Shown piece after piece: positions 1 through 46,630 of a DNA stretch of 46,630 bases; position 1 is the stretch's first letter, and every line of letters starts with the position of its first letter. The notes beneath the pieces are model-generated. The model did not search any database. It was not told where the DNA came from and was given only the letters and a program-made list of their open reading frames with translations. The DNA lies in NCBI GenBank assembly GCA_038851075.1, contig JAWCLG010000007.1, forward strand, positions 1 to 46,630, in the 5' to 3' direction. The position numbers and the translations under genes were made by a program. This DNA is from Candidatus Hadarchaeales archaeon (GTDB lineage: Archaea > Hadarchaeota > Hadarchaeia > Hadarchaeales > Hadarchaeaceae).

Positions 1-845
1 AGGCTGTGCTCAATGGTGGCCCGGGGGCGTATCCCCTCGTGCCAGAGCGGCGTGTTAAAAGGACTGAACCTGAGTGGGATGAATTCTGTGAAGCCTCCCG
101 TCTCCCTCTGTATCTCCCTGATGAGGGCGATGTGCTCGGCCAGCTCCCCCGGCCTCTCAACAGTTCCGTAGAGAACCGTGGCAGTTGTCGGCAGCCCGAG
201 CCCGTGGCATGTTCTCACGATTTCCGCCCACCTCTCAAATCCTATCTTGTCAGGACATATCGCCGCGCGCACCCGGGGGGAGAAGACCTCCGCTGCGGTT
301 CCAGGAACGGAGTTCAGCCCCGCCTCCTTCAGCCTCAGTAAGACGCCTCTCACATCTATTCCCTCCACCCTCGCTATCCTGTCTATCTCCGCGGGTGAAA
401 ACGCGTGAATGTGAATGTCCGGCGAGACCCTCCTCACGGACTCCAGGATCCCCACGTAGTCATCAAGAACCATCTCCGGGTGAAGCCCTCCCTGTATGCA
501 CACCTCCGTCGCTCCATCCCTCACGGCCTCAGCGACCTTGTGTTCTATGTCCCCCTCGGTGAGCCGGTAGGCAAGAGGATCCCCAGCCTGCCTTCTGAAC
601 GCGCAGAACCTGCATGTTCCCATGCACACATTCGTGAAGTTTATGTTTCTGTTTATCACGAATGTGACGATTTCCCCTACCCTCTCAGCCCTGACGTGGT
701 CCGCGAGCATTATGAGCTCCCTGAGTTCTTTCCCCTCTGCCATGAGGAGGGCCTCGCCATCCTCAACGTTGAGTTCCTCCCCTGCAGCTGCCTTATCCAG
801 GGCCTCGCGGACGCCAGTGCTAAATTCTCCTGTAGCCCTCCTCAT
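1..845 (-). CDS. cofH: FO synthase subunit 2 (radical SAM), runs off the left edge
   Basis: Not in the ORF track because no stop lies in the window. Hand translation from ATG at 845 gives MRRATGEFS...VTFVINRNINFTNVCMGTCRFCAF (CxxxCxxC) ...TGGFTEFIPL. Overlaps the cofG stop. Confidence 0.88.
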   Translation of the reverse strand, partial: MRRATGEFSTGVREALDKAAAGEELNVEDGEALLMAEGKELRELIMLADHVRAERVGEIVTFVINRNINFTNVCMGTCRFCAFRRQAGDPLAYRLTEGDIEHKVAEAVRDGATEVCIQGGLHPEMVLDDYVGILESVRRVSPDIHIHAFSPAEIDRIARVEGIDVRGVLLRLKEAGLNSVPGTAAEVFSPRVRAAICPDKIGFERWAEIVRTCHGLGLPTTATVLYGTVERPGELAEHIALIREIQRETGGFTEFIPLRFSPFNTPLWHEGIRPRATIEHS

Positions 846-1839
846 CGGCAAGCTCAGATACAACCCTTCTCACCTCGCACGACATGAACTTCGGGTCCAT
901 GGTAAACCTCGGATATATCGGGAGACGCTCTCTCGGGAAAAACCCAGCTCCCTTCACCCTCTCCCTTAACGATTCAATGGGTGGCCAAGGTTTCTCGGGA
1001 TTTATGAAGTCGGGCGTGAGCGAAGATATTCCCCCGAGATCGTTCGCACCCGCAGAGAGGAAGGTACACACATCATCAACCAGATTTGGAGGGATCTGTA
1101 CGCCCACGTCCGGCAGGATCTCCCTCGCCATTTTCACGACCTCCATGACATCGGGGAAGGGCGGAGGGGGGTTTTCTGCCATCGGGGTCCCGGGCTTTGG
1201 AGCAAAAGGTTGGATTATTACCTCCTGGATGTGGCCGAATCTTTCGTGGATTTCCCTTATCGCGAGCAGTGACATGAGCCTGTCATTCCTCGTTTCCCCT
1301 ATCCCCACGAGCAAACCGGTGGTGAACGGTATTCCCTCCCTCCCGGCATCCTCCATCATTCTGAGCCTTAGGGAGGGGTGCTTTCCGGGGCTCATCTCGT
1401 GGGCCGGCAACCTCGCAATGCTCTCAAGCATCAGCCCCATGCTGGCCGAGAACCTCCTTAACTTGGCGAGCTGGCTGCGACCTAGCACGCCTGGATTGAT
1501 GTGGGGCAACAGCCCCTCCCCGAGTATCCGTCGTGAGAGGTAAACGATGTAATCGGTCATGCTTCTAAACCCAAAATTCTGCAGACGATCCCTCACCTGA
1601 GGATACACCTCCGGCATCTCTCCGAGCGTGATCAGTGCCTCCACGCATCCAGCTTCCCTTCCCCTCCTCACGAGATCCATCACCTCCTCCGGTGACATCA
1701 GCCACCAGCCGTCATCCGGAGATCCCCTGAAGCCGCAGTACGCGCAGGCATTCCTGCAAAGGTTCGTGAGAGGGATGAACACATTCCTCGTATATGTCAC
1801 AGTGTTTTCAGATGCAGACGCGGTCAACCGTATACCCAT
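820..1839 (-). CDS. cofG: FO synthase subunit 1 (radical SAM)
   Basis: VTYTRNVFIPLTNLCRNACAYCGF, PHINPG, SMGLMLES, PFTTGLLVGIGE, QEVIIQPF, GANDLGGIS, RERLPIYP motifs. Confidence 0.92.
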   Translation of the reverse strand: MGIRLTASASENTVTYTRNVFIPLTNLCRNACAYCGFRGSPDDGWWLMSPEEVMDLVRRGREAGCVEALITLGEMPEVYPQVRDRLQNFGFRSMTDYIVYLSRRILGEGLLPHINPGVLGRSQLAKLRRFSASMGLMLESIARLPAHEMSPGKHPSLRLRMMEDAGREGIPFTTGLLVGIGETRNDRLMSLLAIREIHERFGHIQEVIIQPFAPKPGTPMAENPPPPFPDVMEVVKMAREILPDVGVQIPPNLVDDVCTFLSAGANDLGGISSLTPDFINPEKPWPPIESLRERVKGAGFFPRERLPIYPRFTMDPKFMSCEVRRVVSELADEEGYRRI

Positions 1840-1900
1840 TTTTTCACCTCCGCTGCCTGAGTTAAAGTTATTGGACGTTAGTTGAGTTCAGTGTGAGAGA

Positions 1901-2554
1901 ATGAGCACATGGGGTATAGTTCCGGTGAAGCGGTTGAGCGAGGCGAAGTCATCCCTGTCGTCGGTGCTCGATACAGAAACGAGGAAGGAGCTGGTCCTAG
2001 CTATGCTGGATGATGTCATGCGAACCCTTCTCTCATCTCCATCCGTCGCCGGCGTAATCGTGGTTTCGCCTGACGCTCATGTTCTTGAGTTTGCAGGAAA
2101 GCATGGCGCGGAATGCGTCCGCGACGACAGCGCGGAACTGAATAAGGCGCTGACCATGGGGGTCGAAAGAGCAGTTCAACTCAAGGCGTCCTCGGTCCTC
2201 ATCATTCCTGGAGATGTCCCTCTCGTAAGACCCCACGATGTTGAAAATATAATAGCGATGGCGGTGGGGAGAAGGGAAGTGGTGATCTCACCATCAAAGA
2301 AAAACGGCACGGATGCGCTTCTGCTGAAACCTCCAAAAGTCATGGAGCTGAGGTTCGGCGGGGAAAGCTTTCCGCTTCATCTGCAGGAGGCCCACAGGGC
2401 GGGCATCATGCCTAGGATATACAGATCTTCAAACCTCGCAAATGATCTGGACGACCCAGAGGACATCGATGCAATCATAGCAGAGGGAGATGGAACAAGA
2501 ACACATCAAGTGCTAACGCGGGTGAGGGCAAACCCGTATTTAACGAGGAAGTAG
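1901..2554 (+). CDS. cofC: 2-phospho-L-lactate/PEP guanylyltransferase
   Basis: IVPVKRLSEAKSSLS, PGDVPL, GTDALLL, FGGESF, DLDDPEDI; divergent from cofGH. Confidence 0.9.
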   Translation: MSTWGIVPVKRLSEAKSSLSSVLDTETRKELVLAMLDDVMRTLLSSPSVAGVIVVSPDAHVLEFAGKHGAECVRDDSAELNKALTMGVERAVQLKASSVLIIPGDVPLVRPHDVENIIAMAVGRREVVISPSKKNGTDALLLKPPKVMELRFGGESFPLHLQEAHRAGIMPRIYRSSNLANDLDDPEDIDAIIAEGDGTRTHQVLTRVRANPYLTRK

Positions 2555-3153
2555 AATCCAATCACAATCAACACCACGGCGCAGAAGAGGAGGAGGACCC
2601 TGTGCCCGCGTGTGCCGATAAACTTTCTCCCCTTAGCGACCGCAACGGAGACCCCAGAGAACCAGAGGAAATCCGCGGTGAAGTGGCCCAGCAGCCACAT
2701 CACAACGCCTGCCGTGGAAGCGAGCACGTAGGCCTCCATGAGCGTGGCAAATCCCACAGTTACCCACCAGATGGGCACGCTGGGGTTGAGCACCGTGCTG
2801 AAAAAGATTCCACCGATCACCGGATGATATCTGCCGACCACAATCCCTTCCCCCCTGTACCCGCCCACGAGCCTTATGATCGCAAACACACCGAGCACGA
2901 GAAGGATTGCTCCACCGAATATCCCGAGCCCCACCTGGAAGTAAAACGATGCCATAACCACGCCGAGCCCGGCCGCGATGAGAGCGAGAAAGACGAGCTC
3001 TACCATCATGTGTCCGGCCGCTGCAAAAAATCCGGTTGACCTTCCGCTCTGCCCGGTCTTGACTATCACGTAGGCGAGCAGTGGGCCGGGGATGAGCACT
3101 CCTGAGAGGGCTATGATAAACCCAACTGGGAACTGCGCCAGCTCTTCCATCAT
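2506..3153 (-). CDS. LysE/RhtB family translocator
   Basis: GFIIALSGVLIPGP, GHMMVE and LNPSVPIWW motifs, several hydrophobic segments; start placed at MMEELAQ. Confidence 0.8.
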   Translation of the reverse strand: MMEELAQFPVGFIIALSGVLIPGPLLAYVIVKTGQSGRSTGFFAAAGHMMVELVFLALIAAGLGVVMASFYFQVGLGIFGGAILLVLGVFAIIRLVGGYRGEGIVVGRYHPVIGGIFFSTVLNPSVPIWWVTVGFATLMEAYVLASTAGVVMWLLGHFTADFLWFSGVSVAVAKGRKFIGTRGHRVLLLFCAVVLIVIGFYFLVKYGFALTRVST

Positions 3154-3220
3154 TTTTGAACCTTGGTGAACATTTAAGAGCAACGGATATAAATCTCCAC
3201 GTTTCATTTATGTGGTCGCT

Positions 3221-4579
3221 ATGAACCGATTGAAATATCTTCTGGACGAGGAGGAGATACCTAAGGCCTGGTACAACATCCAAGCAGACCTCAAGACTCC
3301 ATTAGACCCTCCCCTAAACCCTTCCACGAAGGAACCCATAGGACCCGAGGCCCTCTCCAGGATATTCCCGATGGAGCTCATCAAACAGGAGGTCAGCAGG
3401 GAGCGCTGGATCCCGATACCTGAAGAGGTGCGAAACATCTACAGGCTCTGGAGACCGACTCCGCTGTACCGCGCGCGAAGATTCGAGGAGATGCTGAAAA
3501 CTCCCGCAAGGATATATTACAAGTGGGAGGGTGTGAGCCCGCCTGGAAGCCACAAGGCCAACACCGCGGTGGCCCAGGCATACTACAACATGAAAGAGGG
3601 TGTTAAACGTCTTGCCACCGAGACCGGCGCCGGACAGTGGGGGAGCGCGCTGGCATTCGGCACGATGCTGTTTGGACTTGAATGCACGATCTACATGGTC
3701 AGGGTCAGCTACGAGCAGAAGCCCTACCGCAGGATACTGATGGAAACATGGGGGGCTGAGTGCATCCCGAGCCCGAGCAACAGGACGGAATACGGCAGAA
3801 AGGTGTTGAAAGAAGACCCGAACTGTCCAGGAAGTCTGGGTATAGCGATTTCCGAGGCAATAGAAGATGCGGCGACTCACGATGACACAAAGTACTCCCT
3901 GGGAAGCGTGCTGAATCACGTCCTTCTTCACCAGACCGTCGTTGGCCTGGAGGCGAAGAAGCAGATGGAGATGGCCGGAGACTATCCGGATGTCGTGATA
4001 GGGTGTGTCGGGGGAGGTAGCAACTTCTCGGGCCTGGCGTTTCCGTTCGTCGCGGACAAGCTGACGGGAAAAAGGCCTGACCTCAGGGCGATCTCGTGCG
4101 AGCCAAAGGCATGCCCGACCCTAACAAAGGGAGTATATGCATATGACTTCGGGGACACGGCCAGAATGACCCCCCTTCTGAAGATGTACACGCTGGGGCA
4201 TTCCTTCGTTCCCCCGCCGATACATGCGGGCGGCCTCAGGTACCATGGGGATGCCCCGCTCCTGTGCAAGCTCACTCACGACGGATACATGGAAGCCGCG
4301 GCATACCACCAGAACGAGGTTTTCGAGGCTGGCAGACTGTTCGCGGAGTCCGAGGGGTTCATTGTGGCTCCGGAGACCACACACGCCATAAAGGCCGTGA
4401 TGGACGAAGCGCTGAAATGCAAAGAAACCGGAGAGGAGAAGGTGATCCTCTTCAACTGCAGCGGGCACGGACACTTCGACCTCGCCTCCTGGGACATGTA
4501 TCTGAGAGGAAAGCTGGTCGACTATGAATATCCCGAGGAACTCGCCAAAGCAGCTATGAAAAACCTGCCGGGCGTTTAG
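3221..4579 (+). CDS. trpB2: Tryptophan synthase beta chain type 2 (TrpB2)
   Basis: [25 protein letters not shown] (PLP lysine), [34 protein letters not shown]. Confidence 0.93.
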
Positions 4580-4633
4580 CGCGGGCGACATGATTTTATA
4601 TGGATGAACGCGATTAACCTTTGGAGGATCGAC

Positions 4634-4873
4634 ATGCCGATGGCCATAGTTCTGATCGATGCAAACGCAGGATCTGTTAGAGACATAATTGAAGGCCTGA
4701 AAAAGATAAGAGGAGTGGTCGAGGCCTACGGTGTTACCGGACCGCATGACATAGTAGCAAAAATCCAGCTTGACAGGTTCGAGGAAATCGCGGAGACTGT
4801 AAGCCAGGGCATACACAAACTGCCCGGTGTCAAGAATACCCTCACCATGTTCACATTCGAGCGCATTGTCTGA
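4634..4873 (+). CDS. Stand-alone Lrp/AsnC ligand-binding (RAM) domain protein
   Basis: VVEAYGVTGPHDIVAKI...PGVKNTLT; GGAGG SD at 4623-4627; no HTH. Confidence 0.8.
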   Translation: MPMAIVLIDANAGSVRDIIEGLKKIRGVVEAYGVTGPHDIVAKIQLDRFEEIAETVSQGIHKLPGVKNTLTMFTFERIV

Positions 4874-4909
4874 AGCGGACAGAACACCAACATATTTTAG
4901 ATTAACAGG

Positions 4910-4976
4910 GCACGTCAGTCCGCCCATCATTCATATCATCGGCTTCGCTCAGAAGATGTCGTGACATCATCCGTGC
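4910..4976 (-). ncRNA. Candidate box C/D guide sRNA
   Basis: Minus strand reads GCACG-G-ATGATGT (C box)-cacgacatctt-CTGA (D')-gcgaagc-CGATGA (C'-like)-tatgaatgatgggcgga-CTGA (D)-CGTGC. Perfect 5-bp terminal stem; BRE/TATA-like GAAAAAATTATTAT about 25 nt upstream. Confidence 0.65.
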
Positions 4977-5238
4977 GAATTGATCTTTGCATTGGCAGAT
5001 AATAATTTTTCTGAATATCTGGGAATGTCGCGCTCGCATCTTCAGATGGGTAATCAGATTTTTTAGGTTATCGCAGTTTATAGCCAAAGATTCACTTTAA
5101 TAACTCCATTTTACTTATGGCTTGATTAAAGCAGTTATTGCCAGATAAAAATCCATTAAAATGCTCCTTTATAATCAGTTCTCTTTAATATATGCGAAAA
5201 AATCCGAAACAATTATAAAATGGGACTCGTAATATATA

Positions 5239-5877
5239 TTGACGGGGCTGGGGGTGGACCGAGGTCCATTTGTAGCAGCTGTGGCCGTTGCTATAGCTGT
5301 CGTTATTGTTTTTTCTTGCGGTGGGCCCGGGATATCCCTCTGTAGAATCGAAGACAAGTGGATATCAGTTCTGTCGTATCCGTTCTCTCATACAGGGTTG
5401 GATCATCTTATAGTAAACCTCATCTCTCTGGGGCTGGTCAGCGCCATCGCGGTTGAGCTCGGCATGTCATGGAAACGTTTTCTTGCCGTTCTCCTCTCGG
5501 CGGGATGGCTCAGCGCGATACCCTTTGTTCTGGCGTTTCCAAATGCCACATTCATGGGTCTCTCGGGTGGTATATGTGGGGTCTTTGGTGTGGAGCTCAT
5601 CGGAATGAGAAAGTACAGGCTCCCGACCCTACAGATATTTCTGATATTCGTTGTGTCTATGGGGCTCAGCGCAGGCATCGAGTCCGCCTATGCCTCCCAG
5701 CTAAGCACGGTTCTGCAGCTCTCGGTTCACCTCTTCGCCCTCTCCATCGGGGCATGCATGGGCAAGGCCACTTTGGGGTGGCAACCCGTGCAGAGCCGCC
5801 CGAATCTGTTTCAAGGAAGGTCGAATCCCGCACGGTTAAACGCTAGTCACCGAAAAGTGCATCAAGAATTATTTTAG
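5239..5877 (+). CDS. Rhomboid family intramembrane serine protease
   Basis: YPFSHTGLDHLIVN, GLSG (catalytic Ser), VHLFALSIG (catalytic His). Confidence 0.75.
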   Translation: MTGLGVDRGPFVAAVAVAIAVVIVFSCGGPGISLCRIEDKWISVLSYPFSHTGLDHLIVNLISLGLVSAIAVELGMSWKRFLAVLLSAGWLSAIPFVLAFPNATFMGLSGGICGVFGVELIGMRKYRLPTLQIFLIFVVSMGLSAGIESAYASQLSTVLQLSVHLFALSIGACMGKATLGWQPVQSRPNLFQGRSNPARLNASHRKVHQELF

Positions 5878-6970
5878 GACTGAACTCGACCAGATCGTCG
5901 TAACTCTGGCCTGTACCGACAAAGAGTATCGGCTTTTTGGTAACGTGAGTTATCGAGAGAGCAGCGCCCCCTCTCGAGTCAGCATCCATCTTACAGAGTA
6001 TCGAACCCGTTATGCCGACCGCCTCATCAAAAGACTTCGCCTGCTCAACGGCGTCATTTCCGGTTAGAGCATCTCCGACGAATATAACGGCATCGGGTTT
6101 TACAACGCGCACTATTTTTCGCATTTCATCCATCAGATTCATCTCTGTCTGCATGCGCCCTGCAGTGTCCACGAGCACAACGTCGAGGCCTCTGGCCTTA
6201 GCGTGAGAAACCGCATCGTACGCAACGGCCGCTGCGTCGGCTCCTCTCGTCTGCTTTATCAATGGAACGCCAACCCTCTGAGCGTGGATCTCAAGCTGCT
6301 CTATTCCGGCCGCACGAAATGTGTCGGCGGCGGCAACGACGACCTTGTATCCTCTGTCCATCAGGTACTTCGCCATCTTCGCAATCGTGGTCGTCTTTCC
6401 AGTTCCGTTAATCCCGACAAATACTATCACCGCCGGCTCTCCTCTGCTCCTCTTCTCTTCCAACACCTGCTCAAGATTGAATCTGTGCTCCGCGGTCAGC
6501 ACTTTTAGCACCGCCTCTCTCAGAACCTCGTCCGCGATTTTCTTCGGATCTTCCTTCAACCCTATTCTTCTGCCTACAAGTCCATCCCTCACGTGAGAGA
6601 TTACCTCATCGGCGACGGGTACGGCGACGTCGCTCTCAAGCAGCGCGACATGGAGGTCCCAGAGGATATCATCCACATCCTGGGGTGAAAGCTCCCTTCC
6701 GGTGATCCGCTTTATAGCCCTTCTGATCCCTCTCTTTGGCCTCTCCACCGGAGGGGTTATCGGTTTTTTTTCAGGAGCTGGGAGTTTTTCTGGAATTTCA
6801 GGCTTGACCTCTTTGATTATAAGCTGCTGGTCCTTGACTACTTCAGGCTCGACCGTTAACTCCTCTTTTTCTTCGAGTTCAACCTGTTCAGAAATTTCCT
6901 CTTTAGCTTCAGTCTTTCGTGTTATCTTTTCTTTGATTTCCCTCAGCTTCTTCTTGAGCCTGTCAAACAT
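5843..6970 (-). CDS. ftsY: Signal recognition particle receptor FtsY
   Basis: GINGTGKTTT, DTFRAAGIEQL, DTAGR, GGAALS, GTGQ. Confidence 0.96.
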   Translation of the reverse strand: MFDRLKKKLREIKEKITRKTEAKEEISEQVELEEKEELTVEPEVVKDQQLIIKEVKPEIPEKLPAPEKKPITPPVERPKRGIRRAIKRITGRELSPQDVDDILWDLHVALLESDVAVPVADEVISHVRDGLVGRRIGLKEDPKKIADEVLREAVLKVLTAEHRFNLEQVLEEKRSRGEPAVIVFVGINGTGKTTTIAKMAKYLMDRGYKVVVAAADTFRAAGIEQLEIHAQRVGVPLIKQTRGADAAAVAYDAVSHAKARGLDVVLVDTAGRMQTEMNLMDEMRKIVRVVKPDAVIFVGDALTGNDAVEQAKSFDEAVGITGSILCKMDADSRGGAALSITHVTKKPILFVGTGQSYDDLVEFSPKIILDALFGD

Positions 6971-6985
6971 CCTGAAACTTCCTCG

Positions 6986-7426
6986 TCACTTTTCAGCGAG
7001 CGCCTTGTTCATCAGAGCATCTCTCTCAGGAACCAGCTTTTCCAGCCGGCTGTCCAGCTTTATGGCCTCCGCTCCAAGGCTCGTCATCGCCTGCTGAAGC
7101 TCGACCGACCTGTTCTCAAGAAACTTTATCGCGTCGTCGAAACTGCGCTCCACCGCCACATCCGCTCCGATATCAAGCAGGACCTTATCAGCTCTTACAG
7201 TTAAAGCCGGAAGAAATGCACCTGGCCCCACGGGCACCAGAATCTGCGTGCCCTCCTTCGTGTCCCTGAGTTTTTTGAGGGCCTCAATAGTAACGCCTAT
7301 CTCGTTTACAGCGTTTCCTAGAGCCGAGATCTGTCTCCTTATCAGCCCAAGCATCTCGCCGCCCTCCTCTATCTGGGCGGATATCTCGCGAAGCCTGCTC
7401 TCCTCTTCTTCTGTAAGCCCGCTCAT
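6986..7426 (-). CDS. pfdA: Prefoldin alpha subunit
   Basis: Coiled coil / ILVPVGPGAFL...VLLDIGADVAVE / coiled coil; conserved position upstream of ftsY. Confidence 0.9.
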   Translation of the reverse strand: MSGLTEEEESRLREISAQIEEGGEMLGLIRRQISALGNAVNEIGVTIEALKKLRDTKEGTQILVPVGPGAFLPALTVRADKVLLDIGADVAVERSFDDAIKFLENRSVELQQAMTSLGAEAIKLDSRLEKLVPERDALMNKALAEK

Positions 7427-7647
7427 TTTCCAACCATCTCCAGCATCCTCTTGTCTGTTATCTCCTCTGGCTTTATCTCCTTGACCTCGTCTATATCTAT
7501 CTGACTGCGCTTTAGCTTATGCCTGCTGCCGAGATCCGAGTAGACCCTTTCCAGCGCCTGGATCTCTGACAGAGCTGGCACTATTTTAGTGAAAGTGGCC
7601 TTATCAATGCCCTGCCTGAAGCGCCCCTTTATTTGATATATTTTCAT
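7423..7647 (-). CDS. rpl18a: 50S ribosomal protein L18Ae (LX/eL20)
   Basis: FTKIV...ALERVYSDLGSRHKLKRSQIDI. Confidence 0.9.
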   Translation of the reverse strand: MKIYQIKGRFRQGIDKATFTKIVPALSEIQALERVYSDLGSRHKLKRSQIDIDEVKEIKPEEITDKRMLEMVGK

Positions 7648-7656
7648 TCTTGCACC

Positions 7657-8313
7657 TCACACGAACCCCAGCGCACTTTCTATTCTACCAAGCTCAGGTC
7701 CAGTAGTGGTTGACCCGACCAAGGCACCATTAGAATTTGCAACTACGCACAGTCCTATAAGCTTGACCCCCCCGCAGGCGGTTCCCACGCTGACCTCTAC
7801 GCCGAGCACATCCTCCGCCAGCTTCAGCTCCTTCTCCGTGGCATCAGGGTTGACTATGGCCCCGCGCGCGGTCGCCACTCCTGCCGCCCCAACGTTCTTT
7901 ATTCCGCCGAGAGTGCTCCTCTCGACCCTTACTCCCAGCGACCTCTCTATCTCAGATACCGCACTATCGCCGAGCTCCGGGCTTACCAGTGCACCTGAAT
8001 CGTTAGCCAGAACCATGTTTCCAAAAGCCGTGTGTTTTCCGGTTATGTGCTTCACAGTTGGTGTCGGACCGCCGTCACGGGTTGTAAACTCAAAAATATC
8101 TGAGCAGATGGATGCTGACGAGTTGCCAGCCATAAGTATTCCTATGAGGGGACTCCTGCTGATGCTCCCCCTGAAAACAGGGACGCCCAGAACCTCCCTG
8201 ACGCGCTCTTCGTTCCAGCTCATCGTGTCCGGAAAAACAGCAAAGCTGTCAGTACACATCGAGAATGCACCTATGAACGGCATCCTTCCGAAGCTCATTC
8301 TGAAGATGCGCAA
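7657..8313 (-). CDS. eif6: Translation initiation factor 6
   Basis: GNMVLANDSGALVSP, VVANSNGALVGSTTTGPELGRIESAL. Confidence 0.93.
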   Translation of the reverse strand: MRIFRMSFGRMPFIGAFSMCTDSFAVFPDTMSWNEERVREVLGVPVFRGSISRSPLIGILMAGNSSASICSDIFEFTTRDGGPTPTVKHITGKHTAFGNMVLANDSGALVSPELGDSAVSEIERSLGVRVERSTLGGIKNVGAAGVATARGAIVNPDATEKELKLAEDVLGVEVSVGTACGGVKLIGLCVVANSNGALVGSTTTGPELGRIESALGFV

Positions 8314-8321
8314 CGCATCAC

Positions 8322-8576
8322 CTACTCTGCGAGAAAAGCCTCCACGGAACCATCATCGCCTTTGACGGCCCTGACCCTTATCCTCAGGCATGGTTTCTGT
8401 ATGCCCCTCGCCCAGAGGCGGCTGTTTAGTTTCTGATCTATCTTCACCCTGTCGGACTTCATGTGTCTGCGCAGGAACTCCCTGACAACCATGGACGCTC
8501 TTTTTGATCGTGTTTTTCTCCCTGACCTCTTAACCCTGCGGATTGGTATGACGTATATTCTCTCCTCCGGCATCAC
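8322..8576 (-). CDS. rpl31e: 50S ribosomal protein L31e
   Basis: ERIYVIPI...FLRRHMK...LNSRLWARGI...IRVRA. Confidence 0.93.
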   Translation of the reverse strand: MMPEERIYVIPIRRVKRSGRKTRSKRASMVVREFLRRHMKSDRVKIDQKLNSRLWARGIQKPCLRIRVRAVKGDDGSVEAFLAE

Positions 8577-8581
8577 ATCAC

Positions 8582-8737
8582 CTAGGGCTTAACGCGACTC
8601 CTTCTCCAATTCCTCCTCTTTATGCTACCCCTTATCCTCCCTCGAGTCTTCACCATCACCCAAACCGGTGCTCTCTTCGTCATCCTGGCTGCCCTCCCGA
8701 GCCTGCGCTTTAAGGGATAGGGTTTGTTCCTTGACAC
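8582..8737 (-). CDS. rpl39e: 50S ribosomal protein L39e
   Basis: Below the ORF-track cutoff. Hand translation from GTG: MSRNKPYPLKRRLGRAARMTKRAPVWVMVKTRGRIRGSIKRRNWRRSRVKP (51 aa); canonical position. Confidence 0.92.
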   Translation of the reverse strand: MSRNKPYPLKRRLGRAARMTKRAPVWVMVKTRGRIRGSIKRRNWRRSRVKP

Positions 8738-8738
8738 G

Positions 8739-9089
8739 TCAGACCCTCCTTATCCTTATCTCCCTCTTCCTTGACTGCAGCCTGTCGAGAATATCTCTGA
8801 GCTGCTGGTCGGTTATCTTTGACCTCAGCCTCCCGCTCTGAGCCAGCTGGATGAGCTGTATTTCTATCTGCTCCGCGAACTCCGGCTTTACCATCCTTAT
8901 GTTGTTCAGCCTGTCGCGAGCCTCAGGAGTAAGTATCTCCTGAAGGGCCGCCCTCTTCTGTATCTCGAACTGTCTCCTGAGCTCTGCCTGGCGCCTCTGC
9001 TCCTCAAGTCTGGCCTGATACTCCAGAAGCTTTCTCCTTTTTATTTCCTCGAGTTCCGCCTCATCAGGCTCCGGCTCCACCGACATCAC
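8739..9089 (-). CDS. dsDNA-binding protein, PDCD5/TFAR19 family
   Basis: ILTPEARDRLNNIRMVKPEFAEQIEIQLIQLAQSG. Confidence 0.9.
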   Translation of the reverse strand: MMSVEPEPDEAELEEIKRRKLLEYQARLEEQRRQAELRRQFEIQKRAALQEILTPEARDRLNNIRMVKPEFAEQIEIQLIQLAQSGRLRSKITDQQLRDILDRLQSRKREIRIRRV

Positions 9090-9501
9090 CTCTCAGTTTT
9101 TCAGCCACGCCCTCCAGAAGGGCAGAGCCCTTAGGGGTTAGTTTTCTGCCGCTCCTATCCGCCTTTTTCACCAGACCGGCCTTCTCGAGCTGCTGCAGTA
9201 TCGTCCTGACTATCTTTCCGCCACCCCTCTTTGAATGCTCTGGGGCCTGGCCGCGGTTCTGCCTTCCACCGTAATATGTCCTGAGTCTGGAAACCCCGAC
9301 CGGACCATCCAGATATATCCTCCTCAACATCGACGCCGCCCTCATGTACCACCAGTCTGGCTGCTCCGGCGGCCTCTCCCTGCTCACGCCAGTTTTAACG
9401 AACCTGCTCCAGGAAGGGGGGGTCAGCTCCTCAAACTTTTTTAGCTCCTCCGTTAATGCGCCTACCAGCCTTTCCGCCTTCGCTTCACGTACTGACATCA
9501 C
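9064..9501 (-). CDS. rps19e: 30S ribosomal protein S19e
   Basis: FVKTGVSRERPPEQPDWWYMRAASMLRRIY, GRKLTPKG. Confidence 0.95.
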   Translation of the reverse strand: MMSVREAKAERLVGALTEELKKFEELTPPSWSRFVKTGVSRERPPEQPDWWYMRAASMLRRIYLDGPVGVSRLRTYYGGRQNRGQAPEHSKRGGGKIVRTILQQLEKAGLVKKADRSGRKLTPKGSALLEGVAEKLRGDVGGAGA

Positions 9502-9641
9502 ATCACCTGTTGTCTCCTAACAATCTGAATCGGGCAATATTAACCCTTTTGCCGAATATCTAAAAAACTTTCGCGTAAATCGGGCAATTTGCTTTAAATA
9601 GGTATATATAGCGTGTTGGTAAAGTCAACGTGAAAAAACAA

Positions 9642-10196
9642 ATGGAGGTAGAAAAACTGAGCCAAAGAGGAATGGCTACGCTTGTGATAGTAGGAATCGT
9701 TATTGCCGTGGTTGTTGTGGCCGCTGTTGGCGTCACCGCCGCCGTGTTGCTGACTGGTGGCGGTGGAGGTGGTGGCGCTGGTGGCGGAGGTGGCGGAACT
9801 TCGGTCGCGAACGCCAGCAGCCTCAAGTTTGACTTCGAGGCGACTGCTCAGGGACAAACCATAACAGGAACAATGTGGCTTAAAGACATGGGGACCTCGA
9901 ACCAGAAGATAAGACAAGAGGTGACCGCCATGGGGCAAAATATGACGATAATAGTCAATGGAGAAACAAGGAAAGCTTGGATGTATATGGCGGGTCAATG
10001 GATGGATTTCAGTTCTTCGTTCGAACAGTACTGGGACCAGTATGCTGACCAAGCGGAGCAATACAAAGGATATCTTGCAAACTGGAGCGGATCCGGAGAG
10101 TATACTTACTCCGATCCAGAATCCGGCGTTTCTATCAGGATATACAACATCGAGGTCAATCCGGCATTGAGCGATTCCCTGTTCACGCATAGCTAA
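9642..10196 (+). CDS. Secreted or membrane-anchored protein with class III (pilin-like) signal peptide, Gly-rich linker and LolA-like beta domain
   Basis: SQRG|MATLVIVGIVIAVVVV, poly-Gly linker, beta-strand pattern ending VNPALSDSLF; the fold call is tentative. Confidence 0.6.
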   Translation: MEVEKLSQRGMATLVIVGIVIAVVVVAAVGVTAAVLLTGGGGGGGAGGGGGGTSVANASSLKFDFEATAQGQTITGTMWLKDMGTSNQKIRQEVTAMGQNMTIIVNGETRKAWMYMAGQWMDFSSSFEQYWDQYADQAEQYKGYLANWSGSGEYTYSDPESGVSIRIYNIEVNPALSDSLFTHS

Positions 10197-10247
10197 CCGG
10201 ATGGAACCTTTTATATGAGTGGGGCACCTGCCGTGTGCCCTATTTTT

Positions 10248-10535
10248 CTATTTTTTGTACGGCAAACGAACAACTCTGCCGCATCTGACACAGGTTACAG
10301 TCAATCTTCCCTTTTTGAGGCGGACCCTGCATGTCAGTCCAGGGACCCACACCGTTAAACACCTCCTGCAGAACATTCTCCTGATATCGACCGGCAGGCG
10401 CATCGCACGGGCCATTTTGATCCTCCAAGCATGCCTGACGTATCTGCTAGAAAGCTCGGGATTCCGCCTCAGCTCTGCCTCCGCCATACGAAGCAACGCC
10501 CTTATGCTCTCAACTGCTCTCTCATTTTTCACCAT
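10248..10535 (-). CDS. rnp4: Ribonuclease P protein component 4 (Rpp21)
   Basis: SRYVRHAWRI...FCRRC...VTCVRCG..VRLPY. Confidence 0.9.
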   Translation of the reverse strand: MVKNERAVESIRALLRMAEAELRRNPELSSRYVRHAWRIKMARAMRLPVDIRRMFCRRCLTVWVPGLTCRVRLKKGRLTVTCVRCGRVVRLPYKK

Positions 10536-11232
10536 ATTTTTTTACACCCAACCTTCCAACCTGCAGTCCAATTGCATCTTCATATGCATGGATTGCTCTG
10601 GATACAACAGTTGGAGCCAGCAGCAGATCAGGATCAACACATACTAGCTCGTCTGCAAATTCATGTACCGGAGATATAAAGTCCCCATGTGGAAATCCCC
10701 CGATTACAACACACGTGTTGTCGTTTCGCTTAAGACCCTCAAAGACGTTTTTCCACTCCTTCCTCTCTCCACCGTCGGAGAAAACGATGGTCTTCTCAGG
10801 AGATACCCTTCTCACGATGTCGCACAGCGAAGCCCGCTCAAGGCGCAACAGTGGCTTCTCAGGAGGGGCGCTTCCATTCATGAAGAGATGCTCGAGCAAT
10901 CCCTCGAACCTGTGCTGAGCAACGGGGATCCTAGTCGATGGGTCCACAGTAATCAGCATGTTCTCCCTAGTATGAACGTAAACCCTCAGCAGACCGGATC
11001 TGTTGAGCGGAGAGTCAAGGGCCAGGAGCAGGGAAAAATGGGCTATATCCGGCCTTCCCCTCCTCTCGGCTCCAGGAATACCTCTCATGGCGGGAAAATG
11101 AAAACAGGAATTTAGTATCAGCTCGGCCGGCTTTCTTCCCCTCCTTCTCGCAAACTGCTGTATAACTCTGTGGTCGAACAGCTCGGGAGGGACCAGCTCT
11201 ATTTCTGAATCCGCAAGCACCAGATGAAGCAT
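10522..11232 (-). CDS. nep1: 16S rRNA pseudouridine N1-methyltransferase Nep1/Emg1
   Basis: RGRPDIAHFSLL, LDSPLN, VYVHT, IGGFPHGDF. Confidence 0.9.
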   Translation of the reverse strand: MLHLVLADSEIELVPPELFDHRVIQQFARRRGRKPAELILNSCFHFPAMRGIPGAERRGRPDIAHFSLLLALDSPLNRSGLLRVYVHTRENMLITVDPSTRIPVAQHRFEGLLEHLFMNGSAPPEKPLLRLERASLCDIVRRVSPEKTIVFSDGGERKEWKNVFEGLKRNDNTCVVIGGFPHGDFISPVHEFADELVCVDPDLLLAPTVVSRAIHAYEDAIGLQVGRLGVKKYGEK

Positions 11233-11352
11233 CCTCCACCGGTTTCCAGATAAACGTCAGAGCGTATAACACGAACGGAGTGATATTCGGGAAGTCGGTT
11301 CTGGGCGCCTATTTAATAAACACGTGGAAACACAGGGTCAGGAATGCTATCC

Positions 11353-12213
11353 TCAGGGCCTGAAAAGCGTGCCCGCCATAAATCCTAAAAGTCCCATGGC
11401 CATTGCGGCAAGAGTTAACCTTCTGTGAAATTTGAGGTCTGGATTCTCCCGAAAGAGTGAAACGGCGGAATATATGAATATGACATCGGCCGCGATAACC
11501 GGCAATGCGTACATGAGGTTGGCTCTGAACATGTTCTGCCCGAAGAAAAATGGGATCGGGCTCAATCCCACCGCAGCCAGATACGCCAGACCCGAAAGCG
11601 CCAGCGCGTTTCTCTCACCAATATAAGTTGGAAAGGATCTCACTCCTGCCTCTCTGTCTCCGGAGATGTCCATCACATCCTTCATGACCTCCCTGCCCAA
11701 CCCGGATAGATACGCCATCAAGGCAAGAACAAGCGTGTCGGTAGGAACATAGGAAAGCGCCACACCTCCGAAGATGAACGGGACCGCCATCATGTATGCT
11801 ATGTAGAAATTACCGGCTATTTTGAATCGCTTTACCTTCACATCGTAGGCAACCGCAATAATCCCAGTCAACGCGGCCACGACAAAGCATTGCGGATTGA
11901 CAAAAAACGACGATATGAGCCCTGCCGGAAAAAGAATCGCAAAAAGAAGAAGAGCGGAACGCGGGTTTATATCCCCCCTCACGAGAGGTCTGTCCGTTCT
12001 CCTGTTTTTTCTGTCAATCTCAAGGTCGAAGTAGTCATTCATGGCAAATGTGCTTGCACCGACCAGAAAAGCGGTCAGAGCCGCCAGCCCAAGCTTTAAG
12101 TAATCCGGGGACACGAGCCCACCTGAAACGGCGTACCCGACCACCACTCCGGCCGCCAGCATTATGTCGTGATCCACCCTCACGAGTTGACCCAGAGCTC
12201 CTAATCTCGGCAT
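11353..12213 (-). CDS. UbiA family prenyltransferase, probably digeranylgeranylglyceryl phosphate synthase
   Basis: NDYFDLEIDRKN..RPLVRG, REVMKDVMDISGD. Confidence 0.85.
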   Translation of the reverse strand: MPRLGALGQLVRVDHDIMLAAGVVVGYAVSGGLVSPDYLKLGLAALTAFLVGASTFAMNDYFDLEIDRKNRRTDRPLVRGDINPRSALLLFAILFPAGLISSFFVNPQCFVVAALTGIIAVAYDVKVKRFKIAGNFYIAYMMAVPFIFGGVALSYVPTDTLVLALMAYLSGLGREVMKDVMDISGDREAGVRSFPTYIGERNALALSGLAYLAAVGLSPIPFFFGQNMFRANLMYALPVIAADVIFIYSAVSLFRENPDLKFHRRLTLAAMAMGLLGFMAGTLFRP

Positions 12214-12302
12214 CTGAAATGAGTGGGTCGGCGCCGATTAAAAGCGTTCGCGATAGGAAACTCTTTTTACGAATATGCGATAATTGAATGAACTGCGGTG
12301 AG

Positions 12303-12965
12303 ATGATGGATAAAAAACCGGTCAAACTTCTGATATTCGGTCCACCGGGATCCGGAAAGGGGACACATGCTGCAAGGCTCGCACCGCTGATCGGAGCGAC
12401 CACGCTTTCCACCGGAGATCTTCTCAGGAAAGCCGTGGAGGAGAACTCGGAACTCGGGAAAGCTGTCAAGGGATATCTGAGCAGCGGGAAGCTTGTCCCG
12501 GACGAGCTGGTGATAGAACTCGTTAGACGAAATCTGGAATCGACTTCCGGCGGCATCATACTGGACGGTTTTCCAAGAACAGTGAAGCAGGCGATAGCTC
12601 TCGATAAAATAATGAAGATAGATGCCGTGATAAACATGGACATACCGAAGGAGATAATAGTCCAAAGAATGACCGCGAGGCGCACATGCGAGAGATGCGG
12701 AAGAGTGTACAATCTTATCGTTCTAAGGCCGAAGGTCGAGGGAGTATGCGACGAATGCGGAGGTACGCTCATTCAGAGAAAAGATGACACCCCGGAAGTC
12801 GTGGAGGAGAGGTTCAGAGTATTTAAAGAACAGACGGCACCTATTCTGAAGCACTACCGCGGAAAGGTTCCAATTTTAAGGGTTACGTACAGCGAGCCTG
12901 ACGTGGCACCAGAAAAGGTCACGGCAATGATAATGGACCAGCTGAAAAAGCTCGCGCTGGCATAG
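12303..12965 (+). CDS. adk: Adenylate kinase (bacterial type, Zn-binding LID)
   Basis: GPPGSGKGT, STGDLLR, LDGFPRT, CERC...CDEC lid, QRKDD. Confidence 0.93.
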   Translation: MMDKKPVKLLIFGPPGSGKGTHAARLAPLIGATTLSTGDLLRKAVEENSELGKAVKGYLSSGKLVPDELVIELVRRNLESTSGGIILDGFPRTVKQAIALDKIMKIDAVINMDIPKEIIVQRMTARRTCERCGRVYNLIVLRPKVEGVCDECGGTLIQRKDDTPEVVEERFRVFKEQTAPILKHYRGKVPILRVTYSEPDVAPEKVTAMIMDQLKKLALA

Positions 12966-12980
12966 TTCATGCAATCGCCG

Positions 12981-13394
12981 TCAGGGGCAGCATTTTCCTC
13001 TCGGGATTTCGTTGCCATGGGGGCAGTGCCTCGGGTGATTCAGGAAAGTGCATATCGAATCGGCCGCTTTCTCGGAGAGATGATGCTCGGCCCCGCACAC
13101 CGCGCGCTCCGCACCCTCCGACTGCAGCCCCACCACCCTGACCAGCAGAACTTCCATTAGCCTGTGGTTTCTGACTATCGCTCTGGCTCTCCTTGCACCT
13201 TTCGCTGTAAAATTTACTCCCGTCCTCTTCTCGTATCTCACAAGGCCCCGATTTTTCATCTTATCCAGCATCTGAACCACGCTCGGCTGCGAGATTCCAA
13301 GCCTGTCAGCAATCTCCTTCACACCAGCCGGGCTCCTCGCCGCGAGAATGTCCCAGAGCACCTCAAGATACTCATCCGCTCCGGCTGTCCTCAT
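12981..13394 (-). CDS. DtxR/MntR family metal-dependent repressor
   Basis: EYLE..., wHTH IADRLGISQPSV, RNHRLME, EHHLS, CPHGNEIP. Confidence 0.9.
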   Translation of the reverse strand: MRTAGADEYLEVLWDILAARSPAGVKEIADRLGISQPSVVQMLDKMKNRGLVRYEKRTGVNFTAKGARRARAIVRNHRLMEVLLVRVVGLQSEGAERAVCGAEHHLSEKAADSICTFLNHPRHCPHGNEIPRGKCCP

Positions 13395-15178
13395 CTATTT
13401 TTACCTCCGCGAGTCTTCAGATATGCCACCACAAAAGTGAAGATGAGCAGTGCAAGTGCAACCGCCAACAGCGGCTCCTGCAACAACAGTCTCAGGAAAG
13501 CGCCGACGAGCAGAGCTGCCCCGAGCATGATGGCCGAAGCTTTAACAGTGTCCCTTATGCCGAGTTCCCTCAGGAAAACGGAGAACGTGGCGACACACGG
13601 GAAGTACATCACAAGAACCACGGAGGCCACCAGAATCTGCTGGACGCTCAGTCCAAGAGGAAGCAGCATGCCCACAGCAACGTCCTTTCTCAGGAATCCC
13701 ACAACAAGCGCCACAGCGGCAGCCGGAGGAAGTCCCAGCAACCCAACAACGATGGGAGACATCACTCTTCCGATGATATCCATTACTCCCGTGAAGTACA
13801 GCACATTGACAAGGAAAACCCCAAAAAGGACGAAGGGGATTGCCTCAACGAAAAAGTGCCTGATTCTCATCCAGAGCTTCTTCATAGTTGCGCCCCAGTA
13901 TGGCCTTCTGTATGGCGGAATTTCCGTGAATATCTCGGGGCTTCCACCACGCATTATCCTGTTGAGCAAAAGCCCCAGACACGCCCAAACCATGAAAAGA
14001 GTTGCGAACAGGATCAGGAGCGGCGTCACGCCGTGCGGTCCCAGCAGGGCAAAGACCATGCTGAGCTGAGCCATGCACGGTACACTGACTCCCAGAAGGA
14101 CCATAGCTATGAACCTCTGCTTCCTGCTCTCGAGGATGCGAGTTGAAAGCGCTCCAGGAACATTACACCCGAATCCTAGCAGCATTGGAACCACAGCGAG
14201 CCCGTGCATCCCCATCCTGTGCATCGCCGTGTCCACCAGAACCCCGAGCCTCGGCAGATAACCGGTATCCTCCAGGAGTCCAAGGAGCAGATAAAATGAG
14301 ATAACGTATGGCAGCACTATCCCCAGCGGGACGTAAATTCCAGTAGTGAGAAGTCCCATTGACTGCATGAAATCTATCCTGCCTTCAATCAGGTTTCCTA
14401 TCAGTATGCTGTGAACTAGGCTACCGGAACCGAGCGCCTCGCTCATCCGCATTGCCAGCGGCTCATATGCTCCAAAAAGAGGATTAAAGACGAAGGAAAT
14501 CAGGCCCTCGCCTATTATTCTCAACAATAAAAACACTCCAAGCAATACTGCTATCGCCACCGGTATCCCGGTCTCCGGTTTTATCGTTATGTCTGAAATG
14601 CGCTCGCCCAGAGTGTGATGCCTGTGGGATACTCTCTGGACCTGCCGAACTATATCGCCTATTCTCTTCCATCTGCTGGATTTCACGTGTTTCGATCCAG
14701 GTGCCCTCGCATCAGGAATTGCTCTGACCAGCCTGTCCACGCCTTCCCCGGTGAGCGCGACTGTTGGAATCACCGGCACGCCGAGCATCTTTTCAAGTTT
14801 CTTCACATCTATGTCGATCCCTTTGTGCTTCGCCTCGTCCCACATGTTGAGCGCCACGACCATCGGGATCCTTCTCTCAAGAAGCTGCAGGGTAAGATAG
14901 AGATTGCTCTCAAGATTTGTGGCGTTCAGGACGTTTATCACGATGTTTCCTTCCTTCAGCATCTTTGATGCCACCTCTTCCGCCTTTGTGGTTGGCTCAA
15001 GAGTGTAAGTGCCCGGGACATCTATGACCTCCACCTCCTCCCCCCTGAACTTCATGCGTCCTCTCGAGAACTCAACGGTCGCTCCAGGATAGTTTGAGAT
15101 GATCACATCGGTCCCGGTAAGCCTGGAGAAAACCACACTTTTGCCGACATTCGGGTTTCCCATGAGAAGAATTTTCAC
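13391..15178 (-). CDS. feoB: Ferrous iron transporter FeoB
   Basis: GNPNVGKS, NYPGATVE, DVPGTY, NMWD, LEDTGYLPR, GFGCNVP, YFPCVAT; GTG start overlaps the feoA stop after GGAGGT. Confidence 0.95.
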   Translation of the reverse strand: MKILLMGNPNVGKSVVFSRLTGTDVIISNYPGATVEFSRGRMKFRGEEVEVIDVPGTYTLEPTTKAEEVASKMLKEGNIVINVLNATNLESNLYLTLQLLERRIPMVVALNMWDEAKHKGIDIDVKKLEKMLGVPVIPTVALTGEGVDRLVRAIPDARAPGSKHVKSSRWKRIGDIVRQVQRVSHRHHTLGERISDITIKPETGIPVAIAVLLGVFLLLRIIGEGLISFVFNPLFGAYEPLAMRMSEALGSGSLVHSILIGNLIEGRIDFMQSMGLLTTGIYVPLGIVLPYVISFYLLLGLLEDTGYLPRLGVLVDTAMHRMGMHGLAVVPMLLGFGCNVPGALSTRILESRKQRFIAMVLLGVSVPCMAQLSMVFALLGPHGVTPLLILFATLFMVWACLGLLLNRIMRGGSPEIFTEIPPYRRPYWGATMKKLWMRIRHFFVEAIPFVLFGVFLVNVLYFTGVMDIIGRVMSPIVVGLLGLPPAAAVALVVGFLRKDVAVGMLLPLGLSVQQILVASVVLVMYFPCVATFSVFLRELGIRDTVKASAIMLGAALLVGAFLRLLLQEPLLAVALALLIFTFVVAYLKTRGGKNR

Positions 15179-15414
15179 CCTTTTACCTCCACAAGAATCT
15201 TCCAAGCCATGCCGTGCCCTATTGCCACATGATTGCCGTCAACTTTCAGCACAACTGGTCCATGGAAGGGCTGAGAGGCAACCATTGTCACGTTTTTTCC
15301 GATTCTGATCCCGAGAACGGCCAACCTTTCCTGCAGGCCGGATCCCCCGTAGATTCTGATCACCTCACCTGTTTCACCCTCTCTGAGTTCGGTCAGAAGT
15401 TTTTTCATGCGCAT
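15175..15414 (-). CDS. feoA: Ferrous iron transport protein FeoA
   Basis: RLAVLGIRIG, GPVVLKV, AIGHGMAWKILV. Confidence 0.92.
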   Translation of the reverse strand: MRMKKLLTELREGETGEVIRIYGGSGLQERLAVLGIRIGKNVTMVASQPFHGPVVLKVDGNHVAIGHGMAWKILVEVKG

Positions 15415-15420
15415 CTACCC

Positions 15421-15438
15421 AATTAGGTATGCCTAATT
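15421..15438. promoter_or_regulatory. Palindromic operator AATTAGGTATGCCTAATT (DtxR-type metal box)
   Basis: Near-perfect inverted repeat between a TATA-like TTTTTATAA (minus strand, about 15456-15464) and the feoA start; TTAGG...CCTAA arms as in DtxR/IdeR boxes. Confidence 0.75.
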
Positions 15439-15470
15439 TCGTATAATTTAACTCCTTATAAAAATTAAAG

Positions 15471-16259
15471 TTACAGGAGATCCCTTCGTCTGACAGCCAA
15501 TACGCTCAAGCCAAAAAACGCTATAAAATAAATCGATATCACCAACGTGCTGATGATCGGATCAGGTGCGCTCAGCGTTCTGCCGAATATAGCGACCGGT
15601 CCTGGCATCGATGCTCCGCCAAACGCATTTATTGCACCGGCTGCGTGAGTCAGCAGGTACCACGTAGAAATCCCGGAGCTCTCCAGAAATACCTGAAGGA
15701 GCGGAAGGCACAAAAACAGAATCGCGAAAAGCACCGCTCCGGCGACAACACTGTTGCGAAAGAGCAGACCAAACAAAAACATCAAAATCAGCACGGTGCA
15801 TCCGTAGAGAAATGCCGGTATCAGCGAGAGGAGCAGTCCGGCAGGGACAGTGCCAAACAGATGATAAGTGGCAACGGAACAACCCAAGTAAAAAACCAGT
15901 ATTGCGCAAGACACGTACAGGAGTGAGGCCAAGAATTTTCCGGCCATCAGCACGGAACGTTTTACGGGATTCGAAAACAGAAGACACGCTGTTTTGCTCT
16001 CAAACTCTGATGTCAGGTTGTTTGCAACGAAAATTACGGATGCCAACGGGACCAGGAGAAATACTGGAAATAAGAACGAAGCCGCAAATATTTCTGCGGT
16101 CTCCGATCTCACAGGCGCAAGCAACAGCAACGTCATCACGACTAGGGAAGCCATGGCGATGAGCGATATGTTTCCCACCACCGACTTCCAGTTTTCGAAC
16201 CCGGCCTCAAACCTGGCCACAATAAGCATCTGCTTGAAATCGCTGGGGGGCGCGGGCAT
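15471..16259 (-). CDS. ABC-2 type exporter permease
   Basis: About 6 TM segments; SEFESKT..LLFSNPVKRS.LMAGKFLA motif. Confidence 0.8.
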   Translation of the reverse strand: MPAPPSDFKQMLIVARFEAGFENWKSVVGNISLIAMASLVVMTLLLLAPVRSETAEIFAASFLFPVFLLVPLASVIFVANNLTSEFESKTACLLFSNPVKRSVLMAGKFLASLLYVSCAILVFYLGCSVATYHLFGTVPAGLLLSLIPAFLYGCTVLILMFLFGLLFRNSVVAGAVLFAILFLCLPLLQVFLESSGISTWYLLTHAAGAINAFGGASMPGPVAIFGRTLSAPDPIISTLVISIYFIAFFGLSVLAVRRRDLL

Positions 16260-16264
16260 TTCGA

Positions 16265-17200
16265 TCACTCCTTCACAAGCTGCAGGTAAACCTCCTCTAG
16301 GGCCCCAACTGAGGGTCTGAAGGAGACCACCTGTGCTCCGATCTCCCTGACAAGCTCCGCGTGCAGCTCCGCGCACTTTTCTCTGTCACCGTTGAAATTT
16401 ATTCTCAGAAGATGACCTCCGTTCCCTTCATTTGACACTGACTTTACCCATTTGATGTTCCTTATTTTATCAATCTGCTGGCTTGAGAGAGGACTCACCG
16501 TCTCCACTTCTACGACCTGGATGTTGAATATCTTCTCAAGGTTCTCTATACGGTCATATGCCAGCAGTTTGCCTCTGTTTATCAGAGCCACGGTGTCACA
16601 TATCTCCTGGGTCTCGTACAGCATGTGGGACGAGAAAAGAACCGTCTTACCCTCTCTCGCCTGCCTTTTTATAAAATCCCTGACCTGCCGTATGCCCCTG
16701 GGGTCCAGCCCCAGCGCCGGCTCATCCAGTATCAGGACTGATGGATCGTGCAGAACGGCCTGTGCCAGCGCCAGCCTCTGAACCATTCCCAGAGAGAACT
16801 TTTTCACTTTCGTTTTTGAAAATTCTGTGAGCTTCACCATGTCGATACACTCCTTTACCCTCTTCCTAAGCTCCGGATTCTCCATCCCACGAAGTCTGCC
16901 GAAGTAGTTCAGTATCTGCAAAGGCGTATGATTTGGATAAAAAACAGGGACGTCCACCAAGCTTCCAACATCAACCAGGGCGCTCTTCGGGTCCTTGGAC
17001 GGCTCAAATCCGTTTACTAAAACTCTTCCGCTGGTAGGCCGGATGAGACCGCAGATGAGCTTTATCGTGGTGGACTTGCCGGCGCCGTTTGGTCCGAGCA
17101 GCCCCACGCACCTTCCCCTAGATATTTTCAGGTTGAGTCCGCTAAGGGCAAGCAGGGAACCATACTTTTTCGTCAGGTTATTTGTGACTATAACTTCCAA
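16265..17200 (-). CDS. ABC-2 type exporter ATP-binding subunit
   Basis: GPNGAGKST, FSLGMVQR, LILDEP, SSH; TTG start after AGGAGG. Confidence 0.9.
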   Translation of the reverse strand: MEVIVTNNLTKKYGSLLALSGLNLKISRGRCVGLLGPNGAGKSTTIKLICGLIRPTSGRVLVNGFEPSKDPKSALVDVGSLVDVPVFYPNHTPLQILNYFGRLRGMENPELRKRVKECIDMVKLTEFSKTKVKKFSLGMVQRLALAQAVLHDPSVLILDEPALGLDPRGIRQVRDFIKRQAREGKTVLFSSHMLYETQEICDTVALINRGKLLAYDRIENLEKIFNIQVVEVETVSPLSSQQIDKIRNIKWVKSVSNEGNGGHLLRINFNGDREKCAELHAELVREIGAQVVSFRPSVGALEEVYLQLVKE

Positions 17201-17394
17201 GATTATGCCTCCTGACACCTGATGCCCAGCACTGGCCGACAAAACGCCGTTTTCGAAACTTCGGCTGACTGTCTCAATCGTATCACCTTTGTTGTTTTCA
17301 CACACCACTTCCGCGATCCAGCCAGCCTCACTTTTAATAATCGCTCAAAATCATTTAAGTTTAATCCTCTGACTTGTTCAGCTGCGCTTAACAA

Positions 17395-17488
17395 TGGTGC
17401 GGCAGGCGGGATTTGAACCCGCGCTGCAGGCTTGGCAAGCCTGTGTCCTTTTTGGGGTTTTGACCTAACCAAGCTAGACTACTGCCGC
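17395..17488 (-). tRNA. tRNA-Gly(GCC) with a 17-nt intron in the D loop (17450-17466) and encoded CCA
   Basis: Acceptor GCGGCAG/CTGCCGC, D stem GTCT/GGAC, anticodon arm CAGGC-TTGCCAA-GCCTG, T arm GCGGG-TTCAAAT-CCCGC, 3' ACCA. Confidence 0.93.
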
Positions 17489-17542
17489 ACCTTTGAGAAC
17501 TACTTTCGCCGTAAATTAAACGTTACCGATTCACCCAGCGTT

Positions 17543-19042
17543 TTACGCTATCAACTTCGACATTAAATGCCCGCCGAAAACAAAAGATACTGTAAAGATC
17601 AGCAGGGATAAGGGCAACGACAGCGCGATTGAGATGTATTTTGGAGGAGACTGATTTCCGTACATTATCTCCGCAGAAAACCAGGAAAGAACCGAGCTGA
17701 GGAGCAGGGAGTAAACTCCCATGGCGACGCAGAACAGGTGGGGAGGAAAAGACGCCTGCCCGAAAATGCTGAAGGCTTCCTTTTCAAACAGCAATTTGAA
17801 TATGCTGGATGTGACGCCGGCAATCATCGGGGCAAATATGGTGGCCACCGACCTCATTGAACTCACTATCTCGCACATGGTTTTTCTCATGTCTGCGTAG
17901 GCCTCATTCAGCTTCCCAACATGCTCAGATATGTAGATCATGGACTCCCCTGCCGCACCAGAACTCTTTTCGACCAGATCGACCATTGCTCTCATAGCAC
18001 CGCGTACAACTCCGGAGTGAACCGATTTCAGGGCTCCGTTCTCACCAAGGACAGCCGCCCTGAAGCTCATCCCTCCCAGCCTCACCTTTGCCGCAATCTC
18101 GGTGAACATCGCCCGCAGACCAGGTTCAGAGCAGATCCTGGCCGCCCTTAACACGGACTCCTCGGCCGGGCGCCCCTCTGCCATCCTGTTTCCGACGCTG
18201 AGAAGAGCCTGCGGAAGTTCGCTCTCCATCCGGCAGCTTTTTTCCCAAAGCCTGAAAGGCACCCTGTAACTGCAGTATATCGCCAGCGAAAGAAACAGCG
18301 CCGGCGCCCAGAGCAAGGACAGCATGAAGAGATACGTGTCGGCCTTAACGAGAACTGCAATCAGCGGAGGGGCCGAAGATATCAACGAAACGGTGACCGC
18401 CCGTTTCGGATCAAATTCATCTCTTTTTATGTCGACCAAATTGAAAAAACTCGGGCGATCGGCCAGGACCCGCCTGGCAACGAAATACACAAGCACCGGA
18501 GTTGCGCAGCTTACCATCACAACTGCCGGAGAACCAAGAGATGCCCCGGTCATGTAGAGAACCGGCACCATGACCGCCAGCACCATCGGGAGCAGAACTC
18601 CAAGCGTGTATATCAGCAGGACCGGCTGGTGGACTCTGGAGGCGAATTCCCTTGCCCTGGACCTGCTGCCCTCTATGGCTGCCGAGAGGGCCATGCTCAG
18701 GCTTCTGTCCCTCGATGAATGCGAGCTCTCGCTCACCGACGAAAGTATTAGATGCAGTGATCGCCTCAGTTCAGGGCAGGGCTCATGCCATTCTTCTCCA
18801 ATCTCGTGAACCACTTCTTCCGTGCTCGCTCCGTACGATAACGTGGCCCCGTACAGTTTTCGCCTAAGATAATCTCCCAGACTTCCTTCAAGCTGGTCCG
18901 CCGCAAAGAAAAGAGCCCTTTCGACGTTCGGAACGGCCTTTACCGCCATAACAAGATAGCATATGAAGGTAGGAACCGTACCTGCAACATTCCTCGACCC
19001 GGCACATGACCTACTGTCCTTTCCTAGCGAGTCTGTCCTCAA
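17543..19042 (-). CDS. Type II secretion/type IV pilus membrane platform protein (TadC/GspF-like)
   Basis: PNVERALFFAA, ESELPQALLSVGNRMAEGRPAEES, multiple TM segments; follows the ATPase; start codon uncertain. Confidence 0.75.
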   Translation of the reverse strand: MRTDSLGKDSRSCAGSRNVAGTVPTFICYLVMAVKAVPNVERALFFAADQLEGSLGDYLRRKLYGATLSYGASTEEVVHEIGEEWHEPCPELRRSLHLILSSVSESSHSSRDRSLSMALSAAIEGSRSRAREFASRVHQPVLLIYTLGVLLPMVLAVMVPVLYMTGASLGSPAVVMVSCATPVLVYFVARRVLADRPSFFNLVDIKRDEFDPKRAVTVSLISSAPPLIAVLVKADTYLFMLSLLWAPALFLSLAIYCSYRVPFRLWEKSCRMESELPQALLSVGNRMAEGRPAEESVLRAARICSEPGLRAMFTEIAAKVRLGGMSFRAAVLGENGALKSVHSGVVRGAMRAMVDLVEKSSGAAGESMIYISEHVGKLNEAYADMRKTMCEIVSSMRSVATIFAPMIAGVTSSIFKLLFEKEAFSIFGQASFPPHLFCVAMGVYSLLLSSVLSWFSAEIMYGNQSPPKYISIALSLPLSLLIFTVSFVFGGHLMSKLIA

Positions 19043-21176
19043 GCCAGCACTTCCATGCTGAAAAAACCTGTCCGTATGACACCCTCCCTCTCCGCACCAT
19101 TCTCTCAAATTCTCTTCTCCAAACAATCTGTGACTCAAGCAGGAAATCCGCTTCAAGTATTTCCTGCCTGCTTTCTGCCGCTGCCGTTTCGCACAGCTTC
19201 CGGTAGATTCTCTCCCTGAACCTCACGTGCTCCAGCACCTCACTAGGGCGTATTCCCCATCTGGATGAAATCGACGAAATGAGTTCGGATCTTCCGCTCA
19301 TGAGGCACACAGACGGCAGTATCCTGTCCTTTGCGGGGTCATAGTAAGCGAGAAGCTCGAATCCGTTCTCCGAAACCGGGTCCTCTCTCCAAGTCTTCTT
19401 GACTGAGGTTACCTGCACGGTTCTTCTAACTCTCTCCACCGAACCCCTCCTCCTTATCGGAGCAAGGGTTATGATGGCATCTGTGGACTTGAAAGATCCC
19501 GGGCTTATTCCCAGATCATGGACGACCCTGTCAAAAACGTCCCTCGCCGAGGCACCGTGTATTGTTCCCATAACGCAGTTTCCGGATGCTCCAACCCTCA
19601 TGGCCTCGTACAGTATGCGGGCCTCCTCTCCTCTCACCTCGCCTAAAACCAGGACCGAATCACCCATTCGAAGCGCGGCACGCAGGGCCTCACCTGCACC
19701 GAGCTCGGGTGACCCGCTTGAAACCGCCGATCTCACCTGCATCGACTGTACCTTGTAACCCAGCTCCCTCATTCTGTCCGTTGGAAGCTCACGCGTGTCC
19801 TCGATCGTTATTATTCTAGATTTGGGAAGCAGCTCGAACATCATCGCGCTCAGCATGGAAGTCTTGCCAGCACCTCTGGTGCCTGTAACCATAACCGTGC
19901 AGCCGGCGTCAACAATTAGACCGATGAGCCCGGCGATTAGGGATGTGATTGAACCCGACGCAATAAGCTGCGGCATCGTCCACGGTGAATTTTTGTGTCT
20001 TCTGAATGCCACGGAAAGCCCCTGCGGACTGAGCGGTGGGCACGTCGCAGAAACTCTGACCTCACCGAGATTCATGTCAAGCACGGGATTCGCTTCCGAG
20101 AAAGGCCTGCCGCTTATCGCCCTCAGTTTGGAAGCCAGCGACTCCGCCTCGTCCGGAGAAAGGTACACGTTGGTAACGCACTCCTGATGCCGGGCATGAC
20201 AGAGATGCACCGGAGTTCGGCCTACAGGTGCATCCACGTATAGATCCTGAACTTCAGGGTCGGAGAGTATCGCCTCAAGTATGCCGAAACCTGCCGTGTA
20301 TCGAGATATGCTTGACGCAAGGACCTGCAGCTCATTTCGCTGAACCCTGAAGCCGCCCTCCACAACGATATCGCAGATGGTCTCCAGTGCCATCCGCTCC
20401 ATCTGTTTCTTACCAAGAACTATGTCGAGATCAGGACGTGGCGGCGACAGGACAATGCGCTCCCTGCACCTTTGAAGCAGGTCCACAATATCTCCTGACA
20501 GCCTGTACTCCTTCGGGATAATGTGGTAAAGGTTTTGTAGCTGAGGAAGACGGTAAATCCTTATCTCGTCCTCGCCAATTTCGTAGGAATCTATCAGCTC
20601 GGCGTCATCGGGAGGTACCAGCCTTATTCTGGAGGTCAGGTAACCTGGCCTTACCAGCGGTTTAACATCTCCAGGATTGCTCACCACACCATTTGATTCA
20701 AGACCCCTGGAAAGAGGCGTGAGGACTTCGCTCAAGAAAAGATTCCTGCATTCCCTGCAAATTTCTGCACCTCTGAGGCTCCTTTGATTTATTTCGTCGA
20801 TCATGCGGCGCAGCACCTTAACTCCGGAAACAGGACTCTCGTAAAGCACGTTGAAAAGATCTTCAAGCGATTTTCTTCTATCTTCCTCGCACTTTGTGCA
20901 TTCGCGAATTGTGAGTGAGGTCGCCGCCCACTTATTGCTCTCCCTCAGCAGGATCGCAAGCTCTTTCAGATCTTTCAGGGCATTACCGACGTACTCGTGC
21001 TCGTATACCCCGGACAGTAATAGAACGTCGACATCGGGCTCTTGTCCAAGCCCCTCCATTACGCCCCTCATACAATTCCTTGAGCTCACAAGGGCTGGTC
21101 CTTTATCGCACCAGCGACACCTGAATCTCAGCGTTTTTTCATTGCCAATACGGTTCACTGTCCACGTGCAGGACAC
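19011..21176 (-). CDS. Type II/IV secretion system ATPase (VirB11/TadA-like) with Cys-rich N-terminal region
   Basis: GTRGAGKTS, IITIEDTREL, ALRMGDSVLVLGEVRGEEA, GTIHG. Confidence 0.9.
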   Translation of the reverse strand: MSCTWTVNRIGNEKTLRFRCRWCDKGPALVSSRNCMRGVMEGLGQEPDVDVLLLSGVYEHEYVGNALKDLKELAILLRESNKWAATSLTIRECTKCEEDRRKSLEDLFNVLYESPVSGVKVLRRMIDEINQRSLRGAEICRECRNLFLSEVLTPLSRGLESNGVVSNPGDVKPLVRPGYLTSRIRLVPPDDAELIDSYEIGEDEIRIYRLPQLQNLYHIIPKEYRLSGDIVDLLQRCRERIVLSPPRPDLDIVLGKKQMERMALETICDIVVEGGFRVQRNELQVLASSISRYTAGFGILEAILSDPEVQDLYVDAPVGRTPVHLCHARHQECVTNVYLSPDEAESLASKLRAISGRPFSEANPVLDMNLGEVRVSATCPPLSPQGLSVAFRRHKNSPWTMPQLIASGSITSLIAGLIGLIVDAGCTVMVTGTRGAGKTSMLSAMMFELLPKSRIITIEDTRELPTDRMRELGYKVQSMQVRSAVSSGSPELGAGEALRAALRMGDSVLVLGEVRGEEARILYEAMRVGASGNCVMGTIHGASARDVFDRVVHDLGISPGSFKSTDAIITLAPIRRRGSVERVRRTVQVTSVKKTWREDPVSENGFELLAYYDPAKDRILPSVCLMSGRSELISSISSRWGIRPSEVLEHVRFRERIYRKLCETAAAESRQEILEADFLLESQIVWRREFERMVRRGRVSYGQVFSAWKCWLEDRLARKGQ

Positions 21177-21358
21177 TGCCCCTCCCTCTCAAAACTGACA
21201 TCATCCGGTCCCAAACCATTCATGAAAACAGAAAGGCTTTTTTCCAAGACTGAAACTCTTCTCTCTATTGCTCTGAGCCTCTGCATCAGAGAGTACATCT
21301 CGTCGGCCATCAGAGATATGCGTCTTCCGTGGTTATGCAGGACCTCGCTGTCAGACAT
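21155..21358 (-). CDS. Small coiled-coil hypothetical protein
   Basis: Overlaps both neighbours in the operon; heptad pattern LMQRLRAIERRVSVLE. Confidence 0.55.
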   Translation of the reverse strand: MSDSEVLHNHGRRISLMADEMYSLMQRLRAIERRVSVLEKSLSVFMNGLGPDDVSFEREGQCPARGQ

Positions 21359-21917
21359 TATCCGTCCCCCTCAGTTCAATTATCTCCAGAAATAGCAGCG
21401 CGATATTCCTCACCCTCTTCGAAATTTCTCCGTCCGCTTTGTCAGAACGTGCGAAGGACTCCCTGAAACGCATCCAGACGGTCTCACCTATTAGGCAGTG
21501 GCGTCTCAGCTCCCAGAATAGATGCTCGGGGTCCACTCCTGCCTCGCTATCTACATCATGCCTGAGCATCGCAACATTGATTCGCCCCTCATTTCTCAGA
21601 AGATAATCCCTTAATCCCAGCAGCCAGTCCTTCAACGCGACCGCATCCCTAAACGCGAATCTTTCCCACTCTGCACGAAGTCTGCCGTCATCATTCGCAC
21701 GTTTCAGGGTTGTCATGAAACGTGCCGCAGAGGATTCCACCTCAGCAACAATTCTCCTAAGTTCACCGCCGGCTTCAAATTTTTTCGCGATCTCAGAGAG
21801 GCCGTTTACTTCAGAAGACATTGAAACCCATCTGTGTTTCATGGAATGCAGATCGGTCTCAGGCACTTTCAGAGCCCTGTCAATCATCTCAACCAACCTC
21901 CTCAGCCGTGGGTGCAT
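21351..21917 (-). CDS. Hypothetical helical protein
   Basis: 188-aa ORF, GGAG SD, overlapping operon arrangement. Confidence 0.6.
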   Translation of the reverse strand: MHPRLRRLVEMIDRALKVPETDLHSMKHRWVSMSSEVNGLSEIAKKFEAGGELRRIVAEVESSAARFMTTLKRANDDGRLRAEWERFAFRDAVALKDWLLGLRDYLLRNEGRINVAMLRHDVDSEAGVDPEHLFWELRRHCLIGETVWMRFRESFARSDKADGEISKRVRNIALLFLEIIELRGTDNV

Positions 21918-22131
21918 CTATCTCCTCCAATCTCTCATTTATCTCAATCAAACGTGCTGAATGTCCAGACGCGCTTTTGAGTATCTCACCCCTGAGATCG
22001 CGTAAAAGCCCCGCTTCTGTTGACTTCAGCACTTCCAGCAACGGGACCGGTCCCATGATCTTGCTCTTTTTAAGTTTTGCAAACAGAAAAGCGTACCAGA
22101 CCACCGCTGCTGCCAGAGTCAGAACAATCAC
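21889..22131 (-). CDS. Small membrane-anchored hypothetical protein
   Basis: N-terminal hydrophobic helix then basic residues; first gene of the ATPase/TadC operon, TATA-like ATATAAAA upstream. Confidence 0.5.
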   Translation of the reverse strand: MIVLTLAAAVVWYAFLFAKLKKSKIMGPVPLLEVLKSTEAGLLRDLRGEILKSASGHSARLIEINERLEEIDAPTAEEVG

Positions 22132-22263
22132 AGCATCTCCCGGCTGCTTTTGCGAGGGAGCGTTTTATATCTGGAAAAAATCTCCACAGAAAACTTGGAT
22201 TGACGCCGCCCGCAATCAATGAAAAATGCTTAAATATGGCAGGACCAAAAATAGATGATAAAC

Positions 22264-22860
22264 ATGAAAAACGAAAAAGGAATGTCGACAATTATCCTAG
22301 TTGCAGCGGTCGTGATTGTGGTCTTTGTTGTTGCGATTGGATACTTCCTGACAGTACAGCCCGGCGGTGGCAAATCTCTAAAATTCGCCGACTTTGAATC
22401 CGCAGGCACTAGCCAGGGCGGAAACAGGGGTATAATGCCCAGCGAGGACCTCATCTCTGAAGAAGATGTCTCGGGTGGATATTCCGGAAAGGCGCTGAAG
22501 CTCACTTACAGCTTTGCAGATGGAGAATGGTGCGGTTACTGGATGTTTTTCAACGCCTCGGAATCTGCGGTTGATGTGAGTGAGTATTCTCACATAAAAA
22601 TGTGGGTGAAAGGAGCTTCTGGAAATGAAATATTCAAACTGGAACTCCAAGACACCTCAGGGGGGCAGAGCTACAAAACAGGAATATCCGTACCGGGCAC
22701 CTCTTGGTCTGAGATAAGCATCCCGCTCTCGGAGTTTACCAAGGTACCATGGGCTGAATCCGCTGCTGACCTTTCTAAGCTGAAACAGGTAAACATAGTC
22801 TTCGACGTTGCACCTAGGAGCGGCACAGCGTACTTTGACGAGATAAGGTTCACTGGTTAA
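22264..22860 (+). CDS. Carbohydrate-binding (CBM11-like beta-sandwich) protein with class III signal peptide
   Basis: NEKG|MSTIILVAAVVIVV; ALKLTY..WCGYW..DVSEY..WVKG..FKLELQD..W.EISIPL..DLSKL..YFDEIRF. Confidence 0.75.
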   Translation: MKNEKGMSTIILVAAVVIVVFVVAIGYFLTVQPGGGKSLKFADFESAGTSQGGNRGIMPSEDLISEEDVSGGYSGKALKLTYSFADGEWCGYWMFFNASESAVDVSEYSHIKMWVKGASGNEIFKLELQDTSGGQSYKTGISVPGTSWSEISIPLSEFTKVPWAESAADLSKLKQVNIVFDVAPRSGTAYFDEIRFTG

Positions 22861-23807
22861 ACTCCGCGCTGGGACCAGTAGGGGTGTTTAAGATCCTCAA
22901 ATGCGGAGGTCGCTGCTACTGCGCCCTCCGCACATGCGACCACAACCTGCCTGGCACCACCTGTAACATCTCCGGCCGCATAAAACTTTTCCACGTTTGT
23001 ACGCTGATTTCTATCAACCACCACGTATCCTTCATTGTTAATATTTGCTCCAAGGATCTTAGCGATGGAACTGTTCGGTTCTGTGCCAACCGAAATGAAA
23101 ACTCCGCTCACCTGGATTTTTCTCCTCGTACCGTTCAACACGTCCTTTATCACAACACCGTCAACGAACCTATCTCCAACTATCTCCTCAACCACCGAAT
23201 TCAGGCACAGCTCAACGTTTTGCAGCGCTTTGACGTTTGCCACCTCAGCCCTGAGCCTTTCCCTTCTATGGATCAGCGTAACTCTGCATCCCATATCTCT
23301 TAGAAAAATCGCATCCACTACCGCTGCATCGCCTCCTCCAACAACCGCAACATTTTTTCCGCGGAACGAGTAGCCGTCGCACATCGGACAGTAAGAGACT
23401 CCTTTTCCGCTGAACTCGGACTCGCCCTTAACCCCGAGCTTCTTTCGGGATGCACCTGTTGCGAGTATCAAGGCACTGGCGCGATATTCTCCATCACCAG
23501 CCACCAGCCTGAAACCATCCCCTAACTTCTCAACTCCAGTGACCTCAGTGAACTCTTTTATTTCGGAGTACCTCCTTGCGTGCGCTTCGAACCTCTCGAG
23601 GAGCCGCTGGCCTGCCACGTTTTCAAATCCCGGATAGTTATCAATCCACGGCACTTCAAACAGGGCCCCTCCAACCTTTCCCTTCTCCAGTATCAGTGTG
23701 CGCAATCCGCATCTGGAACCGTATATCCCAGCTGTCAACCCGGCAGGACCGCCTCCGATTATCACGAGATCGTACATGGGGTGCCCCATAACACCTGAAA
23801 TTCTCAT
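22857..23807 (-). CDS. trxB: Thioredoxin reductase
   Basis: GGGPAGLTA, GVSYCPMCDG (CxxC), GGGDAA, AAGDVTG; ATGA overlap with the HAD gene. Confidence 0.9.
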   Translation of the reverse strand: MRISGVMGHPMYDLVIIGGGPAGLTAGIYGSRCGLRTLILEKGKVGGALFEVPWIDNYPGFENVAGQRLLERFEAHARRYSEIKEFTEVTGVEKLGDGFRLVAGDGEYRASALILATGASRKKLGVKGESEFSGKGVSYCPMCDGYSFRGKNVAVVGGGDAAVVDAIFLRDMGCRVTLIHRRERLRAEVANVKALQNVELCLNSVVEEIVGDRFVDGVVIKDVLNGTRRKIQVSGVFISVGTEPNSSIAKILGANINNEGYVVVDRNQRTNVEKFYAAGDVTGGARQVVVACAEGAVAATSAFEDLKHPYWSQRGV

Positions 23808-24466
23808 GGAGCGCAACCGTCCTCGATCACTATTTTTGCAAACTCCTTCAGATCCCTAACCACGTTCTCGCCCGGTTTAACTCCATCCCTGTCAAGGTAA
23901 AATGAGAGTATGCCTGCCTCTCTGGGCGCGATATAGTCAAACTTCCAGTTATCTCCAACGTGAACGACCCCAGATGGCGATGCTCCGATTTCCGCCAGCA
24001 CTTTGCTATAAACCGCACCGTTGTTCTTCACATGCCCAAAGTCTGATGTCACGGAAAAAAGTCGGTCAACGTATCTTTTAAGTCCTGATTGCGAGAGCTC
24101 CATTTCCGAGAGCTCCCTCGCACCGTTGGTTACCACGATCATCTCATCACACTCTTTTCTGAGGGTTTCCATCACATCGATTACCTCGGGATATGTTCCT
24201 ATAGCATGCTTGCATCTCTCCGCTAATTCCCTCCAGCTCCCAGGAAGATCGAACTCATTCCACCAGTAGTTTATGTCGTACCACTCGAGCCTTTCAATGC
24301 CAACGGAGTCATACCTCCTCTTTATTTCATTCAGCGCGTCAGAAAAGCAGAGCCCCCACCTGCGGGCGTATGATTCTGCCATTCCTCTCGTCCAGAGCGC
24401 CTCCGCAAAGTCCCAGTTTATCAGGGTACCGTCGAGATCAAACGATATCACGCGTTTTGACATCAT
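23804..24466 (-). CDS. HAD superfamily hydrolase
   Basis: FDLDGTL, VVTN, HVGDNWKFD. Confidence 0.88.
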   Translation of the reverse strand: MMSKRVISFDLDGTLINWDFAEALWTRGMAESYARRWGLCFSDALNEIKRRYDSVGIERLEWYDINYWWNEFDLPGSWRELAERCKHAIGTYPEVIDVMETLRKECDEMIVVTNGARELSEMELSQSGLKRYVDRLFSVTSDFGHVKNNGAVYSKVLAEIGASPSGVVHVGDNWKFDYIAPREAGILSFYLDRDGVKPGENVVRDLKEFAKIVIEDGCAP

Positions 24467-24575
24467 TAAGGATAAATCCACCGCTATAAAATAAGCTGTC
24501 GGTGGAATCCTGAAGGGGAACAGTTCGCTCACAATACTTGGAGAGAAATATGAGATAAGGGCAGGACAGTGCCTA

Positions 24576-24986
24576 ATGATTGATGAATCTCAGAAAACGG
24601 TAACTATCAACATTAGAGATCCGGGGCACCGCAGGCGTTTTTTGAGATACCTCAGAAAAACTCTGCTCAGCGAAATAGAACAGGCGATTGACAGACATTC
24701 CCAAAAATTGGGTGTAAAAGTGAAGTGCGTGAGGATAAAAAAGCTCAGAAGAAGATGGGGATCCTGCTCCGAGAACGGCAACATCAACTTCAACCTCTGG
24801 CTGGTTTGTCTCCCGAGAGAACTTATACACTACGTTGCACTTCACGAAGTCGCCCACCTGAAGGAGATGAACCACGGCAGGGGTTTCAGGAGAATAATCA
24901 AAGGAGAAATGGAGAATCACAAAGATTTGGAAAAAAGACTCAGACGGATAAGGGTCTCTCCTCCTGTTTCTCTGATGAGTGGCTGA
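24576..24986 (+). CDS. YgjP/DUF45-like zinc metallopeptidase domain protein
   Basis: RRWGSCS, NINFN, YVALHEVAHL..MNH. Confidence 0.8.
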   Translation: MIDESQKTVTINIRDPGHRRRFLRYLRKTLLSEIEQAIDRHSQKLGVKVKCVRIKKLRRRWGSCSENGNINFNLWLVCLPRELIHYVALHEVAHLKEMNHGRGFRRIIKGEMENHKDLEKRLRRIRVSPPVSLMSG

Positions 24987-25140
24987 TTGAACGCCATTTT
25001 GCATAAGTTCTGCTGACAGGCGCTGGGTGCCTCGTAAACAGAATGTCGGAGCTATTCAGGCTAAGATAATAAATATAACAGCCAGTTTCGAATCTATGGC
25101 AATCTGATTTTTTATTTTTCACGGGCGATGCTGGAATCAC

Positions 25141-26328
25141 CTAGACTGAACGAACACTTCCGGCAACGGATGCTGCCAGACGCGCTGCCGAAGTGCTGCA
25201 CTCGAGAACATATGTCTCCGCCCTCATCAGCTTTTTTATCTGGGATGAGTGTCCCTGAGGGTCGGACTTCGTTCCTATCACAGATGCCACAGCGCAGAGG
25301 TTTCCTCCGCTCTCCTGCACTTTGGACCTCGCCTGCTCTATCGAACGCGCAAGTTCTCCAGCAGGATCCGGATGAGCACCATTTCCAAGAACCACATCCA
25401 GAAGCAGGACAGCAATTTCCCAGTCGCCAGCCTCCCTCAGAATGCGATCACATCTGGGTTTTAAATCCACCATCGGGTTGCCACCCCCGGATATCTCCGG
25501 ATCGCCCATATCGACGCAGGCATGCCCCCTGCTGGAGTGCGGATCCGGAAGCCTCATCCTGGGAAAAACTGGAAAATTAGAGCGCACCGAAAACAGGCGC
25601 TCACATGTTACCAGCTGCGCCTCCGTGCAGAGCATGCCGCCAGAAAAAAGCCCTCTCAGATACCTCTGCCCGTAGCCGAATCTGAAACGTTCCTTCATTG
25701 CTATACCATTGACGTCCAAGTTGTCCTCCAGTCTACCGGTGTCATATCCGCCCAGAGCGAGAGCTTTTAACGCGCAGGCCTCGAAGTTCGGAGTTACATT
25801 TGGCTTTTGAAGCTTTTCGGCTCCAAGCAAACACAATATCACCGGCTTACTGCAATCATTCACATCATTCAGAACCTTTTTGAGCACTCCCGATGTCGGA
25901 GTTCTAGCGGCAATTATTATGAAATCCGTTTCAGGGTCGGATGAAAAAAATTTAAGTGCCATTGATGTTCCCCTAGCACCCACCTTCTGTGAGAGATCTC
26001 TGGGACCAACGCAGATGGAATGCGAAATGCCGGCATCTCTGAGTAACGAAGTCAGTTCAAGAATTCCGCTTCCCCCTGTTGATATCAAACCGAATGGTCC
26101 GCGCCTGACAGAACTCCATACTCCAAAACCCTTGCCGAGCACCATTGATGAGCCACAGCCGGGGCCAAGAACCAGCCCGCCACTCTCCTCTGAAAGCTGC
26201 TTAAGCATGACCTCCTCATCAAGGCTTATATCGGCTCTTGGAAGGACGACAATACATCCTTTTTTTACCTCCTCGACAGCCCTCAGAAAAGCTTCCCTCC
26301 CGCTCCCGGAAATCTCAACGAACTCCAT
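25141..26328 (-). CDS. FdrA-like acyl-CoA synthetase family protein (degenerate)
   Basis: GPGCGS, GPRDLS, RGLFSGG, VDMGD, LLLDVVLGNGAHPDPA. Confidence 0.7.
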   Translation of the reverse strand: MEFVEISGSGREAFLRAVEEVKKGCIVVLPRADISLDEEVMLKQLSEESGGLVLGPGCGSSMVLGKGFGVWSSVRRGPFGLISTGGSGILELTSLLRDAGISHSICVGPRDLSQKVGARGTSMALKFFSSDPETDFIIIAARTPTSGVLKKVLNDVNDCSKPVILCLLGAEKLQKPNVTPNFEACALKALALGGYDTGRLEDNLDVNGIAMKERFRFGYGQRYLRGLFSGGMLCTEAQLVTCERLFSVRSNFPVFPRMRLPDPHSSRGHACVDMGDPEISGGGNPMVDLKPRCDRILREAGDWEIAVLLLDVVLGNGAHPDPAGELARSIEQARSKVQESGGNLCAVASVIGTKSDPQGHSSQIKKLMRAETYVLECSTSAARLAASVAGSVRSV

Positions 26329-26407
26329 CTTCCCCAGATAAATGAAGAAACCACGTTAAAAAACAGATGCGTACTGTTTTTTATTCTTTCAGATTCATTC
26401 TTTTCCG

Positions 26408-27844
26408 GTGTACGGAGTGAAGAAATCTGCGGCAATAATTATTAGTTCATTTATTCTCATAATCCTCGCTCCATCCGCCACCGCACAGGAAAAAACCGCG
26501 GTTTACTCTGTAAACTTCAATTACGAGGTCAAAAACACTGGCATGAACGAAGCTCTGGACGTGAAGATCACGATCCACCTTTTTGACAATATTCACGGAT
26601 GGGCCGATCAGGTTGTGCTGAGCGAAAACCTGAGAATGGACGGAATTCGGATAAGTCCAAACATAACACGGGGGAAGGAAAACAGGTGGACAGAGATAGA
26701 TGTAGGCAGGCTCGAACCGGGTGAGAGCCGAACAATCTCAGTTGCTCAGGTGGTCAAGGTTACTGGTGTTGACTTCAATATAAACCCCGGTAACGTCAGA
26801 GATGATTTCCCAGCGGAGCTGACAGAATACACGAATCCCGTGCCAGGGCTCTTCGAGAGCGATGACTCAAGAATAGCCGGGCTGGCGGGCGAACTGACCT
26901 CCGGTGTGACAAACCCGTACCTGAAATTCAATCGAATATTTGAGTTCATCATCGAAAATTTGAGGTACGAAACACAGGATGCCGATCACGGCGCGCTGTG
27001 GGCTTTCCTGACGAGATACGGAGACTGCACGGAGTTCTCAAACCTGATGATCGCACTGGCAAGGGCGTCAGGGATACCTGCAAAAGCAGTGGTCGGCTAT
27101 GCGTGCAGCTCGGTATACGAGGGACGCGACTCAGGAACTTCATGGATAGGACATGAATATGCGATAGTCTACATGCCAGGATACGGCTGGATACCTGCAG
27201 ATGCTGTCTGGCCAATGCCGTACGGGTCCCTCGGGAGCACTGATCAGTACCGCATTGTCGGTTCCGCAACGGGAGGAGATGGCATTGTCGGGGAGAACGG
27301 CAACATATCCTGGCCCATACCCGGACATGTGTCGAGGACATGGAGATACAGCTCCGGAAGACCGACCACCGTATCTGGAGATATGAACATGAACGTCATT
27401 CCTGAGGTCATGGCAAGGGTAGACCTGAACGCGGAGGGCGAGATAAGGGAGGACACGCTGACGCTGAAACTGACCCTCAAGAACCTCGGAAGATCCTTCA
27501 TTGAAAACATATCATTTTTAATGGATGATGAGCCCGGAATATTCATGGTCTCGGAAACACCGCTCTTCCCGCAGTACCTCGGCGCCGGAGAGGAGTGGAC
27601 GGGCAACTTTAAATTGAAAATACTTGAGAACGGATACGGCGGTACAATCAGCCTTGAGCCGGCAGTGGTGTTCGATTCATCATATCCTGAGATGGCAGGA
27701 ATATGTTCTTCCGGAAAGCTCTCAGTCCAGATACCTGAAAAGCCACCGGCCCAGCATCGTCAGGAGGATATTCTTTTGCCAGTGATAATAGGCGTAATCG
27801 TCGGCATTGCTATTGTCGGACTTGCAATTGCCATCAGGAGATAA
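26408..27844 (+). CDS. Surface-anchored transglutaminase-like (Cys-His-Asp) protein
   Basis: Signal peptide, GDCTEFS..LARASGIPA, GHEY, GWIPAD, C-terminal TM plus RR. Confidence 0.8.
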   Translation: MYGVKKSAAIIISSFILIILAPSATAQEKTAVYSVNFNYEVKNTGMNEALDVKITIHLFDNIHGWADQVVLSENLRMDGIRISPNITRGKENRWTEIDVGRLEPGESRTISVAQVVKVTGVDFNINPGNVRDDFPAELTEYTNPVPGLFESDDSRIAGLAGELTSGVTNPYLKFNRIFEFIIENLRYETQDADHGALWAFLTRYGDCTEFSNLMIALARASGIPAKAVVGYACSSVYEGRDSGTSWIGHEYAIVYMPGYGWIPADAVWPMPYGSLGSTDQYRIVGSATGGDGIVGENGNISWPIPGHVSRTWRYSSGRPTTVSGDMNMNVIPEVMARVDLNAEGEIREDTLTLKLTLKNLGRSFIENISFLMDDEPGIFMVSETPLFPQYLGAGEEWTGNFKLKILENGYGGTISLEPAVVFDSSYPEMAGICSSGKLSVQIPEKPPAQHRQEDILLPVIIGVIVGIAIVGLAIAIRR

Positions 27845-27879
27845 TGATAAAAATATGGGGACCAACTTAAGGTGAGATT

Positions 27880-28482
27880 ATGCACGGATTCACCGGGACT
27901 GTCGTCGGGATAAAATGCGCTGACGGCGTTGTGCTGGCATCAGACACCAGGGGCACAGGATACTACCTCGTGCTCAGCAAGAGCCTCAAAAAGGTCTTCA
28001 GAATAGACGAGAGAATAGGCGCGGCGATTGCGGGGAACTCGGGAGATATACAAACCCTGATAGGACTTTTGAGAGCCGAAGCCAATCTATACCGCATAAA
28101 TCACGGCAGGGCCATATCGACAAAGAGCATCGCAAAAATAGCGTCCAACATCCTTCACGATTACAGAATTTTTCCGTACCTGGCTGACGGAATACTTGGA
28201 GGACTTGACGATGACGGACCGCGTCTCTATTTCATCGACCCCGTGGGAGGAAAACTTGACGAAAATAAATTTGCCAGTGCGGGCAGCGGGTCAACAATAG
28301 CATACGGTGTGCTGGAGCAGCAGTATCGGGGCAACATTCGAGTCGAGGAAGGCGTGAAGCTTGCCGAATCTGCGATAAAGACCGCAATAGAGAGAGACGC
28401 AGCAACTGGTGACAGGGTTGTTGTTGCAGTGATAGATAAGAAAGGTTACAGGGAAATTGAAAATGCGGGGCAGAAAAACTAG
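27880..28482 (+). CDS. psmB: Proteasome subunit beta (atypical N-terminus)
   Basis: VGIKCADGVVLASDTR, KKVFRID, DPVGG, SAGSGS, ERDAATG. Confidence 0.88.
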   Translation: MHGFTGTVVGIKCADGVVLASDTRGTGYYLVLSKSLKKVFRIDERIGAAIAGNSGDIQTLIGLLRAEANLYRINHGRAISTKSIAKIASNILHDYRIFPYLADGILGGLDDDGPRLYFIDPVGGKLDENKFASAGSGSTIAYGVLEQQYRGNIRVEEGVKLAESAIKTAIERDAATGDRVVVAVIDKKGYREIENAGQKN

Positions 28483-29567
28483 AATATCGCCTTCTCGGTT
28501 TTACCGTCGAACACGTGAATTTTATCCGGGTCAAAGCGAACCATCACAGCCTTTCCAACCGCGGGCCTGATATTTGGAGGAGTTTTTGCTATTATCTTGC
28601 CCTTACCGGCTTTTAGATGGACGTAATTATCGGCACCCACCAGCTCAACCAGCTCTACCTTTGCGCTTATCCCCGCTCCTCGGATGCCATCAATCTTCAC
28701 ATCCTCAGGTCTAACTCCGATGATCACCTCAGAACCCGTCGCGCAGCTTTTTACCAGTCTTCCCTGTTTTCTATCGAGACCAACAGTGAACTCTCCAGCG
28801 TCGAGAAATATTTTTCCAGCCCGCTCCTTAACGGAACACTTTATGAAATTTATTGGAGGGGTGCCCACGAACCCCGCCACAAATGTGTCCACCGGGTGGG
28901 AGTATATCTCCTCTGGGGGGCCAACCTGTTTGACCGAACCGGCGTGCATGACCACCACCTTATCTCCCATGGTCATCGCCTCAAGCTGATCGTGAGTAAC
29001 ATGAATGGTCGTTGTCTTCAGTTCTCGCTGGAGATTTTTCAACTCTGCGCGCATGACCACCCTCATTTTTGCATCTATGTTTGACAGTGGCTCATCCCAG
29101 AGGAACACACTGGGCTCGCGCACTATGGCCCTACCCAGAGCCACGCGCTGCCTCTGCCCCCCGCTGAGCGCCGCGGGTCTTCGGCCCAGCAGCTTTTCGA
29201 TTTCAAGAAGCTCGGCGGCTTTTTTGATCCTTCTTGCGATCTCAGGTTCTTTATAGCCCATATTTCTGAGGCCGAAAGCCATGTTGTCATAGACGGTCAT
29301 ATGAGGATAAAGCGCATAATCCTGAAAAACCATGGCTATCTTCCTGTCCTTTATCGAGAGGTCGTTGACCCTCTGTTTTCCGAAGTAGATGTCTCCGCTG
29401 TCCGGAGTCTCAAGTCCGGCTATGATCCTCAGCGTAGTCGTTTTGCCACACCCGCTCGGCCCGACAAAAACCGCTAGTTCTTTATCCCTCACCTCTAGAC
29501 TAACGTTGTTTACAGCCACAGTGTCCCCAAATTTCTTCGTGATATTCTTAAGGACTACCTTGACCAT
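28479..29567 (-). CDS. Sugar ABC transporter ATP-binding subunit (MalK/MsmX type)
   Basis: GPSGCGKTT, VFQDYALYPHMTV, LSGGQRQR, DEPLSN, VTHDQ, C-terminal TOBE region. Confidence 0.93.
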   Translation of the reverse strand: MVKVVLKNITKKFGDTVAVNNVSLEVRDKELAVFVGPSGCGKTTTLRIIAGLETPDSGDIYFGKQRVNDLSIKDRKIAMVFQDYALYPHMTVYDNMAFGLRNMGYKEPEIARRIKKAAELLEIEKLLGRRPAALSGGQRQRVALGRAIVREPSVFLWDEPLSNIDAKMRVVMRAELKNLQRELKTTTIHVTHDQLEAMTMGDKVVVMHAGSVKQVGPPEEIYSHPVDTFVAGFVGTPPINFIKCSVKERAGKIFLDAGEFTVGLDRKQGRLVKSCATGSEVIIGVRPEDVKIDGIRGAGISAKVELVELVGADNYVHLKAGKGKIIAKTPPNIRPAVGKAVMVRFDPDKIHVFDGKTEKAIF

Positions 29568-29666
29568 GTCGCTCTTTCATCATTCTAACCGCATTGTTAA
29601 AAAGGTTGGTCCTTCTAATCCGCGAAAAGAATAAAACCGATGACAGAGATATAATTACAGAGATGC

Positions 29667-31592
29667 ATGAAATTCAAGGATGACGGTTTCATTGAATCAG
29701 GGAGTATCTGGGTTGAAAGGTTGCGAGGTAAAATCGGAATTGCTATTATACTGATATGCTGCGTGGTGGCTGGGGCGGTTGCAATTGCTCTGATCCCCGC
29801 GCAAAAGGTCCCAAGTGCCCCAAGTAACGGTGGGGGCGGCGGAAATCAACAGGGGGACCATCTGGACCAGCTAAACGACTGGACCCAAATCTACTCATTT
29901 GAAGTACTCTGGGAGAACATGAAAGACCCATATGAAACCACTATCACCTGGGATGACCTCAGCGAAGAAGATAAGGAATTCCTCGACAACGTTCAAAAAA
30001 ACGCTTTCTGGTATTTCTGGTACGAGGCCGACCCCGACACCGGACTGGTTCAGGACAGGGCCACAAACGAAGAGGTCTCAAGCACGGCTGCGGTGGGCTT
30101 TGGGCTGTCAGCAATATGCATCGCAGAAAGCAGGGGATGGATCACATATGAGGAAGCATACGAAAGAGTTCTCAACACTCTCAAGAGCTTTGACCCTTCT
30201 AACCCACTCGTCCGCGGATCACACGGCTTCTTCTATCACTGGATAAACACGAAAACTGGCAGACGTGAATGGAATTCTGAGATATCTCTGATCGACACTT
30301 CTCTGCTGGTAGCAGGCGTACTTCATGCTGGAAAGCACTTCGCGGGAACTGAAATAGAAACTCTGGCAGATCAGATATATCGAGCGGTTGAATGGGACTG
30401 GATGAGCACAGGGAACCTGCTGAAGATAACCTCTGACGGCGGCGGCAAATCAGGATATGATGAATACATAATCTGCTATATCCTGGCTCTTGGCTCACCG
30501 ACCCATCCCGTCCCTGAGAGATATTGGGACGCCTGGGCCCGGACATATAAGTGGTACGAATACAACGGAACCAGATTTTTAACCGCCGGCGGCAGAACCA
30601 TGTTGGCCTATCTGTACCAGTTCCCCGCAGCGTGGATTGACTTCAGGGGAGTTCATGACAAATACGCGAACTACTGGCTTGAGAGCATCGCTGCCCTCAA
30701 GGTGAACCGGGATTTCTGTCTTGATGAAAGCAACAGGAACGGTTGGGACCCCCTCTGGGGCTGGACTGCATGCGATGGAAAGGACGGATATCTTGGATTC
30801 AGGGACTATTTTGAAGGCACTGTCGCGCCCTCTGCGGTTGCCGCATCGCTCCCGTTCATCCCAGAGGACGCACTGGCCATGCTGAAGTACATGTATCAGA
30901 GATACGGAGACAGGATCTGGGGAGAATACGGATTTGTGAACTCGTTTAATCCTGTACTGAACTGGTACGACAACGACTACATCGGAATCGACCAAGGGAA
31001 CCTGGTGCTGATGATCGAAGCTTTCAGAAGTGGAAATGTCTGGAAAGATTTTATGTCGATACCCTACATCGTTGAAGGGATGAGAAAAGCGGGCTTCGTT
31101 TCGGGATATCACACCGACAACCAGGGATTCATAAAGGACTGGCTGCTGATCGGACCGTTCGGAACCGGTGAAAGCGAGGCCTTTGAAACAGACTTTATCG
31201 GAGAAACTTCAATAGGTTTCCCGAGGGCTGGTGAAACGATTGAAGGTAAAACGTGGATTGGGATGCATTATCCTTATGGGGACTCTTCATCCAGATTCAT
31301 AAATCTGTACAACGTTTTTATCCCAAGGGAAAACACCGGGGCATATGCTTATGCTTTGATAAACTCTGCCGAGGAGAAACAAGTTACCCTGAGAGTGGGC
31401 AGCGATGACTCAATCAAAGTCTGGATAAACGATGAACTCGTTCACGAAAATCACGCGCTTAGATCCGCCACAAAAGATCAGGACGTGATAGAGGGAATCA
31501 GGCTCCAAGCAGGGTTCAACAAGATACTCGTTAAAGTGTGCAATGAATCCGGAGGCTGGGGATTCTATCTGAGGTTTACTGACAAAACTTAA
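29667..31592 (+). CDS. Membrane-anchored GH144-type (glucoamylase-family, beta-1,2-glucanase clan) hydrolase with C-terminal beta-sandwich domain
   Basis: N-terminal TM; YFW...TGLVQDR, STAAVGFGL, HGFFYHW, SEISLIDT, YILALGSPTHP, WIDFRG, WGWTACDG, GTVAP, WGEYGF, YIGIDQG; C-terminal WLLIGPF...GSDDSIKVWIN. Start may be TTG at 29721. Confidence 0.8.
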   Translation: MKFKDDGFIESGSIWVERLRGKIGIAIILICCVVAGAVAIALIPAQKVPSAPSNGGGGGNQQGDHLDQLNDWTQIYSFEVLWENMKDPYETTITWDDLSEEDKEFLDNVQKNAFWYFWYEADPDTGLVQDRATNEEVSSTAAVGFGLSAICIAESRGWITYEEAYERVLNTLKSFDPSNPLVRGSHGFFYHWINTKTGRREWNSEISLIDTSLLVAGVLHAGKHFAGTEIETLADQIYRAVEWDWMSTGNLLKITSDGGGKSGYDEYIICYILALGSPTHPVPERYWDAWARTYKWYEYNGTRFLTAGGRTMLAYLYQFPAAWIDFRGVHDKYANYWLESIAALKVNRDFCLDESNRNGWDPLWGWTACDGKDGYLGFRDYFEGTVAPSAVAASLPFIPEDALAMLKYMYQRYGDRIWGEYGFVNSFNPVLNWYDNDYIGIDQGNLVLMIEAFRSGNVWKDFMSIPYIVEGMRKAGFVSGYHTDNQGFIKDWLLIGPFGTGESEAFETDFIGETSIGFPRAGETIEGKTWIGMHYPYGDSSSRFINLYNVFIPRENTGAYAYALINSAEEKQVTLRVGSDDSIKVWINDELVHENHALRSATKDQDVIEGIRLQAGFNKILVKVCNESGGWGFYLRFTDKT

Positions 31593-31609
31593 AAACAATA
31601 AAAAGAATA

Positions 31610-31628
31610 ACCCCGCCTCATGCGGGGT
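31610..31628 (-). terminator. Stem-loop terminator between convergent genes
   Basis: ACCCCGC-CTCAT-GCGGGGT perfect 7-bp stem, followed on the minus strand by TATTCTTTTTATTGTTTTT. Confidence 0.6.
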
Positions 31629-31633
31629 GCCTA

Positions 31634-32458
31634 TCAGGAAAATGCGATCCAGTCCACGTACAAAGTTCCGTTGACCGGCCCCTCAAACACCAAATTTATC
31701 TGTCTTAGGTCCTTGAGATTCAACCCTTCCGGGCCCACTGTGGTCGCTGGATTAAATTCGGTAAGGGGTATCACTATTTTTGTCCATCCCGTGTTTGCCT
31801 CTCTGTAAACTGATCCGCAGTGGGAACTCGTCGCGTTGTGTACTGCCGCTGATGTGAGGCTAGATATGTCAGCAGGAGCTACACCGAACAGAATTTGCGA
31901 AAGTTCGCTGGGAGTCTTGCCGTATTTCTCTACAGCAAGTGTCTCTCCCGATTCAGTGAAAACCTGCTCCGCCTTCGTCGCATCTGAGTGCTGCAGTGTG
32001 TCCTGAAGCTCCACCTTGAACCTCAGTTTCTTGTCCGCCTTCACTGCCATGTGAAGTTCCGTGTACGAGCTGACATCTCTGCCGCCACCTATCCTGACCA
32101 GTATCGGGTCCGTCGATATATCACCCGGAACTGCAAAGCTCCAGTATCCGCTCCAGGCCGCTGGCGGGACGTCTATGTTGAACCTGATTGCATATGAATC
32201 TCCGTCCACCACATCAAACCCGTAATAGTCTGCCCCACCGTCCGGAGGATAACCCCCCATCATTCCAGCGCTTGTTCCTGGAAAGCTTCCCAGACTCGCA
32301 TCGTCGAAGTCGTCGTAAATCAGTCCGCCTGTCGGTTTGGCAATAGGTGCGGATCCACCGCCCATGGACATCAATGCCAATGCCAGAACTGCCACAATTA
32401 CCACAACTATGACCACAGCCAACAGAATCTTTGTCTTTCCACCACCATTTCGCTCCAT
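31634..32458 (-). CDS. Membrane-anchored CBM11-like protein with a large loop insertion
   Basis: N-terminal TM; YDDFDD, WSGYW, DVSSY, FKVELQD, WTKIVIPL, LRQINLVF, LYVDWIAF. Confidence 0.7.
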   Translation of the reverse strand: MERNGGGKTKILLAVVIVVVIVAVLALALMSMGGGSAPIAKPTGGLIYDDFDDASLGSFPGTSAGMMGGYPPDGGADYYGFDVVDGDSYAIRFNIDVPPAAWSGYWSFAVPGDISTDPILVRIGGGRDVSSYTELHMAVKADKKLRFKVELQDTLQHSDATKAEQVFTESGETLAVEKYGKTPSELSQILFGVAPADISSLTSAAVHNATSSHCGSVYREANTGWTKIVIPLTEFNPATTVGPEGLNLKDLRQINLVFEGPVNGTLYVDWIAFS

Positions 32459-32642
32459 TTACCTCCCTAAAGATAAGTAGGCTCCAGCCTTTTTTAAATG
32501 TTTTTAAAAATTTTGAGAAAAAGCGCCTTCTGGCTGTATTTTAATAGAGTTTCGCCTTTTCTGTAAAACTAAAAAAGAGAGATATGGTCAGGTTTTCTCA
32601 AAAAAAGTTATAACTGTCGTACGTGAAAAGACATAAGGTTGC

Positions 32643-35558
32643 ATGCCCCGTAAAAGAAAGGGAGAACGCCGGAAGAAGAAAAAAGAAAACATCATGAGGA
32701 GACTTGTATTGTTTGTCCCTGCGGTTGTCGCAGTGATTATTCTGGCTGCTGTGCTAACCAGTTCATCGCCCAGCAAGAAGATGTGGATAACCGTTCACGA
32801 CCCATGCGGAGATGACTATGGGCCCGGAACATACACATACCCGGTGGACTACACTTTCAGAACAGAAAACTTCGGGAAGAGAGAATCATTTGACATAACT
32901 AAGTTTTCGACATATGAGGATGGAGACCAGCTGGTTCTGGAATATCGCCTTTCTCAGTCCATCGCCGACCCGTGGGGCGGGGAGCAAACGAAAAAGTATG
33001 ACATAAGCCTGCAGGCAATCGATGCCTACTTAGACACAGGGATATCTGGAGGATACACGGATCTCATATTCGATCAGACGATACCTGGTAACGTCGCAAA
33101 AAATCCGAACGGTACACTGAACGCTGTAATAGAGGCTGAATCCGACTGGGAATACGCTATCCGAGCGCAGGGATGGGAAGTAAGCATCTTTACCAACCCA
33201 ACTGGAGAAAACGGCGGGAAAAAATCGATGGGCAGGATGGAGGTGGACAAAGAGTCCGGCATCATCAGGATATACGCTCCAAAGAGTCTTATTGGGACGC
33301 CAGATTCAAGCTGGAAGATAACAACTTTTATTTATGGCATAGATTACGGGAACGCCAGGGTTGTCAACTCTCACGCATCCGGGTGGAATTTTGGAGGCGG
33401 AAGAGATGACAGCTGTGACCCCAACATCATCGATATTATCGTCCCTGAGGGGCATACTCAGGAAAGCGTTCTCGATTTCACGAGTTCTCCAGTTGTGCTC
33501 AAGGCGGTGCCATTCGGATCCGGGGAGTACACATCGAGCAAGGGGGCTGTTTCAGTCAGTCCGCAGCCCACCGGTCTTGATCCTTCCGAGATTCCACCGA
33601 CCGAAAACCTGCTGGACGAGATAGTCAGAAGAGGGGTAATGTACTTCTGGGACTGGGCAGACAATGAAACTGGTCTGATCAGAGACACGACAAAATATGC
33701 CTATGACGAGTTTCCCGCGAGTACGGCCTCCACCGGATTCGGTCTGACCGCCCTCATAATCGGGGCCCACAGGGGGTGGCTCGATAACAGCGCCGTTTAC
33801 AACAGGGTTCTCACAACGCTCCGAAGTTTTCATGATAACACGGATGATAATCCGAACGATCTGGTGGTGGATGGAGAAAACGGTCTCTTTTATCACTTCA
33901 TCAGGATGTCAACCGGAGACAGGTGGACTCCGTCATCGATGGGCAAACCTGGAGAATCATCAGAACTGTCAACCATTGATACGGCCCTCTTTCTAGCAGG
34001 AGCGATCACCGCCGGAGAATATTACAAAGGCACAGAAGTCGAGGAGATCGCCAGAGAGATATATGAATCGGCCGACTGGAGATGGATGCTGTCCCCTGAA
34101 AACCAGTTATACCACGGATGGACTCCGGAAAGAGGATATCTTCCGAATAAATGGGAATATTACTCCGAAGCAATGATCTTATATCTGCTGGCCATCGGAT
34201 CGCCAACCTATCCTATACCTGCGGAATGCTGGCATGCATGGGAGAGGCCGCTCAACTACGTCGGGACGACAAAGACGTACATAATGTCTCCTCCAGAAAG
34301 CCTGTTCACCTACCAGTACTCTCATGCGTGGATTGACTTCAGGGAAAAACATGACCACTATGCGAACTACTGGCAGAACTCGGTCTACGCCTGTCAGAAC
34401 AACCGTAATTTTGTCATATGGGTTGCGATAAACGGCCCGACTGACAGATACCTTGCATTTGACGATGATATTTGGGGTCTCACCGCGGGGGACGCTCCGT
34501 GCACAAAAACGGGATACAAAAACTACGGTGCAACCCTGGGAGGATATGATGGTACAATACATCCTTACGGGATGGTCGCTTCATTGCCGTTTGTACCTGA
34601 GCTGTCGCTGCGAGGCATAAACGCTCTGCTGGAAAGATATGGAAGGGAAATATGGAGAGAATACGGTTTCACAAGCGGATTCAATCCGGATGTGGACTGG
34701 TATTCACACGAGTATACCGGCATTGACGTAGGGATACAAGTGATTATGGTGCAGAACTACCTCGACAACTTTGTGTGGAATCTATTCATGAACAATGAGT
34801 ACATACAGAGGGCGATGACCCTTGCTGGATTCCAAAGCGGTGCGCTTGAAAATAAGAGGGCCATAACCGAAGAATATGAGAGGGAGTACACAGTGCCAAC
34901 TGAAACGAAAGAAGCAACCGCAAGAAGGGCTATGGTCGCGATCAACATTGATGGAAGATTGAACGACTGGAGCGGGGCAGAGTGGTATGCTGTACCGCCA
35001 AATAACAAAGTTATGGGGACCATACGCTTCGATATCGAAAATGTAAGCAGCGAGTTCTCAGCGATTTGGGACGATGAACATCTATATCTGGCATGCAACG
35101 TCACAGACACAATAGTTGTGTCAAACATAGAACCCGACGATGTCCACAGCCTGTACAGAAGTGACAGTGTCGAGTTCTACCTGCAGCCTGACAGATTCAT
35201 CTCAACCGCGACTGGAATATTCAAAATAGCGGTTATACCATTTGACACCTCCGGAAACCCACAGGCCTGCAGGCACGAGGACATGAACCCCGGTCCGATA
35301 TCGAGCGTCGCGCCAGGAATAAAAATAGGATCCAGCAGAACCTCATCTGGATATATAATTGAAGTTGCTATACCCTGGAGCTACTTACAGATAAACCCTG
35401 CATCCGGAGTAAAAATGGGGATAAACCACACCGTTCACAACACGTACTTCTCAAACGCAGAGCCAGGAGAGTATGTTAGGACTGCCATGCTCTCATGGGT
35501 TCGTGTCTCTGTGGTGTGGTCAAGACCGACAACATGGGGGGTTTTAACTCTTGAATGA
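32643..35558 (+). CDS. Multidomain GH144-type hydrolase: DOMON/glucodextranase-C-like + catalytic + CBM9-like domains
   Basis: DPCGDDYGPGTYTYP; STASTGFGL, GLFYHF, ELSTIDT, YSEAMILYLLAIGSP, LFTYQYSHAWIDFR, WGLTAGD, YTGIDVG; C-terminal IDGRLNDW...WDDEHLYLA..VTD...DSVEFY...GYIIEVAIPW. Confidence 0.82.
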   Translation: MPRKRKGERRKKKKENIMRRLVLFVPAVVAVIILAAVLTSSSPSKKMWITVHDPCGDDYGPGTYTYPVDYTFRTENFGKRESFDITKFSTYEDGDQLVLEYRLSQSIADPWGGEQTKKYDISLQAIDAYLDTGISGGYTDLIFDQTIPGNVAKNPNGTLNAVIEAESDWEYAIRAQGWEVSIFTNPTGENGGKKSMGRMEVDKESGIIRIYAPKSLIGTPDSSWKITTFIYGIDYGNARVVNSHASGWNFGGGRDDSCDPNIIDIIVPEGHTQESVLDFTSSPVVLKAVPFGSGEYTSSKGAVSVSPQPTGLDPSEIPPTENLLDEIVRRGVMYFWDWADNETGLIRDTTKYAYDEFPASTASTGFGLTALIIGAHRGWLDNSAVYNRVLTTLRSFHDNTDDNPNDLVVDGENGLFYHFIRMSTGDRWTPSSMGKPGESSELSTIDTALFLAGAITAGEYYKGTEVEEIAREIYESADWRWMLSPENQLYHGWTPERGYLPNKWEYYSEAMILYLLAIGSPTYPIPAECWHAWERPLNYVGTTKTYIMSPPESLFTYQYSHAWIDFREKHDHYANYWQNSVYACQNNRNFVIWVAINGPTDRYLAFDDDIWGLTAGDAPCTKTGYKNYGATLGGYDGTIHPYGMVASLPFVPELSLRGINALLERYGREIWREYGFTSGFNPDVDWYSHEYTGIDVGIQVIMVQNYLDNFVWNLFMNNEYIQRAMTLAGFQSGALENKRAITEEYEREYTVPTETKEATARRAMVAINIDGRLNDWSGAEWYAVPPNNKVMGTIRFDIENVSSEFSAIWDDEHLYLACNVTDTIVVSNIEPDDVHSLYRSDSVEFYLQPDRFISTATGIFKIAVIPFDTSGNPQACRHEDMNPGPISSVAPGIKIGSSRTSSGYIIEVAIPWSYLQINPASGVKMGINHTVHNTYFSNAEPGEYVRTAMLSWVRVSVVWSRPTTWGVLTLE

Positions 35559-35610
35559 CAAGACAACTTTTTTAAACACGTGGATTCCTAAAAACATGGG
35601 TGGACCGCAG

Positions 35611-36897
35611 ATGAATGGAAACTGCGGAAAAATTCCTGCAGCAATGGTCGCGGTGGCGGTTGTAGCTGTGGTGATAATAGCCGCCGTGGCTCTGATTCTG
35701 CCCGGCACGACACAGAGGGATAACACGACGTCTTCCGGAGGAATAGAAATCTACCACTATTGGACATCCGGGGTTGACAGGGATGCCATCAATGCTCTTG
35801 TTAGGTCGTTTCAGGACAATTACAACATCAACGTGAGCTCGAGCGGATTCACCGGATATCAGGACAAGATAAGTCTGGTTATCGATACCTCACCCCCAGA
35901 CGTGGCGGCACACTGGTTCAACAAATACTATAAAGACTATGCCTCGAGAGGTTCACTGCTCGACTTGACCGAATTCTGGGAAAACAACTGTCAAACGTAC
36001 CCCGAAAAAATAAAGGACCTGATAACAGTGAACGGAAAGATCTACGGCGTTCCTCTGGATATCCACTGGGAGGGAGGAGTGGTTTTGTACAACCTTAGAG
36101 TTTTAAGCAGCAAGGGCATCAACGTTCCAAATACCTGGGACGAATTTCAGGATATGCTGGACGAACTGAAGAGCAAAGGGGTCGAACGTCCGATAGCAAT
36201 GGGATTTGCCGATGCTTGGCCGAGAGACATGGTATTCACCGCAATTCTGGCCGCAACCGGAGGGGCAGAGTTCTATAAGGATCTCGCTGCAGGGAACGCG
36301 AGATGGACCGACAGCCGGGTCGTGGAAGCCTTCCAGATATACCAAGAGTGGTGTCAGAAAGGATACTTCGACCAGTCTGCCCCAGGCCTTGACTGGCAGG
36401 ATGCCTTAAACACGTTCATCTCAGGCGATACCGCTGTATATTTCATGGGGGACTGGGCCTGCGCTGCCCTCAAAAAGATAGGATGGCAGCCGAACGTCGA
36501 CTATTATGCGGATTTCATACCAACGAAAACAGGAGCGACTCCAATTGCCATACCGGACCTCGAGGGGTTCGTTGTCCCGGAGAGATCATCGAAAAAATCG
36601 CTCGCTCTGGAATTCCTCAAGTTCATATCAAGGGCGGAATCTCAGGTGACCTTTGCATCAATAAAAGGAAGCACAGCGCCCCACCCGAACGCGGACATCA
36701 ATCAGTATGGAGACAGCATACAGGTCAACATGTGGAACAAGGCTGAAGGAAGGGAATGGGCACTTCCCATAATGTGGTATTTCTCGCAAAACGTACGAAA
36801 CGAATTCGGTGACGGGATGTATGCCATATGGGACAATCCAGCAGGGGTCGACATTTCTGAGATCTGCGCCTCAATAGACACGGCTACACGGAGCTGA
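35611..36897 (+). CDS. Sugar ABC transporter solute-binding protein
   Basis: N-terminal TM anchor, IEIYHYWTSG, GKIYGVPL, VPNTWDEF, FMGDW. Confidence 0.88.
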   Translation: MNGNCGKIPAAMVAVAVVAVVIIAAVALILPGTTQRDNTTSSGGIEIYHYWTSGVDRDAINALVRSFQDNYNINVSSSGFTGYQDKISLVIDTSPPDVAAHWFNKYYKDYASRGSLLDLTEFWENNCQTYPEKIKDLITVNGKIYGVPLDIHWEGGVVLYNLRVLSSKGINVPNTWDEFQDMLDELKSKGVERPIAMGFADAWPRDMVFTAILAATGGAEFYKDLAAGNARWTDSRVVEAFQIYQEWCQKGYFDQSAPGLDWQDALNTFISGDTAVYFMGDWACAALKKIGWQPNVDYYADFIPTKTGATPIAIPDLEGFVVPERSSKKSLALEFLKFISRAESQVTFASIKGSTAPHPNADINQYGDSIQVNMWNKAEGREWALPIMWYFSQNVRNEFGDGMYAIWDNPAGVDISEICASIDTATRS

Positions 36898-36982
36898 TGT
36901 GTTTTGAACTCCCCATTCAGAGGGAGCACAGCATTGTTCCTGCGAAAACTGTTTTTTTATCTGAACCTGCAGGGGTGAAAAC

Positions 36983-38035
36983 GTGAGAAACGATGAGAAA
37001 ACCGCGTATATTTTTCTTGCTATTCCTCTCGTCTGCGTCGGCTTCATATTGTTCACAATTTTTTACCTGATTGGTTCCAGCTTTTTCACGAACGAAGGCC
37101 TCGGGTTCCAGAACTATGTCAGACTTTTCACATTGGACCAGTATTTCTGGCCCGCCCTCTGGCACAACGTCTTCTGGATGATCTGGGCCGTTCTGGTTCC
37201 GATAGGCATTGGGCTGATTTTCGCAACGTTGCTCAGCCGCAACATAAGGGGGGAAAACATCTTCAAAGGAATAATCTACTTTCCGGCCCTGCTCGCAGGC
37301 GCGACGATAGGCGTCATATGGAAATGGTTCTATCTTCCGAGAAACGGGGTGATAAACTCAATCCTGAAGGGATTCGGGCTGATGGGACTCGGCAATCCGA
37401 CCACCGAGCTGTGGATAAACAACTCATCACCGCCGGTTCCTCTTCTCACGATAATCTCGCTGCCGATCTTCTTCGTATCAATTCTGCTGATTGCCCTCAC
37501 ATTTTCTCCGAGAATATCGAGGTTGAAGCTGGGTCTCGTTTTGGGAATCGGAGGAATCGCATTTCCCATATGGCTCTTCCTATCCGGTGCGGTTTCCACC
37601 TCCCTGGTGTCCATCCTCATAGCTTCAAGCTGGGCAGGTTCAGCTGTTTCAATGGTGATGTTCCTCGCAGGAATGCAGGCGATACCCAAGAGCCACATAG
37701 AAGCAGCGAAGGTTGACGGTGCAAGTGAATGGCAGGTGCTCCGTCACGTTGTGCTTCCGGCACTGAAGCCGGTGATGGTCACTCTGATAATACTCTCTGC
37801 CATAAGCTCCATGAAAGCATTTGATCTTGTGTACACTCTTGCCGGACAGGAGGGCGGCCCCGGACACCATGCCGCAGATGTGCTTGCGCTTTACACCTTC
37901 CGAACCCTGAAATCGAGCCAAGACTTGGGCGGGTACAGCTATGCGAGCACGATAGGGTTCATAGGAATACTCGTATCCTTGGTTCCAGTCATTCTCTACA
38001 TGATAATGCTGAGGAGAAAGGAGGAGGATACATGA
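36983..38035 (+). CDS. Sugar ABC transporter permease (MalF/UgpA type)
   Basis: GFQNY, EAA loop LAGMQAIPKSHIEAAKVDGASEWQ. Confidence 0.9.
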   Translation: MRNDEKTAYIFLAIPLVCVGFILFTIFYLIGSSFFTNEGLGFQNYVRLFTLDQYFWPALWHNVFWMIWAVLVPIGIGLIFATLLSRNIRGENIFKGIIYFPALLAGATIGVIWKWFYLPRNGVINSILKGFGLMGLGNPTTELWINNSSPPVPLLTIISLPIFFVSILLIALTFSPRISRLKLGLVLGIGGIAFPIWLFLSGAVSTSLVSILIASSWAGSAVSMVMFLAGMQAIPKSHIEAAKVDGASEWQVLRHVVLPALKPVMVTLIILSAISSMKAFDLVYTLAGQEGGPGHHAADVLALYTFRTLKSSQDLGGYSYASTIGFIGILVSLVPVILYMIMLRRKEEDT

Positions 38036-38865
38036 CGCTTCAAAGAACGATTCTTTACATCGCAATCATCCTACTATGCGTGGTGTGGATAGTCCCTCTG
38101 GTTACTGTTGTATTCGCCTCATTCAAACCCGAGGCCGAAATACTTGGAGGAAATCCGCTCTCACCTCCCTCCAGCATCTACCTTGGCAATTATTCTGAAA
38201 GTCTGACGGAGGGGAGTCCTCCGCTCGTGAACGCCTTCGTGAACACGCTGATAATAACTGTCTTTGCGGTCCTTGGGTCAGTCTTCATAGGAGCACTTGC
38301 GGCATATCCGCTGTCGCGCCTTAAATTCAGGGGCAGCAACATGATCTACATGATCTTGATATTCGGTATGATGTTTCCGCACCAGCTTGTCATGGTGCCT
38401 CTATATCAGACGGCTAATTTTCTGGGACTGTACGGATCGGTTACGGGTAACTTCATCGCAGTTATCCTTGCTCACATAATTTTCGGAGTACCATTCTGCG
38501 CATTCATCCTCGCCGGATTTTTCAGAAACATACCCCGGTCACTTCAGGACGCGGCAATGATGGACGGATGTTCTCATTTTTCGTTCTTTTACAAAATCAT
38601 CCTGCGACTGGCTCTGCCGGCTCTGGCGGTTATTTCGCTTCTGCAGTTCACAGGGATATACAACGATATGCTTTGGGCGCTGGTATTGATGAGGGACTCA
38701 AGCACTTACCCGGTAGCCACAACACTGGCAAGTCTTTCCACGACTTCAGGGACCCCATACGGACTCCTATGCGCTGCTGGTTTTCTTGCAGCACTGCCAA
38801 CTCTGCTGCTGTTCGTTTTCCTCCAGAAATATTTCATAAAAGGGCTCGCCGCTGTTGGGAGGTAA
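38032..38865 (+). CDS. Sugar ABC transporter permease (MalG type)
   Basis: AAYPLSRLKFRG, IPRSLQDAAMMDG, FLQKYFIKGL; ATGA overlap. Confidence 0.9.
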   Translation: MTLQRTILYIAIILLCVVWIVPLVTVVFASFKPEAEILGGNPLSPPSSIYLGNYSESLTEGSPPLVNAFVNTLIITVFAVLGSVFIGALAAYPLSRLKFRGSNMIYMILIFGMMFPHQLVMVPLYQTANFLGLYGSVTGNFIAVILAHIIFGVPFCAFILAGFFRNIPRSLQDAAMMDGCSHFSFFYKIILRLALPALAVISLLQFTGIYNDMLWALVLMRDSSTYPVATTLASLSTTSGTPYGLLCAAGFLAALPTLLLFVFLQKYFIKGLAAVGR

Positions 38866-38866
38866 A

Positions 38867-41245
38867 TCATCCCATTATTACCTTTACTCTGTGGACACCT
38901 TTCTTCTTCGGTTGAGGAATAATCTTGCCAGCCACAGGTTTTCCGTCCAGCAATATCTTCACCACACCTTTTGAGACGTGATTCGGGTTCTCCACATCTA
39001 TCTCGTACCTGATCCCCCTGAAAGTTCTCACCATCTTAAATCCCGGCCAGTCACTAGGGATGCACGGATCCACCAGCAGCCCTTTTTCAACAGGCCTGAT
39101 CCCCAGAATCCATTCTGTTGATATTTTGAAGAGCCATGCGGCTGATCCGGTGTACCATGTCCAGCTGCCCTTGCCGTAAAAGGCCGACTGCGGGCCATCA
39201 GTGTTTCCCGGAAGCACATAAGGCTCTCCCTGATAAACATCCGGATTGGTTCCTCTGAGCGGCGGGCAGATCTTTCTGAAAACGCTATATGCCCTGTCAC
39301 CGTCTCCCATCTTGCAATACGCGAGAATACACCATGTAGCTGCATGCGTGTAGACTCCACCGTTCTCTCGCATCCCAGGAGCGTACCTTGTCAGGTATCC
39401 AATATTCTCATCAGGTACAGAATACCCAGGATAGAGAAGCAGCGGTCCATAATCCTTCATCAGGTTTTTCTCCACTGACTCCATCGCTTTCATGGCTCTC
39501 TCCGCCGGGGCTGTTTCGTTTATGATTGACCAAGTCTGGGCATTCAGGTATATCTTTCCCTCTCTGCATTTTTTACTCCCGATGAGGTCCCCGTTGTCCT
39601 TGGTCGCCCTCCAGTACCACGAACCATCCCACCCGTACCTGTTGATGCTTTTCTTCAACGCCTCTGCTTTCTTAATGTAGACGTTTGCCGTTTTTCCGTC
39701 CCCCATTTTTTTGCAGACTTTTGAAAATCTCAGGAGAACCCCGCAGAGGAAGTGAGCCAGCCATATTGACTCACCCTTCCATTTCAGGCCGACTGAACTC
39801 AGGCCATCATTCCAGTCCCCCGAGCCTATCAGCGGGAGACCGCGGGGACTCATTCTGGAAAGCGCCAGGTCGATAGCCCGTTTGCAGTGCATGTAAAGCG
39901 ATTCTGAGGGGGCATCCACGTACCGGACTCGCTGTTTCAGAATGCTCCAGTCTTCGGTCTCCTCAAGATAAAACGTCAGAACATAGGGCAGCCATAGCAT
40001 GTTGTCGCTGATATTCGTTCTCATTCCGAGCTCGGTGATCGGGTGCCACCAGTGATACACCGTTCCGTCCTTAAACTGATGCTCCGCATGCAATAAAATC
40101 TGCTTTCTTGCAAGGTCGGGTCTCAGAGGTATCAGCAGGAGACTGCTCTGCAGCTGATCTCTGAAACCGTAGGCGCCAGAACACTGATAGTATCCAGTTC
40201 TCGCCCAGAGATGCCCAGATACGGCCTGATATTTGAGCCAGTAATTATTCATTAGATTAAAACCAGGATCAGGAGTGCTAACTGTCACCCCGGACAGGAA
40301 CTCCTGCCAGAATTTTTTTACATCAAAAAACGCCTTATTCACATTTTTCTCATCACTGTACCTCTTCAGCAGGCGCTTGGCTTCGGCTGCCGGTGCCGCT
40401 CCAACTGTAAATATCAGAACCTTTTCCTCTCCAGCCTCCAGAAGTACCTTCACATGAAGACTTGCGATACTGTCATAAAATTTTCCAACGGTCCTGCTGA
40501 GGGTACCTCTGACAACGGAGGCGGGCCTGGATATGCCTGAAGATCTGCCAAAAAACGAAAGTTTGTCTCCCTCATACCCTGCAGGCTCGACGTTCACACC
40601 GTGAAATCCTTCAAGGGCTACCTCTGGTCTACCAGTGCTTATATATGAGGGAACCGGAAGCGGTCTCTTCTTAGCGAAAATAGCGTGTGCCTCGCTGTCA
40701 TAGGCCGTCTCTATAAATGTGCGGTGAAACTCCCTGTGAGTGTCAGTCCCGTTTCCAAGGCACCACTCGAAGTACGTAAAAACACTCAGCTCCATTTTAC
40801 CGGACGTGGTGTTCTTCAACGTGACCTTCCATATCTCGAGAGGCTCTCCCGGTGGGATAAAAACGAGCATTCGTGATAAAAGTCCGTTCTTTCTGCTTTC
40901 TATTTCAGTGTACCCGATTCCGTGTTTCACTTCATATTTATCGAATTCTGGGCAGCAGGGTTTCCACGTGAGCGACCACACTTCTCCTGTTCGATCATCT
41001 CTGATGTACACGTACTTTCCGTATTCGTCTCTGACTAGGTCCTGATGCCAGATATTCACCCTTGCGAGAGCTGAATTTCCCCTCCAGCTGAAACCGCTGC
41101 CCGCCTGGGAGATGACCAGCCCGTAATCACCGTTGCATATAACGTTGACCCATGGTGCAGGGGTATCAGGCCTCATGATTATGAACTCATCTCCGGATTC
41201 TGAAAATTTTCCATACTTGCTCTCGAAAAGCCCCTTTCCTGCCAT
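38867..41245 (-). CDS. GH94 glycoside phosphorylase (cytoplasmic)
   Basis: TPAPWVNVI, YQCSGAYGFRDQLQ, HWWHP, GDWNDG (catalytic Asp), RENGGVYTHA, WYTGSAAW; no signal peptide. Confidence 0.92.
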   Translation of the reverse strand: MAGKGLFESKYGKFSESGDEFIIMRPDTPAPWVNVICNGDYGLVISQAGSGFSWRGNSALARVNIWHQDLVRDEYGKYVYIRDDRTGEVWSLTWKPCCPEFDKYEVKHGIGYTEIESRKNGLLSRMLVFIPPGEPLEIWKVTLKNTTSGKMELSVFTYFEWCLGNGTDTHREFHRTFIETAYDSEAHAIFAKKRPLPVPSYISTGRPEVALEGFHGVNVEPAGYEGDKLSFFGRSSGISRPASVVRGTLSRTVGKFYDSIASLHVKVLLEAGEEKVLIFTVGAAPAAEAKRLLKRYSDEKNVNKAFFDVKKFWQEFLSGVTVSTPDPGFNLMNNYWLKYQAVSGHLWARTGYYQCSGAYGFRDQLQSSLLLIPLRPDLARKQILLHAEHQFKDGTVYHWWHPITELGMRTNISDNMLWLPYVLTFYLEETEDWSILKQRVRYVDAPSESLYMHCKRAIDLALSRMSPRGLPLIGSGDWNDGLSSVGLKWKGESIWLAHFLCGVLLRFSKVCKKMGDGKTANVYIKKAEALKKSINRYGWDGSWYWRATKDNGDLIGSKKCREGKIYLNAQTWSIINETAPAERAMKAMESVEKNLMKDYGPLLLYPGYSVPDENIGYLTRYAPGMRENGGVYTHAATWCILAYCKMGDGDRAYSVFRKICPPLRGTNPDVYQGEPYVLPGNTDGPQSAFYGKGSWTWYTGSAAWLFKISTEWILGIRPVEKGLLVDPCIPSDWPGFKMVRTFRGIRYEIDVENPNHVSKGVVKILLDGKPVAGKIIPQPKKKGVHRVKVIMG

Positions 41246-41423
41246 CTCATCCCCGTCTTTTCCCACTGAACTAACTCGTTATTTAAGACTTTTGAGTAAC
41301 ATGGGGGATTAAAAAAAATACGAAATCTTTAAGTTTCTCAAGATTTTTGCAATAGATCCAAAGCGTGAGCTGAGGTAAAGTTAAAAACCGAGTGGAGGAT
41401 ATTAAACCGCAAAAGGTGATGAT

Positions 41424-42611
41424 ATGCCCCAAGCACCCGATATGGAGATATATCATTTCTGGACAGGGCACGAAGAGGCCCCAGTAAATGCCCTCCTCAA
41501 TGCCTTTGAAAAAAAATATGGGATGAAGATAGGCAGGAACGCAATGGAATGGAGCGTTTACTCAATGGTAACCAAAGCCATGCTGATCGGGGGAAACGCT
41601 CCGGACTTGATGGTTTACGACATCGGGCAGAGGATACGCGAATCGGCTAGAATAGGCGAGCTGAGCCGCCTGGACGATGTATGGGGCGCCGAATTCTCAA
41701 AATTATATCCGGAGTGGGTGAAGGACGCCTGCCGGGATGGGGAAAACACCTATGGGGTGCCCATCAAGCGATTCACTTTTGTGGTTTGGTATCTCAAGGA
41801 CGTGTTCCAAAAGTACCGCATATCTCCTCCGGAAACATGGGACGATTTTATTGATATCTGCAAAAAATTCGAAAAAGCAGGCCTTCCGCCCATGGTTGCG
41901 AGTGACTGGGAAATATCGATGTGGTTCGAGAACATTCTGGCCCGCACGGTCGGACAGAAGTTCTACAACAGGCTCATGAACGGGGATGAGAAATGGACCG
42001 ACCCTAAAGTGATCGATGCCTACGAAACTCTACAGGAGATGGCCCTCAACTACATGATACCATATCCGTTCACCAACAGTTTCAAAGAATCGTGGGAAAT
42101 CCTGAACAAACGTGAAGCGGGGATGCAGCTTCAGGGTGACTGGGTCAACGGAATGTGGAGGCGCAGGTACAGGTATGCTCCAGGGAAAAACTATGATTTC
42201 TTCCCGGTACCCCCCATCGACAAAAGAATAGGTCAGATAATGGTCGCAGGCGGTAACGCGTGGGTTATACCAGAAAAGGCCAAAAACGCAGAAAACGCTA
42301 GGAAATTTTTAAGGTTTGCAGGATCGGTCGAAGGACAGCGCATACTCGTAAGGAAGGGGATGGGTTTGGCCGGGAGTAACTATGTGGGAACCGAAAACTA
42401 CGATGCTATCTCAAGGAGGCTAATCGAATACCTGGACAGATTCCCCACGGTCCTTCAGATGGACGCCATTTTGCCCTACAGCGTTTCAAGCGTTGAGAAG
42501 CTACAGCAGATGCAAATTGTGCTTGGGCAAAAAACAAAAAAGACTGAAATCAAAAGGCTTCTATCCGAAATCGACACCGCGACGGATAAGATAAAGCACG
42601 CCAGAGAGTGA
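41424..42611 (+). CDS. Sugar-binding protein homologue lacking a signal peptide
   Basis: EIYHFWTG, YGVP, PETWDDF, LQGDW. In-frame TAA at 41403 and SD AGGTGAT support the start; no hydrophobic N-terminus. Confidence 0.8.
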   Translation: MPQAPDMEIYHFWTGHEEAPVNALLNAFEKKYGMKIGRNAMEWSVYSMVTKAMLIGGNAPDLMVYDIGQRIRESARIGELSRLDDVWGAEFSKLYPEWVKDACRDGENTYGVPIKRFTFVVWYLKDVFQKYRISPPETWDDFIDICKKFEKAGLPPMVASDWEISMWFENILARTVGQKFYNRLMNGDEKWTDPKVIDAYETLQEMALNYMIPYPFTNSFKESWEILNKREAGMQLQGDWVNGMWRRRYRYAPGKNYDFFPVPPIDKRIGQIMVAGGNAWVIPEKAKNAENARKFLRFAGSVEGQRILVRKGMGLAGSNYVGTENYDAISRRLIEYLDRFPTVLQMDAILPYSVSSVEKLQQMQIVLGQKTKKTEIKRLLSEIDTATDKIKHARE

Positions 42612-43375
42612 TCTTTTTGAGAAAGATGGGAACTGTGGTTGGCGTATTTTCAGCAAAAGGTGGTGTCGGAAAAACGACGGTCGTAGTGAACCTTGGAACA
42701 GCTTTATCCGATATGTCCAAGGGCAACGTGATACTGGTAGAAACCAATGTCACCGTTTCCACCCTCGGACTGTATTTCGGCATGACGAAACCTCCAGTTT
42801 CCATTCAGGACATACTCATGGGCAGGGTGGAAGTGGAAAGCGCAATTACAAGATATGAAAATAAACTTGATGTGCTGCCCGGTGATATTGGATTTTCGAG
42901 AGAATTTGGAAAACTTGATATGGGCTCCCTGATAGACCCCCTCAGGAAAAAATACGGTATCATACTGATAGACTCATCTCCGGGTTTTGGTCTCGAAGTA
43001 TATTCTGGACTTAAAGTCTGCGATGAAATCCTGATCGTATGTCAGCCTGAGATACCATCAGTTCTCGGGGCGCTTCAGACATACCGGGTCGCGGATGAGC
43101 TCAAGATACCTGTGGTTGGAGTGGTCATCAACAGAGTCACAGGAAAAGATTACGAGATACCGGTCAACGATATAAAAAAGACATTCGGAGGTGCGGTTGT
43201 CTCAGTTATCCCGGAAGACCCAAAAGTTCCTGAAAGTGTTGCGATAGGTAGGCCGGTGGTACTATCGGCGCCCGATTCGCCGGCAGCGGTAGAGTTCAGA
43301 AGACTGGCACGCAGCTTCTATGCCAGGATAAAAAGCCAGAAACGCGTAAAATTCCTGAAGAAAACGGTAAAATGA
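42608..43375 (+). CDS. MinD/ParA family ATPase
   Basis: KGGVGKTT deviant Walker A, IDSSPG, GVVINRV, IPEDPKVPES, SPAA; GTGA overlap with the preceding gene. Confidence 0.88.
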   Translation: MIFLRKMGTVVGVFSAKGGVGKTTVVVNLGTALSDMSKGNVILVETNVTVSTLGLYFGMTKPPVSIQDILMGRVEVESAITRYENKLDVLPGDIGFSREFGKLDMGSLIDPLRKKYGIILIDSSPGFGLEVYSGLKVCDEILIVCQPEIPSVLGALQTYRVADELKIPVVGVVINRVTGKDYEIPVNDIKKTFGGAVVSVIPEDPKVPESVAIGRPVVLSAPDSPAAVEFRRLARSFYARIKSQKRVKFLKKTVK

Positions 43376-43427
43376 ATAATCCGCACGAACAATTTTTAAT
43401 CGACCAATTGTTAAAAGTGATAAAAAC

Positions 43428-43459
43428 TTTTCGTAAAAACACGAAAATCCCGGGATTTT
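43428..43459. promoter_or_regulatory. Two overlapping inverted repeats upstream of the scaffoldin-like operon
   Basis: TTTTCGT-N6-ACGAAAA (43428-43447) and the perfect 16-bp palindrome AAAATCCCGGGATTTT (43444-43459). Confidence 0.45.
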
Positions 43460-43498
43460 AGACACCAATAAAAATGCCTCTCAACACACTATTGTTCG

Positions 43499-45217
43499 AT
43501 GAAGAAAAACAACAAAATCCTGGCCCTGGAAATTGCGTTCCTGTGCGGAATGCTGCTGGCAACTGTATCAACTGTGGGAGTTGTCGGCGCTTCCGGAGAT
43601 CTCAACTTCTGCGATTTCGAAACCCCTGGCTTCACCAGCTTGGGCGGCGGAAGGGGGGCAATGGAATCAACTACTGGCCTCATCACCGAAAACGACGTTT
43701 CTGGCGGAGTCAGCGGTAAGGCTCTCAAGCTCACATATAATTTCTCCAGCACACAGTGGTGCGGTTACTGGATGTTTTTCAAAGCAGATCAAACTGAGTA
43801 TAATGTCAGCGGATACACTCACATTAAGATGTGGGTGAAGGGAGCTTCTGGAAACGAGATATTCAAGCTCGAGCTGCAGGACACCGATGGCGGAGGAAGC
43901 TACAAGACCGGGATATCGGTGCCAAGCACATCATGGACTGAGATAAGCATCTCGCTATCGGACTTCACCAAGATACCGTGGTACCAGGAACCTGCAAATC
44001 TGTCCAAACTGAGACAGATAAACATAGTATTTGATGTTGCACCCAGGAACAGCACGGTTTACTTTGACGAAATCCGGTTTATCTCCGGTTCATCACCTCC
44101 ACCTCCTACTCCATCTGGGAACGAGCTGATCGTGGATGATTTCAACGACGGGAGCGGGCCAAACAACCTGGGTGGAGCATGTGGAGCTATGGGGGACTCT
44201 GGCACCGAAATAAGTGAGAACTATGTCACAGGCGCATATGAGGGACAATATGCCCTCAGGCTCACGTATGATCGCAAAACAAGCTGGGTCGGGTACTGGA
44301 CATTTATGAAACCAGACCAGAGTGGCTACGATGTAAGCGGATACGAGAATCTGAAAATCGCCGTCAAGGGGGCCTCAGCTACCGAGATGAAGATAGAGCT
44401 TGAAGATGAGTCGGGCGGAGCGAGCTACAAGTACATCAATGTGCCCGCCTCTAACTGGTCGGAGGTCACCATACCGCTATCATCCTTCCAGAAAATCCCG
44501 TGGAAGGAATCGGCCGCGGATCTCTCAGATCTGAAGCAGATCAATCTGGTCTTTGACAAGAGCCCCAGCACGAACACGGTGTATGTCGATATAATAAGGT
44601 TCGTGTCCTCAAGCTCACAGGGTGGGACCACACTTGTCTATGTGTCTCCGGCGAGCCAGCAGGTGGTCGGTGACAACGCATTCAGCGTAGATATAAAAGT
44701 CACACCGGGTACTGCAATCTCTGGAATGCAGGTGAGCCTGAAATTCGACCCATCGCTGCTGAGCGTGACAAGCGTGGCTGAAGGCGATCTGCTGTCTCAG
44801 GGCGGCTCGACTTACTTCGGCGTTATAAAAATCGACAACGAAAACGGAATAGTCACCGGGATTTACGGCGTGGTGCTCGGCTCCGGAACCGTGTCAACTC
44901 CGGGAACTTTTGCAAAAATATACATGAAGGGCAAGATGGTCGAAGGAACATCGCAGCTTCTGCTGGAAAACGTGATTGTCGGAGACGGCCAGGGCAACTC
45001 TGTCAATGTCTCGGTTGAGAACGGTTCCGTTACACTGCTGCCTTACCCTGATTGGGATGTGAACATGGACGGACACGTCAACGTGCTGGACATGATAGTG
45101 GTTATCCAGAACTGGGGCAAAACCGGAGCTCCGCACTGGATCAGATCGGATGTAAACCGCGATGGAAAAGTAAACGTGCTCGACATGATCCTCATAGGAA
45201 AGAACTGGACGGGATAG
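43499..45217 (+). CDS. Secreted scaffoldin-like protein: CBM11-like x2 + cohesin + C-terminal dockerin
   Basis: Signal peptide; two WxGYW/ELxD CBM repeats joined by SSPPPPTPS; cohesin pattern VYVSP..FSVDIKV..GMQVSLKFDPSLLSVTSVAEGDLL..GTFAKI..GTSQLLL..NGSVT; paired Ca loops DVNMDGHVNVLD and DVNRDGKVNVLD. Confidence 0.82.
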   Translation: MKKNNKILALEIAFLCGMLLATVSTVGVVGASGDLNFCDFETPGFTSLGGGRGAMESTTGLITENDVSGGVSGKALKLTYNFSSTQWCGYWMFFKADQTEYNVSGYTHIKMWVKGASGNEIFKLELQDTDGGGSYKTGISVPSTSWTEISISLSDFTKIPWYQEPANLSKLRQINIVFDVAPRNSTVYFDEIRFISGSSPPPPTPSGNELIVDDFNDGSGPNNLGGACGAMGDSGTEISENYVTGAYEGQYALRLTYDRKTSWVGYWTFMKPDQSGYDVSGYENLKIAVKGASATEMKIELEDESGGASYKYINVPASNWSEVTIPLSSFQKIPWKESAADLSDLKQINLVFDKSPSTNTVYVDIIRFVSSSSQGGTTLVYVSPASQQVVGDNAFSVDIKVTPGTAISGMQVSLKFDPSLLSVTSVAEGDLLSQGGSTYFGVIKIDNENGIVTGIYGVVLGSGTVSTPGTFAKIYMKGKMVEGTSQLLLENVIVGDGQGNSVNVSVENGSVTLLPYPDWDVNMDGHVNVLDMIVVIQNWGKTGAPHWIRSDVNRDGKVNVLDMILIGKNWTG

Positions 45218-45219
45218 GT

Positions 45220-45936
45220 GTGTTCAAGGCAAGGCTCTCTCTAATGGCCTTGGCCCTGACCTCTTTTGTTATAGTTTCCTGTGGGGGGCTGGCAGGCGCT
45301 CTTGGCTCCGGCACGATTGAGGTTTACCCGAACTCAAAGACTGTGGAACTCGGCAAAGAATTCAGCGTAGACATTGTAGTCAGCGCGACTGTACCAGTAA
45401 CCGGAGTGCAGTTTGATCTCAGGTTCGATCAGTCTGTGCTCAGAGTGACTAAAGTTGAAAAGGGAAACATATTCAGTGAAGGATTCTTCCAGGTGATAGG
45501 CGGAGTAAACAACACTACCGGAACTGTCAGCGATGTTGTTGACGTATCAATTGGGCCGAGCACAACCACAGGCGGGGTGGTCGCGAAGGTGTACTTTGAA
45601 ACTGTGACAAAAGGCAGCTCACAGATTATCCTTGAAAACGTGATAGTCGGCGACGAGAATGCCAGCAATTTGTCCGTTTCCGTGAGAAGCGGAACTGTGT
45701 ATGTCATTGAGCCAGTAACTGGAGATAATCAACCTTCCGAGAATACTCCGAGCTCACAGCAGGGGGGACCTCAGTCGCAAGAAAACAGGCGGTCTGCGGC
45801 GCCCCAGTCTGCAATTGATATAACGATTCCGCTCATGGCTGGGCTGGGGCTTTTAATCGGTTCCATTGTGTCGCTTATGATATTCAGAAAGAGAACGACA
45901 TACGGAGAGCAAAACAAAAATGAATCGATATGGTAA
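45220..45936 (+). CDS. Cell-surface anchoring cohesin protein (signal peptide + cohesin + linker + C-terminal TM)
   Basis: GTG start 2 nt after the previous stop; FSVDIVV..GVQFDLRFDQSVLRVTKVEKGNIF..GVVAKVYF..GSSQIIL..SGTVYV; P/S/Q linker; IPLMAGLGLLIGSIVSLMIF-RKR. Confidence 0.8.
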   Translation: MFKARLSLMALALTSFVIVSCGGLAGALGSGTIEVYPNSKTVELGKEFSVDIVVSATVPVTGVQFDLRFDQSVLRVTKVEKGNIFSEGFFQVIGGVNNTTGTVSDVVDVSIGPSTTTGGVVAKVYFETVTKGSSQIILENVIVGDENASNLSVSVRSGTVYVIEPVTGDNQPSENTPSSQQGGPQSQENRRSAAPQSAIDITIPLMAGLGLLIGSIVSLMIFRKRTTYGEQNKNESIW

Positions 45937-46630
45937 ATCTTCTAGTTTTGGTCCAAGGGAAAAGTTGTCCAGGATCGCTTTTTGCTGTTCAATAGCAATC
46001 CTGCTTGTACTACTGATTAACTCGACTGCAATATCGGCCGCAGATCTTGTATACGATGATTTCAATGACGGTGAAGCAGGGACGAATCAGGGGGGGCTGG
46101 TCGGAACGATGTCCCCGGATCTAAACGGTGACAACGTTGGGGAGTACGACCCGACGGTAAACTTCACGAATGACAGTTATGAGGGGTCATTCGCTTTATC
46201 ATTGACCTATTCCATGCCCTCAGGGCAGTGGTGCGGTTACTGGAGCTATGCGAATGACACAGATCCAAACAGTCCTCCTCAAAGCACGATTGACGTCAGC
46301 GGATATGGTGAGCTGAGGTTCGCGGCCAGAGGGACCAAAGGCAACGAACAAATCAAGGTTGAGCTGACGAGCAGTTCTTCTGAGGCAAGCTACAAATACG
46401 TCACGGTCCCGGGAACGAGCTGGGGGGAGATCGTGATAAAACTCACGGAATTAACAAAAGTCCCATGGATTCCAAACCCCGTCAATTTATCGGCCCTTCG
46501 CCAGATCAATTTTATTTTTGACAGATCACCATACAGCAGCACCGTTTACCTCGATTACATACGCTTCACTGGCGGCACCTCTGCTCTGCAGAACCCGACC
46601 GCGAGCTTCACCTACTCTCCAGCATCCCCA
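45920..46630 (+). CDS. Secreted CBM11-like + PKD-domain protein, runs off the right edge
   Basis: Not in the ORF track. Hand translation from ATG 45920 is open to the end: signal peptide, VYDDFNDG, WCGYW, DVSGY, IKVEL, LRQINFIFD, YLDYIRF, then NPTASFTYSPASP (PKD start). Confidence 0.78.
   Translation, partial: MNRYGKSSSFGPREKLSRIAFCCSIAILLVLLINSTAISAADLVYDDFNDGEAGTNQGGLVGTMSPDLNGDNVGEYDPTVNFTNDSYEGSFALSLTYSMPSGQWCGYWSYANDTDPNSPPQSTIDVSGYGELRFAARGTKGNEQIKVELTSSSSEASYKYVTVPGTSWGEIVIKLTELTKVPWIPNPVNLSALRQINFIFDRSPYSSTVYLDYIRFTGGTSALQNPTASFTYSPASP

Follow-up and report, generated by a model that had tools for sequence, protein, structure and literature searches.

Gene cassettes of the type considered here have already been published in bacteria, namely the SGL cluster of Ignavibacterium album (IALB_1177-1187; PMC8861115) and the Chy400_4165-4178 cluster of Chloroflexus aurantiacus, a hot-spring thermophile whose binding protein Chy400_4166 was shown to bind cyclic beta-1,2-glucan (PMC13731917). 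As described in PMC8861115, the I. album cluster also includes a GH35 beta-1,2-glucosyltransferase and a TonB-dependent outer-membrane step; the introduction of that paper lists a putative beta-glucosidase (GH3) in the cluster, whereas its closing section says that there is no beta-glucosidase homologue. The Chloroflexus cluster is described with GH3 and GH35 partners (PMC13731917). In Listeria innocua, lin1839-1843 encode SOGP, a GH3 beta-glucosidase and SO-BP, such that sophoro-oligosaccharides are taken up by ABC import and then cleaved by ATP-saving cytoplasmic GH94 phosphorolysis, which stops at sophorose, split in turn by the GH3 enzyme (PMC8861115, PMC13731917). A further GH94 domain forms the C-terminal part of Cgs, a membrane protein of ~2,800 aa, where it trims the chain during synthesis, phosphate shortening the glucan made.

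We analysed an eight-gene locus at 28479-41266 of a 46,630-nucleotide window (the whole stretch of DNA examined), which comes from an uncultivated hot-spring archaeon (Table 1). Profile searches of its open reading frames located all components as expected and, together with a helix scan, bore out the inventory given by an earlier sequence-only reading: two anchored GH144-type hydrolases, an anchored CBM protein, a binding protein, two permeases, a MalK-type ATPase and a GH94 phosphorylase. That reading had placed the end of the cassette at 41245; this coordinate is an internal ATG of the GH94 gene at which the 792-aa database version starts, and the 799-aa form read from GTG extends beyond it. 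The eight genes probably serve a Hadarchaeota-like archaeon as a cassette for beta-1,2-glucan utilisation. A literature search found no archaeal beta-1,2-glucan pathway of this kind, in keeping with what the sequence-only reading had said of characterised pathways; it is the archaeal occurrence that is new.

Table 1. Genes of the cassette, with positions in the window and principal profile matches
Gene product	Position	Strand	Length	Profile matches
MalK/UgpC-type ABC ATPase	28479..29567	-	362 aa	ABC_tran 4.2e-34, OB_MalK 2.6e-11, TOBE_2 4.1e-14
GH144a	29667..31592	+	641 aa	PF10091 1.6e-58
CBM11/CBM30/CIA30-like protein, predicted anchored	31634..32458	-	274 aa	CIA30 23 bits (cut-off 24 bits)
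GH144b	32643..35558	+	971 aa	Glucodextran_C 3e-37, PF10091 1.4e-58, CBM9_1 3.5e-18
CUT1-type substrate-binding protein	35551..36897	+	448 aa (from TTG)	SBP_bac_1 2.4e-31
ABC permease 1	36983..38035	+	350 aa	BPD_transp_1 1.8e-22
ABC permease 2	38032..38865	+	277 aa	BPD_transp_1 4.7e-17
GH94 phosphorylase	38867..41266	-	799 aa (from GTG)	PF17167 2.2e-114, PF06165 8.3e-77

A Kyte-Doolittle scan found a single N-terminal hydrophobic helix in both GH144 proteins, in the CBM-like protein and in the binding protein, and none in GH94 or the ATPase. This pattern fits a predicted topology in which the first four proteins sit at the cell surface and the last two in the cytoplasm. The two anchored GH144 homologues would then cut linear or cyclic bacterial beta-1,2-glucan to sophoro-oligosaccharides at the surface, possibly assisted by CBM9, Glucodextran_C and the separate CBM11/30-like anchored protein; the anchored binding protein would pass these products to the CUT1 importer formed by the two permeases and the MalK-type ATPase; and the cytoplasmic GH94 would take off glucose units as alpha-glucose 1-phosphate, which a phosphoglucomutase encoded elsewhere could feed into glycolysis with no ATP spent. 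The sequence-only reading had likewise predicted surface cutting, import and phosphorolysis, a scheme now supported by GH144 membership, the type of GH94, co-occurrence and trees. What the analysis demonstrates is the family assignment of the proteins, their intact catalytic residues and predicted topology, the conserved synteny, the co-occurrence and the nesting in bacterial diversity; that beta-1,2-glucan is the substrate, what the binding protein binds, which chain lengths the phosphorylase accepts and what becomes of sophorose are inferred.

Whether the hydrolases belong to GH144 or to a sister family of its clan had been left for checking. Searches of solved structures gave 4gl3 (1.5e-63), XcSGL 8xul (8.4e-55) and CpSGL 5gzh (3.8e-49) as the best relatives of GH144a and XcSGL 8xul (7.9e-65) as that of GH144b, so that solved GH144 enzymes matched at 1e-49 to 1e-65, whereas the sole clan structure from outside GH144 that was matched, PgSGL3 8xuk, scored a weak 46.8 and 32.3 bits. 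These matches place both hydrolases in GH144 proper (clan GH-S) rather than in a sister family. GH144a is predicted to comprise an anchor (residues ~22-45), the GH144 (alpha/alpha)6 catalytic domain (~95-485) and an unassigned C-terminal domain of ~155 aa, and GH144b an N-terminal anchor, an S-layer-like Glucodextran_C module, the catalytic domain (316-736) and a C-terminal CBM9. We read their active-site residues by eye from alignments, mapping them on the residues named in PMC12102758, whose sections 3.1-3.3 are the source of the catalytic roles. The general acid Glu (CpSGL E211/XcSGL E239) aligned with E266 in GH144a and E509 in GH144b, and the subsite -3 Tyr (XcSGL Y367/CpSGL Y330) with Y375 and Y628. 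At the position of the candidate general base (CpSGL E142) the two proteins have D210 and D446, and XcSGL likewise has Asp. Near the nucleophilic water stands the Phe that defines the clan (XcSGL F286); GH144b has F555 there and GH144a has Y315, a conservative change, yet a point against a beta-1,2-glucan role. GH144a and GH144b are thus predicted endo-beta-1,2-glucanase homologues with intact catalytic residues; the characterised GH144 enzymes described in PMC12102758, PMC8861115 and PMC13731917 are beta-1,2-glucanases and one sophorohydrolase.

The phosphorylase has the family features of GH94, with a supersandwich (PF06165), an (alpha/alpha)6 domain (PF17167), the DWND catalytic motif and the FRD motif of subsite -1. 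DWND aligned with D480-D483 of CtCBP, as did FRD and the His of ENGGVYTH with their CtCBP counterparts, and all these columns were invariant in 38 members of the GH94 clade. If the cassette acted on a different beta-glucan, whether derived from cellulose, of mixed linkage or beta-1,3-linked, its PF10091 enzymes would have a specificity unseen in GH144 and its GH94 would be a cellobiose/cellodextrin-type phosphorylase. The protein does align end to end with Clostridium thermocellum cellobiose phosphorylase (CtCBP 3qde, 473 bits), a score nearly equal to that of the main domain of Cgs (8rf9, 482 bits), and close homologues are labelled “cellobiose phosphorylase” in one source, where names are automatic. 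By contrast, structures of laminaribiose and cellodextrin phosphorylases scored only 48-58 bits. The enzyme also lacks the three-residue insert bearing the CBP Arg (CgCBP R362/VpChBP R343), and a Tyr replaces Glu649 of CBP. We take E649 of CuCBP/CgCBP to be E636 of CtCBP, by offset count and CgCBP numbering. In the descriptions of PMC5309861 and PMC7896129, the Arg fills subsite +2 and Glu649 belongs to subsite +1. An identity as canonical cellobiose or chitobiose phosphorylase was rejected on these two differences.

Listeria-type SOGPs are ~1,080-1,110 aa long. The archaeal enzyme, with 799 aa, one PF06165 domain and no extra N-terminal sandwich like that of the two characterised SOGPs, was also rejected as a candidate of this type; it is that duplicated domain (Ndom1) which makes SOGP a monomer, according to PMC5309861. 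No SOGP chain was present among the 20 solved sequences that matched the enzyme at E <= 1e-5. A YYQxSGxYGFRDQLQ-type loop without the Arg, together with G-Y at the Glu649 site, was found in the window GH94, in all 39 stand-alone enzymes and in all 16 Cgs domains, and all 12 CBP-like paralogue-type sequences differed at both sites. In an IQ-TREE tree the Cgs phosphorylase domains and the stand-alone GH94 enzymes formed one clade, and the window enzyme falls within the ~790-840 aa length range of the stand-alone group. We concluded that it is best assigned, on these sequence features, to the stand-alone clade (IALB_1177 type) related to the Cgs phosphorylase domain. It shares loop motifs and clade with that domain, its best-scoring solved relative, but is a free-standing enzyme located in a catabolic cassette. 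The GH94 of an I. album MAG locus (L015), presumably IALB_1177 itself, is 48% identical to it and groups with the stand-alone enzymes.

In bacteria of several phyla, GH94 genes of the stand-alone clade are linked to GH144 genes, a further argument against another beta-glucan as the substrate. Eight of 14 bacterial loci with a stand-alone-type GH94 carried a PF10091-type open reading frame in the stored flank (L012, L013, L014, L016, L017, L018, L021 and L042), and three of these eight also contained ABC transporter genes. No GH144 gene was seen in the stored flank of the other six, of which four records (L011, L019, L020 and L022) end at GH94 or within ~1 kb of it, and the stored loci L010 and L015 stop 1.4 and 2.1 kb, respectively, past its downstream end.

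CBM9 and CBM11 modules are better known from enzymes acting on beta-1,4 or mixed-linkage glucan or on xylan, and the CBM9 of GH144b and the three CBM11/CIA30-like proteins in the window would suit a substrate of that sort. The CBM-like protein of the cassette has CIA30 as its only direct Pfam match, under the cut-off; among 1.84 billion representatives we found 29 relatives, and of the 10 scanned, eight had CBM30/CBM_11 modules above cut-off and two were fused to PF10091. Such fusions in other organisms imply that this type of CBM travels with GH144, and the protein, which has orthologues at the matching position in genomes G010 and G022, is a putative surface glucan-binding protein. The genome also encodes a second, CBP/ChBP-like GH94 in a separate cluster with clan GH-A-like barrel hydrolases and a GH26-like protein, so the window enzyme is not the sole candidate for beta-1,4 disaccharides. 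Weighing both sides, we consider it unlikely that the cassette serves a beta-glucan of another linkage.

All parts of a CUT1 importer were present, with SBP_bac_1, two BPD_transp_1 proteins and an ATPase of MalK type that carries a regulatory domain at its C terminus. The ATPase scored 453 bits against NF008653 and 318 bits against the archaeal GlcV model, permease 1 (eight hydrophobic segments) 78 bits against the archaeal GlcT model, and permease 2 (six hydrophobic segments) 150.5 bits against the archaeal GlcU model. The closest solved relative of the binding protein was the Thermus glucose-binding protein 2b3b (3.7e-31), and none of its best 60 solved matches was named as a cyclic beta-1,2-glucan binder. 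Its similarity to the binding proteins of bacterial GH94/GH144 loci was remote (36-42 bits), and it is not a close relative of that of I. album.

The archaeal cassette resembles the Listeria locus in ABC import followed by phosphorolysis, yet it has two GH144 genes where Listeria has none, and, unlike the I. album cluster, it has neither a GH35 gene nor a TonB-dependent step, its enzymes being anchored, by prediction, through N-terminal helices; it also has no GH3 gene of the kind listed in the introduction of PMC8861115. The eight components do not bear out the term “complete” that had been applied to the pathway, for searches of the genome, which is 88% complete, found no beta-glucosidase of families GH1, GH3 or GH35 (the sole match was DUF608, 18.7 bits), and hence no counterpart of the GH3 and GH35 partners of Chloroflexus or of the GH3 of Listeria. 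Consequently the sophorose-splitting step is missing unless GH94 performs it. Elsewhere, the genome encodes two PGM/PMM proteins and a single ROK kinase.

The lack of a beta-glucosidase in these searches would suit a different role, in which the target is a beta-1,2-linked or unusual glycan other than free bacterial glucan (a glucosylated envelope polymer or a glycoside), or in which a synthetic GH94 takes part in remodelling. GH94 reactions are reversible (PMC5309861), the glucosyltransferase of the I. album cluster makes sophorosides (PMC8861115), and GH144b carries an S-layer-like module. Set against this, anchored hydrolases, a binding-protein importer and a cytoplasmic phosphorylase make up a catabolic layout, the cassette has no glycosyltransferase gene and GH35 was not found in the genome; we regard such a role as very unlikely, and utilisation of beta-1,2-glucan as the best reading.

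The sequence-only reading had proposed phylogeny against bacterial homologues as a check on horizontal transfer, and in our trees the archaeal cassette genes were nested inside bacterial diversity. The cassette appears, on this basis, to consist of bacterial-type parts in an archaeal genome. That its closest named non-archaeal relatives are all bacterial and that its GC content (0.497) lies below that of the genome (0.523) would also be expected if bacterial sequence had been mis-binned with, or mis-assembled into, the genome of an archaeon. The contig, however, is archaeal and Hadarchaeota-like: an archaeal proteasome beta subunit gene (TIGR03634, 223.1 bits, cut-off 224) shares its last 4 bases with the end of the ATPase gene, and genes for a geranylgeranylglycerol-phosphate geranylgeranyltransferase-like UbiA protein and a FlaI-like ATPase lie upstream. 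As further genomes of the family have the cassette at the matching position, and a same-genus genome has a deletion scar there, mis-binning is hardly credible.

Within the phylum, PF10091 (GH144) was present in 5 of 66 genomes, and a window-type GH94 (at least 64% identity) in exactly the same five, a perfect co-occurrence. G010 carries all eight genes in matching order, and G022, G042 and G062 have partial copies, from which we concluded that the grouping is not due to chance. In G001, a member of the same genus, the cassette genes are missing; the 3′ end of the ATPase gene and the 5′ end of the GH94 gene survive as collinear remnants between matching flanking genes, a deletion scar at the cassette site.

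We consider it likely that the eight-gene cassette serves the use of beta-1,2-glucan, and this is the best-supported interpretation of the observation made in the sequence-only reading, which we confirmed. That reading had described, at 28479-41245, two anchored hydrolases, an anchored CBM protein, a binding protein, two permeases, an ATPase and a cytoplasmic phosphorylase, and all eight genes were found in 28479-41266, in a divergent and convergent layout; position 41245 is the ATG giving the 792-aa form of the phosphorylase (GH94, PF17167 plus PF06165) in the protein collection. A hydrophobicity scan predicted one N-terminal helix each in the two PF10091 hydrolases (GH144a and GH144b), the 274-aa CBM-like protein and the binding protein, and found no hydrophobic helix in the ATPase or GH94. 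Because of this helix pattern, the proposed split into surface-anchored and cytoplasmic proteins holds as a prediction. The permeases scored best against archaeal GlcT/GlcU models.

Cassette genes and other features of the window
Feature	Position	Strand	Basis
MalK/UgpC-type ABC ATPase	28479-29567	-	domain search
GH144a, 641 aa, PF10091	29667-31592	+	domain search
274-aa CBM-like protein, weak CIA30 match	31634-32458	-	domain search
GH144b, 971 aa, Glucodextran_C + PF10091 + CBM9	32643-35558	+	domain search
Family-1 solute-binding protein	35551-36897	+	domain search
Permease 1	36983-38035	+	domain search
Permease 2	38032-38865	+	domain search
GH94, 799 aa	38867-41266	-	domain search
TTTTGAGAAA inverted pair 1	32511-32520 / 32594-32603
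TTTTGAGAAA inverted pair 2	41290-41299 / 41334-41343
SBP2, second family-1 solute-binding-protein homologue, 395 aa	41424-42611	+
Small CBM_11/CIA30/CBM30-like protein, 201 aa	22255-22860	+
Protein with two CBM11-like modules, cohesin and type I dockerin	43499-45217	+
ORF with cohesin match	45052-45936	+
Partial tRNA match	17406-17465	-

The host of the cassette is an archaeon. An archaeal proteasome beta gene (223.1 bits, against a cut-off of 224) lies directly upstream, its end overlapping the ATPase gene by four bases, and the window also carries a geranylgeranylglycerol-phosphate geranylgeranyltransferase-like UbiA and a FlaI-like ATPase. The closest named homologues of GH94 and GH144a are Hadarchaeales, "Hadesarchaea", "Thermoprotei archaeon" and MSBL1 records. 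The genome comprises 1.0 Mb in 29 contigs and is 88% complete. Window DNA was found in hot-spring metagenome runs of one study, and for 31600-41300 only such DNA runs, and no RNA runs, were listed.

Whether the hydrolases belong to GH144 or to a sister family, a check named in the sequence-only reading, was settled for GH144 by structure matches and residues. GH144a matched 4gl3 (1.5e-63), XcSGL 8xul (8.4e-55), CpSGL 5gzh (3.8e-49) and the sophorohydrolase BDI_3064 5z06 (1.5e-38), and GH144b matched 8xul (7.9e-65); the sole non-GH144 clan member matched was PgSGL3 8xuk (46.8 and 32.3 bits), no other clan structure among the solved structures being matched at E <= 0.01. According to PMC12102758, the general acid is CpSGL E211 or XcSGL E239, the most plausible base is CpSGL E142, and XcSGL F286 and Y367 are two further clan-defining residues. 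Assigned by counting positions in the pairwise alignments printed, the corresponding residues of GH144b (E509, D446, F555 and Y628) are all kept, as are E266, D210 and Y375 of GH144a, where Y315, one conservative oddity, stands in place of the expected Phe. Both hydrolases are thus GH144 members with an intact catalytic set. Homology to solved and bacterial-locus proteins gave no ligand for the binding protein. The main rival explanation, that the cassette substrate is another beta-glucan, is in our estimate improbable.

The stand-alone GH94 is the most interesting part of the cassette. Bit scores to solved structures, tried as a means of discriminating a cellobiose phosphorylase (CBP) from a synthase domain, gave no separation, the main stretch of GH94 scoring 482 bits against the synthase domain and 473 bits against Clostridium thermocellum CBP (CtCBP). 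Laminaribiose and cellodextrin phosphorylases scored 48-58 bits, and no chain of the characterized Listeria-type sophoro-oligosaccharide phosphorylase (SOGP) was among the solved structures matching GH94 at E <= 1e-5. Three lines do decide the predicted type of GH94, namely, active-site loops, tree and genomic context. The space that forms subsite +2 in SOGP is taken up by R362 in C. gilvus CBP and by R343 in chitobiose phosphorylase (ChBP) (PMC5309861), and E649 of C. uda CBP controls tolerance at the anomeric position of the acceptor (PMC7896129). In the alignment to CtCBP, GH94 is without the three-residue insert that bears the CBP Arg. By offset count and CgCBP numbering, we take a Tyr of GH94 to stand at the E649 position. 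Both loop states are shared by GH94, 39/39 stand-alone relatives and 16/16 synthase domains, and all 12 members of a CBP-like paralogue clade differ at both sites. A long loop after DWND was rejected as a CBP marker, since a short loop occurs in the CBP-like paralogues too.

The clade of GH94 consists of proteins of ~790-840 aa with 43-72% identity from Hadarchaeales, Omnitrophota, Planctomycetota, Ignavibacteriota, Chloroflexota, Fidelibacterota and Acidobacteriota. Beyond this clade, the nearest relatives in the genome collection share 35-40% identity and are part of open reading frames spanning 1,079 to 3,149 aa (loci L023-L089), most of them >2,500 aa and the shorter ones cut by a contig end or the 10-kb flank; these frames are giant synthase-type fusions. 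A quick IQ-TREE analysis of 42 rows placed synthase domains and stand-alone GH94s in one clade with an unresolved base; the tree has three groups and is rooted on the CBP-like paralogue clade as sole outgroup, so that a sisterhood of the stand-alone proteins and synthase domains lies beyond such a tree alone. The hadarchaeal GH94s fall inside an Omnitrophota-rich group of 22 rows (SH-aLRT 99), with which FastTree agrees.

Genomic context was examined in stored bacterial loci. A PF10091-type ORF was present in the flank of 8 of the 14 bacterial stand-alone GH94 loci (L012, L013, L014, L016, L017, L018, L021 and L042), with ABC permeases also in L016, L017 and L018, a binding protein in L016 and L017, and an ATPase in L018; the gene order in L013 is binding protein, GH94, PF10091 (83.5 bits), ROK. 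As for the loci with no PF10091 match, the record ends at or within ~1 kb of the GH94 gene in four (L011, L019, L020 and L022), and the stored locus extends only 1.4 and 2.1 kb downstream of GH94 in L010 and L015. Of the synthase-type loci, 67 in number, five (L025, L031, L047, L072 and L089) have a strong PF10091-type match in a separate ORF of the flank, and in L039, L054 and L061 the PF10091 model matched the giant fusion ORF itself at 40-44 bits. GH94-GH144 linkage in bacteria is already in the literature: the Chloroflexus genes Chy400_4165-4178 encode a pair of GH144 enzymes together with two ABC systems and a putative, uncharacterized GH94 (PMC13731917). The cassette is therefore a new, archaeal example of a gene-cluster type known from bacteria.

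Phylogeny against bacterial homologues, likewise named as a check, placed GH94 among bacterial sequences (Omnitrophota and Planctomycetota) and both hydrolases as sisters to bacterial groups. GH144a and GH144b are far apart when 97 catalytic domains are compared by FastTree. GH144a groups with hadarchaeal, MSBL1 and "Thermoprotei archaeon" sequences, and the group next to it includes Bacteroidales-type sequences as its sister. The five hadarchaeal GH144b rows form a clade whose sister (99) comprises proteins of Firmicutes, Thermotogota and Anaerolineae, and the PF10091 plus CBM9 architecture recurs in many of these proteins. The trees and the archaeal-type permeases therefore suggest that the cassette was assembled from bacterial genes of different sources and an archaeal-type transporter; it looks like a mixed assembly and not a whole copy from one bacterium. 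From the breadth of these genes in Bacteria versus 5/66 genomes here, we infer transfer from bacteria to archaea. The GC content of the cassette is 0.497, versus 0.523 for the genome.

PF10091 occurs in five of the 66 genomes of the phylum (G000, that of the window, and G010, G022, G042 and G062), which represent three genera of one family, and window-type GH94 (64-67% identity) occurs in exactly the same five; the GH94 genes of other genomes in the phylum are only 34-41% identical. In G010 the eight genes keep the order of the window and the two genes downstream of them are shared as well, and G022 shares the left junction. G001, a genome from the genus of G000, carries neither GH144 nor window-type GH94; there the flanking genes (HAD, FdrA-like, transglutaminase-like, proteasome beta, SBP2 and ParA-like) adjoin one another save for ~700 bases. 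Within this gap, collinear remnants of the first and last cassette genes survive (L098, G001:C3, about 5175-5625), namely the 3' end of the ATPase gene (window 28509-28670) and the 5' end of the GH94 gene (window 40997-41161), with a tblastx group E-value of 4.7e-13 and a blastn match of 52 bases at 79% identity; therefore, ~12.3 kb was deleted there. The cassette was already at the same site before the three genera split and, as the clean G001 scar indicates, behaves as one dispensable unit, gained or lost whole. A third hadarchaeal GH144 paralogue (G010:C1:14452-15078, L009; G062:C55:13978-14604, L094), with a frame of ~1,390 aa, is absent from G000 and groups with Bacteroidota-type sequences.

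SBP2 is outside the cassette. It has no N-terminal anchor or signal, no start further upstream in frame and no permease genes of its own, and it remains beside the ParA/MinD-like gene in both G010 and G001, including the genome from which the cassette has been lost. SBP2 may act as a sugar sensor in the cytoplasm.

The pathway had been called complete, a description that was not borne out: no GH1, GH3 or GH35 was found and DUF608 gave only an 18.7-bit match, although, the genome being 88% complete, such genes may lie in the missing part. Two PGM/PMM genes and one ROK kinase lie elsewhere in G000. Characterized SOGPs require a degree of polymerization of at least 3 and leave sophorose (PMC5309861). 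Thus, if GH94 is SOGP-like, one pathway step is missing, and if it also takes sophorose, which would be a new activity, the pathway closes. A second GH94 in G000 (C3, 821 aa), 36% identical to that of the window, is CBP/ChBP-like (486 bits to CtCBP, 359 to the synthase domain) and probably serves another glycan; its cluster (L096, G000:C3:74000-93999) includes two GH2_C/GH72-like (clan GH-A-like) TIM-barrel proteins, three PKD-domain proteins, a GH26-like protein and an HTH-lectin regulator. Like the GH94 of the cassette, this second GH94 finds its closest relatives in Omnitrophota, and also in Margulisiibacteriota and Saganbacteria.

[quoted passage not shown] The breakdown systems in the literature consulted are bacterial or fungal, and in agreement with the earlier statement that no characterized archaeal pathway of this kind is known, our literature search on archaeal GH144 or beta-1,2-glucan use and on Hadarchaeota glucan or CAZyme work found no description in the parts available, including those of PMC11094006 and PMC7922503. 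Such a cassette in an archaeon would bring the pathway into a third domain and would suggest that hot-spring archaea are linked trophically to bacteria that produce the glucan. It gives a testable function to a large uncharacterized GH94 clade, which could be of use in making sophoro-oligosaccharides, and its GH144 enzymes are probably thermostable. A bolder proposal, which we offer tentatively and regard as doubtful, is that GH94, stand-alone and synthase-like, represents a novel type of beta-1,2-glucan phosphorylase, a CBP-like dimer and not a monomeric SOGP, that degrades imported sophoro-oligosaccharides fully, including sophorose. If so, the archaeon would need no beta-glucosidase, hot-spring Hadarchaeota would live partly on cyclic or periplasmic glucans shed by neighboring bacteria, which would be a previously undescribed food link across domains, and the same activity would explain hundreds of unassigned GH94 homologues in Omnitrophota and other phyla.

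The 274-aa CBM-like protein, whose own Pfam match (CIA30) is under the cut-off, has 29 relatives among 1.84 billion representatives. Ten of these were scanned: CBM30 and/or CBM_11 exceeded the cut-off in eight, two (P0368 and P0376) are fused to a PF10091 catalytic domain, and three have cohesin, two of them with dockerin as well. Several GH144a homologues likewise list CBM_11 or CIA30 domains, and the CBM11/30-like module type travels with GH144. Elsewhere in the window, the small CBM_11/CIA30/CBM30-like protein is encoded 6 kb upstream of the cassette. The archaeal dockerin protein has the same CBM-cohesin-dockerin layout as seen in relatives of the cassette's CBM protein, and the ORF with the cohesin match comes next, overlapping its gene; such proteins hint at cellulosome-like surface assemblies.

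A general search for regulatory repeats gave only short two-copy matches. Each of the two divergent cassette promoter regions has TTTTGAGAAA (0-1 mismatch) as an inverted pair, a possible operator; window-wide, the motif was not enriched (10 matches versus 4.67 +/- 2.17 expected, with 5/100 shuffles reaching 10). The partial tRNA match (Rfam, 29.7 bits against a gathering score of 29) covers model positions 9-63; ARAGORN found no tRNA there, and the match may represent an intron-bearing or split archaeal tRNA.

What the first reader, a model, noticed from the sequence alone, without database searches (positions are those of the whole stretch)
43499..46630. Archaeal cellulosome-like cohesin-dockerin scaffold embedded in a glycan-utilisation locus
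Seen: three tightly packed secreted genes. (1) CBM-CBM-cohesin-dockerin, (2) a cohesin with a C-terminal membrane anchor, (3) CBM-PKD, truncated by the window. Established: cohesin-dockerin pairs assemble bacterial cellulosomes, and archaeal examples such as the tandem Archaeoglobus fulgidus genes are known but have no clear link to carbohydrate use. Inference: gene 2 is an anchoring scaffoldin that captures the dockerin of gene 1. The free cohesin of gene 1 could then recruit further dockerin proteins or more copies of itself, building a Ca-dependent surface polymer of glycan-binding modules that feeds the adjacent GH144-type enzymes and ABC importer. Caveat: neither hydrolase in the window shows a dockerin.
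Basis: partly seen in the sequence, partly recalled or inferred. Interest (0 to 1): 0.88.

Follow-up and report, generated by a model that had tools for sequence, protein, structure and literature searches.

The report
Enzyme-free archaeal cohesin-dockerin glycan tether
A hot-spring archaeon encodes a minimal cohesin-dockerin pair that probably tethers sugar-binding modules, not enzymes, to its cell surface beside a beta-glucan uptake locus, giving archaeal cohesin-dockerin genes a clear link to carbohydrate use.

Summary
Gene 1 (43499-45217) has a signal peptide, two CBM11-like modules, a cohesin and a dockerin. Gene 2 (45220/45244-45936) has a cohesin, a stalk and a C-terminal membrane helix. 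Gene 3 (45920->46630) has a CBM11-like module and the start of a PKD domain.

The organism is archaeal; its closest named homologues are Hadesarchaea MAGs.

The "cellulosome scaffold" reading is only partly supported:
- The 88%-complete genome has exactly one dockerin and two cohesins. So does a 95%-complete relative.
- No enzyme carries a dockerin. Both GH144-type glucanases have their own N-terminal membrane anchors.
- Gene 3 almost certainly continues on contig C13 and ends in a membrane helix, not a dockerin.

The carbohydrate link is real:
- Among 41 relatives, dockerins and GH144-type genes occur in the same three genomes only.
- The locus order recurs in those genomes.
- In one relative the same CBM pair is fused to a GH144-type enzyme.

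Best reading: the gene 1 dockerin plugs into the gene 2 anchored cohesin, as in Archaeoglobus fulgidus ORF2375/2376, and displays glycan-binding modules next to the glucanases and the ABC importer. Binding and ligand are untested. I rate it a new variant of a known kind.

The parts
43499..45217 (+). Gene 1, 572 aa: signal peptide, CBM11-like a, CBM11-like b, cohesin, dockerin. It is secreted and has no membrane anchor of its own.
   Evidence: Orthologues have classical AXA-type signal peptides.
43595..44089 (+). CBM11-like module a (residues 33-197)
   Evidence: Pfam CBM_11/CIA30/CBM30. AF2 pLDDT 97.4. Best Foldseek match is CtCBM11 6r31, TMq 0.80, rmsd 2.5, 16% identity.
44117..44611 (+). CBM11-like module b (residues 207-371)
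   Evidence: 52% identical to module a in alignment A3. Folded in the AF2 model.
44621..45046 (+). Cohesin of gene 1 (residues 375-516)
   Evidence: Pfam 3e-10. Genome scan 1.6e-11. Foldseek matches cohesins at TMt 0.74-0.80.
45056..45214 (+). Dockerin (residues 520-572): two Ca-loop/helix repeats, DVNMDGHVNVLD and DVNRDGKVNVLD.
   Evidence: Pfam 4e-9. It is the only dockerin in the genome. Loop Asp/Asn are invariant or nearly so in 24 relatives. Two helices in the model.
45220..45936 (+). Gene 2, 238 aa from GTG 45220 (230 aa from ATG 45244): signal peptide, cohesin, Q/S/P-rich stalk, membrane helix, basic tail.
45301..45714 (+). Cohesin of gene 2 (residues 28-165), anchored type
   Evidence: Pfam 27.4 bits. 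Lineage HMM 1.2e-29. 38% identical to the gene 1 cohesin; groups with the other membrane-anchored cohesins (support 86/88).
45814..45885 (+). C-terminal membrane helix of gene 2 (about residues 199-222), followed by RKR
   Evidence: Hydropathy windows. No NCBIfam sorting-signal family.
45920..46630 (+). Gene 3, first 237 aa: signal peptide, CBM11-like module, first residues of a PKD domain. It runs off the contig. It most likely continues on C13:2-331 (rest of the PKD, G/P linker, membrane helix, RRK).
42608..43375 (+). MinD/ParA-like ATPase. Its start overlaps the stop of SBP2 by 4 nt. Conserved upstream of the Coh/Doc genes in G022.
41424..42611 (+). SBP2, a solute-binding-protein fold without any N-terminal signal or anchor
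38867..41266 (-). GH94 phosphorylase with no signal peptide. Closest solved relative is the GH94 domain of cyclic beta-1,2-glucan synthase, then cellobiose phosphorylase.
35551..38865 (+). SBP1 (membrane-anchored) and two ABC permeases
32643..35558 (+). GH144-type enzyme b, 971 aa: N-terminal membrane helix, Glucodextran_C, PF10091, CBM9
31634..32458 (-). 274-aa N-terminally anchored protein with one CBM11-like module
29667..31592 (+). GH144-type enzyme a, 641 aa, with an N-terminal membrane helix
   Evidence: PDB 5gzh endo-beta-1,2-glucanase 3.8e-49 and 4gl3 1.5e-63..
28479..29567 (-). MalK-type ABC ATPase
22255..22860 (+). 201-aa N-terminally anchored single CBM, 69% identical to gene 1 module a

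Best explanation
This is a minimal, enzyme-free cohesin-dockerin surface tether for glycan-binding modules. It belongs to a beta-glucan utilisation locus, probably for beta-1,2-glucan, in a Hadesarchaea-like hot-spring archaeon.

Shown:
- Gene 1 is a secreted protein with two CBM11-like modules, one cohesin and the only dockerin of the genome.
- Gene 2 is a type-I membrane protein that presents one cohesin on a short stalk.
- Gene 3 is a CBM11-like/PKD protein.
- The enzymes of the locus have their own membrane anchors.

Inferred:
- The gene 1 dockerin binds the gene 2 anchored cohesin in a Ca-dependent way. This is what the dockerin of A. fulgidus ORF2375 does with the cohesin of the next gene, ORF2376.
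- The tandem CBMs are therefore held at the cell surface. There they capture glucan for the anchored GH144-type glucanases.
- The oligosaccharide products are imported by the SBP/ABC system and split by the cytoplasmic GH94 phosphorylase.
- The gene 1 cohesin may accept the dockerin of a second gene 1 molecule, extending the tether as a daisy chain. This last step is the least supported.
- Gene 3 and its paralogue add CBMs that are anchored directly by their own C-terminal helices.
For: - Modules and folds.
- One dockerin and two cohesins. Pfam scan of the genome. Lineage HMMs with all filters off on 13,028 six-frame ORFs, where the next best hits have E>=0.48. The same 1:2 set occurs in G010, which is 95% complete in 9 contigs.
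- Operon-like packing.
- Conserved gene order. The Coh-Doc gene is directly followed by a membrane-anchored cohesin gene in 4 of 4 pairs: G000, G010 and two in G022.
- Anchored cohesins group apart from Coh-Doc cohesins, with support 86/88.
- Precedent: the A. fulgidus ORF2375 dockerin (aa 432-506) binds the ORF2376 cohesin (aa 29-162) strongly and specifically (passages of PMC9705933).
- Carbohydrate link 1: PF10091 is found in 3 of 41 related genomes and dockerin over cut-off in 3 of 41, and these are the same three, G000, G010 and G022. They lie in three genera whose other sampled members lack both.
- Carbohydrate link 2: the locus order GH144, CBM(-), GH144-CBM9, SBP, two permeases, GH94(-), SBP2, MinD-like is the same in G010 and across two G022 contigs.
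- Carbohydrate link 3: in G010 a CBM pair 47% identical to gene 1 residues 10-368 is fused to a PF10091 catalytic domain in a 1366-aa protein.
- Both GH144-type proteins, SBP1 and two single-CBM proteins have N-terminal membrane helices. GH94 has none.
- GH144-type enzyme a matches solved endo-beta-1,2-glucanase 5gzh at 3.8e-49. The best solved match of GH94 is the cyclic beta-1,2-glucan synthase GH94 domain at 7.9e-161.
Against: - No binding has been measured or convincingly modelled.
- In G010 the Coh-Doc/anchor pair lies about 21.7 kb from the glycan locus, among housekeeping genes: DNA ligase, diadenylate cyclase, adenylosuccinate synthetase and a helicase. Adjacency is therefore not obligatory.
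- The whole C-terminal Coh-Doc cassette is widespread. There are 131 representative clusters at E<=1e-30. It sits on proteins with no glucan link. Of the 10 I scanned out of 150 listed, the partner domains were beta-helix/NosD, S8 peptidase, lysozyme-like, SpoIID, a periplasmic binding protein and C39-like. Only 1 of 10 had CBM11/30. The tether itself is therefore generic.
- The CBM modules are only 16-20% identical to CtCBM11. Their ligand is unknown, and the same fold includes the non-lectin CIA30.
- The score of GH94 against cellobiose phosphorylase (3.7e-141) is close to its best hit, so beta-1,2 specificity is a best guess.
- The gene 2 cohesin only just passes the Pfam cut-off and has no PDB sequence match at E<=1.
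- Only 3 of 41 relatives have the system, and they are kin, so the co-occurrence cannot be treated as a statistic.
Confidence: 0.6

Rival explanations
1. Same assembly, different purpose. The CBM-decorated surface is an adhesin that attaches this small-genome archaeon to glucan-rich biofilm matrix or to bacterial partner cells. It does not act mainly as a substrate-capture device for import.
For: - The genome is about 1 Mb.
- The CBM module is spread over many surface proteins. These include proteins with archaeal type IV pilin N-termini (Pilin_N 1.7e-7). Pilus assembly genes lie in the window.
- In G010 the pair is unlinked from the glycan locus.
- Published ideas for ANME archaea see cohesin-dockerin proteins as mediators of cell-surface and cell-cell contacts (PMC9012536, section 32 read).
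Against: Strict genome-level co-occurrence with the GH144-type genes. Adjacency to the importer in G000 and probably in G022. Fusion of the same CBM pair to a GH144-type enzyme. Adhesion and capture are not mutually exclusive.
Confidence: 0.2
2. Gene 1 assembles with itself only, as a head-to-tail dimer or polymer through its own cohesin and dockerin. The gene 2 cohesin has another partner or none.
For: - Cohesin and dockerin are only about 5 residues apart in gene 1, which argues against intramolecular docking and leaves intermolecular pairing.
- The Coh-Doc cassette recurs as a unit in very many proteins.
- The two dockerin repeats are 14 of 22 identical, counted by eye on the translation. 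From recalled knowledge of dual-binding dockerins, this fits two equivalent binding faces.
Against: A membrane-anchored cohesin gene directly follows the Coh-Doc gene in 4 of 4 pairs. No other dockerin exists in G000 or G010 for gene 2 to bind. The A. fulgidus precedent pairs the dockerin with the neighbour's cohesin.
Confidence: 0.1
3. A true cellulosome-like enzyme scaffold. Dockerin-bearing hydrolases exist but lie in the unassembled 12% of the genome.
For: - The genome is 88% complete, and repeats break its assembly. The contig ends inside a 287-nt repeat.
- G022 has three dockerins.
Against: - G010, 95% complete in 9 contigs, also has a single dockerin.
- All three G022 dockerins sit on non-catalytic CBM/cohesin proteins.
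- The hydrolases of the locus are complete and carry their own anchors.
- No protein has more than one cohesin.
- The inferred rest of gene 3 has no dockerin.
Confidence: 0.04
4. The CBM11-like modules are not lectins. They are CIA30-like protein-binding or structural beta-sandwiches, and the system is a general surface-protein tether placed next to the glycan genes by chance.
For: Pfam also matches CIA30 (4.5e-13). Foldseek finds NDUFAF1/CIA30 at TMq 0.71. Gene 3 gets no Pfam CBM hit.
Against: The best sequence and fold matches are CBM11 and CBM30. The module is fused to a GH144-type enzyme with three CBM96 modules in G010. It co-occurs with GH144-type genes.
Confidence: 0.06

Closest known systems
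Archaeoglobus fulgidus ORF2375/ORF2376 non-cellulosomal cohesin-dockerin pair
   Same: - Archaeal, in tandem genes.
- The dockerin is at the C-terminus of the upstream protein and the cohesin at the N-terminus of the downstream one. ORF2375 aa 432-506 and ORF2376 aa 29-162 bind strongly (passages in PMC9705933).
- The fold of the gene 1 cohesin matches A. fulgidus cohesin 2xdh at TMt 0.80.
- From recall only: A. fulgidus also has two cohesins and one dockerin, and ORF2375 carries both modules.
   Different: - Here the dockerin protein carries two CBM11-like modules.
- The downstream cohesin protein has a C-terminal membrane helix.
- The genes are co-inherited with a GH144/GH94/ABC locus.
- Sequences are far apart: no A. 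fulgidus chain appears in the PDB sequence searches.
- I could not fetch the A. fulgidus proteins to compare architectures directly.
Clostridial cellulosome with single-cohesin anchoring proteins (e.g. C. thermocellum OlpA/OlpC complexes 3ul4, 4dh2)
   Same: Type-I-like dockerin with two Ca loops. Cohesin jelly-roll. A surface-anchored single cohesin takes a dockerin-bearing protein. CBM on a non-catalytic subunit. Weak sequence and clear fold matches.
   Different: No dockerin-bearing enzymes and no multi-cohesin scaffoldin. The anchor is a membrane helix rather than SLH or sortase. The CBM is CBM11-like rather than CBM3. The presumed substrate is a soluble bacterial glucan rather than cellulose.
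Adaptor scaffoldins (cohesin plus dockerin on one polypeptide; PMC4959524, search listing and abstract only)
   Same: Gene 1 has both a cohesin and a dockerin, so it could bridge an anchor and a further dockerin protein.
   Different: Gene 1 has one cohesin only. The only dockerin available to that cohesin is that of another gene 1 copy.
Surface glycan-binding proteins (SGBPs) of Bacteroidota polysaccharide utilisation loci (recalled)
   Same: Works like one. It is a non-catalytic, surface-held glycan binder encoded inside a locus with surface glycanases and an importer.
   Different: No homology. SGBPs are lipoproteins working with SusC/D, whereas here tethering is by cohesin-dockerin and import by an SBP-dependent ABC system. 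The weak Pfam SGBP_B_XBD hit (2.4e-4, below cut-off) is not evidence of kinship.
Cohesin/dockerin proteins of ANME archaea (PMC9012536, section 32 read)
   Same: Archaeal surface proteins with cohesin and dockerin. Function unknown, and proposed to attach functional proteins to the cell exterior.
   Different: ANME systems have multi-cohesin proteins and dockerins on SBPs or S-layer proteins. That section describes no CBM/GH locus link.
Bacterial beta-1,2-glucan utilisation clusters (GH144 SGL with GH94 phosphorylase; PMC12102758, abstract and passages)
   Same: Extracellular GH144-type glucanase plus ABC import plus GH94 phosphorylase.
   Different: This one is in an archaeon. The GH94 is of the 800-aa cellobiose-phosphorylase/Cgs-domain type. 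The locus is accompanied by a CBM/cohesin-dockerin surface apparatus. 'archaea' occurs 0 times in that paper's main text.

Membership tests
Cellulosome (sensu stricto) | Cohesin and dockerin modules present | tested here: met
Cellulosome (sensu stricto) | Dockerins borne by catalytic subunits (glycoside hydrolases etc.) | tested here: not met
   There is a single dockerin in G000 and it sits on the non-catalytic gene 1. G010 has one dockerin, on the gene 1 orthologue. The three G022 dockerins all sit on CBM/cohesin proteins. The genome is 88% complete.
Cellulosome (sensu stricto) | Scaffoldin with multiple cohesins | tested here: not met
   One cohesin per protein in G000, G010 and G022.
Cellulosome (sensu stricto) | Substrate-targeting CBM on the non-catalytic subunit | tested here: inconclusive
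   Two CBM11-like modules by sequence and fold. The ligand is not known.
Cellulosome (sensu stricto) | Ca-dependent high-affinity cohesin-dockerin binding | not testable with these tools
   Ca-loop residues are conserved. Binding itself needs an experiment.
A. fulgidus-type non-cellulosomal archaeal cohesin-dockerin gene pair | Tandem genes, with a C-terminal dockerin upstream and an N-terminal cohesin downstream | tested here: met
   Compared with the domain positions quoted in PMC9705933.
A. fulgidus-type non-cellulosomal archaeal cohesin-dockerin gene pair | Dockerin of the upstream protein binds the cohesin of the downstream protein | not testable with these tools
   See Tried and rejected for the one modelling job.
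   Here the pair carries CBMs and co-occurs with the GH144/GH94/ABC genes. This is why I call it a variant.
Dockerin type I (Pfam PF00404) | Two F-hand Ca-binding loops, each followed by a helix | tested here: met
   37 bits against a cut-off of 22.9. D520/N522/D524/D531 are nearly invariant, and D551/D555/G556/D562 invariant, in 24 sequences. Helices at 529-537 and 560-568. The loop motif itself is recalled.
Cohesin (Pfam PF00963) | Nine-stranded jelly-roll matching the family model | tested here: met
   Gene 1: 40.9 bits and fold TMt 0.74-0.80. Gene 2: 27.4 bits against a cut-off of 24.1 and 1.2e-29 to the lineage HMM. The fold of gene 2 was not modelled.
CBM family 11 (CAZy) | Sequence and fold of the CBM11 beta-sandwich | tested here: met
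   75.6 bits against a cut-off of 27. TMq 0.80 to 6r31. Identity is only 16-20%, and CBM30 and CIA30 also match.
CBM family 11 (CAZy) | Binding of beta-1,4 / beta-1,3-1,4 glucan in the concave cleft | not tested
   Ligand residues were not compared. The specificity may differ, given the beta-1,2-glucan-type locus.
GH144-type beta-1,2-glucan utilisation locus | PF10091/GH144-type glucanase, sugar ABC importer and GH94 phosphorylase together | tested here: met
   Enzyme activities were not tested.

The most novel reading that the evidence does not exclude
Gene 1 is the monomer of a self-extending, non-covalent surface polymer. Its dockerin plugs into the membrane-anchored cohesin of gene 2. Its own cohesin takes the dockerin of the next gene 1 copy. 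The result is a Ca-dependent 'brush' of tandem CBMs that reaches out from an archaeal cell and feeds a beta-1,2-glucan import pathway.

More broadly, the C-terminal Coh-Doc cassette occurs in at least 131 representative protein clusters at E<=1e-30, on peptidases, beta-helix proteins, binding proteins and CBM arrays of uncultured archaea and bacteria. It would then be a general daisy-chaining module for building extracellular protein chains without any multi-cohesin scaffoldin.
Probability: 0.25. Interest if true: 0.8.

Novelty: new variant of a known kind. Interest (0 to 1): 0.6.

Why it matters
- Archaeal cohesin-dockerin genes have been known since the A. fulgidus genome, but without a physiological role. 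The literature I could read still calls their meaning unclear (PMC9012536, section 32).
- This locus ties such a pair to carbohydrate use in three independent ways: CBM fusion, co-inheritance with GH144-type genes, and locus synteny. That makes the role directly testable with a handful of recombinant domains.
- It also shows a design that differs from the cellulosome. The tether displays binding modules, while the enzymes anchor themselves.
- It extends beta-1,2-glucan-type utilisation loci to an uncultured archaeal class.
- Thermostable orthogonal cohesin-dockerin pairs are scarce. PMC6394049 (passages) lists only A. fulgidus and a few clostridia. A hot-spring pair would therefore be useful for designer complexes.

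Tried and rejected
1. Complex prediction. I submitted gene 2 cohesin residues 26-165 (alignment A1, 6 rows) against gene 1 dockerin residues 513-572 (alignment A2). The verdict was 'no answer'. The scores were 0.30 and 0.25, below the mark of 0.32, and the controls were not run. This counts neither for nor against binding.

2. Expression. The look-up of sequencing runs listed no RNA holder. It returned 4 DNA rows from one study labelled hot springs metagenome, one of which may be the source. This says nothing on expression.

3. Gene 2 homologues by word index. The search found only the window's own protein. The PDB sequence search found nothing at E<=1.

4. Wider scans for gene 1 orthologues with context.
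- Genome contigs gave 2 loci. One is an Omnitrophota MAG protein with CBMs only. The other is a 4.2-kb contig of a 'Planctomycetia' bin with CBMs plus Coh-Doc.
- Metagenome contigs gave 5 distant loci. The two I opened, of the five, were a bacterial multi-CBM/PKD protein without a cohesin and beta-helix proteins with cohesin. A third showed a beta-helix Coh-Doc gene followed by an N-terminally anchored cohesin-dockerin gene.
- None of these adds a close orthologue with the glycan locus.

5. Lipoprotein idea for gene 2 ('IVSC' before the cohesin). I dropped it because the orthologues have ordinary VSA-Q type sites and no Cys.

6. PGF-CTERM or another sorting signal on gene 2 or the paralogue. 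No NCBIfam match.

7. Literature.
- 'Hadesarchaea' + 'dockerin': 0 papers.
- 'Hadarchaeota/Hadesarchaea/cohesin/GH144/glycoside hydrolase' with at least 2 terms: nothing in the 15 listed of 436 links this class to cohesins.
- 'archaeal cellulosome/cellulosome-like/archaeon/dockerin': 6 papers, none on an archaeal carbohydrate-linked system.
- Absence from print is claimed only for these searches. Supplements were not seen. S4 Data of PMC9012536 lists ANME cohesin/dockerin proteins and might hold CBM-bearing ones.
- Peer et al. 2009 (PMC3035643) is not held, so I cite its content only through others.

Full report
WHAT IS THERE

The window is a whole contig, C7 of a 1.009-Mb assembly in 29 contigs that is 88% complete. 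The assembly carries an archaeal SSU rRNA (671 bits to the archaeal model). The few named homologues of the flagged proteins come from Hadesarchaea MAGs. Near-identical DNA is held by runs of one study labelled hot springs metagenome.

Three co-oriented ORFs lie at 43499-46630.

Gene 1 (43499-45217, 572 aa):
- It scores to Pfam CBM_11 (6.7e-21, two stretches), Cohesin (3e-10) and Dockerin_1 (4e-9).
- An AlphaFold2 model built on 24 relatives has mean pLDDT 83.9. It shows four separate folded domains at about residues 33-197, 207-371, 376-515 and 520-570.
- Foldseek matches the model to CtCBM11 (TMt 0.73-0.75) and to cohesins, including the A. fulgidus cohesin 2xdh (TMt 0.80).
- The first CBM modelled alone reaches pLDDT 97.4. 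Its best match is CtCBM11 (TMq 0.80, rmsd 2.5 A, 16% identity), followed by CBM30 and CIA30/NDUFAF1.

Gene 2:
- It most likely starts at GTG 45220 or ATG 45244, right after the gene 1 TAG at 45215-45217. The TTG at 45052 that the ORF list gives is unlikely.
- It has a signal peptide, a cohesin, a Q/S/P-rich stalk of about 35 residues, a hydrophobic helix (about 199-222) and an RKR tail.
- The cohesin scores 27.4 bits in Pfam (cut-off 24.1) and 1.2e-29 to a lineage HMM. It is 38% identical to the gene 1 cohesin.

Gene 3 (45920->46630) overlaps gene 2 by 17 nt. It has a signal peptide and a module 45% identical to CBM-b of gene 1, although Pfam reports nothing for it.

THE REST OF GENE 3

Several observations point to the same continuation.
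- The last 111 nt of the contig are identical to positions 562-672 of a complete paralogue on contig C13 (1075-2238, minus strand). That paralogue has a signal peptide, a CBM, a PKD domain at residues 211-291, a linker and a membrane helix followed by a basic RKRNK tail.
- The first 102 nt of C13 are identical to positions 747-848 of the same paralogue, in the opposite orientation and in frame.
- C13:2-331 encodes the second half of a PKD domain (profile positions 40-77), a G/P-rich linker, a membrane helix, RRK and a stop.
- In the run that may be the source of this DNA, a 287-nt contig at about twice the flanking depth (12.9 against 6.35) covers the last 111 nt of the window and runs on for 176 nt. 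Since 287 = 111 + 74 + 102, this is exactly the predicted two-copy repeat. Contigs of two other runs also run on 176-189 nt past the window end.
- The next gene on C13 is a 215-aa winged-helix-like protein. Its orthologues (47-55% identity) lie at the same place in the G010 and G022 loci.

I therefore infer that C7 joins C13 and that gene 3 is an about 371-aa CBM-PKD protein with its own C-terminal anchor and no dockerin. I did not prove the join.

HOW MANY COHESINS AND DOCKERINS

- Pfam scans of the whole assembly find one dockerin and two cohesins.
- I built HMMs from this lineage's own modules and ran them with all filters off on 13,028 six-frame ORFs. They find the same three modules, and nothing else scores better than E = 0.48.
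- The relative G010 (95% complete, 9 contigs) has the same set: one dockerin and two cohesins over cut-off.
- G022 has three dockerins and four cohesins over cut-off, plus a degenerate one. All sit on CBM/cohesin proteins or small proteins, and none on an enzyme.

So this is not an enzyme scaffold.

RELATIVES AND CONTEXT

Gene 1 has only 14 other relatives at E<=0.001 in the word-indexed search of 5.8 billion proteins (8000 candidates were scored).

Among G000 plus 40 related genomes, gene 1 homologues occur in G010 and G022. G001 has weak CBM-only matches.

The Coh-Doc gene is directly followed by a gene for a membrane-anchored cohesin in four of four pairs examined:
- G000;
- G010 (565 aa, then 222 aa);
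- G022 (668 aa, then a 626-aa cohesin-CBM-TM protein);
- G022 again (402 aa, then 250 aa).

In a tree of 15 cohesins, the six anchored ones group together with moderate support (86/88), apart from the Coh-Doc cohesins.

THE CARBOHYDRATE LINK

Upstream lie the following genes:
- a MalK-type ATPase;
- a 641-aa PF10091 protein that matches solved endo-beta-1,2-glucanase 5gzh at 3.8e-49;
- a 274-aa anchored CBM protein;
- a 971-aa PF10091 protein with Glucodextran_C and CBM9;
- an anchored SBP and two permeases;
- a cytoplasmic GH94, whose best solved match is the cyclic beta-1,2-glucan synthase GH94 domain at 7.9e-161, with cellobiose phosphorylase next at 3.7e-141;
- a leaderless SBP and a MinD/ParA-like ATPase.

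Both PF10091 proteins have N-terminal membrane helices, so they need no dockerin.

Three observations tie the cohesin-dockerin genes to this locus.
- Co-occurrence. Among the 41 genomes, PF10091 is found in G000, G010 and G022 only. Dockerin over cut-off is found in the same three only. They belong to three genera whose other sampled members have neither. G034 has a sub-threshold dockerin-like match with two in-frame TGA and no PF10091.
- Synteny. The locus order is the same in G010. In G022 it is split over contig C34, which ends after GH94, and contig C27, which starts with SBP2, the MinD-like gene and then the Coh/Doc cluster.
- Fusion. In G010 a 1366-aa protein fuses a CBM pair to a PF10091 catalytic domain and three CBM96 modules. 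That pair is 47% identical to gene 1 residues 10-368.

Against obligatory linkage, the G010 Coh-Doc/anchor pair sits about 21.7 kb away, among housekeeping genes.

THE CBM MODULE IS A SURFACE-PROTEOME THEME

Besides genes 1 and 3, the CBM module occurs in these proteins of the assembly:
- a 201-aa anchored protein (22255-22860, 69% identical to CBM-a);
- the 274-aa protein;
- the C13 paralogue;
- a C8 protein with an archaeal type IV pilin N-terminus (Pilin_N, 1.7e-7) and several CBMs;
- a C3 ORF of about 930 aa whose C-terminal part weakly matches the gene 1 CBM. I did not scan this one against Pfam.

THE COH-DOC CASSETTE IS WIDESPREAD

An exhaustive HMMER search with gene 1 residues 370-572 finds 6725 representative proteins at E<=0.001, 1561 at <=1e-10 and 131 at <=1e-30. 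Many carry the whole cassette at their C-terminus.

I chose 10 of the 150 listed for a full-length match and a long N-terminal part.
- 9 of 10 show both Pfam modules.
- Partner domains are beta-helix/NosD, S8 peptidase, lysozyme-like, SpoIID/BACON, a periplasmic binding protein and C39-like.
- 1 of 10 has CBM11/30.

Of 10 clusters looked up, only one has an organism name, a Dehalococcoidia bacterium. The tether is thus generic and not confined to archaea. What is specific here is its cargo and its genomic company.

MECHANISM

Shown: the modules, their order, the anchors, the counts and the conservation.

Inferred: the dockerin of gene 1 binds the anchored cohesin of gene 2. I base this on three things.
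- A. fulgidus, where the dockerin of ORF2375 (aa 432-506) binds the cohesin of the next gene, ORF2376 (aa 29-162), strongly and specifically (passages of PMC9705933).
- The conserved gene pairing.
- The fact that gene 2 has no other possible partner in G000 or G010.

The Ca-loop residues are conserved. By my own count on the translation, the two dockerin repeats are 14 of 22 identical. From recalled knowledge of clostridial dockerins, that fits a dual binding mode.

The gene 1 cohesin could take a second gene 1 dockerin. Only about 5 residues separate the two modules, which argues against folding back. This daisy chain is possible but unsupported by any test.

The functional picture is that surface-held CBMs concentrate a beta-glucan, best guess beta-1,2-glucan, next to membrane-anchored GH144-type glucanases. 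The oligosaccharides then enter by the ABC system and are phosphorolysed by GH94.

COMPARISON AND NOVELTY

It works like a surface glycan-binding protein of a polysaccharide utilisation locus (recalled). It is built like the A. fulgidus cohesin-dockerin pair.

It fails two defining tests of a cellulosome: it has no dockerin-bearing enzymes and no multi-cohesin scaffoldin.

In my searches I found no paper that links Hadesarchaea to cohesins or dockerins, or that describes an archaeal cohesin-dockerin system tied to carbohydrate genes. A 2025 cellulosome review has 0 occurrences of 'archaea'. The ANME comparative paper states that the meaning of archaeal cohesin/dockerin proteins is unclear (section 32).

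I rate it a new variant of a known kind, with interest 0.6. The first is contradicted and the second is untested.

Noticed in passing
window 41424-43375; L023 16751-18675; L018 108-2102: A solute-binding-protein homologue with no signal peptide or anchor (SBP2) is translationally coupled by a 4-nt overlap to a MinD/ParA-like ATPase. The pair is conserved in all three genomes that have the locus (48-50% and 40-63% identity). It may be a cytoplasmic sugar sensor with a positioning ATPase. Unexplained.
   Followed up: partly
G000 C13 (L019) 409-1056; L018 6229-6879(-); L023 18679-19311(-): A 215-aa protein is conserved at 47-55% identity at the end of the locus in all three genomes. Its Pfam hits are weak: RepL in G022, winged-helix HTH_24 in G010 and none in G000. 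It is a candidate regulator of the surface genes.
   Followed up: partly
window 46520-46630 and G000 C13 1-102, 1391-1677: A 287-nt exact inverted repeat is shared by gene 3 and its paralogue on C13. It has double depth in a 287-nt contig of run X1. It explains the contig break and suggests recent gene conversion between the two CBM-PKD genes.
   Followed up: yes
G000 C8 5369-7471 (L020 1370-3469); G000 C3 7319-10120(-): The CBM11-like module is also found on large surface proteins. The C8 protein has an archaeal type IV pilin N-terminus (Pfam Pilin_N, 1.7e-7) followed by several CBMs. The C3 ORF of about 930 aa has a weak CBM match near its C-terminus, and its N-terminus looks pilin-like by eye. 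I ran no family scan on it. The window itself has pilus assembly genes (T2SSE/T2SSF homologues at 17543-21176).
   Followed up: partly
L022 2842-6942 (G010 C1 12841-16941): A 1366-aa protein with two CBM11/30-like modules, a PF10091 (GH144-type) domain and three CBM96 modules. It is a multi-CBM glucanase in a 1.1-Mb archaeal genome.
   Followed up: partly
proteins P0017-P0164: The C-terminal cohesin-dockerin tandem cassette occurs in at least 131 representative clusters at E<=1e-30. It sits on very varied extracellular proteins, including peptidases, beta-helix proteins and binding proteins. The top hit is named Dehalococcoidia. The cassette as a unit may deserve its own study.
   Followed up: partly
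G000 C13 2295-5288(-) (L019): A 997-aa right-handed beta-helix protein (NosD/Beta_helix, weak pectinesterase match) with an N-terminal anchor lies next to the CBM-PKD paralogue. Beta-helix proteins are also frequent carriers of Coh-Doc cassettes elsewhere.
   Followed up: no
L018 10147-14000 and L025 (G022 C27): A GH2-family protein of more than 1,800 aa (open at the contig end) flanks the G022 Coh/Doc cluster. It has Laminin_G_3 and PKD domains, followed by further beta-sandwich-like repeats. No dockerin was seen in the part held.
   Followed up: partly
L018 7184-7825 (G022): A 213-aa protein with an intact dockerin but a truncated, fast-evolving cohesin remnant (branch length 3.1-3.5 in the tree). 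It looks like a decaying Coh-Doc cassette.
   Followed up: no
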